The notes under the pieces: generated by a model
The model's database searches: none
What the model was told of the DNA's origin: nothing
The model's input: the letters and a program-made list of their open reading frames with translations, nothing else
Assembly (NCBI GenBank): GCA_016840855.1
Contig: JAEORO010000143.1
Coordinates: 1 to 43,232 of the forward strand
Source of the DNA: Candidatus Thorarchaeota archaeon
Lineage (GTDB): Archaea; Asgardarchaeota; Thorarchaeia; Thorarchaeales; Thorarchaeaceae
Direction of reading: 5' to 3'
Length of the DNA: 43,232 bases
Made by a program: the position numbers and the translations under genes
Shown: in pieces, positions 1 through 43,232 of the stretch
How positions within the stretch are numbered: the first letter of the stretch is position 1
Layout of the letters: every line of letters starts with the position of its first letter

Positions 1-375
1 CTCTTCTGACATCTCTTGTACATGGACATAGAGTTCTTGTCTAATATCATAGATTGCTCTCTGACCCATGAGAGCCATGAGATAGCCACTTCCATAGTTT
101 GTGAACCATGCCATAATCTGAAGAGAAATGTACAGGAGTGCAGTAAAGATAATTGATTCAATAATCCTGTTAGCGAAATCAACATCGATAGCTTGTCGTA
201 GAACAAACGGTGTCCATACTCCAAGCACTATACCAATTGCAGTAAGGACAACAACAGCAGCAAACAGATTTCTGTAAGCAATGAGATACTTGATCATCCG
301 GATGAGCAGCTCTGAATCAGTATATTCATACGTTCTTGCATCTGGATCGTCAGCATCATCAAGAGACCTACTCAC
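1..375 (-). CDS. ABC transporter half-molecule (TMD+NBD exporter), N-terminal part; runs off window start
   Basis: Not in ORF track. Read manually from GTG at 375, 8 nt after GGAGG and overlapping the upstream stop: MSRSLDDADDPDARTYEYTDSELLIRMIKYLIAYRNLFAAVVVLTAIGIVLGVWTPFVLRQAID...GQRAIYDIRQELYVHVQEMS. This is typical of the second subunit of a heterodimeric ABC exporter. Confidence 0.85.
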   Translation of the reverse strand, partial: MSRSLDDADDPDARTYEYTDSELLIRMIKYLIAYRNLFAAVVVLTAIGIVLGVWTPFVLRQAIDVDFANRIIESIIFTALLYISLQIMAWFTNYGSGYLMALMGQRAIYDIRQELYVHVQEMSEE

Positions 376-2290
376 TGCCACTGCCTCCTTGGATACTTGC
401 TGAAATGCTGTCGGATGTTATGCGTGCAGTTGACTCTATTTCCGTTAATGTTTGATGAATGCTATAGTAGAGCCCTTCTCTAGCTAATAACTCCTCATGA
501 GTCCCCATCTCTACTATTTCCCCACGTTCCATCATAACTATCAAGTCTGCGTTTCTCACAGTGCTCAGACGATGAGTGATAATAAACGTGGTACGTTCTT
601 CCATTAAATTCTCAAGTGCTTGTTGAATCAACATCTCAGTCCTTGCATCAACTGAGCTAGTTGAATCATCAAGTATCAGAATCCGTGGGTCTGCAAGCAA
701 TGCTCTAGCTATTGCTATCCTCTGTTTCTGTCCTCCGCTTAGAGTGACTCCTCGTTCTCCTACTTCAGTGTCGTATCCTGCTTCAAGAGTCATTACGAAA
801 TCATGAATCATTGCTGCTTTAGCAGCCTCCATGACTTCCTCAATAGATGCATTTGGACGGCTAAATGCAATGTTTTCTTTTAGAGATGCAGAGAAAAGAA
901 ATGGGTCTTGGTGAACGATACCAATTCGTTTTCGCAGGTCGTCTAGTGCATAGAGTCGAATATCAACCCCATCAATACAGATGGTGCCTGGGGCTTGAAT
1001 CTTTATTATCTCTCCATCAATCTCAATATGGTCTTCAATTACATTATGCTTCGAACCATCAATAGATAAAGAATCCTTCTCATCCAGGCGATAGGTTTTG
1101 CCGTTATATGTGACTGTGTAATCATCATCGACATCATAGAATCTTGGGATTAGATTAACTAGACTAGTCTTACCGGACCCTGTGCCTCCTAGGAGTGCTA
1201 CTACTTGCCCAGGTTTTACATGGAGTGAAATATTCCTCAGGATGTGCTTTTGGCCTCTATAGCTGAAGTATACATTATCAAAGTCTACTCCTCCCTTAAA
1301 ATTAGATGCATCTATAGGACTCTCTGGGTCCATCACCTCTTCAACAGAATCAAGTATGTAGAAGGTTCGGTCTCCTGCCGCTGCTGCACGTTGATACATT
1401 CCCACACCCCAACTGAGGAACCTTGCTGGGAGCATGAGCATTCCGACTAATGTTACAAATCCCACAAACTCACCAAGAGTCAGAGCGTTATCCAGTATTG
1501 ACACTCCACCAATGTATATCAATCCTCCAATTGCTAAGCCAAATATTGCCGGGAGCATCGGTTGGAAGAACGACTGAAGTCTACTAGCTTCGACTCGCAG
1601 GTCCTGAAAACCCCGGTTTTCCTTTTCTACTCTTTTTGCCTCTCTTTCCTCTGAAGCAAACGCCCTCACAACTTTATGTCCCACTACATTTTCTGCAAGT
1701 ACTGAGCTGAGAACTCCATATTGTTCTCGTGCAGCACGAAATACAGGTCTCACTTTTTTGGCAAAAGAGTAGATGAAAATAACAATGATCGGGAATAGTA
1801 GGAACATATAATATGTAAGATCAGGACTGACGTCCCACATTACAAGGTAGGTACCGATTAATTGTATAGTGCCAATGAATAAGACACGATAACCCCAAAA
1901 CAGGAATTCTTTCATTGTACTGACATCAGTTGTTACTCGTGCCAGAAGCTGGCCTGTTTCGTTCTCATCATAAAATGCAAGATCTTTTCCCATGAGGCTT
2001 TCAAAGAGTTCTTCACGCAGCTCATAGATGACCCATTGCGATGAAATTGCAGCTCCGTATCGTCCAATCATATCAAAGATGGCATAGAGAATACCAAGAC
2101 CAATATAGAGAAGTGCGTAGGGGAGAAGCAATTCTAGCTGCTCCGCGAGAAGTACGCCATCAACAATCTCGACCATCACAAGTGGAGTAAGTAGATTGAA
2201 GAAAGTACCAATTGCGGCTGCTGACAGGAAACCAAAGAATAGACCCTTACGTCTTATTGAATAACCAATGAGTCTTCTGATATGACCCAT
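368..2290 (-). CDS. ABC exporter, fused permease/ATP-binding subunit (MdlA/MsbA-like)
   Basis: Hydrophobic TMD, Walker A GGTGSGKT, signature LSGGQKQR, Walker B ILILDD (degenerate, E to D, as in heterodimeric exporters), H-loop ITHR. Confidence 0.95.
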   Translation of the reverse strand: MGHIRRLIGYSIRRKGLFFGFLSAAAIGTFFNLLTPLVMVEIVDGVLLAEQLELLLPYALLYIGLGILYAIFDMIGRYGAAISSQWVIYELREELFESLMGKDLAFYDENETGQLLARVTTDVSTMKEFLFWGYRVLFIGTIQLIGTYLVMWDVSPDLTYYMFLLFPIIVIFIYSFAKKVRPVFRAAREQYGVLSSVLAENVVGHKVVRAFASEEREAKRVEKENRGFQDLRVEASRLQSFFQPMLPAIFGLAIGGLIYIGGVSILDNALTLGEFVGFVTLVGMLMLPARFLSWGVGMYQRAAAAGDRTFYILDSVEEVMDPESPIDASNFKGGVDFDNVYFSYRGQKHILRNISLHVKPGQVVALLGGTGSGKTSLVNLIPRFYDVDDDYTVTYNGKTYRLDEKDSLSIDGSKHNVIEDHIEIDGEIIKIQAPGTICIDGVDIRLYALDDLRKRIGIVHQDPFLFSASLKENIAFSRPNASIEEVMEAAKAAMIHDFVMTLEAGYDTEVGERGVTLSGGQKQRIAIARALLADPRILILDDSTSSVDARTEMLIQQALENLMEERTTFIITHRLSTVRNADLIVMMERGEIVEMGTHEELLAREGLYYSIHQTLTEIESTARITSDSISASIQGGSGSE

Positions 2291-2309
2291 TCATTCAGCT
2301 CCGTCTTGG

Positions 2310-3248
2310 TCAAAAATTAAGTAGATGATAAGAATTACGCAGAGGGTATTGGGTCTTTCTTCGCCATATGACAAGTACCAACAGAATTCCACTTGTTGTT
2401 CCAATGAGGAACACTATTCCTTCCAAGTGTTGGATTTGATTGAATAACCCATCAGATGTAGACGTATTTGCATCTGTTTTGGTGCTCGATGTGCTGAATT
2501 CTGCTTCAAACATTTTGTATTCCAAAAGGATTTCAGAGGTTTGCCAAGACCCTTCAGCATTAGCCAAAGCACCATTTTCTTTATGATATGTCCAATTTTG
2601 TTTGATGTATTTCAAGCCTGGAACTGGAGTAGTGGGCAATGGTATAGGCTCATTCATTTCAGAAGGAAATGGAACACAGAATACTATTGTACCAAAATAG
2701 ATGCTCCAATGTGTGCTGTTCTCTGATTGCCTGTATAACGTATACTCTGTACAGATTTGAGTCATCATTGACCAGTTACCAATAGGTAGTGCAATCCGTT
2801 GGTGTGTGGAGTTGACAAAGAGAGAGGGGGAGATATCTAGAGTGCTTAGGAATGGAATAAAGTCCGCCCCCTCTTGTGTTAGCATTGATCCCCAAGCTAT
2901 TGGCACATCAGAAAAAGCTGTGATGTTCAGAGGTATCTGAGGCAGAGCATCAGCCTTCAAAAAGATAAGGACATCTTCCATCACCAAAGACCCGTATGTT
3001 TGATTAGTTAGTATTTCGATTAGTCTAAACGAAAAAGACTGTCCTGAATCGATTCCCCACTCAAGCCCGTGGTCTGTCACTGCAGTAGCTAAGTCTATCG
3101 AAGCTAAGGAAGTCACAACAAGAACAAGAACTGCTAAGGTTCTCACATAACAGGCGCTCTGCTGGTTTTCAATCGTCATTTTGAGTGTATTTATTGTAAA
3201 ATAGTATAAGCATTTACTCTTCAGCATGGTAGTAATTTCAATAATCAA
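2310..3248 (-). CDS. Hypothetical secreted, membrane-anchored protein (true start probably later, near MTIENQQ)
   Basis: Signal-like hydrophobic stretch (LAVLVLVVTSLASIDLATA), several N-x-S/T sequons, Ser/Thr linker, C-terminal TM helix followed by WRRK. Confidence 0.7.
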   Translation of the reverse strand: MIIEITTMLKSKCLYYFTINTLKMTIENQQSACYVRTLAVLVLVVTSLASIDLATAVTDHGLEWGIDSGQSFSFRLIEILTNQTYGSLVMEDVLIFLKADALPQIPLNITAFSDVPIAWGSMLTQEGADFIPFLSTLDISPSLFVNSTHQRIALPIGNWSMMTQICTEYTLYRQSENSTHWSIYFGTIVFCVPFPSEMNEPIPLPTTPVPGLKYIKQNWTYHKENGALANAEGSWQTSEILLEYKMFEAEFSTSSTKTDANTSTSDGLFNQIQHLEGIVFLIGTTSGILLVLVIWRRKTQYPLRNSYHLLNF

Positions 3249-3459
3249 TTATCAGCTCAAATGTGGTTAGAATGCGCCAGGGATTAAGAAGCACTTTCAA
3301 ATTTCTTGTGAAGATAGGAAGACATTCCATCGCGATCGTAGAAGAATATCCTTTTAGCTTACAATTCAGAACTTTCAATCCATCCTCGTCCAGAGTTCCT
3401 TGAAGTATTGCTATGGTTTCGTCCGGGGTTATGTCTTCAAGATATATTGGCTTGCTCAT
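3238..3459 (-). CDS. Small hypothetical protein or gene fragment (MSKPIYLEDITPDETIAILQG...)
   Basis: ATG at 3459 inside the 93-aa track ORF, with globular-looking composition. A 7-bp hairpin (TGCAGCC-N5-GGCTGCA, 3460-3478) lies directly upstream. No family recognised. Confidence 0.35.
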   Translation of the reverse strand: MSKPIYLEDITPDETIAILQGTLDEDGLKVLNCKLKGYSSTIAMECLPIFTRNLKVLLNPWRILTTFELIIDY

Positions 3460-3678
3460 TGCAGCCTTGTTGGCTGCACAGCATTCTTGATGATAGAAGA
3501 GTGGATGATAGAAAAACAATAAGATGGAAAAAATCCTCTATCTATAGAATAATCATATTCGATAAACCTCAACAGACCCTAAAAGCATCCAAGCAATGAA
3601 TCTATGACTAGGTCATGAGTTGAGCATATCTCTTCTTATTTCTCAGATTCCGCATCCAAAATAAATCCGCCTTGTGGT

Positions 3679-4752
3679 TTGTGCTTCTTCTTTCGCAAGG
3701 AGATTTCATTGGAGGCGTTTTCGATAAAGAAAATGATACTCGGAAAAACGAGGTTAGAAGTATCAAGAGTTGGTTTTGGAGGCATTCCTATACAGCGTCC
3801 ATCAGAAAATGAAGCAATAAGAGTTGTACAGCGAGCAGTTCAGCTTGGTATTAATTTCTTTGATACATCTGTGGGCTATGGAACTAGCGAACCAAGAATA
3901 GGAAAAGCCTTGCAGGGTCAGAGAGAGGAAGTTGTACTAGCCACAAAAGGTGGATGGCGGGATGGAGAAATGGTACAGGGGTCGCTCAGGGTCAGTCTCG
4001 AGCAATTGAAGACAGATTATATCGACATCTGGCAATTTCATAATGTGAGTTCGTTAGACACCTACAGCAGTCTTTTCAGGACTGATGGCCCAATGGAGGC
4101 GGCAATTGAAGCTTTGTCAGAGGGAACCATTCTCCATTTAGGAATCAGTAGTCACTCTCTTGAAGTTGCTCGTGAAGCAGTGATTTCTGATCAATTTGAT
4201 ACGATTCAATTTCCGTTCAACCTTGTTTATAGAAATGCAGCTGAAGAGCTCATAGATCTAGCAAAGAAGCATGATGTTGGATTCATTGGTATGAAACCAT
4301 TTGCAGGAGGGATGATACCAAGGGCCAAGCTTGCTCTGAAATATGTACTTCAATTTGAAAATGTCTTACCAGATCCTGGATTCGAAACAATAGAACAAGT
4401 AGAAGAAATAGTTAGTATCATTGAGAGCCCATTAAACATAACAAGAAAAGAACATGCAGAAATGGAACTAATACGTACTGAATTGGGAACCAAGTTTTGC
4501 AGACAATGTGGATATTGCCAGCCTTGCCCTAACGGAGTCAGCATTTCACTTATAATGATTGCACCAGTTATGTGGAATCTCTGGCCTCTAGAGAGTCTTT
4601 CTTCTAATTGGTATAATGAGGCCATCGAGAGTGGGACTCGGTGTGTTCAGTGTGGAGAATGCGAAGCCAAGTGTCCGTATCAATTACCTATCCGTGAGAT
4701 GATAAAAGAGAATATGATTTTTCATTCAAAGCGCAAAGAAGCTGGGAATTGA
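3679..4752 (+). CDS. Aldo/keto reductase with C-terminal 4Fe-4S dicluster domain
   Basis: LGKTRLEVSRVGFGGIPI, FFDTSVGYG, LATK, DYIDIWQFH and MKPFAGG motifs; C-terminal CRQCGYCQPCP and CVQCGECEAKCP. True start is probably 10-18 codons downstream. Confidence 0.93.
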   Translation: MCFFFRKEISLEAFSIKKMILGKTRLEVSRVGFGGIPIQRPSENEAIRVVQRAVQLGINFFDTSVGYGTSEPRIGKALQGQREEVVLATKGGWRDGEMVQGSLRVSLEQLKTDYIDIWQFHNVSSLDTYSSLFRTDGPMEAAIEALSEGTILHLGISSHSLEVAREAVISDQFDTIQFPFNLVYRNAAEELIDLAKKHDVGFIGMKPFAGGMIPRAKLALKYVLQFENVLPDPGFETIEQVEEIVSIIESPLNITRKEHAEMELIRTELGTKFCRQCGYCQPCPNGVSISLIMIAPVMWNLWPLESLSSNWYNEAIESGTRCVQCGECEAKCPYQLPIREMIKENMIFHSKRKEAGN

Positions 4753-4760
4753 CTAGAATA

Positions 4761-4794
4761 GAGTGACTGCCCGACTACGAAATCAGGCAGACTC
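4761..4794 (-). terminator. Stem-loop immediately downstream of the etfA remnant, between convergent genes
   Basis: Minus strand CTGCCTGATT-TCGT-AGTCGGGCAG gives 10 bp including G-U pairs, with outer GAGT/ACTC. Confidence 0.55.
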
Positions 4795-4800
4795 GTAAGA

Positions 4801-4956
4801 TTATCTCTTGGCTTGAAGTTCCTTGACTGCCTCAATGACCTCAGGAAGTACTGTGAAGATGTCACCAACTATGCCAAAGTCTGCCACACTGAAGATTGAA
4901 GCATCAGGATCCTTGTTGATTGCCACTATTATGTCTGAGGACAACATGCCCGCAAG
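4801..4956 (-). pseudogene. etfA: Remnant 3' end of a second etfA allele (51 codons + stop)
   Basis: Translates [51 protein letters not shown], 45/51 aa identical to the C-terminus of etfA at 5538-5693. Similarity stops abruptly upstream of 4956. Confidence 0.92.
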
Positions 4957-4997
4957 GATTATTCCCCTCTAAACTTTCGGATTGTTTTCACACTCAG

Positions 4998-5318
4998 TTA
5001 CTTGAATCCTTGGTCGATCTTTAGCTCAATGATTTCAACACGTTCATCGAATCTAGAGAGAAGTCTTCTCTCTTTCTCTGGAAGAAAAGCTTGAGTATAG
5101 TCCTCTCCTGCAAACTGCTTGATTCCTTCGAGGGTTTTGAAGTACGCGATTGTAATGAATTCAACTTCATCATTCTTGTCGTTCCGGAATAATTGGAAAC
5201 GTTCATACCCCTCGATGTTTCTTTCCTCACTCTCCTTGAAGATCAAGTCCTTCAGAAATTTCTCATACATGTCTGCATTACTTCGAGTAGTCCATCCTCT
5301 CCAAAATCTACATAGCAT
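4998..5318 (-). CDS. Antibiotic biosynthesis monooxygenase (ABM)-family dimeric alpha/beta barrel protein
   Basis: RFWRGWT...ADxYE...EGY...VEFITIAYF..LEGIKQFAGEDY..AFLP....LL.RFDE pattern typical of this small family. Confidence 0.8.
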   Translation of the reverse strand: MLCRFWRGWTTRSNADMYEKFLKDLIFKESEERNIEGYERFQLFRNDKNDEVEFITIAYFKTLEGIKQFAGEDYTQAFLPEKERRLLSRFDERVEIIELKIDQGFK

Positions 5319-5514
5319 TTTTAGTTCACCTAGTCTAGTTCAATAAAAAGAACTGTCAAACTTATCGATAAGCACATCGGCGGCATATGTGGGTAGTACG
5401 CATGGAAATAGGGCGAATCTGGGGGAGCTATATCAGAATCGCTCTATGACGAATTCGGTTACACATTGGCCTATTATTCCATTAGGTGTAGTGCGAAGAA
5501 ATTAGGCATAAAAT

Positions 5515-5539
5515 GAAGAAGACAGAGGATTGATCCTCT
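5515..5539 (-). terminator. Hairpin plus pyrimidine-rich tail ending the hdr-etf operon
   Basis: AGAGGAT-CA-ATCCTCT inverted repeat (5524-5539) at the etfA stop, followed on the minus strand by GTCTTCTTCATTTT. Confidence 0.5.
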
Positions 5540-6737
5540 ATCTCTCCGACTGAATCTTTTTCACAGCCTCTATGACCTCAGGTAGTACAGTGAAGATATC
5601 ACCCACTATGCCAAAATCAGCCACGCTAAATATCGGTGCGTCAGGGTCCTTGTTGATTGCAACTATAATGTCAGAGGAACTCATTCCAGCCAAATGCTGA
5701 ATCTGTCCTGATATTCCAAGAGCAATATAGAGCTTTGGACAGACCGTTCTCCCTGACTGACCAACCTGTTGCGATGGTGGAAGCCATCCCAAGTCAACAA
5801 TTGGTCGTGAGCCACCGATAGCTGCATCAAGCAGTTCAGCGAGCTGTTTCGGAAGCTCAAGATTTGAGGGGTCTTTGATTCCACGACCACTGCATACAAT
5901 GACATCCGCTTCCTCGACGGATTTCATGCCCTCAACAGCCTCACTCACAGTTTCCAACACTCGGGTCCGTACTTGCACAGCGCTGATTGTCATTGGGACT
6001 CGCTCAATCTCGCCATTTCTGGATGTGTCGGGTTCCAAAGGTTTGAACACATTTGGTCGAACTGTGGCCATTTGGGGTCTGGTATATGGGGAGAGAATCT
6101 CCGCCATGATGTTTCCACCAAAGGCAGGTCTTGTTTGTACGAGCTGTCGTTCTTCATCGATATCGAGACCTGTACAATCTGCAGTAAGCCCAAGTGCCAT
6201 CCTAGCTGCGACACGAGGTGCTAAGTCTCGTCCATTACTGGTCGCACCAAACAGCACAATTCCAGGTTTTCTCGGTGCTATCAGTGTGTTCATAGCAATT
6301 GTATAGGCATCAGTAGTATAATGGTCGAAGATTTTCTCATCAACAACAATCACTTTGTCTGCACCCTGATGTACAAGCTTCTGAGCATGTGCCTCAATCT
6401 CATGACCAACTAGGACCGCTACTAATTTCTCTCCTAGTTTGTCAGCTAACTCACGGCCCTTTGCGATGAGTTCAAGACCAACATTACGAAGACGCCCATC
6501 ATTGGTTTCACAGAAGACCCAGACATTCTTGTATTGGGCAATAGCATCCTTGTCAATGGTTTTTCTCTCAATCTTGATTGCATCTACTGGACATACCTCT
6601 TCACATGACCCACAGAGAACACATTTATCAAAGTCAAACTTGACCTTGTCCCCATCTTTTTCAATTGCATCAAAGTTGCAGACTTTGGGGCAGAGCATAC
6701 ACCCATTGCATACATCTCTATCATAATGCAATGACAT
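5538..6737 (-). CDS. etfA: Electron transfer flavoprotein alpha subunit with N-terminal 2x[4Fe-4S] ferredoxin domain
   Basis: N-terminal CNGCMLCPKVC and CVLCGSCEEVCP; ETF-alpha motifs [44 protein letters not shown]. Start ATG 6737. Confidence 0.96.
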   Translation of the reverse strand: MSLHYDRDVCNGCMLCPKVCNFDAIEKDGDKVKFDFDKCVLCGSCEEVCPVDAIKIERKTIDKDAIAQYKNVWVFCETNDGRLRNVGLELIAKGRELADKLGEKLVAVLVGHEIEAHAQKLVHQGADKVIVVDEKIFDHYTTDAYTIAMNTLIAPRKPGIVLFGATSNGRDLAPRVAARMALGLTADCTGLDIDEERQLVQTRPAFGGNIMAEILSPYTRPQMATVRPNVFKPLEPDTSRNGEIERVPMTISAVQVRTRVLETVSEAVEGMKSVEEADVIVCSGRGIKDPSNLELPKQLAELLDAAIGGSRPIVDLGWLPPSQQVGQSGRTVCPKLYIALGISGQIQHLAGMSSSDIIVAINKDPDAPIFSVADFGIVGDIFTVLPEVIEAVKKIQSER

Positions 6738-6738
6738 C

Positions 6739-7548
6739 TTAGATCGCCCCCTTCTTTGCCAAGAACTCAACTAGCTCTTTCGCAGCTGCTTTTGGGTCTT
6801 CAGCCTCTATCTTGATGCCGCCCTTCTTCTTTTCAGGCGGAAAGACCTTTCTTACCTGAGTAGGCGATCCCTTGAGACCGAGTTTGTCAACATCATATCC
6901 AAGGTTCTCAGCATTTACTTCCTCAAAGGGCTTCTTTTTGGCTTGCATGATGCCCATGATATTGGGAAGTCGTGGCTCGTTCAGCCCTTTTGTGGCTGTG
7001 AGAAGCACTGGCAACTTTGCGCGTATTACGTCATACCCCTCATCTGTTTCTCTATGAGCGATGATAAATTTCCCATCCTCACTCAGTTCGAGATGACGGA
7101 CATAACAAATCTGAGGAACACCTAACAATTCAGCAATCTCAGGACCCACTTGAGCTGTGTCACCATCAATTGCTTGCTTGCCACAAATGACAATATCAAA
7201 CTCCATCTTTTTGATTTGTTCTGCAAGAGTTAAGGCAGTGACCCAAGTATCTGCACCAGCAAAGGCTCGATCTGTCATATGGATGGCTTTGTCACCACCC
7301 ATCGCAAGCGCTTTGAGTAGTGCCTCTTTTGCTTGAGGAGGACCCATCGTGATGATGGTAACCTCACCACCATGTTTCTCTCTTAGTTGAATTGCAGCCT
7401 CTACAGCGAACTCATCAAAAGGATTCAGTATGCTTGGTACACCATCTCGAATCAGCGTACCAGTTTCCTCATTCACCTTGACATCGGCGACTTCTGGCAC
7501 CTGTTTCACAGGAACTATAATCTTCAGTGTCAGATTCTTCACACCCAA
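6739..7548 (-). CDS. etfB: Electron transfer flavoprotein beta subunit
   Basis: KQVPE, LNPFDEFAVEAA, TMGPPQA, FAGADT, GKQAIDGDTAQVG, NEPRLP, GLKGSPTQV. Confidence 0.97.
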   Translation of the reverse strand: MGVKNLTLKIIVPVKQVPEVADVKVNEETGTLIRDGVPSILNPFDEFAVEAAIQLREKHGGEVTIITMGPPQAKEALLKALAMGGDKAIHMTDRAFAGADTWVTALTLAEQIKKMEFDIVICGKQAIDGDTAQVGPEIAELLGVPQICYVRHLELSEDGKFIIAHRETDEGYDVIRAKLPVLLTATKGLNEPRLPNIMGIMQAKKKPFEEVNAENLGYDVDKLGLKGSPTQVRKVFPPEKKKGGIKIEAEDPKAAAKELVEFLAKKGAI

Positions 7549-7601
7549 TTGTCTGTAATCTGGCGGTTTCGGAAGATTGTACTCGTTATAAGGAGTATGT
7601 C

Positions 7602-8474
7602 CTAAACATCACCTGAGATGTGTTGGAGGATAGGCATGGCTGAAATCCTGTTCATCTCAAGGCCCACCTCATTTTGTGTAAGTCCCATCGCAAGTCCAAG
7701 TATCTGCGGATAGAACAGAACTGGAAGGTCATACTGCTCACCATAGGATTCCTTTAGACCAATCTGTTGTAAATCAAGTTGGTTGCAGCATGCGGGACAG
7801 ACGACCGTAACAAATGATGCTCCAGCTTCTTTCATTGATTTGAGCTTGTCCCGAGCGAGCCTTATCGCCAGATTTTCATTCACAGGTAAGACTGTAGCAC
7901 CACAACACTGTTTCCACAATGGGTACTCGACGATATGCGCACCAGTGGCTCTCACAAGTTCATCTAGAATAACTGGAGTGATTTCAGTAACATCGGTAGG
8001 TCGAAGAACATGACATCCATAATGAATCGCTATGCCAACACCATCAAGGGGTTTTGTAATCTTCTTTTTTATAGAACCGACGCCAACGTCCGTATAGATG
8101 ACTTCGATGAAATGACGTGGCTTGCTTATGCCCTTAAACTCCAAACCGTCCTGTTTCAATTCGTGGTTGACCCTTTCTCTGGTTTTTGTATCATGTCTTA
8201 GGAAATGATATACATCCTTTAGACTACCAAAACAACCATTGCAAGGAGTGACGACATCGTGTCCAATTCCATCAGCGATTGCAAGTGTACGAGCATTCAC
8301 TATCAACCAACCTAAGTGGTCGATTGCCCTCAGATTTGGACTACCACAACATGCCACATCTTCCAAGTATTCTAGTTCAAGTCCTAATAGCTCTGCGACA
8401 CGGTTCATGGATGATTCATAGTTAGGATAGTTCGCAGGGACACTACAACCCATATAGAGACTATATTTAGGCAT
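7602..8474 (-). CDS. hdrB: Heterodisulfide reductase subunit B (copy 1)
   Basis: Two CCG domains: GC...CCG...CNGC and HYGCH..RP...CCG...CPAC. Start ATG 8474. Confidence 0.93.
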   Translation of the reverse strand: MPKYSLYMGCSVPANYPNYESSMNRVAELLGLELEYLEDVACCGSPNLRAIDHLGWLIVNARTLAIADGIGHDVVTPCNGCFGSLKDVYHFLRHDTKTRERVNHELKQDGLEFKGISKPRHFIEVIYTDVGVGSIKKKITKPLDGVGIAIHYGCHVLRPTDVTEITPVILDELVRATGAHIVEYPLWKQCCGATVLPVNENLAIRLARDKLKSMKEAGASFVTVVCPACCNQLDLQQIGLKESYGEQYDLPVLFYPQILGLAMGLTQNEVGLEMNRISAMPILQHISGDV

Positions 8475-8475
8475 G

Positions 8476-9018
8476 TTATTTCCCCTCCTTAACAAGTCGA
8501 CCAGTGCGTGTTCCGCTGAGAATTCTTTTCACAGACTCGGTAGAGAAACCGGGTACCTCAGGTTCAAGGTTCAAGTCTTCCCTTTCCCAATCAGCAGTCA
8601 CAGTATAGAGCTGACCCTTCTCGATGAGCTCTTTTCCAAGTGCAATAATACTGCTAGGGATATTATTCTCTTCAGCTGCTAGGTTTTTACAGTCAAAGAA
8701 AATATCTGTAACTCGAACTCCTTGGGGACATCGTTCTTGGCACTCAAAACATGTTAGACAGAGCCAGATTTCCTTTGACTGCAGCACCCGTTCACGCATT
8801 CCAAGGAGAATCATTCGAATCAGCTGATGAGGTTTGATGTCCCAAACATTTGCAATTGGACATGCAGCTGTACAAGTTGAGCAGGCGAAACATGCTGATA
8901 GATCTTCAGCGTTCGGCATGCTCTGAATCTCTTTTCTGAAACTAGGGTCAAGTTCAGACATATTAATTGGGTCAATAAGAACTTCTGGAGGTTCTTTCTG
9001 CCCGTGGGTTTCTGTCAT
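8476..9018 (-). CDS. hdrC: Heterodisulfide reductase subunit C (copy 1)
   Basis: CFACSTCTAACP and IWLCLTCFECQERCPQGV; adjacent to hdrB. Confidence 0.93.
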   Translation of the reverse strand: MTETHGQKEPPEVLIDPINMSELDPSFRKEIQSMPNAEDLSACFACSTCTAACPIANVWDIKPHQLIRMILLGMRERVLQSKEIWLCLTCFECQERCPQGVRVTDIFFDCKNLAAEENNIPSSIIALGKELIEKGQLYTVTADWEREDLNLEPEVPGFSTESVKRILSGTRTGRLVKEGK

Positions 9019-11048
9019 GTTGGAGCACCTCCAGGTGTCTTTTCTGCTTGTTCTCGTTTTCTATGTGCGGAGATAAGACCAAGTATCTCTGCCTCTATTT
9101 GATCTGTCGTGAAGTGCCGTCGTGAGATGGCTCCTGTAGGACACACGACCTGACACTTTCCACAACCTGTGCAAAGGATTGAACTGATTTCAGCCAGCTC
9201 TTTTTCGTCATCTGTAACAGCCATAGATATTGCAGTGAATGGACAGACTTTCTCGCAAAGACCACACCCAATACAGAGTGAATCATCAACGACAGCTTTG
9301 TCCATCTGCACACGAACTTTACCCTTGAGAACATGTGATGCAGCTGCACTTGCCGCGGCTTTCCCGTCAGCAACACTGGCAGGAATATCCTTTGGGCTCT
9401 GACAAGCACCAGCGATGAACACGCCCCTTGATTTGGTGTTCACTGGCTCGAGTTTTGGATGAAGCTCCTTCATGAAGCCGCCTTCACTTCGATCGACGCC
9501 AATCATATGTGCCAAGTGGGCTGCACCTGGTGATGGATCAATAGCCATGGTCAAAACGACCATATCAAAGTTCAAACGCAAAAGGTTGCCAGTCCCCTGA
9601 TCAAAAACGGTGAAGCTGATACTGCCATCTTTTTCTTCTACCATATCGCTCGGAAAGCCTCTCACAAATTTCACGCCGCTCTCTCTCACTCGTCTATAGA
9701 ACTGCTCGTACTCCTTTCCGCCTGCCCTAAGCTCATGGTAGATTATCCATTGTTCGATATCATCAGGATATAATCTATGAGTCATCTCAGCATGTCTGAG
9801 AGTATACATGCACCCGAAATTGCAACACCAAGGGCGGCAGGTTTCATCTCTGGAACCAGCACAGTTGATGTAAGCTATACGTTTAGGCGTTTCTTCGAAT
9901 TTTGGAGGTAGGAGTATCTTACCCTCAGTTGGTCCAACTAGACTCAATAGACGACCATATTGACCTGCAGTCAACACGTGGGTGAATTTTCCCCCACCAT
10001 ATTCAGGTAGTTCCGTGAGGTCCATCTCTTTGAATCCTGTTGCTGCAACGATTGCACCAACAGTGAGTTCAATCTCTTCTTCTTCAACATCATATGAGAT
10101 GGCGTCACTGGGACACTTCTCAGCGCAGATTGTACACCCATCAGTCCAGTGAGTACATGATTCTCTATCTAGGAAAAACACACCAGGAACAGCTTGTGGA
10201 AAGGGTTTGTATATTGCCTTTCTCTTATCAAGTCCAAGATTCCACTCGTCAGGACCGGTAGCAGGACAGTTTCGCTCACAGGCACCACAGTTGATACATT
10301 TCTCTAAGTCCACATATCGAGGTTTCTTCTTGATGCGTACCCTAAAGTTACCATAGTCACGCTCAACTTCAACAACCTCTGAAAAGCTAAGTAGTTCAAT
10401 GTTCTTGTGACGATCAACTGCTGACAGTTTAGGAGAGAGAATACACATCGAACAGTCAAGTGTAGGGAAAGTCTTTTCCAGACGGGCCATATAACCTCCG
10501 ATTGACGTGTATTTCTCTACGAGGTGTACTTTGATGTCCTTATCAGCAAGGTCAAGCGCAGACTGTATTCCAGCTATACCAGCACCTATCACGAGAACAC
10601 TCTTTTCCACCGGATATTCCTCGAATCCAATGTCCTCGAGTTTCTTTGCCCGTTCAATTGCAGCCACAACGAGGTCGTAGGCAACCTTGTATGCTTCCTC
10701 CGGATTGTCACCATGAATCCATGTGTCATGCTCTCGAAGGTTTGCCTGGGCTAAACGGAATGGATTAAGGCCATTTTCCTCAAGAATTTCTCTGAATAAC
10801 TGCTCATGGAGCTTTGGTGTGCAAGCGCCAATAACAACACCTGTTAGATTGTGCTCTTTGATCTGTTTTGCTATTGTGTCCTGTCCATCTTTTGAGCAGG
10901 TGAACATATTGGATGTAGTAAAAACGACACCAGGATAGTCCTTAAACTCACGGGCAAGCTTCCTGACATTGATTATACCACCAATGTTGGTTCCGCAGCT
11001 ACAGATGAAGACTCCAATGCGATCTTCTGTATCCTTCTTTTTTGTCAT
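9015..11048 (-). CDS. hdrA: Heterodisulfide reductase subunit A (full-length architecture)
   Basis: RIGVFICSCGTNI, GACTP, GAGIAG, KTFPTLDCSMCILSP, inserted ferredoxin, CAGSRD, HPKLEPV, AGACQSPKDI, C-terminal 2x[4Fe-4S]. Confidence 0.96.
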   Translation of the reverse strand: MTKKKDTEDRIGVFICSCGTNIGGIINVRKLAREFKDYPGVVFTTSNMFTCSKDGQDTIAKQIKEHNLTGVVIGACTPKLHEQLFREILEENGLNPFRLAQANLREHDTWIHGDNPEEAYKVAYDLVVAAIERAKKLEDIGFEEYPVEKSVLVIGAGIAGIQSALDLADKDIKVHLVEKYTSIGGYMARLEKTFPTLDCSMCILSPKLSAVDRHKNIELLSFSEVVEVERDYGNFRVRIKKKPRYVDLEKCINCGACERNCPATGPDEWNLGLDKRKAIYKPFPQAVPGVFFLDRESCTHWTDGCTICAEKCPSDAISYDVEEEEIELTVGAIVAATGFKEMDLTELPEYGGGKFTHVLTAGQYGRLLSLVGPTEGKILLPPKFEETPKRIAYINCAGSRDETCRPWCCNFGCMYTLRHAEMTHRLYPDDIEQWIIYHELRAGGKEYEQFYRRVRESGVKFVRGFPSDMVEEKDGSISFTVFDQGTGNLLRLNFDMVVLTMAIDPSPGAAHLAHMIGVDRSEGGFMKELHPKLEPVNTKSRGVFIAGACQSPKDIPASVADGKAAASAAASHVLKGKVRVQMDKAVVDDSLCIGCGLCEKVCPFTAISMAVTDDEKELAEISSILCTGCGKCQVVCPTGAISRRHFTTDQIEAEILGLISAHRKREQAEKTPGGAPT

Positions 11049-11962
11049 TTGGATTGCACCTCCATTTTCCCCCTCACAGGGCTAGGTCCTAGATTCTTGA
11101 TTTTCTCAACAAACTCTGTCACAATTTCAGCGAACTTGATACCCATGGCTGCTGAGGCAAAGTCAATGTATAGCCTACCGCCTAAGCCAATCTCCTCGAA
11201 CATATTCTGCCAGAATTTGACAAAATCAGCCTGCATGAAGTTCCCAGCCAATGGGTCATCGCCACCGTAGTGACACTCAGAGAGAAGACAGCCAGTCACC
11301 AACACACCATCCACTCCGTTCTCTAGTGCTGTCATTATCTGAATAGGTTCTACTGCACCACTGCAGGGCACACGTATTGTGCGAATATTAGTGGGATAGT
11401 GTAAATGCATCAACCCAGCGAGGTCAGCTGCTGCATGAGAGCACTCCCAGCAAACAAAACAGATGATGAATGGTTCCCAGTCAGCAATCTCTATGGCGGG
11501 TGGTGGTTCCACTTCCCCAACAACACTCACTAAATCATATGTCTTCTCTAAAGTGAGGCAATCCTCTTTACAAGCTTCAACACACTTGTTACAGGCTATG
11601 CACTTCCGAGCAGACCAAGAAATAGAGCCATATCCAGGTAGTCCTGTGGGGACTGATATAGTCTGTACTTCACCATCTTGTTTTAATGCCTGCAACAGTG
11701 ATATCAAAGACTCACGGTTTTTTGACCTAAACCCTTCGTCTGGTAGTATTGCATTGAGATAGTCTGGCAAGCGTACGGTTCCTTCTAGCTCGAGAGCTTC
11801 AACCTCGCACGCCTCAATACATTTCTTACAAGCACTGCAGGATGGCGGCCTATAGGCGATGCTCCCAAAGCCCTCAACTTTATCAGGAACCTCTAAGATT
11901 CGAGTGGGAGCCTTCACTGCAATGTTACGTATCTTCTGAATGAGCCGTTCTCGTTTATCCAT
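11045..11962 (-). CDS. mvhD: Ferredoxin-MvhD fusion (N-terminal 4Fe-4S motifs + MvhD/FlpD [2Fe-2S] domain)
   Basis: CSACKKCIEAC and CIACNKCVEAC, then FVCWECSHAAADLAG...YP..IR.IRVPCSG...DGVLVTGC..SECHY...LGPSP. Start ATG 11962. Confidence 0.92.
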   Translation of the reverse strand: MDKRERLIQKIRNIAVKAPTRILEVPDKVEGFGSIAYRPPSCSACKKCIEACEVEALELEGTVRLPDYLNAILPDEGFRSKNRESLISLLQALKQDGEVQTISVPTGLPGYGSISWSARKCIACNKCVEACKEDCLTLEKTYDLVSVVGEVEPPPAIEIADWEPFIICFVCWECSHAAADLAGLMHLHYPTNIRTIRVPCSGAVEPIQIMTALENGVDGVLVTGCLLSECHYGGDDPLAGNFMQADFVKFWQNMFEEIGLGGRLYIDFASAAMGIKFAEIVTEFVEKIKNLGPSPVRGKMEVQSK

Positions 11963-13919
11963 GTAGCCCCACCTCCTTCCGCATCTTTTCAGGCGTCGCT
12001 GCAATCATATACGTGACTTGTACTCTCTCTGGATCCTGTCTAATTTCGCGCAACATATCTCTGGTGAGTTGGACTATGAGTTCTGAGTGATGGTCACCAG
12101 TCTGGTGATGACATCCCCCGGGCGGACAGTGCGCAATAATAATTCTCTCTGCACCGACGACTAGACCTTTCAAAATCTCAATCGGGGAAACCATCCCTGC
12201 ACAGGGAAACTGTACCACATATGTCCCTGTGGGATAGCTCTTACTACTGAAACCAGCTTGATCTATTGAAGCATTAGCACACTCACTACAAGCGTAGACT
12301 AGTGTGAATGGTTTATTCCTCTCAAGGCGTTTGTGAGTCTTTGCTATTGTTTCGAGTCTGGCGAACCAACTCTCCTTGCCATGCGATTGAAACTCTATTG
12401 CTCTAGTTGGACATGATGACACGCAAATACCGCAAAACTCACAGTGGACTGGTATGTGTATCACCCTATCATCAAAAAGGCGTAATGCATCATTTGGACA
12501 AGCAGTGATGCATGCTTTGCATACATCGCATTCTTCATCATCAATGACCGGCATCCAACCAGCTCGCTTCAAAGGTGCTTTGATGATTTTATAGGCTTCA
12601 AGTACTGCATTCTGGGCTGAGCTAAGAGCATGGGGAAGGTCCATTGCCATCTTTGCACCACCAGCGATGAAGATTCCTCTTCGTGAGGTCTGTACAGGTT
12701 TCATCTTACTGTACCTAGTCTTGATGAAGCCTCTACTATCACACTCTACACCCAAAGTAGTTGCTAATCGGGCTGTATAATCCACTGGACCAATCAACTG
12801 ATTGACTGCAATAATATCTACAGTGACCTCTCGCATGATTGACTCGAGCTTGTTTTCAATTTGACAAGTCAGTCCATCTTTGTTCTCCTTGACCTGTTTC
12901 AAAGTGCCTCGTACAAAGATTACTCCTGCCGCTCGGGCTCGTCGATATAGGTTCTCATCATCTGTTCGGATGTTTGAGTGCAAACAGAAGACAGTGTTGC
13001 CTTGAGTGGCTAGTACTTCGCTCATTCTTAGAAGATGACTTCCCTCGGCTGAAGAAAATTCAACATCAGGATCGGTTACAATCAAGATGTCTGACGACTT
13101 CTTTGCCCCTTTTTTCTTAGAGTCAGTAACCAAGCTTTGAAGAGTCAAGACTCTGTCTGATTTTCCGAAACGACACTTCTTTGCGATGCCTGGAAGGTAT
13201 TGTTGTGTTCCTGTTGCGACTATGATTGCTCCATAGTCTTGTGTTGTAAATTTGTTCTCAGGGTCCTTCCAAGTAACTTCGTATGAACCCATTTGCCCAC
13301 TAATCTCGTTTATGAATCCTTGAACTCGCTCTACCCCCGAGAGTTCTTTACGAAGACCAGCAAGTGTTTGACTAAGTGTTTTGTTGTCACTCATGAAGAA
13401 GTGGGCATTGTGGTACTTTTCATCACTCTGACCTAGAGGCTCTACAAGGGTAACATCGACTCCTAGTTTCTTAAGGTCGACAGCAGCCTGCAGCCCAGCA
13501 ATTCCGCCTCCAATAATGAGAACTCTTTCAGTCATATTCTCGTTGAACTCAGTTGCTGATTCCATATAGTCCAAGTGTACAGATGCATCAGCCAACAGAA
13601 CTATCGCCTTGCTAGTAGCAGACTTATTATCCTCCGGATGGACCCAAGCGATATGTTCTCTGAGGGGGACAAAAGAAACTAGATTGAGCATCAGTTTCTG
13701 TTTCACTGGGATGCCAATGATTTGTGAACTGCACGCCCCAATTGTTACTTGGTCATCATCTGACACACTCTGCCTAAGTTTAGAAAGACCATCATCAAGA
13801 CAAAGGTAGTCTAAAGTTTCAATGGTATCGAATGTTTTTGCGAGTTCATTTTCAATCTTAGAGAAGTCCAAAGTCTTGTTGAGAGTGTTATTGCAGGTGC
13901 AGAGAAACAGTTTCTTCAT
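11955..13919 (-). CDS. Degenerate HdrA-like flavoprotein fused to ferredoxin and MvhD (QmoB-like architecture)
   Basis: LFLCTC N-domain, GACS, REHIAWVH, GGGIAG; lacks the inserted ferredoxin and the CxGSRD cluster. C-terminal CDVCKACITACP/CEFCGICVSSCP and MvhD-like YACSEC...FPCAG...HCPPGGCHH. Confidence 0.88.
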   Translation of the reverse strand: MKKLFLCTCNNTLNKTLDFSKIENELAKTFDTIETLDYLCLDDGLSKLRQSVSDDDQVTIGACSSQIIGIPVKQKLMLNLVSFVPLREHIAWVHPEDNKSATSKAIVLLADASVHLDYMESATEFNENMTERVLIIGGGIAGLQAAVDLKKLGVDVTLVEPLGQSDEKYHNAHFFMSDNKTLSQTLAGLRKELSGVERVQGFINEISGQMGSYEVTWKDPENKFTTQDYGAIIVATGTQQYLPGIAKKCRFGKSDRVLTLQSLVTDSKKKGAKKSSDILIVTDPDVEFSSAEGSHLLRMSEVLATQGNTVFCLHSNIRTDDENLYRRARAAGVIFVRGTLKQVKENKDGLTCQIENKLESIMREVTVDIIAVNQLIGPVDYTARLATTLGVECDSRGFIKTRYSKMKPVQTSRRGIFIAGGAKMAMDLPHALSSAQNAVLEAYKIIKAPLKRAGWMPVIDDEECDVCKACITACPNDALRLFDDRVIHIPVHCEFCGICVSSCPTRAIEFQSHGKESWFARLETIAKTHKRLERNKPFTLVYACSECANASIDQAGFSSKSYPTGTYVVQFPCAGMVSPIEILKGLVVGAERIIIAHCPPGGCHHQTGDHHSELIVQLTRDMLREIRQDPERVQVTYMIAATPEKMRKEVGLHG

Positions 13920-15188
13920 TTAGGCACCTCCCTCCAAGTCTAAATAAACCTGCAATGCCACAGAGTTTGCCTCAGCAAAACTAGTCGGGATATCAGTAGG
14001 TCCAGTGGATGTGCCACAGGCATAGATTCTTTTTGAAGAGCCTTGGTGAGAAACGAACCCATTTTTATCGAGGACATCTCCAAATTCATTCATATCAGAG
14101 GCAAGGGCAACGAGGGGTGAAGCTAATACGACCAAGTCAGATTTTAGCTCTAGTCGCTTTTTGGATTCAGTGTCTTCCACGAGGGTCACCGGGGATTCTC
14201 CTCGGACCACGACTTGGTCAGGTTTTCCTCGCACGAACCGAACACCAAGATCTCTTGCGAGAGTGATATAGTGCTGACTGTGTGAGGGAACTCGTAGGTC
14301 CATGTAGCATAGAGTCACATCTATACCGGAATTTCTCAGCATTATTGCATGTTTGAGACTATATGTACAGCAGGCTTGGGAGCAGTACTCGACTGCACTC
14401 AAATCCCTACTCCCAGCGCAAAGTATCATTGTAACAGAGTTTACAGAACTTCCCGATGCTGTAAGAACTACGCCATTAGTAGGACCAGTGGAATCCAGAA
14501 GCCGAGCGAGCTCTCTTTGCGTTAATACATCTTGACATTTACCATATTCGTACCCTGGCAAGTCAACTGGATTTCTTTCTTCAACACCAGTTGCAATGAC
14601 CACTGCATCAGCAGTCACAGTGCGGCTTGTTGATTTCTGTTCGAGATTGATAGCACCTACTCCGCAGACCTCGACACATTTACCACATTTCGTGCAAGAT
14701 TCCATATCAATAACTGGGATAAGAGGAACAGCCTGCGGAACTGTTCTATAGATTGCTTTTCGCGTCTTTCTTTTGAGGTTCAGCTCATCCAGAGCCTCGA
14801 CATCACATACATTGATACATTCAAGACACACAACGCAGCGGTCAGGTGAAACATATCTTGGTTGAGATCGTAGTGACACCGAAAACTTGCTTTCATTCAT
14901 CTTGATAGATTTGACCTCAGTCTGAGTATGAAGGACCAGTCGTTTCTGTGTCCCAAGTAAGGTTCTATATTGACAACGGCGATGTTTGCCATCGTATAAC
15001 TCCTGACACACATCAAGACAAAGAGCACAGTCATCGGTAGGGAAGACTTTTCCAAGGTGAGTCGATAGCCCTCCAACCGTCACTTCTTTTTCAATAAGAT
15101 GAACATTCATCCCAAGATCTGAGAGCTGTTGCGCAACTTGTATGCCAGCAAGCCCAGCACCAATCACTACAACGGTTTTTGTCATCAT
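13920..15188 (-). CDS. Short HdrA-like flavoprotein lacking the N-terminal and C-terminal ferredoxin domains (QmoA-like size)
   Basis: Starts directly at VVVIGAGLAG; KVFPTDDCALC, inserted ferredoxin (CVVCLECINVC, CTKCGKCVEVC), CAGSRD...YCSQACCTYSLKHA, ACGTSTGPTDI; 422 aa. Confidence 0.9.
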   Translation of the reverse strand: MMTKTVVVIGAGLAGIQVAQQLSDLGMNVHLIEKEVTVGGLSTHLGKVFPTDDCALCLDVCQELYDGKHRRCQYRTLLGTQKRLVLHTQTEVKSIKMNESKFSVSLRSQPRYVSPDRCVVCLECINVCDVEALDELNLKRKTRKAIYRTVPQAVPLIPVIDMESCTKCGKCVEVCGVGAINLEQKSTSRTVTADAVVIATGVEERNPVDLPGYEYGKCQDVLTQRELARLLDSTGPTNGVVLTASGSSVNSVTMILCAGSRDLSAVEYCSQACCTYSLKHAIMLRNSGIDVTLCYMDLRVPSHSQHYITLARDLGVRFVRGKPDQVVVRGESPVTLVEDTESKKRLELKSDLVVLASPLVALASDMNEFGDVLDKNGFVSHQGSSKRIYACGTSTGPTDIPTSFAEANSVALQVYLDLEGGA

Positions 15189-16087
15189 TCACCAACTCCT
15201 ATCTTCTCCAGCAAAGGTTCAATTTTCACTCGATGATACCTTCTCGCATTGCTGACAACAAGATCTGTCTGGCCCATTGCGAGAGCGAGCATTTCTCCCA
15301 AGTATAGAACAGGCATGCTAAATTCTGGGTCTAGATGTTCGACAGCTTTTCTCTGCTGTGTTTCAAGTTGTGTGTAGCAAGTGGGACAAATCAGAACAAT
15401 GGCATCTGCGCCAGCTTCACGTATTTTCTGAAGTTTCTGGGCAGTGAGCTTGAATGATTTTGATTCATCAGAGGGGCCAATAGGAGCACCACAACAAGCC
15501 ATCTTATCTCTGTATTCAACTGGCTTAGCACCAACTAATTTGACTAAATCTTCCATCCATCGTGGATTCTCTGCGTCATCCATATGTGTTGCTTCAATTG
15601 GTCTGACAAGGTGACATCCGTAGTGGGAAGCTAAAGAAAGACCATTGAGAGGATGAGTTATTTTTTTCGCGATTAGATCCAGGCCTACATCCTCATGTAG
15701 TACATGAAGTATGTTCTTTACAGTGACTTCTCCGGTTGCCTCCATTCCAGCTTTCTTAAGTCTCTTGTTGACTCTATCTCGTAAGTTTGAATCTGTTTTG
15801 AGGGTGTGCTTTACAACAGATAATGTGTGAAAGCAGCCACTGCATAAAGCGACTGTGTCACGACGACTAGACTCGCTTACTGCAATATTCCTGGCACCTA
15901 TCGTGAACCACGCTTCAATATCCACACCAGGGAACGTAGTAGGTTCAGGACAACATGTGTGTCCCTCATCCGTGATTAGTTCCACATTCAGATTCTTCAA
16001 GACCTCTCTCATGGTGAGTTCAAAATGGGGAAGTCTGAATGGGATTGTACATCCTGGGAAATAGGTGTATTCTATAGACTTACTCAC
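15185..16087 (-). CDS. hdrB: Heterodisulfide reductase subunit B (copy 2)
   Basis: YFPGC...CCP...CSGC and HYGCHLVRP...CCG...CPTC. Likely start GTG 16087 after GGGGTG. Confidence 0.93.
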   Translation of the reverse strand: MSKSIEYTYFPGCTIPFRLPHFELTMREVLKNLNVELITDEGHTCCPEPTTFPGVDIEAWFTIGARNIAVSESSRRDTVALCSGCFHTLSVVKHTLKTDSNLRDRVNKRLKKAGMEATGEVTVKNILHVLHEDVGLDLIAKKITHPLNGLSLASHYGCHLVRPIEATHMDDAENPRWMEDLVKLVGAKPVEYRDKMACCGAPIGPSDESKSFKLTAQKLQKIREAGADAIVLICPTCYTQLETQQRKAVEHLDPEFSMPVLYLGEMLALAMGQTDLVVSNARRYHRVKIEPLLEKIGVGE

Positions 16088-16607
16088 TTTCAGCACCCCC
16101 ATAGCTAGATTCAGCAGATTCAACCCGCTCAATTGTTCCTAGTTCTTTGAGGATTTTACCAAGCTGTTCAATTGGCGGTGTTCCTAGACTTGGTAGCCCC
16201 ATTTTTTCACGCGTCTTAAGCATTGGTTCGCTGACCAAAATTGTGCGTCCTTCTGAAAGAATGGCTCGTGCTCTATCAAGAGCAGTCTGAGGCGTATTTC
16301 CAGAAAGCAACCCTCTCACTTTAGCAAGCACTAGGATTTCAGGTATCTTCACATGCTCAGGGCATCTGACTTCACACTGTTCGCAAGTAAGGCAAGTCCA
16401 GATTAGTTGCTCCTGTGCTAATGATTCATCTGCTAGAATTAGTTTCTCTAGAAAGAGTCGTGGGTTGAATGACTCGTCTATCGATGCTACAGGACAAGCA
16501 GCTGTGCATCTTCCACATTGGTAGCATCTCAATAGGGTCATACCCTCTGGCTGCAGAAGAATCCACCTACGGAATTCAAGGTCCGATGATATTTCATGAG
16601 CTGTCAT
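16080..16607 (-). CDS. hdrC: Heterodisulfide reductase subunit C (copy 2)
   Basis: CYQCGRCTAACP, FNPR, IWTCLTCEQCEVRCP. Likely start ATG 16607; first gene of the operon. Confidence 0.93.
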   Translation of the reverse strand: MTAHEISSDLEFRRWILLQPEGMTLLRCYQCGRCTAACPVASIDESFNPRLFLEKLILADESLAQEQLIWTCLTCEQCEVRCPEHVKIPEILVLAKVRGLLSGNTPQTALDRARAILSEGRTILVSEPMLKTREKMGLPSLGTPPIEQLGKILKELGTIERVESAESSYGGAESE

Positions 16608-16854
16608 AATAGTCAAACCATGTAAACTGGATGTAAATTCTCGAGTTAAGCGTCCCAAAAAGAATGTCGATTTGTTTCAGATTTTTGTTATAATTCGATT
16701 TATGCCATATAGGAAAGAACCTTGAGATTGGATGTAATTTTAAGAGACACATTTCATCACTCGATGACGAATCATATCACCTACGTAATCCTTTTATTAG
16801 TGCGCTAGCGCTAACCGTGGTAGTTCCTTTAACAAATAGAGGAGAGTAATCACG

Positions 16855-17172
16855 ATCGGAAAAGAAAAGGCAATTGGTGCCCTTATCTTCATATTCGCCC
16901 TGCTGGTGCTAATCTACTACACTTGGGGGCTAGTTATCCTTCAATTATTCCCAGACCTCTCAACCTGGGTTGTTGACACATTTGGTGCTTTGGCACCTCT
17001 ATTCAATCCAAGTCCAGATTTCCTGGTTCAACTACCGATATACCTGGGCGTGGTTCTAATCATGGTCATTGCTATGTGGATTGGTTGGACAATGCTGACC
17101 ACTCCTGCTCCAGAGCCACTTGAGGACTTCGACTTCGATGAGGAAGAAGTTGCAGAGAAGGCTGAAGAGTAA
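16855..17172 (+). CDS. Small two-TM membrane protein, DPM2/PIG-P-like; apparent non-canonical ATC start
   Basis: Frame is open from TAG at 16837 with SD GAGGAG at 16839-16844: (I)GKEKAIGALIFIFALLVLIYYTWGLVIL...FNPSPDFLVQLPIYLGVVLIMVIAMWIGWTMLTTPAPEP + acidic tail. The track start at 16906 would cut the first TM helix. Confidence 0.8.
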   Translation: MGKEKAIGALIFIFALLVLIYYTWGLVILQLFPDLSTWVVDTFGALAPLFNPSPDFLVQLPIYLGVVLIMVIAMWIGWTMLTTPAPEPLEDFDFDEEEVAEKAEE

Positions 17173-17195
17173 TCCTTCAAGTACAGCTAGCGAAC

Positions 17196-17214
17196 AGGGC
17201 CGAAAGGCCCTTTC
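17196..17214 (+). terminator. GNRA-tetraloop hairpin downstream of the DPM2-like gene
   Basis: AGGGCC-GAAA-GGCCCT followed by TTC. Confidence 0.6.
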
Positions 17215-17244
17215 ATCTCATGTTGTTAGTAGATAATATCGTAG

Positions 17245-17597
17245 CTAACTGCTTTTACCTTCATCTGTCATTTTGAGGGCTTTATTAATTAAATCAACAA
17301 CAATTTCACAAAGCCGGTCTGCATCGTCCTAGGTCTTTCTTTCTGCGAAACTATGATAGAGTGGTTCAGTGTCCGATGGACAAATTAACATCCAACCTTC
17401 AGCATATATGTGGAACGTAAACCTGCAGTTTTTAGACGAGTAAACATCTCTCCACCCATTCTCGAGTCACGAGCCATAGCAACATTGTCAGAACCTAATA
17501 CAGACTCGATTACTCTTCCAAGATTCATGACAATGTCAACTGTAGACTCTTTGTTGATTAAACTGCGAATGCCATTAGTGTCAAATATGTTGGTCAG
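17245..17597 (-). pseudogene. Phosphomannomutase/phosphoglucomutase (alpha-D-phosphohexomutase) pseudogene with large internal deletion
   Basis: N-terminal motifs IFDTNGIR (consensus FGTxGxRG) and ARDSRMGGEMF are joined near 17410, in another frame, to the C-terminal motif EGWMLICPSDTEPLYHSFAE (consensus GWxLxRPSGTEPxxRxxAE), with an internal TAG. The catalytic SHNP and DGDAD domains are absent. Confidence 0.88.
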
Positions 17598-17675
17598 GAT
17601 GAGTTCACTCAGGACATAGTGCAAATAGGTCATGACTTAAGAGTTACTGCGAAATTAATGATTCAGTGTTATAAC

Positions 17676-18215
17676 ATGCCTCTATTTGGACGTTCGAAAG
17701 ATTCGGAATACAGAGATGCTGCAAGATTGCTGAAGGAGGGAAAAGTCGCAGAAACAATCAGAAAGCTGAGAGTAATTGTCGAAAAGAGTCCCACACATGT
17801 CAATGCGTATGTGACCCTAGCTGTAGCCCTCATGGAGGCTCAAGAGAAACCTACAAGAGATAGCCCTCAGACCGTAGAGGCATTGGCTCTGCTCGATACA
17901 GCAGCTGCGTTGGACAAAAAGAATCCTATCCCATACTTCAATATGGGTGTGATACTCAGGAAGCTTGGTCTTCTTGAGGAAGCTCTAGTGAGCTTTGACA
18001 AAGCTTTGGAGAGGGAGGAACGGCAACCACTAGCGATAGCTAATATGGCGGAGATTAACTATGAGTTAGAACGGTGGGAGGAAGCAATTCGCCTAGCCAA
18101 ACTGGCTCTCATAAGAGACCCTGGTCTTGAATCATCTATGGGTTGGGTAAGAGTTGCTATGAGAAAAGCGGGAATGTTAGATCATGATGGCAATGTGATT
18201 CATCGTCCAGAGTGA
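17676..18215 (+). CDS. Tetratricopeptide repeat protein
   Basis: Repeated helical TPR patterns (AYVTLAVAL, PYFNMGVIL..LG..EEAL.SFDKAL, AIANMAEINY....WEEA). Likely start ATG 17676. Confidence 0.85.
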   Translation: MPLFGRSKDSEYRDAARLLKEGKVAETIRKLRVIVEKSPTHVNAYVTLAVALMEAQEKPTRDSPQTVEALALLDTAAALDKKNPIPYFNMGVILRKLGLLEEALVSFDKALEREERQPLAIANMAEINYELERWEEAIRLAKLALIRDPGLESSMGWVRVAMRKAGMLDHDGNVIHRPE

Positions 18216-18259
18216 TGGACAGTACGCAATGCTTAAATTGACACCTCTCGGCTTCAGCA

Positions 18260-18304
18260 CAGTTACGAGTCGTGACAAACGACTCCGTATACTATAACTG
18301 GTGA
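18260..18304 (+). promoter_or_regulatory. Structured 5' leader of rps19
   Basis: GAGTCGT-GACAA-ACGACTC perfect stem (18267-18285) inside an outer CAGTTA/TAACTG pair whose 3' arm touches the GGTGA SD. Confidence 0.5.
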
Positions 18305-18308
18305 TTAC

Positions 18309-18719
18309 ATGTCACAAAAAGGCGAACCAATGTACCGCGGGTATCCCCTGTCAGAGTTGGCTAAGATGAATATGGACTCGCTCATCGAGCTACTACCATC
18401 ACGCAGGAGAAGGACCCTCAAGCGCGGCTTACCCCCACGTCAGAAAAAACTGCTTATGAAACTCAGAGCAGCAAGAAAACAACAAAGGAAAGGTAAGGAA
18501 GTCGTCGTTCGTACTCATTGTCGTGACATGGTCATTCTTCCTGAAATGGTGGACCTTACTATCGCTGTTCACAATGGCAAGGAATTTTCCCGGATAAAGA
18601 TCATTCCTCAAATGATTGGACACGTGCTTGGAGAGTTTGCGGTTACTAACAAACCCGTAAAACATGGAAACCCAGGTATTGGAGCTACCAAATCTTCAGC
18701 TTACGTACCACTAAAATAA
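18309..18719 (+). CDS. rps19p: 30S ribosomal protein uS19 (archaeal S19P / eukaryotic S15 family)
   Basis: [65 protein letters not shown]. Confidence 0.98.
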
Positions 18720-18954
18720 AACATATTCAGAAAAGGAGCTTCATAAGCCCTTTTTTCCAAGATTTCTTATTCAAATAGTCTTTGACACATTCGAGATTAG
18801 ATGATTTATTCTACAGCATATGGGGATGAAGGTCCTCTAAGAAACACAAACCAACATGCAGAGTCATGTGCAAAAGTGGCAGGAAACATTCTGAATTTTA
18901 AAGGGGTTGCTTAGTGCATACTGCTAATATGTGTCCTACATCATCGAACATATC

Positions 18955-19467
18955 ATGGACGCTCTAGAAGTAATCTATACAAGGCGAAGTATCAGAAAAT
19001 TCGTAATGAAAGAGATACCTGATGAGGACGTCATTAAGATTCTGAAAGCAGGGATGTGTGCCCCGACAGCTGGAAACCAAAGACCTTGGCAATTCATCGT
19101 CGTTAGGGAGAGGGAGATGTTTGATTGTTTCATGGAAGCTTATCAGTACACGAAGCAGATGTTAGTAGATGTCCCTGTGGCAATAATGGTTTGTCTTGAT
19201 CGGAATCGAGAAAAATACGAGAATCGCTGGCAAATGGACTGTGCCAACGCTACTTTAAACATGCTACTTGCCGCACATAGTATGGGATACGGTGGTCTTT
19301 GGCTTGAGATATATCCAGTTGAGGAACGTATTAAGATGATTCAGGAATCTTTCGAACTCCCAGAAACAGTAATTCCCTTTGCTTTAGTAACTGTTGGACA
19401 TGCTGCTGAAGAAAAGCCTCTGGTTGATCGATATGATTCGTCATTAATCCATTACAACAAATGGTAA
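18955..19467 (+). CDS. Nitroreductase family protein
   Basis: TRRSIRKF, APTAGNQRPWQFIVV, DCANATLNMLLAAHSMGYGGLW, IHYNKW. Confidence 0.95.
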   Translation: MDALEVIYTRRSIRKFVMKEIPDEDVIKILKAGMCAPTAGNQRPWQFIVVREREMFDCFMEAYQYTKQMLVDVPVAIMVCLDRNREKYENRWQMDCANATLNMLLAAHSMGYGGLWLEIYPVEERIKMIQESFELPETVIPFALVTVGHAAEEKPLVDRYDSSLIHYNKW

Positions 19468-19522
19468 CAAGGGAGTAAATCCGCTTTTTGGGGTAATAGA
19501 TTAATTCATAGTGCGTGATAGA

Positions 19523-19756
19523 TTAATAGTCAGACGCGCTTATCATATACCTCTGACGGTTCCATTTCACCCACTCCCACCCAAATATGAGCCCTATTAC
19601 ACACAGCCCAAGCCCAATCAAATCTTTAACCGGGGAGTATGTGGGAAAGCGACCGCCTTGTCCCCCGAGAAGTAAGAGTCCTGCAACGATGAACGCTGCA
19701 GCAAGGCAGGATAGATAATCACGATTTTTAATAGTTGTTTGATTTTCTTCGTTCAC
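19523..19756 (-). CDS. Small two-TM hypothetical membrane protein
   Basis: 77-aa ORF with two hydrophobic segments; GGGGT SD-like sequence upstream. Confidence 0.5.
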   Translation of the reverse strand: MNEENQTTIKNRDYLSCLAAAFIVAGLLLLGGQGGRFPTYSPVKDLIGLGLCVIGLIFGWEWVKWNRQRYMISASDY

Positions 19757-20032
19757 CTACAGAATTACCCCTGTCTTAGATTTAAGAACAAATTAGACTT
19801 CACATTAGAATAGACAGACAGTATAGATGAATGATTCGCTCATTTTTTAGAATAGAGCTATGAACAACAAGGGTAGTTACGCAATCAGTGGAAGAAGCAA
19901 TATAGCAGTCATAGAGATAACCACTAGCAACGTGTTTATCGAGGGGCTCGCAGTGTCTTTGAATGGATCACCCAACATTTAGAAAGACTCCTTGGTTTAT
20001 ACTCTTTTAAATTACTCAATTATTTGGTTGGG

Positions 20033-20116
20033 TGGCGAACACTGGGAAATCGTGGTAGGAGGGGGGAGTTTTCGTATGAGGGCATTGTTACGAAAAACAG
20101 ACCCATGTGTTCGCCA
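20033..20116. other. Nested inverted-repeat element (candidate structured RNA or leader)
   Basis: TGGCGAACAC-TGGG (20033-20046) pairs with CCCA-T-GTGTTCGCCA (20102-20116); inner TTTTCGTA/TACGAAAA (20069-20096). Confidence 0.6.
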
Positions 20117-20356
20117 TTGATTTCATCTGGTCTTCAGCAACAATGTATCTATAGTATTGATTTGAACCCAGGGTATACCTGATATTCTCAGATACCCCAA
20201 AAATCCATCAAAGAATATACAAGTCCTTGGTTTGAGTGGTGGTGTAGCATTGTTCCTGCATGTTTTCCTATGATGCTATGAGATTGAAATGAGATAACAG
20301 TGCATCTCGGATAGACCGAGCTAATTCTATGAACAGGTGCAACCACCATAGTACTA

Positions 20357-20755
20357 TTGCAAGTTACAGGTGAAGTTATTTGGTTTGATGTATTTAGTTC
20401 GCGCACGACTCCCGGAGTTGATCGAGTGAGTCTAAAAGGGCCACTACGCGATAAGAAGGGTTACATCAAGACTATCTTAGAACCACTTAACATAGTAGTT
20501 CAGAGTCTTAGGAACCGGACCGTCGGAGATGCAATTGCGTATTATGAGATGATTTGGGACACTCCAACTGTAGAACCTCATACTGGAGATATTGAGATTG
20601 CACTTATGTCTCGGTTTGATGAGTTATTGTTCAAGATAGTAAATGAAAGTCTGACAAGTGAGCGTGTTGTACGGCGAGTCACTAGTCGCAGCACGAGAGT
20701 GTTTTTTAGACACACTGCAAATCTCGAAGTTTCAATTGACACATCAGCAGTTTAG
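20357..20755 (+). CDS. Hypothetical protein
   Basis: 132-aa ORF; AGGTGA SD near its 5' end; no family recognised. Confidence 0.5.
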   Translation: MQVTGEVIWFDVFSSRTTPGVDRVSLKGPLRDKKGYIKTILEPLNIVVQSLRNRTVGDAIAYYEMIWDTPTVEPHTGDIEIALMSRFDELLFKIVNESLTSERVVRRVTSRSTRVFFRHTANLEVSIDTSAV

Positions 20756-20831
20756 TTTCTCGAATCCTTAGCTTTATTTCTGTTCATGTAAATCTGACTC
20801 CAATCACATGTCGTGGTGGATGATGTATTAG

Positions 20832-21062
20832 ATGAGTCAAGAGAAACGATTAGGTTTTCGAGGACCCTTAGTATTAGCACTTGGAGGAACTCTTATCATG
20901 TTCCCGCTTCTATCGTATGCCCAGCTACTATATGATGGTAGACTTTCATTCCCATATGAGGGGGCAGCAGTTGGCATGATGGTATGGGTGTGTTTGATTA
21001 CTTTTCTTGGTCTTTTAATAGCTGGAATGGGACTTCAGATGATTCTTGCCGATAGCAGATAG
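20832..21062 (+). CDS. Small two-TM hypothetical membrane protein
   Basis: ATG with upstream GGTGG; two clear hydrophobic helices. Confidence 0.65.
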   Translation: MSQEKRLGFRGPLVLALGGTLIMFPLLSYAQLLYDGRLSFPYEGAAVGMMVWVCLITFLGLLIAGMGLQMILADSR

Positions 21063-21088
21063 AGGAGGTGCCATGTGGCCCCTCCCTC
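21061..21088. terminator. Hairpin between convergent genes
   Basis: GAGGAGGTGCCA-TG-TGGCCCCTCCCTC imperfect inverted repeat. Confidence 0.45.
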
Positions 21089-21102
21089 ATATATTTCATC
21101 AA

Positions 21103-22803
21103 TCACCGGAACTTGACAAAGTAGATCACAAGTACTAGGGCAATAACAGCTACTCCAACGACAATACCAATGAGAAGGGGGTCAAAGGTCGCGGGTGTTC
21201 CTAGTGATATTACAAACTCTGTGAAACCACTATAGTTGTTGCCAAAGAAGATGCTGAATCCTGAACTTGTCAAGTCGTCTGAGAGCATAATGGTAGCTTG
21301 ATCAGTGAGCGATTGTCCACTGTTAATAGCGATGATGGAGTCCAATGTGGTACCAAACTCATCAAGAATTAACACACTCTCTTTGCTTCCAAGACGAGGA
21401 CTCAGACATTCTGTCCTAGTAGACACAGATATGCTTGTTCCAGCTGTGATGCCTCCAGAGATTCCTGTTATAGATACATCAAGTCTAGGAGTCATTTCAA
21501 GCAGATAGACGAATGATGGAAGCATATCTTCCCAGAGCGAATTGATATACTCGTCATCTGGATTGAAGTAGCCATAGATACCTTTCCACTCACGGATAAT
21601 GTGCGTGCTGTTGTTCTCTATGATTACATGAGCTGATTCCAAGTCCACGGTCCCATTATGGTATAGCTCCAGAGTGATAGGTACCGTGGTGCCACGCTCA
21701 TAATACATCCATTCAGCCCAACCTCCACTCAGACCAGCTTCCTGTGACATTCCTGATGCCATATTGCCAAGATAATTATTGAAACTGTTTGGCAAGATAT
21801 CATTCAAATCGGTGTATACCTGATAATAGAGGATAGGTTCAGTCCACTCTTCAAATTCATCAGCGGGGAAATAAGTCGCATTAATTCCGGAGTGTAGCGA
21901 GTATGCCATAGCGAACCTATGTTTTTGTGTAAAGTCACGAAAAGCTTGGGTTTCAGGTTCTGAGAAGGGTTGAGTTCCACAATAAATCTGCGTAATAGGA
22001 TTAAGCAAGTCAGGGTCATCAAGTCCCCAGAATGTTGCATAATTCCTGTTTAGGTCGACGAGACCGACCTCATCTTCATTGATTAAACCATCCTCATCGT
22101 TGTCAATACCCTCCCAGTACTCCCAGTCGTAGTCGTTGATATGAGGAACTTCGGTTGGATAGTCCTTTTCATAGACAAGGAAATTAGAGATCCATCCGTC
22201 GCCATTTACATCTTCTAAATCATCCTCAGAGAAGAGACCATCTGCATCATTGTCGTATGGACGTAGGTTCTTTCTCAACCAATGATTCCCTTGATTTATA
22301 ACAATCTCAAGCGCATCAGGATTGAGAGTAGGAATAACGTATATCTCTTGAGTATCAATATATTCAGTGACAACAACATCCTCTCCATAATTATTGAGAA
22401 GATGGAGTACAAACCGCAGAGCCATTTCGACAGTAATCTGCTCCCGTCCATGATGCTGAGCTAGAACTAGTGTCTTGGCTTTTTGAACAGTATTCAGCTC
22501 GTTAGTGATACGAATACATGTAAGATTTCGACCTTGGTAGCTTTGACCAATTACCTCTAAATCAACAAGTTCAGGTACTAGATTGTGTATGTTCTCGATC
22601 TCTTCATCTAATTCTGTAGGATCGTGAAACTGGTCATCATAAAGTAATGTAACATCTTCCCATGTGCGAGTCACAGATGGCGTGACAACTTTCTCAATGA
22701 CTGGCACTTCTCCAGCTTGTTGTGTAGCCATCACTTGGATAGGAGTTGTAATCAGAGCAAGAATTAGAGCGAGAAGAAATATTCGTGGTTTAACATGTGT
22801 GAT
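21103..22803 (-). CDS. Membrane-anchored M14 zinc carboxypeptidase with Ca-binding DxDxDG-type repeats; apparent ATC start
   Basis: HHGREQ, NPDA, RKN, DLNRNY, SEPET, SLHSG, TLELY; DNDADG/DVNGDG/DNDEDG loops; C-terminal TM + KFR. A signal peptide (KPRIFLLALILALITTPIQVMA) lies upstream of the track start, beginning at ATC 22803 after GAGGTGA. Confidence 0.92.
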   Translation of the reverse strand: MTHVKPRIFLLALILALITTPIQVMATQQAGEVPVIEKVVTPSVTRTWEDVTLLYDDQFHDPTELDEEIENIHNLVPELVDLEVIGQSYQGRNLTCIRITNELNTVQKAKTLVLAQHHGREQITVEMALRFVLHLLNNYGEDVVVTEYIDTQEIYVIPTLNPDALEIVINQGNHWLRKNLRPYDNDADGLFSEDDLEDVNGDGWISNFLVYEKDYPTEVPHINDYDWEYWEGIDNDEDGLINEDEVGLVDLNRNYATFWGLDDPDLLNPITQIYCGTQPFSEPETQAFRDFTQKHRFAMAYSLHSGINATYFPADEFEEWTEPILYYQVYTDLNDILPNSFNNYLGNMASGMSQEAGLSGGWAEWMYYERGTTVPITLELYHNGTVDLESAHVIIENNSTHIIREWKGIYGYFNPDDEYINSLWEDMLPSFVYLLEMTPRLDVSITGISGGITAGTSISVSTRTECLSPRLGSKESVLILDEFGTTLDSIIAINSGQSLTDQATIMLSDDLTSSGFSIFFGNNYSGFTEFVISLGTPATFDPLLIGIVVGVAVIALVLVIYFVKFR

Positions 22804-23035
22804 CTTAGTTCACCTCATTTCTTCTGATGTAATGAAGTCCCAAACGTTCAACCGGACAACAACGCAATATGGGACCCATTAGCAGTTTATCAAAGTGTCA
22901 TTAGTTCCTATAATAGCAGTTTAGTTTCACGTAATGTCTCGCTGTTTTCAGCTACCATGTTTCAATAACAATAAAGCACATGCTGAAACAATGAAAATAA
23001 GAGGGAGCGAAAGATGATTCGTGTGGCGACAGCTC

Positions 23036-23494
23036 ATGAAAAAAGCTATCATCATCTATGAGAGTGTCTATGGTAATACGAGAAAGATTGCAGAAGCGAT
23101 TTGTAAGGGCATCAACGAGGTTGAGGGAGCAGAATGTCTCATAAGAAAGACTGGTGAGATACATACTGACGACCTTTGTGATTATGATGCGATTATTCTT
23201 GGATGTCCGAATCATAACCAGGAACCAGCACTTAATCTGGTCAAGTTTATAGATAGAGCATCCATTGTGCATCTTAAAGGAAAGTTTGGAGCAGCATTCG
23301 ATACATACACAGGTGGAAACAAGGATGTTGCTGTGACCAAACTAGAAGCTAGAATTCATGAAAAGCTTCCAGGAATTGAGTTGATAGGAAGTCTGTCATC
23401 AAAAGTTACAGGACGCAAGGGACCCCTAGCAGGTGATGAGGAATCAAAAGCACTAGATTTTGGAGTAAAGTTTGCGAGAAAACTCCTAGAATAG
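23036..23494 (+). CDS. Flavodoxin-like protein
   Basis: IIYESVYGNTRKIAEAI, YDAIILGCP, GAAFDTY. Confidence 0.9.
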   Translation: MKKAIIIYESVYGNTRKIAEAICKGINEVEGAECLIRKTGEIHTDDLCDYDAIILGCPNHNQEPALNLVKFIDRASIVHLKGKFGAAFDTYTGGNKDVAVTKLEARIHEKLPGIELIGSLSSKVTGRKGPLAGDEESKALDFGVKFARKLLE

Positions 23495-23577
23495 CATCAG
23501 TATCAAGTTAGGCTAACAATTCATAAGCATTAGAATCTAAACGATACTAGATTCGCGTAGACTTGGAGGTAGACCGT

Positions 23578-24180
23578 ATGCAGAATCGGAAAATTGCAAT
23601 TGCAACTATTATAGGGATTATCTTGTTTATCACAGATCTGAAATATGGATGGATTGCATACCCACTCAGCGGGATTCCAAGCATATTCCTTATTGTTTTC
23701 ATCGTGGGAATAATTGCAGGTGACGGAGGTTCGGGATTCGTGAGTGGGATATTAGCTGAAGTGCTAGGCGTTCTAATAGTAGCTTTGCTTCCTGAAATTT
23801 TAAGCCCTGAATTTACTATTAGTGGGGCAGATGTATTTAGTCGAATGTGGGCCATTATGATACTATCAGTTTCGTATAGCGTGAGATTCGAGAGCGAACC
23901 AATAATTGTTATCTTTCTTTGGTTAATATTACTAGTCTGGATTGCTCCCCTCATTTTCGGTATGGCAATTCTTTTCGGACCCTTAGGCGGCTTTATTGGA
24001 AGTTTCATCTATTCAAGGGTTTCAAGATCAGAGGCAACTCCAGCAAGAGTACCCTCTCCACAACCCCAACTAGCAACCCCGCCACCACTTAAAGAGGAAC
24101 CTATAAAGGATACATCCTTTCCAGATGTAGAAACAAGTCCAGAGGATGTCTCAGATGAGGAACCAGACTCTCCGGAATAA
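23578..24180 (+). CDS. Hypothetical multi-TM membrane protein with Pro/acidic C-terminal tail
   Basis: About five hydrophobic helices, then PSPQPQLATPPP...DEEPDSPE; GGAGG SD before ATG 23578. Confidence 0.75.
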   Translation: MQNRKIAIATIIGIILFITDLKYGWIAYPLSGIPSIFLIVFIVGIIAGDGGSGFVSGILAEVLGVLIVALLPEILSPEFTISGADVFSRMWAIMILSVSYSVRFESEPIIVIFLWLILLVWIAPLIFGMAILFGPLGGFIGSFIYSRVSRSEATPARVPSPQPQLATPPPLKEEPIKDTSFPDVETSPEDVSDEEPDSPE

Positions 24181-24329
24181 AAGCTATCAGGGTAAAATAA
24201 CAACAGTTATAACATATTAAATGCTAATATTTAATGTGTGAGGACACTCTAAAGTCCCGACAGTCCCAAGTTTCAGCCCATTAGCAGATATCCGCTGATC
24301 AACCTGGAGAAATCGCATGAGACGGAGCA

Positions 24330-24668
24330 ATGAAGATAGAGGCAATGCACATGTCTGGAGCAGAAACGAAAACCCCATGTGGTAAATGCAGTTGCATCAT
24401 ACTGTATACCTCTGAGTTCTGCGTATTCTGTGATGCTGCTGAAGAAATACTAATTGAAGCTCTCATGAATTTTGGAGTTTCCAGGACCGCTATCCGTGAG
24501 GTCGATGTTGAAACAGAGGATGAATGTGGATGCAGAACTGATGATGTCACAATGTTGCCAACTATCAAGGTCTGCGATCAACACCTTACTGGACTACCAG
24601 AAGAGCAATCTATGAGAGATGCTGTAATGCAGGCTATCATGAAGGACTGCTTTTGCGAACAGTGCTAG
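24330..24668 (+). CDS. Cys-rich thioredoxin-fold protein
   Basis: ILYTSEFCVFC (CxxC), REVDVE, cis-Pro motif MLPTI, LTGLP; 11 Cys in total. Confidence 0.8.
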   Translation: MKIEAMHMSGAETKTPCGKCSCIILYTSEFCVFCDAAEEILIEALMNFGVSRTAIREVDVETEDECGCRTDDVTMLPTIKVCDQHLTGLPEEQSMRDAVMQAIMKDCFCEQC

Positions 24669-25120
24669 AAATCAAGTTGAATTGTTTCCCAGCGCACACG
24701 ACCCTGTTCTACTGCTTCTTTGATTTTACGCTCAGTGAGATTCAATTGAGCATTGCCAGTCTTGATGTCTGCAAGGATGACTGTAATTGGCTCATCTGAG
24801 TGGCTATCCTTTACTGCACTGTAACCATCAAAAATGAGATAATCGATTGGAGCGCCGATGAACCGAGCATCGGAGGGATCATACTTGAAGACATCTCTAT
24901 ACATTGGGACCATGTGCTCTGCTATCTTGCCCTTCAGAACATAACGGCTTCTGTCTGCAGCATCTTTTCTGATTGATGACTCTTGTTCAGCCCAAGTCTG
25001 ACGAAACTCTTTCTCTATCATTGCTATCCGATGACGAAGTTGCATTTTCATTATCAAGTATACACATGCAGTTAGAATTAGACCAATTGAGAACCCAATG
25101 AGAATATCTGTGAGTGCCAT
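24665..25120 (-). CDS. Holliday junction resolvase-like endonuclease (Endonuc_Holl type) with N-terminal TM
   Basis: IRKDAADRSRYVLKGKIAEHMVP, PSDARFIGAPIDYLIFDG, DIKTG.AQL...ERKIKEAVEQGRVRWE. Confidence 0.9.
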   Translation of the reverse strand: MALTDILIGFSIGLILTACVYLIMKMQLRHRIAMIEKEFRQTWAEQESSIRKDAADRSRYVLKGKIAEHMVPMYRDVFKYDPSDARFIGAPIDYLIFDGYSAVKDSHSDEPITVILADIKTGNAQLNLTERKIKEAVEQGRVRWETIQLDF

Positions 25121-25247
25121 ACAAGAGAGTTAACGCGGATACATATATTCTCAGGTAATCTGCAGGTATTCGATGGACATTACTTCTTGAGAGGAAAAAG
25201 CTGACCCTTAAGTGTGAGTTTCGCTAGAATACAACTAGTGACACAGA

Positions 25248-26297
25248 ATGTCTGAAGAAACTCTGGATCTTCTGAAGACCCTATCTGCAACTCCGGGACC
25301 TGTTGGTAGAGAGAAGATGGTTCAAGACATTATCAAGGACCACTTCAAGGAATACTGTGGGAGCTACACCCAAGATAGACTTGGTAATGTTATAGGAACA
25401 TTAGAAGGGGACATCAAGAAGCATTTTGCAGTCGTAGCACATGCAGATGAAGTTGGATTCCTTGTTAGTAATATAGATGAGCAAGGATTCTTACGTGTGA
25501 AGTGGAACACACAAGGGCACATGCCAGACCTTCGCCTTTTACCAGGACAATGGGTTCTGATTATGACTGAAACAGGACTGATTCCAGGTGTTTTTTGTGT
25601 TATGACAGCGCACTTGGCAGGTCCTGAGGGAAAAAACAGAATCCCGACATATGAAGAGGTCTTCCTAGATATTGGAGCGAAAAACATCGAGGATGTTCAG
25701 GATTTGGGTATAAACATAGGCGACCCTGTAATCTATGCAGCCCCGGTTGAAAAACTATTGAATCATCATGTTTCTGGAAAGTCCATGGATGACAGGGTAG
25801 GACTTGTTGTGCTGTTGAGAGTTTTGACTCAATTTGCCAAGGTATCAAAAGCTAAACGACCCACTATTACATTCGTTTCAACAGTAATGGAGGAAATGGG
25901 AGCAAGAGGAGCAGCTGTTGTAGCGAAAACCCTTGACGTTGATGGTGTAATTATCATAGATATTGGGCTTGCAGATGACCATCCAGGGACTAGGGGAGAA
26001 ACAGGTATTGCTTTGGGGAAGGGACCAGTTGTAGTGATCAAAGACAAGGCTATGCATTACTCACATGACTTAATTCAGAGCATCATTAAAACAGCTGAGA
26101 GAGAGGAAATACCAATTCAACGCGCAGTGTTTCACTCGTATATGACCGATGGTGTTCAATTTGCTTCACACAATCAAGTTGTATCTGTGTTGGCAGTACC
26201 ATGTAGATATTCTCATTCTAGTTTTGAAACTGTGAGTCTTTTGGATATAGATATGGCAATACATCTACTGCTGAAACTGCTTGGAACTAGTTCTTAG
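25248..26297 (+). CDS. M42 family metallo-aminopeptidase (TET-like)
   Basis: PGPVGRE, AHADEVG, FLDIGA, KSMDDRVG, MEEMGARGA, TDG, PCRYSHS. Confidence 0.93.
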   Translation: MSEETLDLLKTLSATPGPVGREKMVQDIIKDHFKEYCGSYTQDRLGNVIGTLEGDIKKHFAVVAHADEVGFLVSNIDEQGFLRVKWNTQGHMPDLRLLPGQWVLIMTETGLIPGVFCVMTAHLAGPEGKNRIPTYEEVFLDIGAKNIEDVQDLGINIGDPVIYAAPVEKLLNHHVSGKSMDDRVGLVVLLRVLTQFAKVSKAKRPTITFVSTVMEEMGARGAAVVAKTLDVDGVIIIDIGLADDHPGTRGETGIALGKGPVVVIKDKAMHYSHDLIQSIIKTAEREEIPIQRAVFHSYMTDGVQFASHNQVVSVLAVPCRYSHSSFETVSLLDIDMAIHLLLKLLGTSS

Positions 26298-26691
26298 CAG
26301 ACCTGTGAGATATAGGTTCCACACGTACCTTCATACTCTCACGAGCTAACACGACAACTTCGGTTCCTGCGCTAATGGGACCAACATCACAACGAGCCTC
26401 CCAAATCTCGGCTCCGACCTTAATCTTCCCGGTCTTCTGCGTGACTTCCTCAATAACAATTCCCGTCATCCCCTGTAGTTCATAGAAAGGTCTAGCCTCA
26501 TCCAATAGAGATGGATAGACAAGGTAGTATTTTCCAGCGACAAATATTGCAGCGCCAATTAACAATAGGACAGTAGCAGGTAGAAACCATTCAGGTTTAA
26601 AGATGAAAACAATCCACATAGCTATGGGAATTAAGACCAATTCGTCTACTGTTATTGCAATGAATTTAGCTCTAGGTGAGAAATCCACCAT
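26287..26691 (-). CDS. NfeD-like (short, YbbJ-type) membrane protein
   Basis: N-terminal TM helices, then OB-fold GMTGIVIE...GKIKVGAEIWEAR...I.AGTEVVVL...VRVEP. Confidence 0.85.
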   Translation of the reverse strand: MVDFSPRAKFIAITVDELVLIPIAMWIVFIFKPEWFLPATVLLLIGAAIFVAGKYYLVYPSLLDEARPFYELQGMTGIVIEEVTQKTGKIKVGAEIWEARCDVGPISAGTEVVVLARESMKVRVEPISHRSAKN

Positions 26692-26788
26692 ATTAACACA
26701 TCCTATTTTTCAAGCATTCATTAGTGCGAGATGAAAAAAAGGTTTGCAACTCGGATATCTTTGGAACAACTTTAGATAGATAGTACGA

Positions 26789-27952
26789 TTGAAAAGGGGA
26801 GCAGAATGCCGCCACCTTCGTGACCATTTCTTGAAGACAGAAACGATTCAAATCATGGCAGGAGCAGCCTTGCTATCTGCATTCACATATGTTCCCATAC
26901 TTGCGAGAGAAACGATTGGCATATCAGAGCTGCTTGTAACGGTCATTGTTGGTATATATGCCACATCCTCGTTCATTTCTTCATACATATTTGGTCGGGC
27001 TGGAGATGTTTATGGCAGGAGGGTTGTAATTAGACTTGGTTTGTTTTTAGCTATGGTTAGTTTTGGACTACTTCTAGTTTCTTCAAGCTTCGAGGTTTTG
27101 TTCTTTGTGAGAATGGTAAATGGATTCTGCGTTGGGATGTATCCAGGTGCATTGGCTGCTTATGCTTTTGAATCAAAGATGAAGATGGGGCGCTTTGCTA
27201 CATGGGGAGCAGCGGGTTGGGGAATTGGAACACTGTTCGCGGGTTATGCGGCAGGATACAACATTTACTATGCGTTCCTCATGTCTACATTATTCTTGGC
27301 TATCGCATTTGCATCAGCACTTACACTTCCACCAATGAAAAGAGAATTCATGAAAGTATCTTGGTTCCCAGTGGATACATTCAAGCGTAATGCGTCAATT
27401 TACTTAGCAGTCTTCATTCGACATAGTAGTGCTTTTGCAATTTGGACACTCTGGCCTTTGTTTCTTTATGACTTAGGTGGCAACCCATTTTCAATTGCGA
27501 TTGTACAAGCTACTAATGCTGTGGCGCAGGTCTTTTTCATGGCAACAATGACAGATAGAGTTGATAGTAAGAAACTTGTCGCAATTGGACTGATTTCCTC
27601 AGCGGTCACTTTTGCGTGGTTCCCATTTGCCCGCAATATAATAGAGATACTGCCTTCGCAGCTGCTACTTGGATTTGCATGGGCAACACTCTATGTTGGT
27701 GCGCTAAAGTTTGTGACTGAGAATAACAAAGAGCGATCAACAGCAGCAGGACTTCTTCAGTCAATATTATCACTCTCTGGAGTAGTTGGTCCAGTAGTGG
27801 CTGCTGTAATTTATACTATTATTCCGGGATATGTCCCCATAATGTTCTACGCAGTAGGAATGTCGCTTCTTGGATATGTAATCTTCTGGTGGAACAATCG
27901 GAATGACAAACAGAAGATGCCTGCATTAGAACTAGAAATTAAAACTTCATAG
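26789..27952 (+). CDS. Major facilitator superfamily transporter
   Basis: About 12 TM helices; motif A FGRAGDVYGRR and its repeat TDRVDSKK. Exact start uncertain. Confidence 0.93.
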   Translation: MKRGAECRHLRDHFLKTETIQIMAGAALLSAFTYVPILARETIGISELLVTVIVGIYATSSFISSYIFGRAGDVYGRRVVIRLGLFLAMVSFGLLLVSSSFEVLFFVRMVNGFCVGMYPGALAAYAFESKMKMGRFATWGAAGWGIGTLFAGYAAGYNIYYAFLMSTLFLAIAFASALTLPPMKREFMKVSWFPVDTFKRNASIYLAVFIRHSSAFAIWTLWPLFLYDLGGNPFSIAIVQATNAVAQVFFMATMTDRVDSKKLVAIGLISSAVTFAWFPFARNIIEILPSQLLLGFAWATLYVGALKFVTENNKERSTAAGLLQSILSLSGVVGPVVAAVIYTIIPGYVPIMFYAVGMSLLGYVIFWWNNRNDKQKMPALELEIKTS

Positions 27953-28026
27953 ATGGAAGTTATATTTGCGCGAGTGGATTTGCCCTTATACTATCAAATT
28001 CAAACTAAATGATTGGTGATTGTTTC

Positions 28027-28866
28027 ATGCACATCAGAAAAATGACACAACAAGATGTTGATTTTGGTGTGGGTCTTGCCATCGCGGAAGGTTGGGGAAG
28101 CACAAAGCTGGATTTTGAGGAACTGTTGGCATTTGATCCCAAGGGGTGCTTCATTGTTGAGAATAATGATATGCCTATTGGAATGATTTGTACAACCCCA
28201 TACAATGGTTTTGGTTTCATAAGTAATCTCATAGTGCTAGAAGAGTATAGAAATAGGAAGGTGGGCACACTATTAATGAAACATGCCCTTGACTATCTAG
28301 AAGACAAAGGCGTGAGAACTCAATTACTTGATGGCGTCGTTAAGGCTATTTCCTTGTATGAACGATTTGGTTTTGAAAAGAGATACAAATCATTACGTCT
28401 GGAGGGGAATGTTGAACCAAAGGAGTCGGATGACGTCCGATCTATGACAATTGCAGACTTGAACACGATAGATCGTTTTGATACTGAGTTATTTGGAGCA
28501 TCGCGAAAGAAATTCATTGAGTCAAGATTGAACAATTTCCCTAAACTGTGTAAGGTTTTAGAAATTGAGGGAGAGTTAGCAGGTTATATCATGGGAAGTG
28601 AAAGAAACGAGTCAGTAAGGATTGGTCCATGGGTTATGAGGTATGCTTCAAAGCAATCAGATGATTTGTTGCAAGAGTTAGCCTCCGAGGTTGATGAAAT
28701 GACCCTACAAATAGGTGTTTTAGAGAATAACACAAGTGCACTTCAGATACTAAAGAAATACAGATTTGCTCAGAAAAGCTTCTCTTGGAGAATGATCAGG
28801 GGAAGAAGTGGTGACTGGACCTTCTCAGACCATCTCTATGCAATCTGCTCTGCTGCACGTGGGTAG
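28027..28866 (+). CDS. GNAT family acetyltransferase (tandem GNAT)
   Basis: IRKMT..D, EGW, LIVLEEYRNRKVGTLLM, LYERFGF, second domain with RIGPW. Confidence 0.9.
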   Translation: MHIRKMTQQDVDFGVGLAIAEGWGSTKLDFEELLAFDPKGCFIVENNDMPIGMICTTPYNGFGFISNLIVLEEYRNRKVGTLLMKHALDYLEDKGVRTQLLDGVVKAISLYERFGFEKRYKSLRLEGNVEPKESDDVRSMTIADLNTIDRFDTELFGASRKKFIESRLNNFPKLCKVLEIEGELAGYIMGSERNESVRIGPWVMRYASKQSDDLLQELASEVDEMTLQIGVLENNTSALQILKKYRFAQKSFSWRMIRGRSGDWTFSDHLYAICSAARG

Positions 28867-28883
28867 ATTTACTTAGAATAGTA

Positions 28884-30053
28884 TCATTGTTTTTTTCGAT
28901 ACTTGATTTCCTCCAGCTTTTGGCTGAAATCCGTCCGTACAATTTTGTTCGTTATAATGGGGGCTAGTATTATCATGCCTAGAGCAAACGTCCCAATCAC
29001 ACTCAAATCGACAAGGAGAGTTCCATAGTTGCCCTCAACAAACATCCTGATCAAGCTGCGATAGACGTTTGACACCGGTAAATATTCATTGAATGCATCA
29101 AATGTGACTCCTACAAGCTCCAAGGGAGCAATACCACCGCCCACTATCCAATAGAAGAGACCGGTTAGAGCTGCCAGAGGAACGGTAAAAACGGAGTTAC
29201 GCAGTAACGCCCCAAATATGATGCCAATCCCTGAACAAAACACGGATAGTAAGAGAGTAAGGGCCAGATATGTCACAACATCACCCTGGGGCCAAACACC
29301 AAACATAACATAGCTTAAGACGAATATAACAGGAGGGGAAATGTAGCTGATCACTACTCCACTCAGCATCTTCCCAAGAAATATAGAATGAGGTGACTGA
29401 TTCGATAGGTTCAGTTCATCCCATGTCTGTAGTTCGAATTCCTGCGTTAATGCCGAGCCAGCACCAAAAATGGCACCAACCATGATTCCATACACAGTAA
29501 TCGTCCACGCCATATATGCAAGTCGAGGTGGAGTGAAGGGCCGAAGATTCTCAACCTCGAAGCTCACTGCAGAGTCTTGATTGAGATATCTATGATAGAA
29601 TAAATCGAGCTTGCGAATCACTGGCATTCGAAGGTTCTTTGTAAGGTCCTCGTGAACATTGGCTACTCTAATATGGATGAATGTTGACTCATTATGAGAT
29701 AGCGCATATTCAAAGCCAGAGGGGATTGTAATCACAAGAAGAATATCGCCATTGTCAAAAAGTCGTGATGCACTCTCAGCATCCATCTCAACTGGAACCA
29801 GTCTTGGAGGGATGGGATCATACTCTTCAAGAATCTCAATGAATCCATTTGTATAAACATCAGGATTCTGCTCTTCCACAACGAGCGCCACTTCGAGACC
29901 TGAGCCATAATAGACTCCACCCATCAATAAGGTGAAAGCAGTGAAGAAAAGAATAGGAAGGAGAATAACGAGTAAGAGCTTCCGAGGGTTCCGCTTCCAT
30001 ACTCTCAGCTCTTTGATGAAACTGACCATTAAGACTCTTATTGACAGTTTCAT
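28884..30053 (-). CDS. ABC-2 type transporter permease
   Basis: KELRVWKRNP, TM1, extracellular domain, QEFELQTWDEL...GKML, multiple TMs. ATG 30053 overlaps the upstream stop. Confidence 0.92.
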   Translation of the reverse strand: MKLSIRVLMVSFIKELRVWKRNPRKLLLVILLPILFFTAFTLLMGGVYYGSGLEVALVVEEQNPDVYTNGFIEILEEYDPIPPRLVPVEMDAESASRLFDNGDILLVITIPSGFEYALSHNESTFIHIRVANVHEDLTKNLRMPVIRKLDLFYHRYLNQDSAVSFEVENLRPFTPPRLAYMAWTITVYGIMVGAIFGAGSALTQEFELQTWDELNLSNQSPHSIFLGKMLSGVVISYISPPVIFVLSYVMFGVWPQGDVVTYLALTLLLSVFCSGIGIIFGALLRNSVFTVPLAALTGLFYWIVGGGIAPLELVGVTFDAFNEYLPVSNVYRSLIRMFVEGNYGTLLVDLSVIGTFALGMIILAPIITNKIVRTDFSQKLEEIKYRKKQ

Positions 30054-31183
30054 GACCGCTCGACCTCCCTTCTCATTAAACGAGATACAACTATTGTTAG
30101 AACCAACCATGTTCCTAGTAGATAGAGACCGCTGAGCCAGAGACCGAGTAGAGTTTCAGAGAAAAAGACACGAGTCCAGAGTCCAATTGAGTGAGTGGTT
30201 GGTATGGACAGCAGAATGATTCTTATTGAATATGGTGCAAGCCCAATCGGAGCAAGTCCACCACCAGCGAGAAAGCCAACAACCGTCAATAGAACTGATG
30301 CAAGCAAAGACTGCTCCCGATTTCTTACTTTCATTCCTATTAATTCACCAAGAGGGACCAGAGCCAGAACTGTAAGCAAGAGAACCACAAATAACACGAG
30401 CAGGTTCCCTGTAGGATACACATCCAAGCTAAGTGTGATGACTGGTACAGTGATCAACATTGCTAAGAAAGATCGAGGAATAGCTGCTATAGTTCGCCCA
30501 ATGACTATAGCGAATCTTGATGCGGGGGAGCTCAGCAAATCATGAATTGCGCCAGTTTCAAACTCAGTAGCTGTTAACATGGCTTGACTTGCCAGTGCGC
30601 ATGACATGAAGGACAAGAGTATTCCAGCAGCACCCATGTACGCAATATTAGAGGGGGTCACAGGTAGAAACAGCGTTTCATCAAGCGCTACTCGAGCACC
30701 TGACTGGTCGAACTCAGGAGAGATTGCACCTTGGTTATATAGAAGCACAGCAGCCTCAATTCGATGAACATAATTCTTGACAACATCATCATTTGCGTTA
30801 TTGATGAATAATACTACCATACCCTTCTGTCCTGAGCTTATGTTTGCCCCAAATCCTTCAGGAATCAGTATATAGCCAATCAATTGCGTGGATTGATAGA
30901 GGTCCGAAGCTGTTTCCAAGTCATATCTCTCAATTTTGAACCAAGTGTGATTGGTTGTTGAAACCATGTTCTCAATTATGCCAGCCATGTCGTTTGCTTG
31001 AGGAGATACATCTTGAACAACAAGACCACAAGTGAAGGACTCTCCACCACCAACAGAAGACCACATGATTGAATATACAAGAATAAATACAAAGGGAATA
31101 ATGAGGCTTGGCGCGAGAAATCTGGGATCTCGCTTTGCTTGTTTCAAGTCTTTCTTCACGATTGCGGCTATCTCTCGCAACAT
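30050..31183 (-). CDS. ABC-2 type transporter permease
   Basis: AIVKKDLKQAKRDP, TEFETGAIHDLLSSPASRFAIVIGR, multiple TMs. Confidence 0.92.
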   Translation of the reverse strand: MLREIAAIVKKDLKQAKRDPRFLAPSLIIPFVFILVYSIMWSSVGGGESFTCGLVVQDVSPQANDMAGIIENMVSTTNHTWFKIERYDLETASDLYQSTQLIGYILIPEGFGANISSGQKGMVVLFINNANDDVVKNYVHRIEAAVLLYNQGAISPEFDQSGARVALDETLFLPVTPSNIAYMGAAGILLSFMSCALASQAMLTATEFETGAIHDLLSSPASRFAIVIGRTIAAIPRSFLAMLITVPVITLSLDVYPTGNLLVLFVVLLLTVLALVPLGELIGMKVRNREQSLLASVLLTVVGFLAGGGLAPIGLAPYSIRIILLSIPTTHSIGLWTRVFFSETLLGLWLSGLYLLGTWLVLTIVVSRLMRREVERS

Positions 31184-31184
31184 A

Positions 31185-32156
31185 TCAATCCCTCAACATA
31201 GAGCCAGTGATTGCCAAAAATACGTCACCAAGGGAAGGCTCTCGCATTGATGCCTGTTTCACAATAAGACCACTATCAGATAGGCGACTAATTACAAGAG
31301 GCAAGTCAGTGTGGCCTTCAAGACTCCGAATCCAAGCTGTGCGTGGACCCCCGTTCAATGGGTCAGACACTTTTTCAACATCGAGCTTTACTTTTTCAGC
31401 TAGCCATTCAGATCCCTGATTAGCTCCAAGTCCTTCAATCAAAACCTCAATCAAGTAGTTACCGACATACTGACGCTTCAGGTCGCTCGGAGTACCTGTC
31501 GCAACTAGTCGTCCATTGTCAATCACAATTACCCGATCAGCCAAAGCTTCAGCTTCATCCATATAATTCGTGCAGAAGAGAACAGTACGACCTTCATCCT
31601 TCATCTTGCGAACCTGGTTCCAAATCAAGTTACGACTTTGAACATCGACTCCTAAAGACATCTCATCTAAGATTAGGAGCTCTGAGTCATGAAGTATCGA
31701 TCGAACTAATGCAAGACGACGTTTCATTCCACCAGAGTAAGTCTTCACGAGGTCATCTTTTCGATGCATGAGCCCAGCTAATTCGAGCATCTTGATTGTC
31801 CGATCGCCTACCTGTTCTTTTGGAACTCCGTATAATTCTGCATGATATTCAAGCGACTCGTAGGCAGTAAGATCATTATAGAGGGCAGTTTCTTGGGGCA
31901 TGAATCCAATGAGCTTTCGTATTGTATCGAGATTGTCTGACACCTCATGTCCAGATACTTTCACACTACCGGATGTTGGTTTTAAAATTCCCGTAATTAA
32001 TTTCACAGCAGTTGATTTGCCTGCTCCGTTTGGACCTAAGAGACCAATAATTTCGCCCTTTTCAACCGAGAAAGACAGATTGTCAAGAGCCTTAAGACCA
32101 CCCTTGTAGATATGAGTGAGATTGGACACTTCAACTATCGAGGTCAGTTGAATCAC
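31185..32156 (-). CDS. ABC transporter ATP-binding protein (DrrA/NodI-like)
   Basis: GPNGAGKST, YSGGMKRRL, LILDE, SLGDVFLAITG. The H-loop reads CTNYM instead of THYM. Start may be CTG 32147. Confidence 0.95.
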   Translation of the reverse strand: MIQLTSIVEVSNLTHIYKGGLKALDNLSFSVEKGEIIGLLGPNGAGKSTAVKLITGILKPTSGSVKVSGHEVSDNLDTIRKLIGFMPQETALYNDLTAYESLEYHAELYGVPKEQVGDRTIKMLELAGLMHRKDDLVKTYSGGMKRRLALVRSILHDSELLILDEMSLGVDVQSRNLIWNQVRKMKDEGRTVLFCTNYMDEAEALADRVIVIDNGRLVATGTPSDLKRQYVGNYLIEVLIEGLGANQGSEWLAEKVKLDVEKVSDPLNGGPRTAWIRSLEGHTDLPLVISRLSDSGLIVKQASMREPSLGDVFLAITGSMLRD

Positions 32157-32192
32157 CTATGTAATTATGACAAACATGGAACATAGGTTTGG

Positions 32193-32211
32193 TGTCACGA
32201 ACGGGGTAACA
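32193..32211. promoter_or_regulatory. Putative operator TGTCAC-N7-GTAACA in the divergent promoter region
   Basis: One mismatch to the palindrome at 32536-32554, with the same spacing. Confidence 0.55.
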
Positions 32212-32251
32212 AAGCATAGTTCTAAATGAAAAGGCGGACGTAGGAGATATC

Positions 32252-32527
32252 ATGCCACTCGAATTTCTTATCCGTTCTGAGGTGCGGGAAATCCTTTCTG
32301 AACTAATGTGGGGCGATCGATTTGAAAAAGACCTTGAAGCCAAGGTCCCTTCAGAACAAGAGTTCAATGAAATTAGAAACATTCTTCTCGAGTTGGATAT
32401 TGTCTATCAATTTCGGGGAGAGAACAATGCGCCATATCTCTCGTTAACCGACAAAGGTGTTGCAATAGCCAATAGATTGTATGAGATCGAACGAGTTCTC
32501 GAGGGCGAGGACATCGATGCGGATTAG
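32252..32527 (+). CDS. Small winged-helix-like protein
   Basis: AGGAG SD + ATG; C-terminal LSLTDKGVAIA wing motif as in MarR/PadR-like wHTH. Confidence 0.7.
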   Translation: MPLEFLIRSEVREILSELMWGDRFEKDLEAKVPSEQEFNEIRNILLELDIVYQFRGENNAPYLSLTDKGVAIANRLYEIERVLEGEDIDAD

Positions 32528-32534
32528 CTTAAAT

Positions 32535-32555
32535 TTGTCACTCCTAAAGTGACAA
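32535..32555. promoter_or_regulatory. Perfect palindromic operator TTGTCACT-CCTAA-AGTGACAA upstream of the TrmB gene
   Basis: 8-bp arms with 5-nt spacer, directly downstream of TATA-like CTTAAAT (32528-32534). Confidence 0.7.
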
Positions 32556-32597
32556 TAAACTCAAAAAAAAACGTGACATAAGCAACTTGGGTTTGAA

Positions 32598-33428
32598 ATG
32601 GCTCAAGATACTATTGTTGGAAATCTCACTAGCTTGGGTCTGACAAAGAATGAAGCAAAAGCATATCATTCTCTTGTTAGACTTGGGAGATCCCCCGCCA
32701 GGATAATTGCTGAAGATTCCGGAATACCCAGAAGTAAGGTGTATGAAACCCTTGAGCTTCTTGAAAAACGAGGGATAATCAAGAAGATTGCTGGAAGTGA
32801 CCCTACACTCTTTGACCCTGCACCGGTGGATGCTGCTTTGGATCATCTTGAGGAGAAAATCAAGAGTTCATCAACAAGTGCTAGAAAGTTACTGAAGGGG
32901 CTTCAGTCGTTGAGAGGGACTGAAGCAAAGGAGTTCGCTTGGGCAGTCCAAGGTATGGAACAGGTCATCATGGGTCTGCGAACAGCAATTGAAAAGGCTC
33001 AAGACTATATACACATCGCTTCAGTATCACCAACTATACTAAAACATCTCAGAGGGGCTTTTAGTACAGCAAGAAATCGAGATGTTAGAATTGAGTTAAT
33101 CACAACAACTCCAGGCTCCAAGGAGATTCCTGGGCTCGAACACTATCTCACTGTGAATATTGCCATGCCTAGTAAAGATCTACTAATGGAGAGTTTCAAA
33201 GAGGTCTTCCAAGCACCTCAATTATCTGAAGAGGAGTGGGAGCCTACACGAATGCTGATTATGAACATCGATGGACGAGAGAGCATAGGAGTCTTTCTAC
33301 CCGGAGATGACTCCACACAACCATGGGCATTACACATCCGAAGTCGACTTGTGGTGTTGATTCAATGGCAAGTTGTGAAGACCGTCATTTCAAGTGTAGA
33401 GGCAATAATCCAGAAAGAAAGATTATAG
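32598..33428 (+). CDS. TrmB family transcriptional regulator
   Basis: LGLTKNEAKAY..L...G...A..IAEDSGIPRSKVYETLELLEKRG, followed by an effector-type domain (IEKAQDYIHIAS...RDVRIELI...MNIDGRE). Confidence 0.94.
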   Translation: MAQDTIVGNLTSLGLTKNEAKAYHSLVRLGRSPARIIAEDSGIPRSKVYETLELLEKRGIIKKIAGSDPTLFDPAPVDAALDHLEEKIKSSSTSARKLLKGLQSLRGTEAKEFAWAVQGMEQVIMGLRTAIEKAQDYIHIASVSPTILKHLRGAFSTARNRDVRIELITTTPGSKEIPGLEHYLTVNIAMPSKDLLMESFKEVFQAPQLSEEEWEPTRMLIMNIDGRESIGVFLPGDDSTQPWALHIRSRLVVLIQWQVVKTVISSVEAIIQKERL

Positions 33429-33512
33429 GTCAACATATCCTACGACTTTAATATTTTAATTCGATTGGTATTTTAATCAACAACAGGCTTTATTGATAGG
33501 AGTAGCATAAAT

Positions 33513-34322
33513 GTGAATGAACCTCATCTCGTAGCCCTACGATGTCCAAAATGTGGAAAAAGACTGAGTCTTGCAAATAGTTTTTCTGCAACGAGAGAAA
33601 TAGAAACAGGAGAGATTGTGTGTGAGAAAGGGCATATGTGGCCCATAATAGATAGCATTCCATCTCTTGTGTATCCCAGCATAACTAATGACGACGCGAA
33701 GTGGATTGCAGAGTACGATGAGATGGCAGATAATTATGATGATCTTGTAAAGCAATATGATGAATGGCTCGGCATCGACATGATGAAAGAACGTGAGAAT
33801 ATCTCGCAATTCATACCAATTGAGGGTCCAGTAAGAATCATTGATGTAAGTATAGGGACGGGATCTAACTTCATTGCATTGTATAATCAATTCAGGAACG
33901 AGATTGGTAGGTTCAACCTTCATGGGATGGATCTGTCGACCAAGATGTTGAGAGTTTCCAAAACTAAGTTTTTTGAAACCAAGTTATCAGTCAATCTAAC
34001 ACATGGAAGTGTGTATAATCTTCCATACCAGACATCGTTCTTCGACATCGTTATACACTCAGGAGGCATCAACACATTTTCAGACATACAAAAATCACTG
34101 AATGAGATGTTGAGGATTACCAAGTCGGGAGGTCTCATCATTGTGATTGATGAAGGTTTATCTCCAAAGAAGAGGATGAGCGAAGAGGGAAAGGCAATCA
34201 TGAAAGCTAATACTCTCTTTTCAGCTACACCGCCTTTACAAAATATCCCAGACCAAGCAAGGGATGTCGAAGTCACATATGTAATGAATGAAACATTCTA
34301 CCAGGTTGTCTTCAGGAAATAG
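33513..34322 (+). CDS. Class I SAM-dependent methyltransferase with N-terminal Trm112-like Zn-binding domain
   Basis: LRCPKCG..L...G.IVCEKGHMWPIIDSIPSL; IDVSIGTG, GMDLSTKML, LPYQTSFFD, EMLRITKSGG. Confidence 0.9.
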   Translation: MNEPHLVALRCPKCGKRLSLANSFSATREIETGEIVCEKGHMWPIIDSIPSLVYPSITNDDAKWIAEYDEMADNYDDLVKQYDEWLGIDMMKERENISQFIPIEGPVRIIDVSIGTGSNFIALYNQFRNEIGRFNLHGMDLSTKMLRVSKTKFFETKLSVNLTHGSVYNLPYQTSFFDIVIHSGGINTFSDIQKSLNEMLRITKSGGLIIVIDEGLSPKKRMSEEGKAIMKANTLFSATPPLQNIPDQARDVEVTYVMNETFYQVVFRK

Positions 34323-34503
34323 TAGCTAGTCATTAGAATAATGACATAGTCGCAGCCTAATTCTTCTCTGTCAGTTCTTTGTCCGAATATCGAATCTGTA
34401 GCTAAAGTTGGTGTGCCAAATCATCAGCTTAAATCGATTCTGGTTATGATGTTGTAGGAGAGGGGGTCTATTTTGAAAAATAGCTATAGAAAAAGTGAAG
34501 CAC

Positions 34504-34620
34504 TCAAGTGGCTTCCCACAAGAGTACTTCCTTCACAGTTATATTGCGTTTCTTTGAGGCACTCATTGAATGGCTCTCTTCAGACAGATTTGAGCCGTTT
34601 GTTACTTTGGAATTTGTCAT
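34504..34620 (-). CDS. Putative 38-aa micro-protein MTNSKVTNGSNLSEESHSMSASKKRNITVKEVLLWEAT
   Basis: Below the track cutoff. ATG lies 6 nt after the stop of the 29-aa ORF in the same frame, with AGGT upstream; followed by T-rich tracts. Confidence 0.4.
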   Translation of the reverse strand: MTNSKVTNGSNLSEESHSMSASKKRNITVKEVLLWEAT

Positions 34621-34626
34621 TGTGAT

Positions 34627-34716
34627 CTACCTGAATGTGTAAGCGTGTGTAATGGCGTCAGTTGAAATCTGTCGTTTGTGTTCATACTTTCGCTTGATTG
34701 TTTTATCTAACTCCAT
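34627..34716 (-). CDS. Putative 29-aa micro-protein MELDKTIKRKYEHKRQISTDAITHAYTFR
   Basis: Strong SD AGGAGGT 8 nt before ATG; canonical promoter upstream. Confidence 0.6.
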   Translation of the reverse strand: MELDKTIKRKYEHKRQISTDAITHAYTFR

Positions 34717-34845
34717 GATACTTTACCTCCTGTATACGTATGCGTACCCAATTGCATCAGTTGTGTAAACCTTTGCAATCTTGTTATTCAATTTCTCAGA
34801 ATTGTTCCAGGCAAGGTTCATGCGATACATTTTTTATCACTAGAG

Positions 34846-34874
34846 TATACAAACCATAATTGTATATAAGGTTT
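34846..34874 (-). promoter_or_regulatory. BRE/TATA promoter (AAACCTTATATA) overlapped by palindrome TATACAA-N7-TTGTATA
   Basis: Palindrome at 34846-34866; minus-strand TATA/BRE at 34863-34874. Confidence 0.6.
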
Positions 34875-35154
34875 GCTGAACCAACTATTTCGTATTTTTG
34901 AGTTGATTATATGTACTAATTCTAAATATATAGATTAAAAAATCAGTATTTGCAAACTTTTTATTCTTGAATAGTTTACCATCACCAGCAAATTTAAATA
35001 ATTAGTTTGTCTTAGAGAACATAAGTTTGAAGTGTTTTGTAACGCTTCTAGCGGGTTTTGATTGGCGAAATCTGCAAAAAGAGCACGGGCGATTCCAAGA
35101 CAATTCAATCGCTTGATGAATCGACGGGACAAAAAAGCATTGGTGAACATAAAC

Positions 35155-35910
35155 ATGGGCGACGACTATGTAACAACAAATATTACAGATAGCCTTGAAG
35201 GAATTGTCTTAACAAAAGAAGGGAAAGACCCCCAGAAAGAACTTGTTTTTGTAACAAATGAGGAAGTGGCTGAAGTTCTTGATGAACCAGTCCGTTATAA
35301 CATTCTGCAGACCTTAAGGAAAGGTGTTGAAGATACTCTAACTACTAGAACAGTGGACAAGGAAACTGGTGATACAATAATTCGACAAAAAGTTGTCCGA
35401 CGGGATGTATTATCCGTTGTAGAGATTGTGAAGCAGTCACCGGAGTGCTGCATTCAGGGTGAAGAGATAACCAAAAATCAGGTCTACCATCATTTACCAA
35501 AGTTAATTGAGTATGGGTATGTCATCAAGTATGGCACAGTCACTAAAGGTAAGCGTAGCACCGATTACTACCGCAGAACAGCAAAAGGATTCATGTTGAC
35601 AACTGGTGCGTGGGGAATCGAAGAGAAACGAATTAGAGAAAAGCTCGAAGGCTTCACTGACAAGATGCTTGAAACTTTCAATCTAGAGATCTCTAAAGAA
35701 CAACGTGAAGAATTGATAGAGCTGAGTGTTAAAAGAGCGAAGATGCAACATGCGTGGAGAACAAAGATTGCGAATATGGTTAATCTCGACATTGCTACAA
35801 AGGAAACCTTGGCAATGTATGAGATGTTGCTAGATTACTATTCTGTTGGTTCAAAAGAGTATATGGACATCATCAATCGAATTAGGGAAATTCTCTTTCC
35901 AAATGATTAG
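35155..35910 (+). CDS. Winged-helix (ArsR-like) transcriptional regulator with helical C-terminal domain
   Basis: VLDEPVRYNILQTLRKG...LSVVEI...KNQVYHHLPKLIEYGYV...YYRRTAKGF. Start either ATG 35155 or further upstream (track 35062). Confidence 0.85.
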   Translation: MGDDYVTTNITDSLEGIVLTKEGKDPQKELVFVTNEEVAEVLDEPVRYNILQTLRKGVEDTLTTRTVDKETGDTIIRQKVVRRDVLSVVEIVKQSPECCIQGEEITKNQVYHHLPKLIEYGYVIKYGTVTKGKRSTDYYRRTAKGFMLTTGAWGIEEKRIREKLEGFTDKMLETFNLEISKEQREELIELSVKRAKMQHAWRTKIANMVNLDIATKETLAMYEMLLDYYSVGSKEYMDIINRIREILFPND

Positions 35911-35940
35911 AGTTGGACCATATAAAAAACTCAAGACACG

Positions 35941-36315
35941 TTATATTTTGCCTTTCAATTTTATAGCTGTCTTTCTTACATCAAGTATTGTGAGTTCAGG
36001 AACAGACGAAGGAGCCGCAAAAGCAATAGCCCAAGTGTTCTTCTCAATTCGGACAAGAAGGATGTGGCCTTTGTTTTCTTCAGCAGTGGCTATGTATGAG
36101 TCTTTGGAAGATGTGACTCGTTTGTATGTTACCCCTCCTGCGGAGATCTTTGGCGAGTCTTTTTCTAGATTCTTCATGATTCCATCGATGTCTTCAACTA
36201 GACTCCAGTTATCAGTCTGCCAAATAATTACTCCATCTCTAGCGACTCCAAAAGCATGGATTTTTGGATTATTAGCAAAGAGTAGATTCCATTCGTTACC
36301 AATCACTAATGCCAA
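35941..36315 (-). CDS. Asgard profilin-like protein (copy 2)
   Basis: AFGV...G.IIWQTDNW...GVTY...GHILLV...WAIAFA..., the Asgard profilin pattern (QTENW / G.KY / GKGH). Likely start TTG 36315 after GGTGG. Confidence 0.82.
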   Translation of the reverse strand: MALVIGNEWNLLFANNPKIHAFGVARDGVIIWQTDNWSLVEDIDGIMKNLEKDSPKISAGGVTYKRVTSSKDSYIATAEENKGHILLVRIEKNTWAIAFAAPSSVPELTILDVRKTAIKLKGKI

Positions 36316-36400
36316 AACAGGACCACCGTATATGTATTGATTTGTAAGAGAGGAGAACCATGTTGAAGTTTTCCTCAGATACATCTTAGCCTAAAGAATG

Positions 36401-36787
36401 TCAGATCTTTCCTCTGAGGGTCTTTGCAGCACGATCAACATCTACATAAACACCATCTGGCTGAGCTTGAGCATCTGCCCATGCTACGACCCATCTATCA
36501 CTTGTCGCATCGACTTTTGTTAATATCAGGATGCCGTTTCCTTGGACATTCCGGGCAACGAGACTCTCAGGAGTTGAGCGCATTGTTGAATACTTCACTT
36601 GGTTTTGAACAACACTAGCTGCTCGTGATTTCACTGCCGAAATTAGGTTTTTCGCATCACCTGTCAAGTCCCAATTATTGCTCTGCCAAAGAACTTGTCC
36701 AGACTCCGATATCACCCCAAAGGCTTGGACCATATTTCCTGAACTGCTGTATGCTTGCGTATATGCATCCATTACTGGATCGCTCAT
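36401..36787 (-). CDS. Asgard profilin (copy 1)
   Basis: 128 aa; AFGVISESGQVLWQSNNWDL, VKYSTMR, ARNVQGNGILIL, WVVAWA; GGTGA SD. Clearly paralogous to the adjacent gene (both end in L.GKI). Confidence 0.87.
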   Translation of the reverse strand: MSDPVMDAYTQAYSSSGNMVQAFGVISESGQVLWQSNNWDLTGDAKNLISAVKSRAASVVQNQVKYSTMRSTPESLVARNVQGNGILILTKVDATSDRWVVAWADAQAQPDGVYVDVDRAAKTLRGKI

Positions 36788-36913
36788 CGTAATTCACCCC
36801 GTAAATCTACGGCTTATAGAAAGTCGAAGTAGCCACTCCAAATAAACAAATCCTTGACAGCCTTTATGATGGATATTAAACAGACTCATATGCTAACATG
36901 CGTTTCTGACTGC

Positions 36914-37213
36914 ATGGTTGAAGCGATTTGGGAAACTGAGAAAGGAACCTTCCTAAGAGTTAGTGTTCATCCCAATTCAAAGGAAAAAAGATTCGTTTCT
37001 GAGATTACATCAGAAACCATTCACATTAACTTAAGATCCCAGGCAAGAGGCGGCAAGGCTAATTCTGAGTTGCTAAAGGAGTTAGCAAAATCTCTTCATA
37101 TATCAACTGCTGATATTAGTCTGATTACAGGTCATAAATCGCGGGAGAAGATATTAATGATTTCTGGAATTAGCGCAAGTTATTTGATGGATTGCTTGCT
37201 CAAAATGACCTAG
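36914..37213 (+). CDS. DUF167/UPF0235 (YggU-like) protein
   Basis: LRVSVHPNSK, GGKANSELLKELAK, GHKSREK. Confidence 0.92.
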   Translation: MVEAIWETEKGTFLRVSVHPNSKEKRFVSEITSETIHINLRSQARGGKANSELLKELAKSLHISTADISLITGHKSREKILMISGISASYLMDCLLKMT

Positions 37214-37271
37214 ACAGTTAAATACCGGGACAAGCAGGGGACTGCCTTCGTAGAATGTTGCAAGCAGAGAT

Positions 37272-39845
37272 TTGAAAAAGCTGGAGAAACCCCTCGTGAT
37301 AAAACTAGACCGGACTACATTTCTAGGAGCCACATACATAGTTGGCATTGGTCTAGCAATTCTAGCAATAGTTTCAGGTCGTGTAACACACCCCGATGTC
37401 ATCATAGCATTCGTGGCCGAGGTTGCACTTTTTTACATCTCGGTATTCAAACCTCCACTTGATAGGAATGAACTTACTATATTGACCATTCTAGGAGCAA
37501 TATATTTTCCATTAAGTCTAGCATTAGGCATCTTTTCAGACATGGTCATTGTGGTCATTGGTGGGGTTGCAATCTATATTGTTATGACAGTGAGGTTCAG
37601 TCCAGACCCAACAAAGGCATTGCTTGGAGGCATGTACTCCGTAGGTATTTTCTACATTCTTTTTGTGCTTGTACGAAACAGACCGCTTGATCCAGGCATA
37701 TTCATGGCGCTGGTCACTGAAATCGTACTACTTTACATGGTGATAGCAAATTCACCACCAGATAAGAAAGACCTTGTTGCGATTTGTTTATGGATTCTGA
37801 TATATCTCTACCTTAGTCTACTCTTTGCATTCTTCTCAGAGATTGTCATGATGGCTGTTGGAGGTCTTGCGCTCTATGGAGTAGTGAGAGCAGAACCGAA
37901 GTTTCCTCTCACTAAGCGTGCACTTGGAACTGGACTCATCGTGGGCGTAATCATGACATTCATGGGAATCTATCTCGCCCTTAAGATTGGAGTTGTATTT
38001 CTTGTTGGAGCAGAAATGCTTGGAGCTATTTTCCTTACCATGCATGGGTTGTACACAAGAGAAGAGAACGCCATTGTGGTAACGATTGCAAATACATCTT
38101 CAATGGTAGCGATAGGAGTGTTGCTTACATATCCAGCAATTGCAATCTTCGATACAGGAAATCCTCTGTTTAATGCAGACCTTGCATTCTATAATCCATA
38201 TGTAACTGTTTTTTTCATTATGCTTACGACTGGGATTAGCGCGGTCTTTGGAATTATCCTCTTGGCTCCATTTAGGGAGCGTTTCGAAAAGGATCCATGG
38301 CCTCAAGTTCAACCTCAAGCAGAGTGCATCAACTCTATCGGAGGTGATGCTGAAGCTCGAAAAGCAGTCGGAGTAGGACTTGCAGCCTCTGGAGCATGGG
38401 TAGGCACGACGAAAGTCATAGAGAGAGTAACTGGAAGAACAATAAGCACAATACCAAACGCGCTAGCACCTGTTATTCCTGCGGTAGCAGCCATTCCCGA
38501 TTGGATTGGGATAAGCAATTCCCCCATGATTGCAGGAATTGGTTTCTTCGTGGGGTGGAAACGGGCTATAATAATGGCAATGGGAAGTGTTCTATCTATT
38601 TTAATCTGGATATTCATCGAAGGTGGAAATGGATCCATCGTCTACAGTACTCACCTGAAGAGACCTGAGATTCTGTATGTCGCACTAGGTGTCTTTGTCA
38701 CTGTAATCCTTGGAGATGTACTTGGCAGAAAGAAAGAAAGAAACTTGACTCCTGAAGAGGTTGAAGAAAGGACAAAGAAAAAACGTCATGATGATGCTTT
38801 AGTCATAGTAGAACATCCTCATAGAGCTGAAGAATTACCAAGGGTCTTGCGAGTAAAAGAGGAATTGTTCTCTGTTGAAACCCTAAAGGAAGAGATTCGA
38901 GAAATCATTAATGACCCAAGAGGATATTTGAAATCAAGAAGAGGGCAGATTCCTCCATGGATTGCGGCAGTGTCATTAGGACTATTCATGGTTGTAGGCA
39001 TTCTTGTGTTTTCGATTGCTAAGCCCTTCATGCAGAGTGATATAGCACCTCTCGAGATTCACTGGCTGTTATTCATATTTGGAACACCTTTGGCACTTGT
39101 ATCTGCGTATTTCACCGCTCGAGCAATAAGCGAAACTGGGATGCTTGCAGGTTATATCTCCGATATCATTGCCATCCCAGCAATAGTCCTCTTTAAGGTC
39201 ACATTTTCAGCCATTACTACATTCATTGGGATGTTAGGTGCGATTCAGGATGCAGCAATAGCGTTTCTTCTTCATGTAAAACTTGGAAAACTTACGGGCG
39301 TTCGTGCAAGAGATATTGTGAAAGGAGTATTTATTGGGTGTGCGCTGGGAACGACTGTTGGGTCATTAATAACATTTGAAATCTTTAGCACCTATGGATT
39401 TGGAGGTACAGATTTTCCAAGTCCAGCAGCCCAACTCTTTGGGTTTCTTGTGCTAAGTCTAGAAGGCATCGGTAGGTTTCAGCTCCCTGGAATAGACAAG
39501 TTTCCAGGTGTTCATCCATTTCTCGCATTACTATATCTCCTCGCCTGGGCACTGGGTGGATTTCTTGCAGGTCGGGAGCTACACAAACGAGAACTAAGCC
39601 CTATCAGTCTTGTAGTTGGAATTCTCGTCCCTCCAGCTACCACAGTCGCAATCCTGTTAGGTGGTTATATTAGCTACAGAGTAAAGCACAAGGAAGAACC
39701 TGTTAGACTCGCGGATTTGCCGCAACAGATTGAAGTTTGTGAGTCAGGAGGTAACAATGTAAATAGAATTCTTAGTGGGGTTGTAGCTGGTGAAGCTGTC
39801 GTGACTGTGATCTGGGTCCTTCTAAGTGTCTTTATTTTCATCTAA
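37272..39845 (+). CDS. OPT/YSL family oligopeptide transporter with N-terminal duplicated membrane extension
   Basis: LTKRALGTG...YLALKIG, EENAIVVTIA, PWP, RAISETG, KLGKLTG, FPSPAAQLF, LSGVVAGEA. Confidence 0.88.
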   Translation: MKKLEKPLVIKLDRTTFLGATYIVGIGLAILAIVSGRVTHPDVIIAFVAEVALFYISVFKPPLDRNELTILTILGAIYFPLSLALGIFSDMVIVVIGGVAIYIVMTVRFSPDPTKALLGGMYSVGIFYILFVLVRNRPLDPGIFMALVTEIVLLYMVIANSPPDKKDLVAICLWILIYLYLSLLFAFFSEIVMMAVGGLALYGVVRAEPKFPLTKRALGTGLIVGVIMTFMGIYLALKIGVVFLVGAEMLGAIFLTMHGLYTREENAIVVTIANTSSMVAIGVLLTYPAIAIFDTGNPLFNADLAFYNPYVTVFFIMLTTGISAVFGIILLAPFRERFEKDPWPQVQPQAECINSIGGDAEARKAVGVGLAASGAWVGTTKVIERVTGRTISTIPNALAPVIPAVAAIPDWIGISNSPMIAGIGFFVGWKRAIIMAMGSVLSILIWIFIEGGNGSIVYSTHLKRPEILYVALGVFVTVILGDVLGRKKERNLTPEEVEERTKKKRHDDALVIVEHPHRAEELPRVLRVKEELFSVETLKEEIREIINDPRGYLKSRRGQIPPWIAAVSLGLFMVVGILVFSIAKPFMQSDIAPLEIHWLLFIFGTPLALVSAYFTARAISETGMLAGYISDIIAIPAIVLFKVTFSAITTFIGMLGAIQDAAIAFLLHVKLGKLTGVRARDIVKGVFIGCALGTTVGSLITFEIFSTYGFGGTDFPSPAAQLFGFLVLSLEGIGRFQLPGIDKFPGVHPFLALLYLLAWALGGFLAGRELHKRELSPISLVVGILVPPATTVAILLGGYISYRVKHKEEPVRLADLPQQIEVCESGGNNVNRILSGVVAGEAVVTVIWVLLSVFIFI

Positions 39846-40822
39846 CTATGCTTTTCAACATGGTCAGCAAGCAGTTGGAGAAATTTTTGGAAATCGTTCA
39901 GGTCAAGACTAGCCCCAGCTGCAGCTGGATGACCTCCCCCTGAGCTTCCCTCTAAATCTTTGAGAATGATATTGAGTGTTTTATTAAGGTCCACATTTGT
40001 CCTTCTTCGACGTATGCTCATATCAACATCATCAGCAGACGACCTTGCACTAATACCAATCTTTGAGTCTGTAACATAAGCTGAGAACTTTGCACTTTTT
40101 CCTCGATATCCATTAATTGGCATATCTAAAACATAACCAATTGGACCAAGTTTTCTTGCATTTTGCTGGACATATCTGAAGACCTCGTGTTCGATTCTGG
40201 TTGCCTTAAGTGCAAGAGAAATAATGTCATCCATCGAACTTGGCTTAATCCCCATAGCCAACTGATGGACCAAGTCTTTCGACTCTTTCCGGTAATCAAT
40301 CTCCTGTAACGCTTGGACTAGTAGTCCTGCTTCAAGATAGAGAGTACGCTTGTCCACGTCATCAAAATGAGCCTTTACAAATGGAGTTTCATCACAATAG
40401 TCCCCAATCGCACCATAGAGAGCCAATCGAAGAGCATGCTCAGGAAGAAGTTCTTCGAATTTTCTATAAACTAGTTCTGCTGTACAAGGACCAATTTCAT
40501 AAAACAAGTCAACGCGTTTGTGTAGTTCATGTCTTTCTTTTGTAGTCATAGGATGGTGATCAGTCCAATGGAGCTGTGTCGACTTAGGGAACTGATCTAA
40601 TGCTCTAAGAAGCTCACTAAACATTTTGGAGTTAACAGCTATATCGCTAACATGTACAATGTTAGGGTTGTCCTTGGCAATGCGATACAGGTCTTGATGT
40701 ATCTGAGAAGGTCGTGTGAAATAGAATTCGGACGCCGGAAAGGCTAACAGAGCAATTGCACCGGAGGTTATTCCATCAAGATCTCCATGAGTCAAGAGAA
40801 CACTTTTTGGCATTGACTTCAT
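39842..40822 (-). CDS. DHH family phosphoesterase with DHHA1 domain
   Basis: THGDLDG, SDI, TDHH, GAIGDY, MSIR, GGGHPAAAGA. Confidence 0.93.
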   Translation of the reverse strand: MKSMPKSVLLTHGDLDGITSGAIALLAFPASEFYFTRPSQIHQDLYRIAKDNPNIVHVSDIAVNSKMFSELLRALDQFPKSTQLHWTDHHPMTTKERHELHKRVDLFYEIGPCTAELVYRKFEELLPEHALRLALYGAIGDYCDETPFVKAHFDDVDKRTLYLEAGLLVQALQEIDYRKESKDLVHQLAMGIKPSSMDDIISLALKATRIEHEVFRYVQQNARKLGPIGYVLDMPINGYRGKSAKFSAYVTDSKIGISARSSADDVDMSIRRRRTNVDLNKTLNIILKDLEGSSGGGHPAAAGASLDLNDFQKFLQLLADHVEKHS

Positions 40823-40834
40823 CCACCAAGGACT

Positions 40835-42223
40835 CTATTTTTTGAACGCATCTTCAAGAGCCTTGTCCCATTCATCCACTCCAGACTCATCACCCTTCCG
40901 CTTTTTCCTAGCTTTGGCACGAGCTTTGCGAGCCTTCTCAGCCTCTTTCCTTTTTCTTGCCAAGTCCTTCTTTCTCGTACTTGCTGCCTCCTTCTCTTCC
41001 TTAGTTATCTTCTCTTTCTCGACAACTTCACGCCGTGACATCCAACTGATAACTGCAGCAGTGAATGGAAAGATTCCAACAACGGGAACTAGAAACAGCA
41101 AAACAATCTCAGGCTGTAGTATCTCAACACTGTCCGCAATCCCAATCGGGAGGTTCAGCAACATATCTACTACGTAGGGATTCATCAACATGAACGATAC
41201 AGCAACGACAGTAAGAAATCGTATGATTGAGCCAGTGATAGTAGAACCAATAACATAGGATGATGATGGAGCGGCTGCTCTTGCGGTCAGTTCATCTCGC
41301 GCTTTAGCGTCACTCTGAAGTAGTTCATCTACATAGATCTGTAAACGACGAACATCTGAAACTGCATCTAAGCTCTCGAGCGCTGATTGACCACCCATGA
41401 CTTTTCGTTCCATTGCCTCTCTGAGGAATGAAAATGCAGTTGCTCCCGTCGAGCGACTCATACCAGTTGTGCTTACTTTTTCACCACGCTCAATTGCATC
41501 TTGTTTTCTAGTAGCTTGGCGTAATGCTAGAAGCTGTTTCTTGAGCGTTTCTTCTCTGTCTTCGACGGGCTTCCCAACTGAATAACTGTATATCATCTGG
41601 TAGCTTACTTCGAGGTATGCAAAGGATACAAGGGCAAGAATCTGTGCCTGGCTTAAAAGAAAATCCAAGAAGTCAGGCGGGAAAGGACTGAGATTGGGAA
41701 CAATCAGAGATCTAAATGCGGCAACAATTATTATTGCTTGAATAGACAGGAATGCTCCACCAACAAACTTGTGGTCCATTCTAACTAAGGACTGGAGGAA
41801 CAAAGCAATACCTATTCCAGCAAACAGGAAATAGAGGAAGAGGAAGGTATTATCCCAAAGCGCGAACAGCACATTCTGTAAGTTCATCGAAAATGATGCC
41901 CAGACTTCTTGAACATTGGTCAATGGATCAGTAACTCCATATGGCTGCATATACCAGGTTTTGAGAACAAGTGTATTATATAGACCAATTACAACATCAG
42001 GGGGTAGGGCCCCTCCAGTGAAAGCGCTCGCAAGGCCGCTTATTACAGTTGTTGATAGGAAGAATACTATCAGGGATAACAGATGGAACACTGTCACGAC
42101 GAATGAATAAGGAGCATTCCAGTGCCAGATATCATTAGGATCAAGAATTGAATATACGAGGAATGCCATATACGCAAATGTTGCAGTGGAGGCAATACGA
42201 AGTATCCAGGTGACAACCTTCAG
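40835..42223 (-). CDS. Hypothetical multi-TM membrane protein with Lys/Arg-rich C-terminal coil; probable CTG start
   Basis: Frame is open upstream of the track ATG to CTG 42223, which forms a CTGA overlap with the DUF58 stop and completes the first TM helix. Tail RKKDLARKRKEAEKARKARAKARKKRK. Confidence 0.8.
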   Translation of the reverse strand: MKVVTWILRIASTATFAYMAFLVYSILDPNDIWHWNAPYSFVVTVFHLLSLIVFFLSTTVISGLASAFTGGALPPDVVIGLYNTLVLKTWYMQPYGVTDPLTNVQEVWASFSMNLQNVLFALWDNTFLFLYFLFAGIGIALFLQSLVRMDHKFVGGAFLSIQAIIIVAAFRSLIVPNLSPFPPDFLDFLLSQAQILALVSFAYLEVSYQMIYSYSVGKPVEDREETLKKQLLALRQATRKQDAIERGEKVSTTGMSRSTGATAFSFLREAMERKVMGGQSALESLDAVSDVRRLQIYVDELLQSDAKARDELTARAAAPSSSYVIGSTITGSIIRFLTVVAVSFMLMNPYVVDMLLNLPIGIADSVEILQPEIVLLFLVPVVGIFPFTAAVISWMSRREVVEKEKITKEEKEAASTRKKDLARKRKEAEKARKARAKARKKRKGDESGVDEWDKALEDAFKK

Positions 42224-43232
42224 AACATCGCCACCCCCCGTTGCTTTGCTTGTTCGTATGCTTGTATGATGGTAGGCAGAAAATCCTCCGGCCCAACATT
42301 GATAACATTAATGCCAAATCTTGACAATGCTCGTGCTATCTTGTTTCGTCGCTCCCAGAGTTCTTCAGAAACAGCTTCTGATAGTACCTTCTCAACAGGA
42401 CCAAACTGACCAACTGGTGCTTCAAACCATGGGCCAAATGGGCTGATTACTAGTGCCTTATGACCATTAGCCACTAGTGTCTTCATTGCATTGAGTAGAG
42501 GTGCAGGACTTTCTTCAAGATCAGTCATCCATATAATGAGAGAGCGTTTCTTACTCTGTGCAACAACATGAGCGATGGCAGTTTCGTAGTCGCTCCACCC
42601 CTTTGGCTCAGCCATGGCTAAAATTTCAAGTACATCATACATGTGATTAGGTCGTGTTCCAGGCGGGACATATCCGTGAACTATGTCGCTAAATACACAG
42701 GTTCCAACAAGGTCTTTCCTCTCAAGTCCTAGATGCGTAAGAAGAACAGCCGCACGGATAGCATACTCGAGTTTTGTGTTCTCGGGGTACCCATTCCCCA
42801 TACTCCCACTGGTATCCACCATGCAAATCAATTGCACATTTTTCTCCTGCTCCCATTGCTTAACGACCATTTCACCATGTTTAGCGCTTGATTTCCAATC
42901 GATTAGCCTGAATTCATCACCAGGCACATATTCCCTAAACCCTGCAAAGTCCGTCCCCATCCCAACAGTTTTTGTTCGATGAGCACCGAACATAAGGCCT
43001 AGCTGTCGTTGCTTCGCAAAAGACTCAAGTCGACGGACATCTTTCCAAGTTGGATAAACAAGAACTTCGGTATGTTCCTTCAACGTCCGCTTGTAGTAGT
43101 GTAACCCAAGTCTATCTCGCATGATGACCTCAGTTGGACCAAGATAATATCTTCCGCGCATCCGTGCTTGGAGGATGTAGGAGAACGTCATGCTGCTACC
43201 GGGTTCAATCCGGGACGCAATGAAATTCTCTC
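42220..43232 (-). CDS. DUF58 (vWA-like, MoxR-associated) protein, 5' truncated by window edge
   Basis: RGRYYLGP, VLVYP, GTDFAGFREYVPGDEFRLIDWKSSAK, MIDAS-like DTSGSM, TKLEYA. The frame remains open to the window end. Confidence 0.93.
   Translation of the reverse strand, partial: ENFIASRIEPGSSMTFSYILQARMRGRYYLGPTEVIMRDRLGLHYYKRTLKEHTEVLVYPTWKDVRRLESFAKQRQLGLMFGAHRTKTVGMGTDFAGFREYVPGDEFRLIDWKSSAKHGEMVVKQWEQEKNVQLICMVDTSGSMGNGYPENTKLEYAIRAAVLLTHLGLERKDLVGTCVFSDIVHGYVPPGTRPNHMYDVLEILAMAEPKGWSDYETAIAHVVAQSKKRSLIIWMTDLEESPAPLLNAMKTLVANGHKALVISPFGPWFEAPVGQFGPVEKVLSEAVSEELWERRNKIARALSRFGINVINVGPEDFLPTIIQAYEQAKQRGVAMF

Follow-up and report, generated by a model that had tools for sequence, protein, structure and literature searches.

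The 43,232-nt window analyzed here, from a Candidatus Thorarchaeota archaeon, carries a run of ten genes in which an eight-gene operon for Hdr, an iron-sulfur flavoprotein, is followed by etfB and etfA; the operon contains HdrA in three copies and HdrBC in two. With modest confidence for the explanation taken as a whole, the region was interpreted as two juxtaposed units, a double Hdr operon (unit 1, 16658-7602) and a separate bifurcating ETF (etfBA, unit 2), which became neighbors through insertion of the hdr block.

Gene Content and Layout

All ten ORFs were located on the minus strand, from 16658 to 5538 of the ORF listing, and Pfam supported the identity of each; both the genes and their order agreed with the initial annotation. 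The features are listed below in the direction of transcription.

17272..17588, minus strand: two phosphoglucomutase remnants (residues 6-71 and 407-452), found by tblastn with the intact gene of locus L054
16080..16658, minus strand: hdrC1, 192 aa by the ORF listing; Fer4_8 / Fer4_17 (Pfam)
15185..16132, minus strand: hdrB1, HdrB of divergent type, both CCG motifs complete; two Pfam CCG domains
13920..15188, minus strand: hdrA', 422-aa half-HdrA consisting of the FAD/TrxR core and an inserted 2x[4Fe-4S] ferredoxin domain
11955..13919, minus strand: hdrA''::mvhD, 654-aa complementary half-HdrA; Pfam FlpD at 540-649
11045..12004, minus strand: Fd::mvhD adaptor, 319 aa, ferredoxin and canonical MvhD; Pfam FlpD at 180-306
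9015..11048, minus strand: hdrA, 677 aa, canonical four-domain HdrA
8476..9018, minus strand: hdrC2; Fer4_8 / Fer4_17 (Pfam)
7602..8495, minus strand: hdrB2, canonical HdrB; two CCG domains (Pfam)
7586..7592, minus strand: TATA-like box of etfB, CTTATAA in the sequence, 9 nt past the hdrB2 stop codon
6739..7548, minus strand: etfB, bifurcating type; Pfam ETF
5538..6770, minus strand: Fd::etfA; Pfam Fer4, ETF and ETF_alpha
5519..5544, minus strand: terminator-like stem-loop with T-rich tail, right at the etfA end, from a consensus scan only

The junctions from hdrC1 to etfA measured -53, -4, 0, -50, -4, -4, -20, +53 and -32 nt in the ORF listing. The 53 nt located 5' of etfB formed the single intergenic gap among the ten genes, in accordance with the near-continuous packing described earlier, with its largest gap at this position. 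The -53 and -50 overlaps become smaller with later start codons, as suggested by the orthologues. The true start of hdrC1 is probably near Met18, and Fd::mvhD and etfB probably begin at Met15 and at the GTG at 7542, respectively. The true etfA start lies about ten codons inside the listed ORF, and in-frame stops were present within the first 3-9 codons of six orthologue references (five for etfA, one for etfB).

NCBIfam matches to Hdr and Etf models all scored under their curated cut-offs, including hdrC1 against TIGR03290 HdrC (72.6 bits, cut-off 160) and HdrA2, the top model for genes 3-6. No hydrogenase, formate dehydrogenase, Flx or Apr protein was found among the 30 flanking ORFs scanned, which bears out the claimed absence of a donor enzyme in or beside the cluster. 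The description "hydrogenase-free" held for the locus but not for the genome, where mvhD-mvhG-mvhA is encoded on contig C51.

The Complementary HdrA Pair and Its Paralogous Modules

The first four genes, hdrC1-hdrB1-hdrA'-hdrA''::mvhD, represent one of three paralogous hdrCB-A'A'' modules in the genome. HdrA' covers residues 143-565 of solved HdrA (E 2e-67); in alignment A1 it retains the FPTDDCALC motif (Cys197 equivalent) and is without the N-terminal domain or a ferredoxin domain at the C-terminus. HdrA''::MvhD, which matched solved HdrA and MvhD piecewise, carries the N-terminal Cys domain, the FAD motif, a ferredoxin domain at the C-terminus and the fused MvhD; missing from it in the same alignment are the Cys197 motif, the inserted ferredoxin domain and the cluster cysteines of CxGSRD...CSxxCC. 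This division was observed in all three modules: in the HdrA' class, FPTxDCxxC and the inserted ferredoxin domain are retained and the N-terminal and C-terminal domains are missing, while the HdrA'' class shows the reverse. The cluster cysteines kept by its paralogues have been lost from HdrA'' of the window, and its flavin may be structural only.

HdrB1 matched solved HdrB with aligned cysteines (E 2e-67), and orthologues of hdrC1 occupy the matching position in the loci of relatives. HdrB1 belongs to a separate long-branch clade of 13 rows (support 100/100) and the HdrB2 clade sits inside the C132-type clade (18 rows, 100/100), which confirmed that the two HdrBC pairs are non-identical.

On contig C51, hdrC-hdrB-hdrA'-hdrA'' is followed by mvhD-mvhG-mvhA, so the search for mvhAG elsewhere in the genome that had been proposed initially gave a positive result. 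On contig C132, the genes downstream of the module encode an FeS protein of 754 aa and an acyl-CoA dehydrogenase, and operons of this type, ending in acyl-CoA dehydrogenase, were conserved in six of seven sampled loci of other genera and genomes. The downstream partner slot of these modules is occupied by a second Hdr in the operon studied here.

The Second Hdr and the Distribution of the Operon

Fd::MvhD contains two CxxCxxCxxxC motifs (residues 56-66 and 136-146 of the translation) and matched solved MvhD/VhuD with E 6e-30. The 677-aa HdrA aligned with solved HdrA over its full length (E 1.5e-184) and is free of the NfnB-like insertion carried by some orthologues (seen in genomes G010, G008 and G015; at locus L034, Fer4_20 and Pyr_redox_2 lie inside the protein). 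HdrB2 matched solved HdrB with E 1e-68 and aligned cysteines, and lacks none of those present in a normal disulfide-reducing HdrB. Both hdrC2 and hdrB2 are 72% identical to their counterparts in the C132 Hdr / acyl-CoA dehydrogenase operon, and hdrB2 is a young paralogue copied from this acyl-CoA-dehydrogenase-linked type of module.

Unit 1, with the order hdrC1-hdrB1-hdrA'-hdrA''::mvhD-Fd::mvhD-hdrA-hdrC2-hdrB2, was present in 17 of the 251 genomes sampled from the phylum, every one in a single family, to which the Fd::MvhD orthologues are also confined (17/251). The order of the first six genes was constant in Thorarchaeota loci wherever the contig allowed, with the exception of L035. The second half varies, because hdrC2B2 is absent from L032, L034 and L036, three loci whose HdrA has the NfnB-like insertion. 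Another family of the phylum has a cluster (G025, contig C52) of two HdrB, three HdrA and two MvhD in which the ferredoxin is encoded by a gene of its own.

A tentative alternative, to which we give a rather low probability, is that the operon encodes two separate enzymes on one transcript, HdrB1C1-A'A''::MvhD and Fd::MvhD-HdrA-HdrB2C2, each dependent on a donor whose gene lies elsewhere or on a diffusible cofactor, as the Methanosarcina HdrA2, an HdrA::MvhD fusion, is on F420H2. In either half, the HdrA functions are complete and HdrBC and MvhD are present; hdrC2B2 can be lost; HdrA2 was the best, though sub-cut-off, model; and HdrA2B2C2 is reported to work with no extra subunits (PMC5296606, PMC6085437). 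However, the halves are inherited together in Thorarchaeota loci, a comparable set occurs in another family, the second half sits exactly in the partner-module slot of the paralogous modules, and no other role is obvious for the Fd::MvhD adaptor. The preferred reading of unit 1 is a double Hdr, and gene order and co-inheritance suggest that it may form a single supercomplex.

The ETF Genes

The closest solved relative of EtfA was CarE (1e-108), and its best solved matches were all bifurcating ETFs. EtfB matched solved bifurcating EtfB at 1e-70 to 1e-58, compared with 1e-35 or weaker for non-bifurcating proteins. Judged by sequence, the ETF is of the CarDE/Bcd type, NADH- and ferredoxin-linked and bifurcating; the earlier identification of a ferredoxin-fused bifurcating EtfA was thus correct. 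Fd::EtfA was the single ETF_alpha match in the genome and etfBA its only pair. Four acyl-CoA dehydrogenases and eight FAD-oxidase-type genes are encoded away from etfBA, and we infer that the four dehydrogenases are most likely the primary partners of the ETF. In other Asgard families, 10 of 14 etfBA loci have acyl-CoA dehydrogenase genes as neighbors.

Origin of the hdr-etf Neighborhood

The motif CTTATA[AT] occurred once per locus, at -57 to -76 from the etfB Lys9 codon, in each of the 21 loci compared, whether or not hdr lies upstream; 13 loci of the genus with etfBA have no hdrB2 upstream. In several hdr-less loci, a 284-aa gene and phosphoglucomutase lie 5' of etfB, with TPR and S19 beyond, and the phosphoglucomutase gene between etfB and TPR-S19 is intact. 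In the window, TPR and S19 are located upstream of hdrC1, and between them lie the two phosphoglucomutase remnants (45% and 52% identity to the L054 gene by tblastn); an intact copy is present on contig C37. These remnants are the scar of the rearrangement that placed the hdr block in the etf locus. The comparison indicates that etfBA is ancestral at the locus and retains its own TATA-like box, the hdr block being a later insertion that occurred, in one subclade, between the etfB promoter and the phosphoglucomutase gene.

In a single subclade of one genus, all eight informative genomes (G000, G005, G014, G009, G018 and G039, with G033 and G037 via contig spacing) had hdr and etf adjacent; this adjacency was observed nowhere else. 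In seven of them etfB directly follows hdrB2, and in G005 it lies 4.3 kb away. The adjacency persists at protein identities down to about 76-84%, and its persistence in 8/8 genomes is compatible with selection for linkage. There is no oligo-T run in the 53-nt hdrB2-etfB gap; therefore read-through from hdrB2 to etfBA is possible, and the two units may be co-expressed. At L026, L027, L028, L033 and L037, where the sequence continues downstream for 5 kb or more, the hdr operon including hdrB2 has no adjacent etf. The initial annotation had made its model depend on conservation of etfAB beside hdr in relatives, and outside the subclade this conservation was not observed.

In that model, the ETF is a built-in input module replacing hydrogenase, docked on an MvhD domain and supplying an asymmetric supercomplex with electrons from NADH or acyl-CoA. 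Two MvhD domains are indeed present and no donor enzyme is encoded alongside, and the N-terminal 2x[4Fe-4S] domain of EtfA could reach a [2Fe-2S] centre. The central HdrA of relatives has an NfnB-like NAD(P)H module instead, so there is a precedent for pyridine-nucleotide input to the cluster. In the genus, etf is adjacent in genomes that have the plain HdrA and lies elsewhere in those with the lower-identity version. However, plain-HdrA operons without adjacent etf also occur, ETF was found in 230 of 301 genomes compared with the 17/251 for the operon, many genomes carry ETF orthologues without the hdr operon, and no ETF is known to bind MvhD. Replacement of hydrogenase by the ETF is unsupported, because the adjacency is restricted to a single subclade, etfBA is ancestral at the locus, with its own TATA-like box and outside the inserted block, and its neighbors in other Asgard families are acyl-CoA dehydrogenases. 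None of the tests favored a contact between MvhD and EtfA. We consider this model very unlikely. The proposed Hdr-ETF machine is unproven because the etf genes are an older neighbor with their own promoter.

Comparison with Known Systems

The MvhADG-HdrABC complexes of methanogens (5ODC, 8RVU, 7BKB, 9SFI) gave strong matches to HdrA (gene 6), both HdrB, both HdrC and both MvhD domains, at the E values given above and with cofactor cysteines kept. In contrast to them, the operon contains no hydrogenase or formate dehydrogenase, combines three HdrA-like genes with two HdrBC pairs, and scores below the NCBIfam equivalog cut-offs. MCR_alpha, ComA and DsrC were not found in the genome (92% complete), and matches to AprA were far under the cut-off, in line with the initial annotation, which named no disulfide substrate.

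In the QmoAB-HdrCB system of Gram-positive sulfate reducers, a short HdrA and a long HdrA with an MvhD-like end are located beside hdrCB, and the sHdr sulfur-oxidizing system has the order hdrC1B1A-hyp-hdrC2B2, with a single short HdrA and no MvhD. By their general descriptions, the former resembles the window in its short/long HdrA pairing by hdrCB and the latter in its two hdrCB pairs per operon; unlike in these systems, neither AprA over cut-off nor DsrC was found in the genome.

CarCDE (6FAH), Bcd-EtfAB (5OL2, 4KPU) and LctBCD (7QH2) matched EtfA and EtfB far better than non-bifurcating ETFs did, and the ferredoxin domain on EtfA is found as well in CarE and LctC; in contrast, etfBA of the window has no adjacent dehydrogenase gene. 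For HdrL-type clusters, in which HdrA carries an NfnB/GltD-like NAD(P)H module, the likeness is to the gene-6 orthologues of the operon in relatives, with Fer4_20 and Pyr_redox_2 inside the inserted ferredoxin domain, whereas HdrA of the window is without such an insertion.

PMC9012536 describes a complementary-pair pattern in the tandem HdrAs of ANME archaea and a fused HdrA in the Moorella MetFV-HdrABC-MvhD complex. As far as described there, the likeness consists of adjacent complementary HdrA genes, one with Cys197 and without the N-terminal domain; the window pair differs in being Asgard, in being joined by the Fd::MvhD fusion to a second complete Hdr, and in additionally lacking the TrxR-domain cluster cysteines in HdrA''.

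For the class II benzoyl-CoA reductase of Geobacter metallireducens, Bam[(BC)2DEFGHI]2, a preprint reports BCRII-dependent ETF reduction and ETF density beside the two BamD non-cubane clusters (bioRxiv 10.64898/2026.04.10.717634). In that complex, an HdrA-type bifurcating module is joined to a second bifurcation module by an MvhD-like adaptor, as proposed here; of the two flavins in the HdrA dimer, one is working and one structural; and an HdrBC-like subunit has an ETF redox partner, the counterpart of which in the window is a possible contact. In contrast, the window lacks the tungsten AOR-type BamB and the HydBC-like BamGHI, and the full cysteine set of HdrB2 differs from that of BamD as described.

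This precedent leaves some, though low, probability to docking of the ETF on HdrB2, by analogy with BamD, where it would stand in for a disulfide as high-potential acceptor (or donor) for the second Hdr; the two HdrA flavins would thereby be connected to acyl-CoA/NADH chemistry. Such a contact is plausible because the C132 paralogue operon has an acyl-CoA dehydrogenase and ETF binds the HdrBC-like BamD; the position of etfB after hdrB2 in the subclade, the 72% identity of HdrB2/HdrC2 to the C132 proteins and the failure to find a disulfide carrier in the genome also favor it. On the other side stand the full cysteine set of HdrB2, the recent insertion beside a retained etf promoter, the five loci with hdrB2 and no adjacent etf, and genomes G171 and G244 (81% and 74% complete), which hold the operon, yet neither ETF_alpha nor EtfB was found in them.

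Proposed Mechanism

Under the favored explanation of a double Hdr operon beside a separate ETF, unit 1 would be a soluble double Hdr of some Thorarchaeota. Two complementary half-HdrAs would take the place of the usual HdrA homodimer, as in each of the paralogous modules. The two HdrA-type flavin sites would be linked via mid-potential ports, through the two MvhD [2Fe-2S] centres and the two [4Fe-4S] clusters of the adaptor. In a direction and with substrates that we infer, electrons would move between ferredoxin on one side and HdrB1 and HdrB2 on the other, each of these two serving a different thiol/disulfide (or protein) couple; such a flow would need no hydrogenase, quinone or membrane.

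Gene content of the cluster

Ten minus-strand ORFs follow one another head to tail between positions 16658 and 5538. According to the ORF listing, their junctions measured -53, -4, 0, -50, -4, -4, -20, +53 and -32 nt, the 53 nt located 5' of etfB being the sole gap among the nine. The identities obtained with Pfam were as follows.

Products of the ten genes, all on the minus strand
Genes 1 and 7 (hdrC1, hdrC2): HdrC-like dicluster proteins
Genes 2 and 8 (hdrB1, hdrB2): HdrB proteins with two CCG domains apiece
Gene 3 (hdrA'): HdrA-like flavoprotein, 422 aa
Gene 4 (hdrA''::mvhD): HdrA-like protein, 654 aa, with an MvhD (FlpD) domain at its end
Gene 5 (Fd::mvhD): ferredoxin and MvhD protein, 319 aa
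Gene 6 (hdrA): HdrA, 677 aa
Gene 9 (etfB): EtfB
Gene 10 (Fd::etfA): EtfA with an N-terminal Fer4 domain

NCBIfam agreed on these identities, with all matches falling below the curated cut-offs: 270 and 279 bits for the HdrB proteins (equivalog cut-off 345), 726 bits for the HdrA2 model (cut-off 1100), and 73 and 91 bits for the HdrC proteins (cut-off 160). The other 30 ORFs of the window encode transporters, peptidases, a TPR protein, ribosomal protein S19 and similar products; none of them matched hydrogenase, formate dehydrogenase, Flx or Apr, and no MvhAG or FdhAB donor attached via MvhD was found in the operon or its flanks. The gene identities and ten-gene same-strand order of the initial annotation were thus confirmed, as was its statement that mvhA/mvhG, fdh, flx and apr are missing in and beside the cluster.

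Anatomy of the Hdr proteins

Gene 6 aligned with solved HdrA from end to end (over residues 4–657, E 1.5e-184), the FPTLDCSMC motif included. The product is a four-domain HdrA composed of the FAD/TrxR core, the N-terminal cluster, the inserted ferredoxin and the C-terminal ferredoxin domains; the alignment contains no NfnB-like insertion, so the protein lacks the Fer4_20 and Pyr_redox_2 domains that mark HdrL. Gene 3 corresponded only to residues 143–565 of solved HdrA, i.e., the FAD core with the inserted ferredoxin domain, keeping FPTDDCALC and lacking the N-terminal domain. Gene 4 carries the N-terminal cysteine domain, an FAD dinucleotide motif, the C-terminal ferredoxin domain and the fused MvhD; the inserted ferredoxin domain is absent, FFMSDNKTLS stands at the position of the Cys197 motif, and the CxGSRD...CSxxCC cysteines retained by paralogues are missing. 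PMC9012536 describes such complementarity in tandem HdrA genes of ANME and in fused Moorella HdrA and reads it as an HdrA heterodimer; by alignment, genes 3 and 4 fit that definition.

HdrB1 and HdrB2 matched solved HdrB at 2e-67 and 1e-68, respectively, with the cysteines in place, and each contains two CCG motifs of the type ligating two non-cubane [4Fe-4S] clusters, which identifies both as HdrB. Gene 5, which probably starts at Met15, contains two CxxCxxCxxxC motifs and a canonical MvhD domain.

Three related modules in one genome

The same HdrA'/HdrA'' complementarity was observed in all three hdrC-hdrB-hdrA'-hdrA'' modules of the genome, each of which is followed by different genes.

The hdrC-hdrB-hdrA'-hdrA'' modules and the genes behind them
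Contig C51: hdrC-hdrB-hdrA' (432 aa)-hdrA'' (582 aa), then mvhD, an Oxidored_q6 small subunit and a NiFe large subunit
Contig C132 (locus L066, 1080-9888, minus strand): hdrC-hdrB-hdrA' (416 aa)-hdrA''::MvhD (721 aa), then a 754-aa FeS protein, an acyl-CoA dehydrogenase and a cupin
Contig C86 (the window): hdrC1-hdrB1-hdrA'-hdrA''::MvhD, then Fd::MvhD, HdrA, hdrC2 and hdrB2

Because a mvhD-mvhG-mvhA set is present on C51, the description "hydrogenase-free" fails when applied to the whole genome. The genome check for mvhAG proposed in the initial annotation located these genes behind their own MvhD and Hdr, and docking of an MvhAG encoded elsewhere onto the MvhD domains of the window was rejected, since the C51 hydrogenase genes come after an mvhD and an hdrC-hdrB-hdrA'-hdrA'' that belong to them. 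On another contig, C239 (approximately 42338-45125), a 555-aa FAD-oxidase-type gene adjoins a second NiFe hydrogenase large-subunit gene.

In the window, the slot behind hdrA'' is occupied by the second Hdr, whose hdrC2 and hdrB2 share 72% identity with hdrC and hdrB of C132. A maximum likelihood tree built from 39 HdrB rows placed the HdrB2 clade (11 rows, 99/94) within the C132-type clade (18 rows, 100/100) and gave HdrB1 a separate long-branch clade (13 rows, 100/100). HdrB2 is therefore, as judged from the tree, a descendant of the HdrB of the acyl-CoA dehydrogenase-linked operon. The C132-type gene order was kept in six of seven loci sampled, and 84 of the 86 family genomes contained the 754-aa FeS protein. 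A form of approximately 975–1000 aa occurred in seven genomes, its match to the 754-aa protein being confined to residues 417–753.

Distribution and variants of the eight-gene operon

Used as a query, the Fd::MvhD protein matched 27 loci, 23 of them assigned to Thorarchaeota, Promethearchaeota or uncultured archaeon and four being weak bacterial matches. At a threshold of E 1e-40 or better, 17 of the 251 genomes sampled across the phylum had an orthologue, all of them within four genera of family f1; of 28 genomes in the window's own genus, 15 had one. Genes 1–6 appeared in the window's order in the compared loci wherever the contig permitted, the exception being L035, which has only the tail of gene 4 followed by genes 5 and 6. 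L035 and L076 both belong to the single-contig genome G256, where the window-type and C132-type operons are each cut just inside hdrA'', so that just the MvhD tail is left before the next genes; these cuts may reflect genuine deletions or an error of assembly.

In four loci (L032, L033, L034 and L036), the gene 6 orthologue is interrupted by about 460 residues, which in L034 comprise Fer4_20 and Pyr_redox_2, an NfnB/GltD-like NAD(P)H module. The insertion-bearing loci formed one clade in the gene 4 tree (100/99), and hdrC2B2 was absent from three of the four.

A looser relative was found in another family (contig C52 of genome G025), with the order hdrB, polyferredoxin, hdrC, hdrB, hdrA', HdrA::MvhD, 160-aa ferredoxin, HdrA and MvhD. 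In other families of the phylum, one to three in-frame TGA codons were present in several of the HdrA matches (e.g., in G026, G024 and G030). Such codons fit a selenocysteine-containing HdrA, a type that PMC11227280 reportedly describes from Asgard archaea.

Origin of the hdr-etf adjacency

In 13 loci of the genus, etfBA was found without hdr upstream (for one of them, L061, just 1 kb of upstream sequence was covered). Several of these hdr-free loci have a 284-aa gene and phosphoglucomutase preceding etfBA, with TPR and S19 beyond, and ABC transporter genes lie on the far side of etfBA. The window shares these flanks, the ABC genes being located below etfA and those for TPR and S19 above hdrC1. 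The following features of the window were also noted.

7592-7586, minus strand: CTTATAA, 9 nt past the hdrB2 stop
17376-17588: phosphoglucomutase remnant, between hdrC1 and TPR
17272-17409: second phosphoglucomutase remnant, between hdrC1 and TPR

An intact phosphoglucomutase copy is present on contig C37. All 21 loci compared contained the motif CTTATA[AT] a single time, 57–76 nt ahead of the etfB Lys9 codon, and its placement was independent of whether hdrB2 or another gene lay upstream. Given the shared flanks, the phosphoglucomutase remnants and the retained CTTATA[AT], the hdr block was evidently set down between the predicted etfB promoter and phosphoglucomutase.

Adjacency of hdrB2 and etfB was recorded in eight genomes (G000, G005, G014, G039, G018, G009, G033 and G037; for G033 and G037, it was deduced from contig spacing). 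These are 8/8 informative members of the high-identity, plain-HdrA subclade, with G016 and G038 placed outside the count owing to short contigs. In G005 (L017:14806-18795), an opposite-strand gene for a 1329-aa NosD/beta-helix protein lies between hdrB2 and etfB, which are 4.3 kb apart. In five loci (L026, L027, L028, L033 and L037), hdrB2 is complete and followed by 5 kb or more of sequence, with no etf there. Five genomes of the genus carry a lower-identity version of the operon, and the ETF was at its ancestral locus in all four that were readable (G010, G031, G034 and G015); the HdrA insertion was seen in the three that were checked for it (G010, G008 and G015). In the gene 4 tree, the adjacent loci fell into two groups within an unresolved polytomy that includes two non-adjacent loci. 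This tree is compatible with a single hdr insertion event.

No hdrB was found upstream of etfB in the 13 family loci with 1.5-kb flanks. In other Asgard families, an acyl-CoA dehydrogenase gene lay beside etfBA in 10 of 14 loci and an hdrABC cluster in 0 of 14, L113 having one weak HdrB-like match. The proposal of the initial annotation that the ETF takes the place of hydrogenase in the Hdr machine is not supported, the neighbour being traceable to an insertion.

Regarding transcription, the hdrB2-etfB gap contains no oligo-T run, so read-through from hdrB2 into etfBA is possible; a terminator-like hairpin follows etfA. Comparison of four metatranscriptome contig sets with the window yielded three short pieces (39, 33 and 215 nt, 88–95% likeness), none spanning 7549-7601. 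A promoter scan gave 15 sites against 20.2 expected, its consensus being bacterial and not applicable to archaea. Rfam gave no match at E 0.1 or better across 4500-18300, the stretch with an 88-aa ORF included. This ORF (16906-17172, plus strand), on the opposite strand upstream of hdrC1, encodes hydrophobic segments and an acidic tail. The stretch that holds it, about 450–570 nt upstream of hdrC1 (window 16780-17228), showed 79–92% nucleotide identity in L017, L018, L019, L020, L021 and L024; no counterpart was found ahead of hdrC1 in the remaining loci of the comparison.

A copy of the last approximately 140 nt of etfA (5539-5678) lies 0.6 kb downstream, at 4802-4941, with 80% nucleotide identity, and three more are present on contig C115 (approximately 2042-2229, 19428-19651 and 21857-21994). 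Six loci of relatives also have EtfA C-terminal fragments, located 1–5 kb downstream of etfA. A reading of the repeats as the mark of an integrated element was not supported, as no integrase-like domain was found in the 19 C115 ORFs scanned.

Type and partners of the ETF

The window's EtfA was the sole ETF_alpha in the 92% complete genome. Its best solved relative was CarE (1e-108), followed by the Bcd, Acidaminococcus, Lct and Fix ETFs. For EtfA, bifurcating ETFs matched at 1e-108 to 2e-81 and non-bifurcating ones at 3e-48 or weaker; for EtfB, the corresponding values were 1e-70 to 1e-58 and 1e-35. The protein pair is thus closer to the Car/Bcd/Lct/Fix types, whose EtfB carries a second FAD, than to AMP-binding ETFs, which places it among the bifurcating (group 2) ETFs.

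No ETF partner gene adjoins etfBA in the window; the genome contains four acyl-CoA dehydrogenases and eight FAD-oxidase-type genes. As the conserved neighbours of etfBA elsewhere, acyl-CoA dehydrogenases point to themselves as the primary ETF partners, with NADH-dependent bifurcation predicted. The search for EtfB orthologues was positive in 230 of the 301 genomes sampled from the phylum; for the family, the count was 65 of 76. With the ETF near-universal in the family, its co-occurrence with the hdr operon carries no coupling signal, and the phylogenetic profile was dropped as a coupling test. Among operon-bearing genomes of genus g24, the ETF_alpha family search was positive in one of five. 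This figure overstates ETF absence, since the EtfB protein search was positive for G188 and G256, partial for G253 and negative for G171 and G244.

Proposed electron flow and known systems

The second Hdr (Fd::MvhD, HdrA and HdrC2B2) would serve as the partner module of a heterodimeric HdrA'/HdrA'' core, because it stands in the partner slot, travels with the core and has an adaptor that offers a wire. This adaptor and the MvhD fused to HdrA'' could plausibly form a [2Fe-2S]-[4Fe-4S]2-[2Fe-2S] wire between two flavin sites. In the insertion-bearing relatives, NAD(P)H would enter via the HdrA orthologue; in the window, input or output at the HdrA end would be whatever HdrB2 handles. No match to MCR_alpha, ComA or DsrC was found in the 92% complete genome; with neither MCR_alpha nor ComA found, it gave no sign of the methanogen context for a CoM-S-S-CoB substrate.

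The most interesting rival is a direct contact between HdrB2 and the ETF, which is possible by analogy. In the class II benzoyl-CoA reductase (BCRII), as described in a preprint (10.64898/2026.04.10.717634), an ETF is bound as high-potential acceptor beside the non-cubane clusters of HdrBC-like BamD, and an MvhD-like adaptor connects two bifurcation modules. The ancestry of HdrB2, from the HdrB of an acyl-CoA dehydrogenase-linked operon, also favors such a contact. In contrast to BCRII, the tungsten AOR-type BamB and HydBC-like BamGHI modules are absent from the ten genes and 30 flanking ORFs.

The boldest reading combines this contact with a single soluble particle, with two HdrA-type bifurcating flavin modules back to back via two MvhD [2Fe-2S] clusters and the 2x[4Fe-4S] adaptor, the sole bifurcating ETF on HdrB2 as on BamD in this lineage, and three chained flavin-based bifurcation sites. 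We consider this arrangement improbable. If true, a fermenting Asgard archaeon would link acyl-CoA/NADH oxidation to ferredoxin and a thiol couple, and neither hydrogenase nor quinone nor a membrane step would take part.

The architecture of genes 3 and 4 presumably resembles the QmoA/QmoB pairing. Unlike QmoABC and QmoAB-HdrCB, the present system shows no link to dissimilatory sulfate reduction (aprBA, dsr), the best AprA match being 27 bits against a cut-off of 642 and DsrC not being found. The lipoate-binding protein and sulfur-carrier genes that accompany hdrC1B1A-hyp-hdrC2B2 in the sulfur-oxidising sHdr system were not found among the flanking ORFs scanned.

Novelty and significance

Complementary HdrA pairs, HdrL insertions, hydrogenase-less Hdr clusters and ferredoxin-fused bifurcating ETFs are already known kinds. 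Full-text literature searches turned up no description of this operon with its two Hdr sets, nor of an association of hdr and etf genes in Thorarchaeota; gene tables of Asgard MAG papers may list the genes, and the Asgard papers examined named hdr and etf genes in general terms only. The double-Hdr architecture retains moderate interest and would be a further example, besides the recently reported BCRII, of bifurcation modules that are coupled. The findings also serve as a warning that deriving function from adjacency is unsafe, the ETF neighbour here being traceable to a datable insertion event.

Asgard archaea are central in syntrophy models of eukaryote origin. The modular rule seen in this genome, in which interchangeable partners stand behind an hdrC-hdrB-hdrA'-hdrA'' core (hydrogenase, FeS protein with acyl-CoA dehydrogenase, or a second Hdr), leads to testable predictions on the redox couples that these organisms connect.

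Follow-up and report, generated by a model that had tools for sequence, protein, structure and literature searches.

A free-standing two-helix membrane protein of Asgard and TACK archaea, probably related to DPM2 and PIG-P, and its putative non-canonical start in a Thorarchaeota genus

DPM2 (PF07297) is a small regulatory subunit of the eukaryotic type-II dolichol-phosphate-mannose synthase, where it works together with DPM3 and with a DPM1 that is devoid of membrane helices, and it is also associated with the GPI-GlcNAc transferase. PIG-P (PF08510; Gpi19 in yeast) is one of the subunits that make up the GPI-GlcNAc transferase. Yil102c-A of Saccharomyces cerevisiae has been reported to be a functional homologue of DPM2. 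In archaea, the type-III Dol-P-Man synthase of Pyrococcus furiosus (PfDPMS) is described as having TMH1 and TMH3 that resemble human DPM2 and two helix pairs that could correspond topologically to DPM2 and DPM3 (PMC5526996), and a 2026 paper considers the membrane domains of the type-III and eukaryotic enzymes to be only weakly similar (PMC12992685).

The window analysed here, a 43,232-nucleotide contig (JAEORO010000143.1) of a Candidatus Thorarchaeota genome, carries on its forward strand a gene whose product can be compared with each of these proteins. Like DPM2, it is small and consists essentially of two membrane helices, predicted at residues 3–31 and 54–82; unlike DPM2, the archaeal protein has a longer, variable loop and adds a conserved WIGWTM-TTPPP.P stretch and an acidic tail (about 20 residues). 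PIG-P, the most frequent Pfam match of its family, also has a hydrophilic C-terminal part, and in Asgard relatives the gene adjoins that of GlmM, an enzyme of the synthesis of UDP-GlcNAc, which is the GPI-GnT donor. The differences from PIG-P are that the window protein itself attains only 6.9 bits and that the PIGA-domain and PIG-C (GPI2) matches in its genome are under their cut-offs. PfDPMS is an archaeal case of DPM2-like helix pairs accompanying a GT2 Dol-P-hexose synthase, but its hairpins are fused to the enzyme, whereas the hairpin of the window is encoded by a free-standing gene. Yil102c-A is likewise a membrane protein so small that it is easily missed; the Dol-P-Man synthase that it has been proposed to serve possesses a membrane helix of its own. 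Our best explanation of positions 16849/16855–17172 (+) is a functional gene for a membrane hairpin of about 105 amino acids that is the archaeal counterpart of DPM2/PIG-P, acts beside a glycosyltransferase and, in this genus, starts at a near-cognate codon; taken as a whole, we consider this explanation a little likelier than its opposite.

Gene, protein architecture and archaeal family

On the plus strand, a reading frame is open from 16840, just past the stop codon TAG at 16837–16839, to the TAA at 17170–17172 (translation RRVITIGKEKAIGALIF...AEKAEE). Positions 16849–17172 would encode the DPM2/PIG-P-like two-helix protein, with an AUC at 16849 or at 16855 as the putative start, and this product of about 105 amino acids has two membrane helices followed by an acidic tail. 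A single open reading frame here has a canonical start, 16906–17172, which begins with GTG and encodes 88 amino acids; it lacks most of helix 1, and the apparent use of an unusual AUC start would explain this truncation by gene callers. The same shortened form is what public records give for the closest relatives (cluster P0007, 32 members, 15 of the 15 among those listed having 88 amino acids), and the members bearing names are called 'hypothetical protein' in Thorarchaeota MAGs. Most homologues are 100–125 amino acids long, begin with M(G/A/S)K(E/D)K.IG..IF and span 90–100% of the extended query, and the upstream helix is therefore real. The extended frame, the coding nature of helix 1 and its truncation by gene callers had been proposed in an earlier note on this DNA and were all borne out; the missing first helix in the public annotation of the genus is a concrete annotation error that the window exposes. 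Contigs assembled from the runs of three studies cover the start region (16822–16892) with zero differing letters or indels, which excludes an assembly error.

The AlphaFold2 model (mean pLDDT 91.6) contains two long helices, H3–31 and H54–82, with residues numbered from 16855. Helix 1 (16861–16947, +) carries the invariant G8 (16876) and the conserved Y22 (16918). It is followed by a loop with a predicted short helix (residues 33–50; 16951–17004, +), which varies in length and sequence, lacks lysine and arginine, and corresponds to the gap-rich alignment columns 30–51. Helix 2 (17014–17100, +) contains the conserved P61 (17035) and ends in W75-I76-G77-W78-T79-M80. The most conserved stretch of the family alignment, WIGWTM.TTP.P.P (17077–17118, +), is located at the predicted cytoplasmic end of helix 2. 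At residue 85 the window protein has an alanine where most members carry proline; the conserved T83, P84, P86 and P88 are all present. The acidic C-terminal tail LEDFDFDEEEVAEKAEE (17119–17169, +) is also predicted to be cytoplasmic, since in four relatives it extends into helix-hairpin-helix (HhH) or DUF4332 domains. Judging from the K-rich N-terminus, the loop is probably extracytoplasmic. The chain would thus run from a K-rich N-terminus inside the cell through helix 1, a variable outer loop and helix 2 to the WIGWTM-TTP.P.P stretch and the acidic tail in the cytoplasm.

Homologues of this protein are numerous. A search of 1.84 billion proteins returned 114 cluster representatives at E ≤ 1e-3, and 162 of 176 candidates are homologues at E ≤ 0.01. 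The family, which has no curated name, was defined by an alignment of 74 members (A1), and the window protein matches its profile at full length (E 6.7e-33, 114 bits, profile positions 2–95 of 99). In a sample spread evenly over the phylum of the window (Asgard), 88 of 101 genomes contain a match to this profile, with 39 of the 41 high-quality genomes and 21 of the 24 families represented; in a sample spread likewise over the phylum (Thermoproteota) of a Bathyarchaeia genome, 230 of 251 do. The family is mostly single-copy, and almost every Asgard or Thermoproteota genome that was sampled has it; the gene, its family and this distribution are established. The family widespread in TACK archaea that the tail had been said to resemble proved to be this same family.

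The signature residues of the alignment are G8 (74 of 74 members), Y22 (63), P61 (62), W75 (73), I76 (71), G77 (74), T82 (64), T83 (70), P84 (72), P86 (67) and P88 (65), and the window protein carries all of them. The earlier note had made its proposal depend on the conservation of the YYT and Pro/Gly positions in Asgard orthologues, and G8, Y22 and P61 are conserved by these counts, so that the refuting outcome named there did not arise. At E ≤ 0.01, NCBIfam has no family for the window protein or for its plain-architecture relatives P0128, P0127 and P0142, and the annotations that relatives carry in the source records disagree with one another ('transcriptional regulator', BrkB/YihY, TRAP small permease). 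The fusions seen in the family are HhH/DUF4332 tails only; an A1 search at E ≤ 1e-3 found no longer fused forms among 7,999 candidates, which is weak evidence.

Probable relationship to DPM2 and PIG-P

The best Pfam match of the window protein is DPM2 (20.8 bits, E 4.7e-4), with residues 4–82 aligned to profile positions 2–71 of 75, and a six-frame search of the whole genome returned the same locus as the top DPM2 match (18.6 bits). The protein is under the gathering cut-offs of both DPM2 (20.8 versus 27.3 bits) and PIG-P (6.9 versus 39.3 bits, E 7.3). When all 74 family members were compared with 24,736 models at E ≤ 0.01, 39 members matched PIG-P (best E 2.3e-10) and 33 matched DPM2 (best E 1.7e-8); beyond these two and one holin family, no family was matched by more than two members. 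Both Pfam models were built from eukaryotes. Among the ten relatives scanned individually, P0128 clears both curated cut-offs over the full profiles (32.6 bits for DPM2; 39.8 versus 39.3 bits for PIG-P) and is the sole one to pass that of PIG-P, whereas P0090 (27.9 bits) and P0063 (27.3 bits) also reach that of DPM2, making three, and the other seven do not. PIG-P and DPM2 are the commonest Pfam matches of the family, of which a few members pass the cut-offs.

The consensus of the PIG-P model has G...Y in helix 1 and Y-W-A-L-A-I-P in helix 2 (PMC3217874). Compared by eye, the consensus of the family is in register with it, through G-x13-Y of helix 1 and, where helix 2 begins, W-A-x-A-I-P-V; the helix 2 residues are W in 37 of the 74 members, A in 30, any residue, A in 30, I in 32 and P in 62. 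Helix 2 of the window protein has P61-I-Y-L, but F-L-V-Q-L instead of W-A-x-A-I. According to the earlier note, the first helix of human DPM2 has an early glycine and then YYT, as does that of the window protein, in which the spacing is G-x12-YYT rather than the G-x11-YYT given previously. Of the other features once listed as matching, the F-x-P loop falls in gap-rich, variable columns, and the P-x3-G pattern of helix 2 is upheld in its proline but not in its glycine, a position occupied by G in 19 and by A in 39 of the 74 members. Hairpins do not automatically match one another, as a profile–profile comparison of the family with an unrelated hairpin, the C-terminus of AglJ-like GT2s, gave a probability of 0.5%.

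The family is probably homologous to DPM2/PIG-P, and it is most probably the archaeal counterpart of this eukaryotic pair. The likeness resides in two membrane helices, a setting in which models of this kind are known to misfire. PIG-P model matches at e-27 to e-09 were judged certainly false by the authors who reported them, the two membrane helices alone being responsible (PMC2912341). With a threshold of E ≤ 1, either of the two models, DPM2 or PIG-P, also finds matches in 9 of the 14 genomes of ordinary prokaryotes that served as controls. Furthermore, Phage_holin_3_6, an unrelated-looking two-helix family, is matched by 29 of the 74 members (best E 2.4e-6), and part of the Pfam signal is therefore generic.

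These caveats bear on the main alternative, in which the family is a real, ancient archaeal two-helix protein whose likeness to DPM2/PIG-P arose by convergence, from generic helix composition and a few small or aromatic residues, and whose job is unrelated to glycosylation. Such a protein could, for example, be a membrane tether that presents the TTPPP.P(I/L)EE motif and the acidic tail to a cytoplasmic partner. It would be in keeping not only with the holin matches, the published false positives and the seven individually scanned members under the Pfam cut-offs, but also with the location of the best-conserved part in the cytoplasmic motif after helix 2 rather than in the helices, the HhH/DUF4332 domains on the tail of four relatives, the disagreement of source annotations, a Bathyarchaeia gene context of AdoHcyase rather than glycosylation, and the failure to find DPM3, PIG-A and PIG-C above cut-off in the genome of the window. 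Convergence agrees less well with (i) the rank of PIG-P and DPM2, which are mutually related, as the top two of 24,736 models, with full-length matches and some members passing, (ii) the coincidence in register of G...Y and W-A-x-A-I-P, as judged by eye, with the PIG-P consensus, (iii) the recurrence of nucleotide-sugar and GT2 genes beside the gene in two phyla, and (iv) an independent phylogenomic study that puts DPM2/PIGP among the families of archaeal origin (PMC12872463). We consider convergence unlikely, though a serious contender, and retain homology as the preferred reading.

The archaeal–eukaryotic link is less novel than was first supposed: according to the same 2025 Nature paper, the duplication behind DPM2/PIGP originated in archaea (PMC12872463), and the link is thus already in print at the level of gene families. 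Should the homology hold, the two accessory subunits of lipid-linked-sugar enzymes in the ER, DPM2 and PIG-P, descend from a protein present in nearly every Asgard and TACK archaeon, and their function could be studied in simpler, cultivable archaea.

A PDB sequence search with the family profile and P0128 returned no DPM2, PIG-P or PfDPMS chain, and DPM2 and PIG-P may be absent from the PDB; its best matches were DHHC20 (E 0.04) and a ubiquinol oxidase subunit (E 4.6). For PfDPMS, the family profile matched none of the PDB chains at E ≤ 10. The structure comparison suggested in the earlier note was uninformative for a two-helix protein: Foldseek of the AlphaFold2 model against the PDB returned one row (E 4.7), and VIA-align against 48,161 chains reached a best Z of 5.2, with generic helical hairpins throughout.

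Start codon and flanking elements

In 17 of 22 species of the Thorarchaeota genus to which the window belongs, ATG, GTG and TTG are absent 5′ of helix 1, and three of the 22 sequences have no canonical start at all in the first 40 codons. This absence of a canonical start is established, as is the conservation of helix 1: across the 22 sequences, codons 16858–16905 comprise 11 synonymous-only columns, two non-synonymous columns and three invariant ones, and G8 is retained in every sequence. The Shine-Dalgarno-like element AGGAGAGTA (16840–16848, +), with its AGGAG core at 16840–16844, is nucleotide-invariant in 22 of 22 sequences, whereas codon third positions downstream of it vary, and the codon just before it is an in-frame stop in 13 of these sequences. 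Homologues have an ATG at the position equivalent to 16855 outside the genus and at that equivalent to 16849 in two genus members. Because a canonical start is missing, the codons of helix 1 change synonymously and AGGAGAGTA is invariant, we infer initiation at AUC/AUU, and the start codon in use is very probably non-canonical. The canonical start codon would have been lost in this genus, with a near-cognate AUC/AUU, 4 or 10 nucleotides behind the invariant AGGAG, used in its place.

It could instead be argued that the true product in the genus is the 88-residue protein initiated at GTG 16906 and that the upstream frame is a decaying remnant of the ancestral N-terminus, as this GTG is the first canonical start codon and the one that public gene calls choose in all 15 listed members of the 32-strong cluster P0007. 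The GTG is, however, replaced by GTA in seven of the 22 genus sequences, and three sequences lack a canonical start in their first 40 codons; no element comparable to AGGAGAGTA, which lies just 5′ of 16849, is present 5′ of 16906; and initiation at 16906 would yield a product that retains roughly half of helix 1. The predominance of synonymous-only over non-synonymous columns and the universal retention of G8 also speak against decay. A truncated product is thus very improbable, and on these comparisons we do not accept GTG 16906, the annotated start, as the true one.

The comparative evidence for AUC/AUU initiation is one addition made by the window. If true, the genus-wide AUC/AUU start would be a rare archaeal example of non-canonical initiation that has become fixed, with comparatively good support, and it might serve to keep the amount of the protein low.

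Upstream of the gene, about 40–55 nucleotides 5′ of the coding start, the TATA-box-like sequence TTTTATTA (16793–16800, +) is a candidate archaeal promoter element, as read from the sequence. A comparable T/A-rich element stands 5′ of the gene in some relatives of the genus. Downstream, 25 nucleotides past the stop codon, a GGGCC-GAAA-GGCCC hairpin is followed by TTTC (17197–17210, +); it is a possible transcript end, and a weak candidate because it missed the T-run criterion of the terminator scan. That scan, which was not designed for archaea, reported one terminator-like site within the coding region on the opposite strand; a sigma-70 promoter scan, also not designed for archaea, found no promoter-like site, and Rfam gave two chance-level rows (E about 0.7) for 16500–17700.

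Gene neighbourhoods and a possible glycosyltransferase partner

Seven of 12 Asgard loci have nucleotide-sugar or GT2 genes within 2 kb of the family gene (8 hits in 44 kb, versus 1 in 108 kb at distances above 3 kb), as do seven of the 20 loci from Thermoproteota (8 hits in 80 kb versus 1 in 81 kb), a near/far contrast inflated by the seeding of the neighbourhood models from the neighbours themselves. These genes encode GlmM, sugar-1-P nucleotidyltransferases and epimerases, or AglJ-like GT2s. The PGM/PMM neighbours clear the NCBIfam cut-off for archaeal GlmM (561, 448 and 602 bits versus 439), and the adjacency of GlmM may partly be synteny inherited with uS19. At one locus (L143), the gene of an AglJ-like GT2 that bears two membrane helices at its C-terminus stops 63 nucleotides upstream of the family gene on the same strand; co-folding of the two proteins (alignments A3 and A4) scored 0.00 against a mark of 0.32, which speaks neither way. 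In Bathyarchaeia, the upstream partner is an AdoHcyase gene in 37 of 46 loci, and nucleotide-sugar genes are near in only 3 of 45. In the window itself, the gene has Hdr-like genes and those of a TPR protein and uS19 as its neighbours, and the only trace of the Asgard synteny is a GlmM remnant, a 63-residue match inside an ORF of 82 amino acids.

By analogy with the eukaryotic subunits and from the gene neighbourhoods of relatives, a family member may act as a small non-catalytic subunit beside a membrane-bound glycosyltransferase, stabilising the enzyme or tuning its activity. The partner would transfer a sugar from UDP-GlcNAc, GDP-Man or a similar donor to a lipid carrier at the cytoplasmic face of the membrane. 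We give this role a tentative standing, just short of an even chance; the recurrent linkage to genes for UDP-GlcNAc/NDP-sugar supply and to AglJ-like GT2s narrows the search for the partner.

In the genome of the window, which is 92% complete, DPM3 (PF08285) had no match at E ≤ 0.1, weak evidence for so short a membrane protein, and the matches to PIG-A (PIGA domain, PF08288; 15.9 bits versus a cut-off of 27) and PIG-C (GPI2, PF06432; 13.7 versus 24.4 bits) fall below the cut-offs, divergent archaeal forms of either being possible. An AglJ/DPM1-like GT2 was not found there by tblastn, by a motif scan or by phmmer with the GT2s of loci L142 and L143, and a Pfam GT2 search returned a single frame of 275 amino acids in a glycosylation island on another contig (C75), so that the co-folding suggested in the earlier note with a DPM1-like GT2 of the genome had no clear target. 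Because no DPM3, PIG-A or PIG-C signature clears a cut-off and no AglJ/DPM1-like GT2 was detected in this genome, a role in glycosylation or GPI synthesis can be argued only from the neighbourhoods of relatives, and the link to ER glycosylation and GPI drawn in the earlier note was in that respect overstated.

A more far-reaching proposal would combine several of these elements: the free-standing hairpin would be the unsplit, ancestor-like form of DPM2 and PIG-P that originally partnered a glycosyltransferase transferring GlcNAc or a hexose to a membrane lipid, the GlmM/nucleotidyltransferase linkage would be a trace of a pre-eukaryotic GPI-GnT-like or Dol-P-sugar step, and the genus would employ AUC/AUU initiation throughout. 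As a joint claim this is speculative and improbable.

That the protein is instead a holin-like small protein permeabilising the membrane is the least credible reading, to be given almost no weight: apart from the Phage_holin_3_6 matches of 29 members described above and one of E 0.16 for the window protein, the scores (12.5 bits for the window protein and 24.0 for the best individually scanned relative) are below the cut-off of that family (PF07332; 28.4 bits), the gene is carried by the chromosome, for the most part in one copy, in almost all members of two phyla, and neither a viral nor a lysis gene was seen beside it at 33 loci, as judged from ORF starts and Pfam checks of the neighbouring ORFs.

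Start codon and first helix of the hairpin gene

The frame from which the earlier note read a DPM2/PIG-P-like membrane subunit is open from 16840 on the forward strand to a TAA at 17170–17172, with a TAG immediately before it (16837–16839). The sole canonical-start ORF in this hairpin gene begins at a GTG (16906..17172, 88 aa), which is also where public gene calls start: the corresponding cluster of homologous proteins, P0007, has 32 members, and all 15 of those listed are 88 aa long. Homologues are for the most part 100–125 aa long and begin with M(G/A/S)K(E/D)K.IG..IF, their initiator ATG aligning to an ATC in the window (16855).

To this we added a comparison of 22 sequences from the genus, comprising the window and the 21 of 24 other members that gave a match. 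The annotated GTG at 16906 reads GTA in seven of them, 17 lack any ATG, GTG or TTG from the upstream stop to helix 1, and three (loci L025, L031 and L032) have no canonical start within the first 40 codons. At codon 16849, 12 sequences have ATC, eight ATT and two ATG; at codon 16855, 17 have ATC and five ATA; and the preceding AGGAGAGTA (16840–16848) is unchanged in all 22. Of the 16 codons spanning 16858–16905, 11 vary synonymously only, two vary non-synonymously and three columns are invariant; the glycine G8 is retained throughout. Furthermore, contigs from the runs of three studies agree over 16822–16892 with zero differing letters and zero indels. Judged by the pattern of codon changes and by these agreeing contigs, helix 1 is under selection at the protein level and the start arrangement does not stem from faulty assembly. 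The contention that the first helix is coding but cut off by gene callers is thus borne out by the genus codon comparison and by the 88-aa calls of P0007.

The simplest reading of the sequence is that translation would start at one of two codons: AUC/AUU at 16849, 4 nt past AGGAG, where two species carry ATG, or AUC/AUA at 16855, 10 nt past AGGAG, the ancestral ATG position. A perfect 10-bp palindrome, GCGCTAGCGC (16803–16812, forward strand), lies between a TATA-like box and AGGAG, and its right half (GCGCTAAC...) is found again in relatives from the genus. The palindrome may serve as an operator or be linked to the start of the transcript.

With codon 16855 taken as residue 1 (the 105-aa reading), an AlphaFold2 model based on an alignment with 74 relatives has a mean pLDDT of 91.6 and predicts helices at residues 3–31, 33–50, 54–82 and 96–104, the first and third being the long membrane helices, the second a short helix in the loop and the last a helix in the tail. 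As the N-terminus is rich in lysine, the loop is devoid of K and R, and the tail is acidic, we infer that both termini are cytoplasmic. In four relatives (P0162, P0191, P0219 and P0212), the acidic tail is extended at its C-terminal end by a helix-hairpin-helix (HHH_5) or DUF4332 domain, which fits this topology. Such tails would position a nucleic-acid-binding-type domain at the membrane.

An archaeal family and its probable kinship with DPM2 and PIG-P

The family is widespread. A phmmer search of 1.84 billion cluster representatives returned 114 matches at E ≤ 1e-3, and a word-indexed search returned 162 homologues at E ≤ 0.01 among 176 candidates; where names are given, nearly all read ‘hypothetical protein’ of Thorarchaeota MAGs. 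The A1 profile, built from 74 diverse archaeal members, is present in 88 of 101 genomes sampled evenly over the window’s phylum (39 of 41 high-quality genomes, 21 of 24 families) and, often in two copies, in 230 of 251 genomes sampled evenly over the phylum of a Bathyarchaeia genome. At least 541 loci were confirmed from a pattern scan over named genomes, and the top 80 of them are Bathyarchaeia almost throughout, with single Nitrososphaerota, Baldrarchaeota and Thermoproteota records. One locus, L096, comes from a record titled Methanocella sp. MAG whose genome falls in the phylum sampled through the Bathyarchaeia genome, so that title and taxonomy seem to conflict. Residues G8, W75, I76, G77, T83, P84 and P86 are invariant or nearly so in A1, while Y22 and P61 are found in 63 and 62 of its 74 members, respectively. 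NCBIfam has no model for this family, and database names disagree (hypothetical protein, transcriptional regulator, BrkB/YihY, TRAP small permease); the second of these may stem from the HHH_5/DUF4332 tails. In the ESM-Atlas, a cluster of Thorarchaeota proteins 88 aa long has already received the name of DPM2 automatically.

Among 24,736 Pfam models, the top match of the window protein is DPM2 (E 4.7e-4), with residues 4–82 aligned to profile positions 2–71 of 75. Across the family, PIG-P is matched by 39 of 74 members and DPM2 by 33, with best E values of 2.3e-10 and 1.7e-8, respectively; P0128 exceeds both curated cut-offs while covering the full profiles, and the cut-off for DPM2 is also reached by P0063 and P0090. 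Two-helix proteins call for caution in this regard: at E ≤ 1 the DPM2 and PIG-P models each also match 9 of the 14 ordinary prokaryote genomes used as controls, a holin family is matched by 29 of the 74 members, and PIG-P matches at e-27 to e-09 were judged false and owed to two helices alone by the authors of PMC2912341. In helix 1 of the PIG-P model consensus (PMC3217874) a tyrosine follows a glycine at a distance of 14 positions, and helix 2 opens with Y-W-A-L-A-I-P; compared by eye, the archaeal consensus shares this register in G8...Y22 and W-A-x-A-I-P-V, a match that exceeds shared hydrophobicity in specificity. As a control, the A1 profile gave no match to the two-helix hairpin at the C-terminus of AglJ-like GT2s (0.5% probability in hhalign). 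Taken as sequence evidence, these comparisons make homology of the archaeal family to DPM2/PIG-P likely.

The window protein itself is a member of neither Pfam family by curated criteria, scoring 20.8 bits against a cut-off of 27.3 for DPM2 and 6.9 against 39.3 for PIG-P. We therefore place it in an unnamed archaeal sister family that is probably kin to both and may work as they do. In PMC12872463, the DPM2/PIGP split is counted among pre-LECA duplications ‘of archaeal origin’; that paper alone drew an archaeal link to DPM2/PIG-P in the literature searched, which held no paper on the archaeal protein itself. The hairpin gene finding is real but largely known already. Specific to the window are the documented truncation in gene calls, the genus-wide loss of the canonical start codon, and a GlmM remnant adjoining the gene.

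Genomic neighbourhoods and a putative role

In the window, the hairpin gene is surrounded by Hdr-like genes on the opposite strand and by genes for a TPR protein, uS19 and a nitroreductase. The divergent Hdr-like set (13920–16658, reverse strand) comprises three neighbouring genes whose domains resemble those of heterodisulfide reductase; they encode a 422-aa flavoprotein with a 4Fe-4S dicluster, a 315-aa CCG cysteine-rich protein and a 192-aa 4Fe-4S dicluster protein. An 82-aa ORF (17388–17633, reverse strand) covers no more than the N-terminal part of a phosphoglucosamine/phosphohexose mutase (PGM_PMM_I, E 9.8e-8), and an intact GlmM-like gene is found elsewhere in the genome (contig C37, 4052–5401). 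Since PGM/PMM-family genes adjoin the hairpin gene in five of 13 Asgard loci outside the genus (L036, L039, L040, L045 and L046), with all three that were tested above the NCBIfam archaeal GlmM cut-off, the 82-aa piece looks like a relic of an ancestral adjacency. The uS19 gene, which stands alone here (18309–18719, forward strand; Ribosomal_S19, E 9.9e-32), is a conserved neighbour of the GlmM/hairpin-gene pair in six loci of different Asgard families, and the GlmM adjacency may in part be synteny inherited with it.

These Asgard loci, more informative on the role than the window itself, also carry, near the hairpin gene, a SIS-domain gene (L036), NTP_transferase genes (L037 and L041), a DegT aminotransferase (L041) or an NAD-dependent epimerase/dehydratase (L034). 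Among 20 Thermoproteota loci from complete genomes, NTP_transferases lie immediately beside the family gene in four (L134, L135, L136 and L145), a GT2 and epimerases lie near it in L142, a GT2 lies within 1.5 kb in L144, and the L143 family gene is preceded on its own strand, at 63 nt, by the end of an AglJ-like GT2 that carries two membrane helices at its C-terminus. Scanned with models of five families that were seeded with the neighbours themselves, which inflates the contrast between near and far, sugar and glycosyltransferase genes numbered eight in 44 kb within 2 kb of the family gene versus one in 108 kb beyond 3 kb in Asgard, eight in 80 kb versus one in 81 kb in Thermoproteota, and three in 180 kb versus four in 447 kb in Bathyarchaeia.

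Searches for partners in the window’s 92%-complete genome gave no match to DPM3, below-cut-off scores of 13.7 bits for PIG-C and 15.9 bits for the PIGA domain, and no AglJ/DPM1-like GT2 relative. Weighing all of this together, we tentatively suggest, as the likeliest role, a small non-catalytic subunit of a lipid-directed glycosyltransferase: the hairpin protein would lie beside an enzyme supplied with UDP-GlcNAc or NDP-hexose. This proposed role has a parallel in the helix pairs fused to the Dol-P-Man synthase of Pyrococcus, as described by Gandini et al. (PMC5526996).

A candidate glycosylation island is present in the same genome (contig C75, ~28.3–38.4 kb), where a 274-aa GT2 was confirmed by family search and Alg13-like, Alg14-like, GT4-like, UDP-GlcNAc 2-epimerase-like and Wzx-like flippase genes were assigned by ORF reading. 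In Bathyarchaeia (L047–L126), an S-adenosyl-L-homocysteine hydrolase gene, its identity Pfam-confirmed for one example, lies directly upstream of the family gene on the same strand at ~70 nt in 37 of 46 loci, a lineage-specific pairing without an obvious link to glycosylation.
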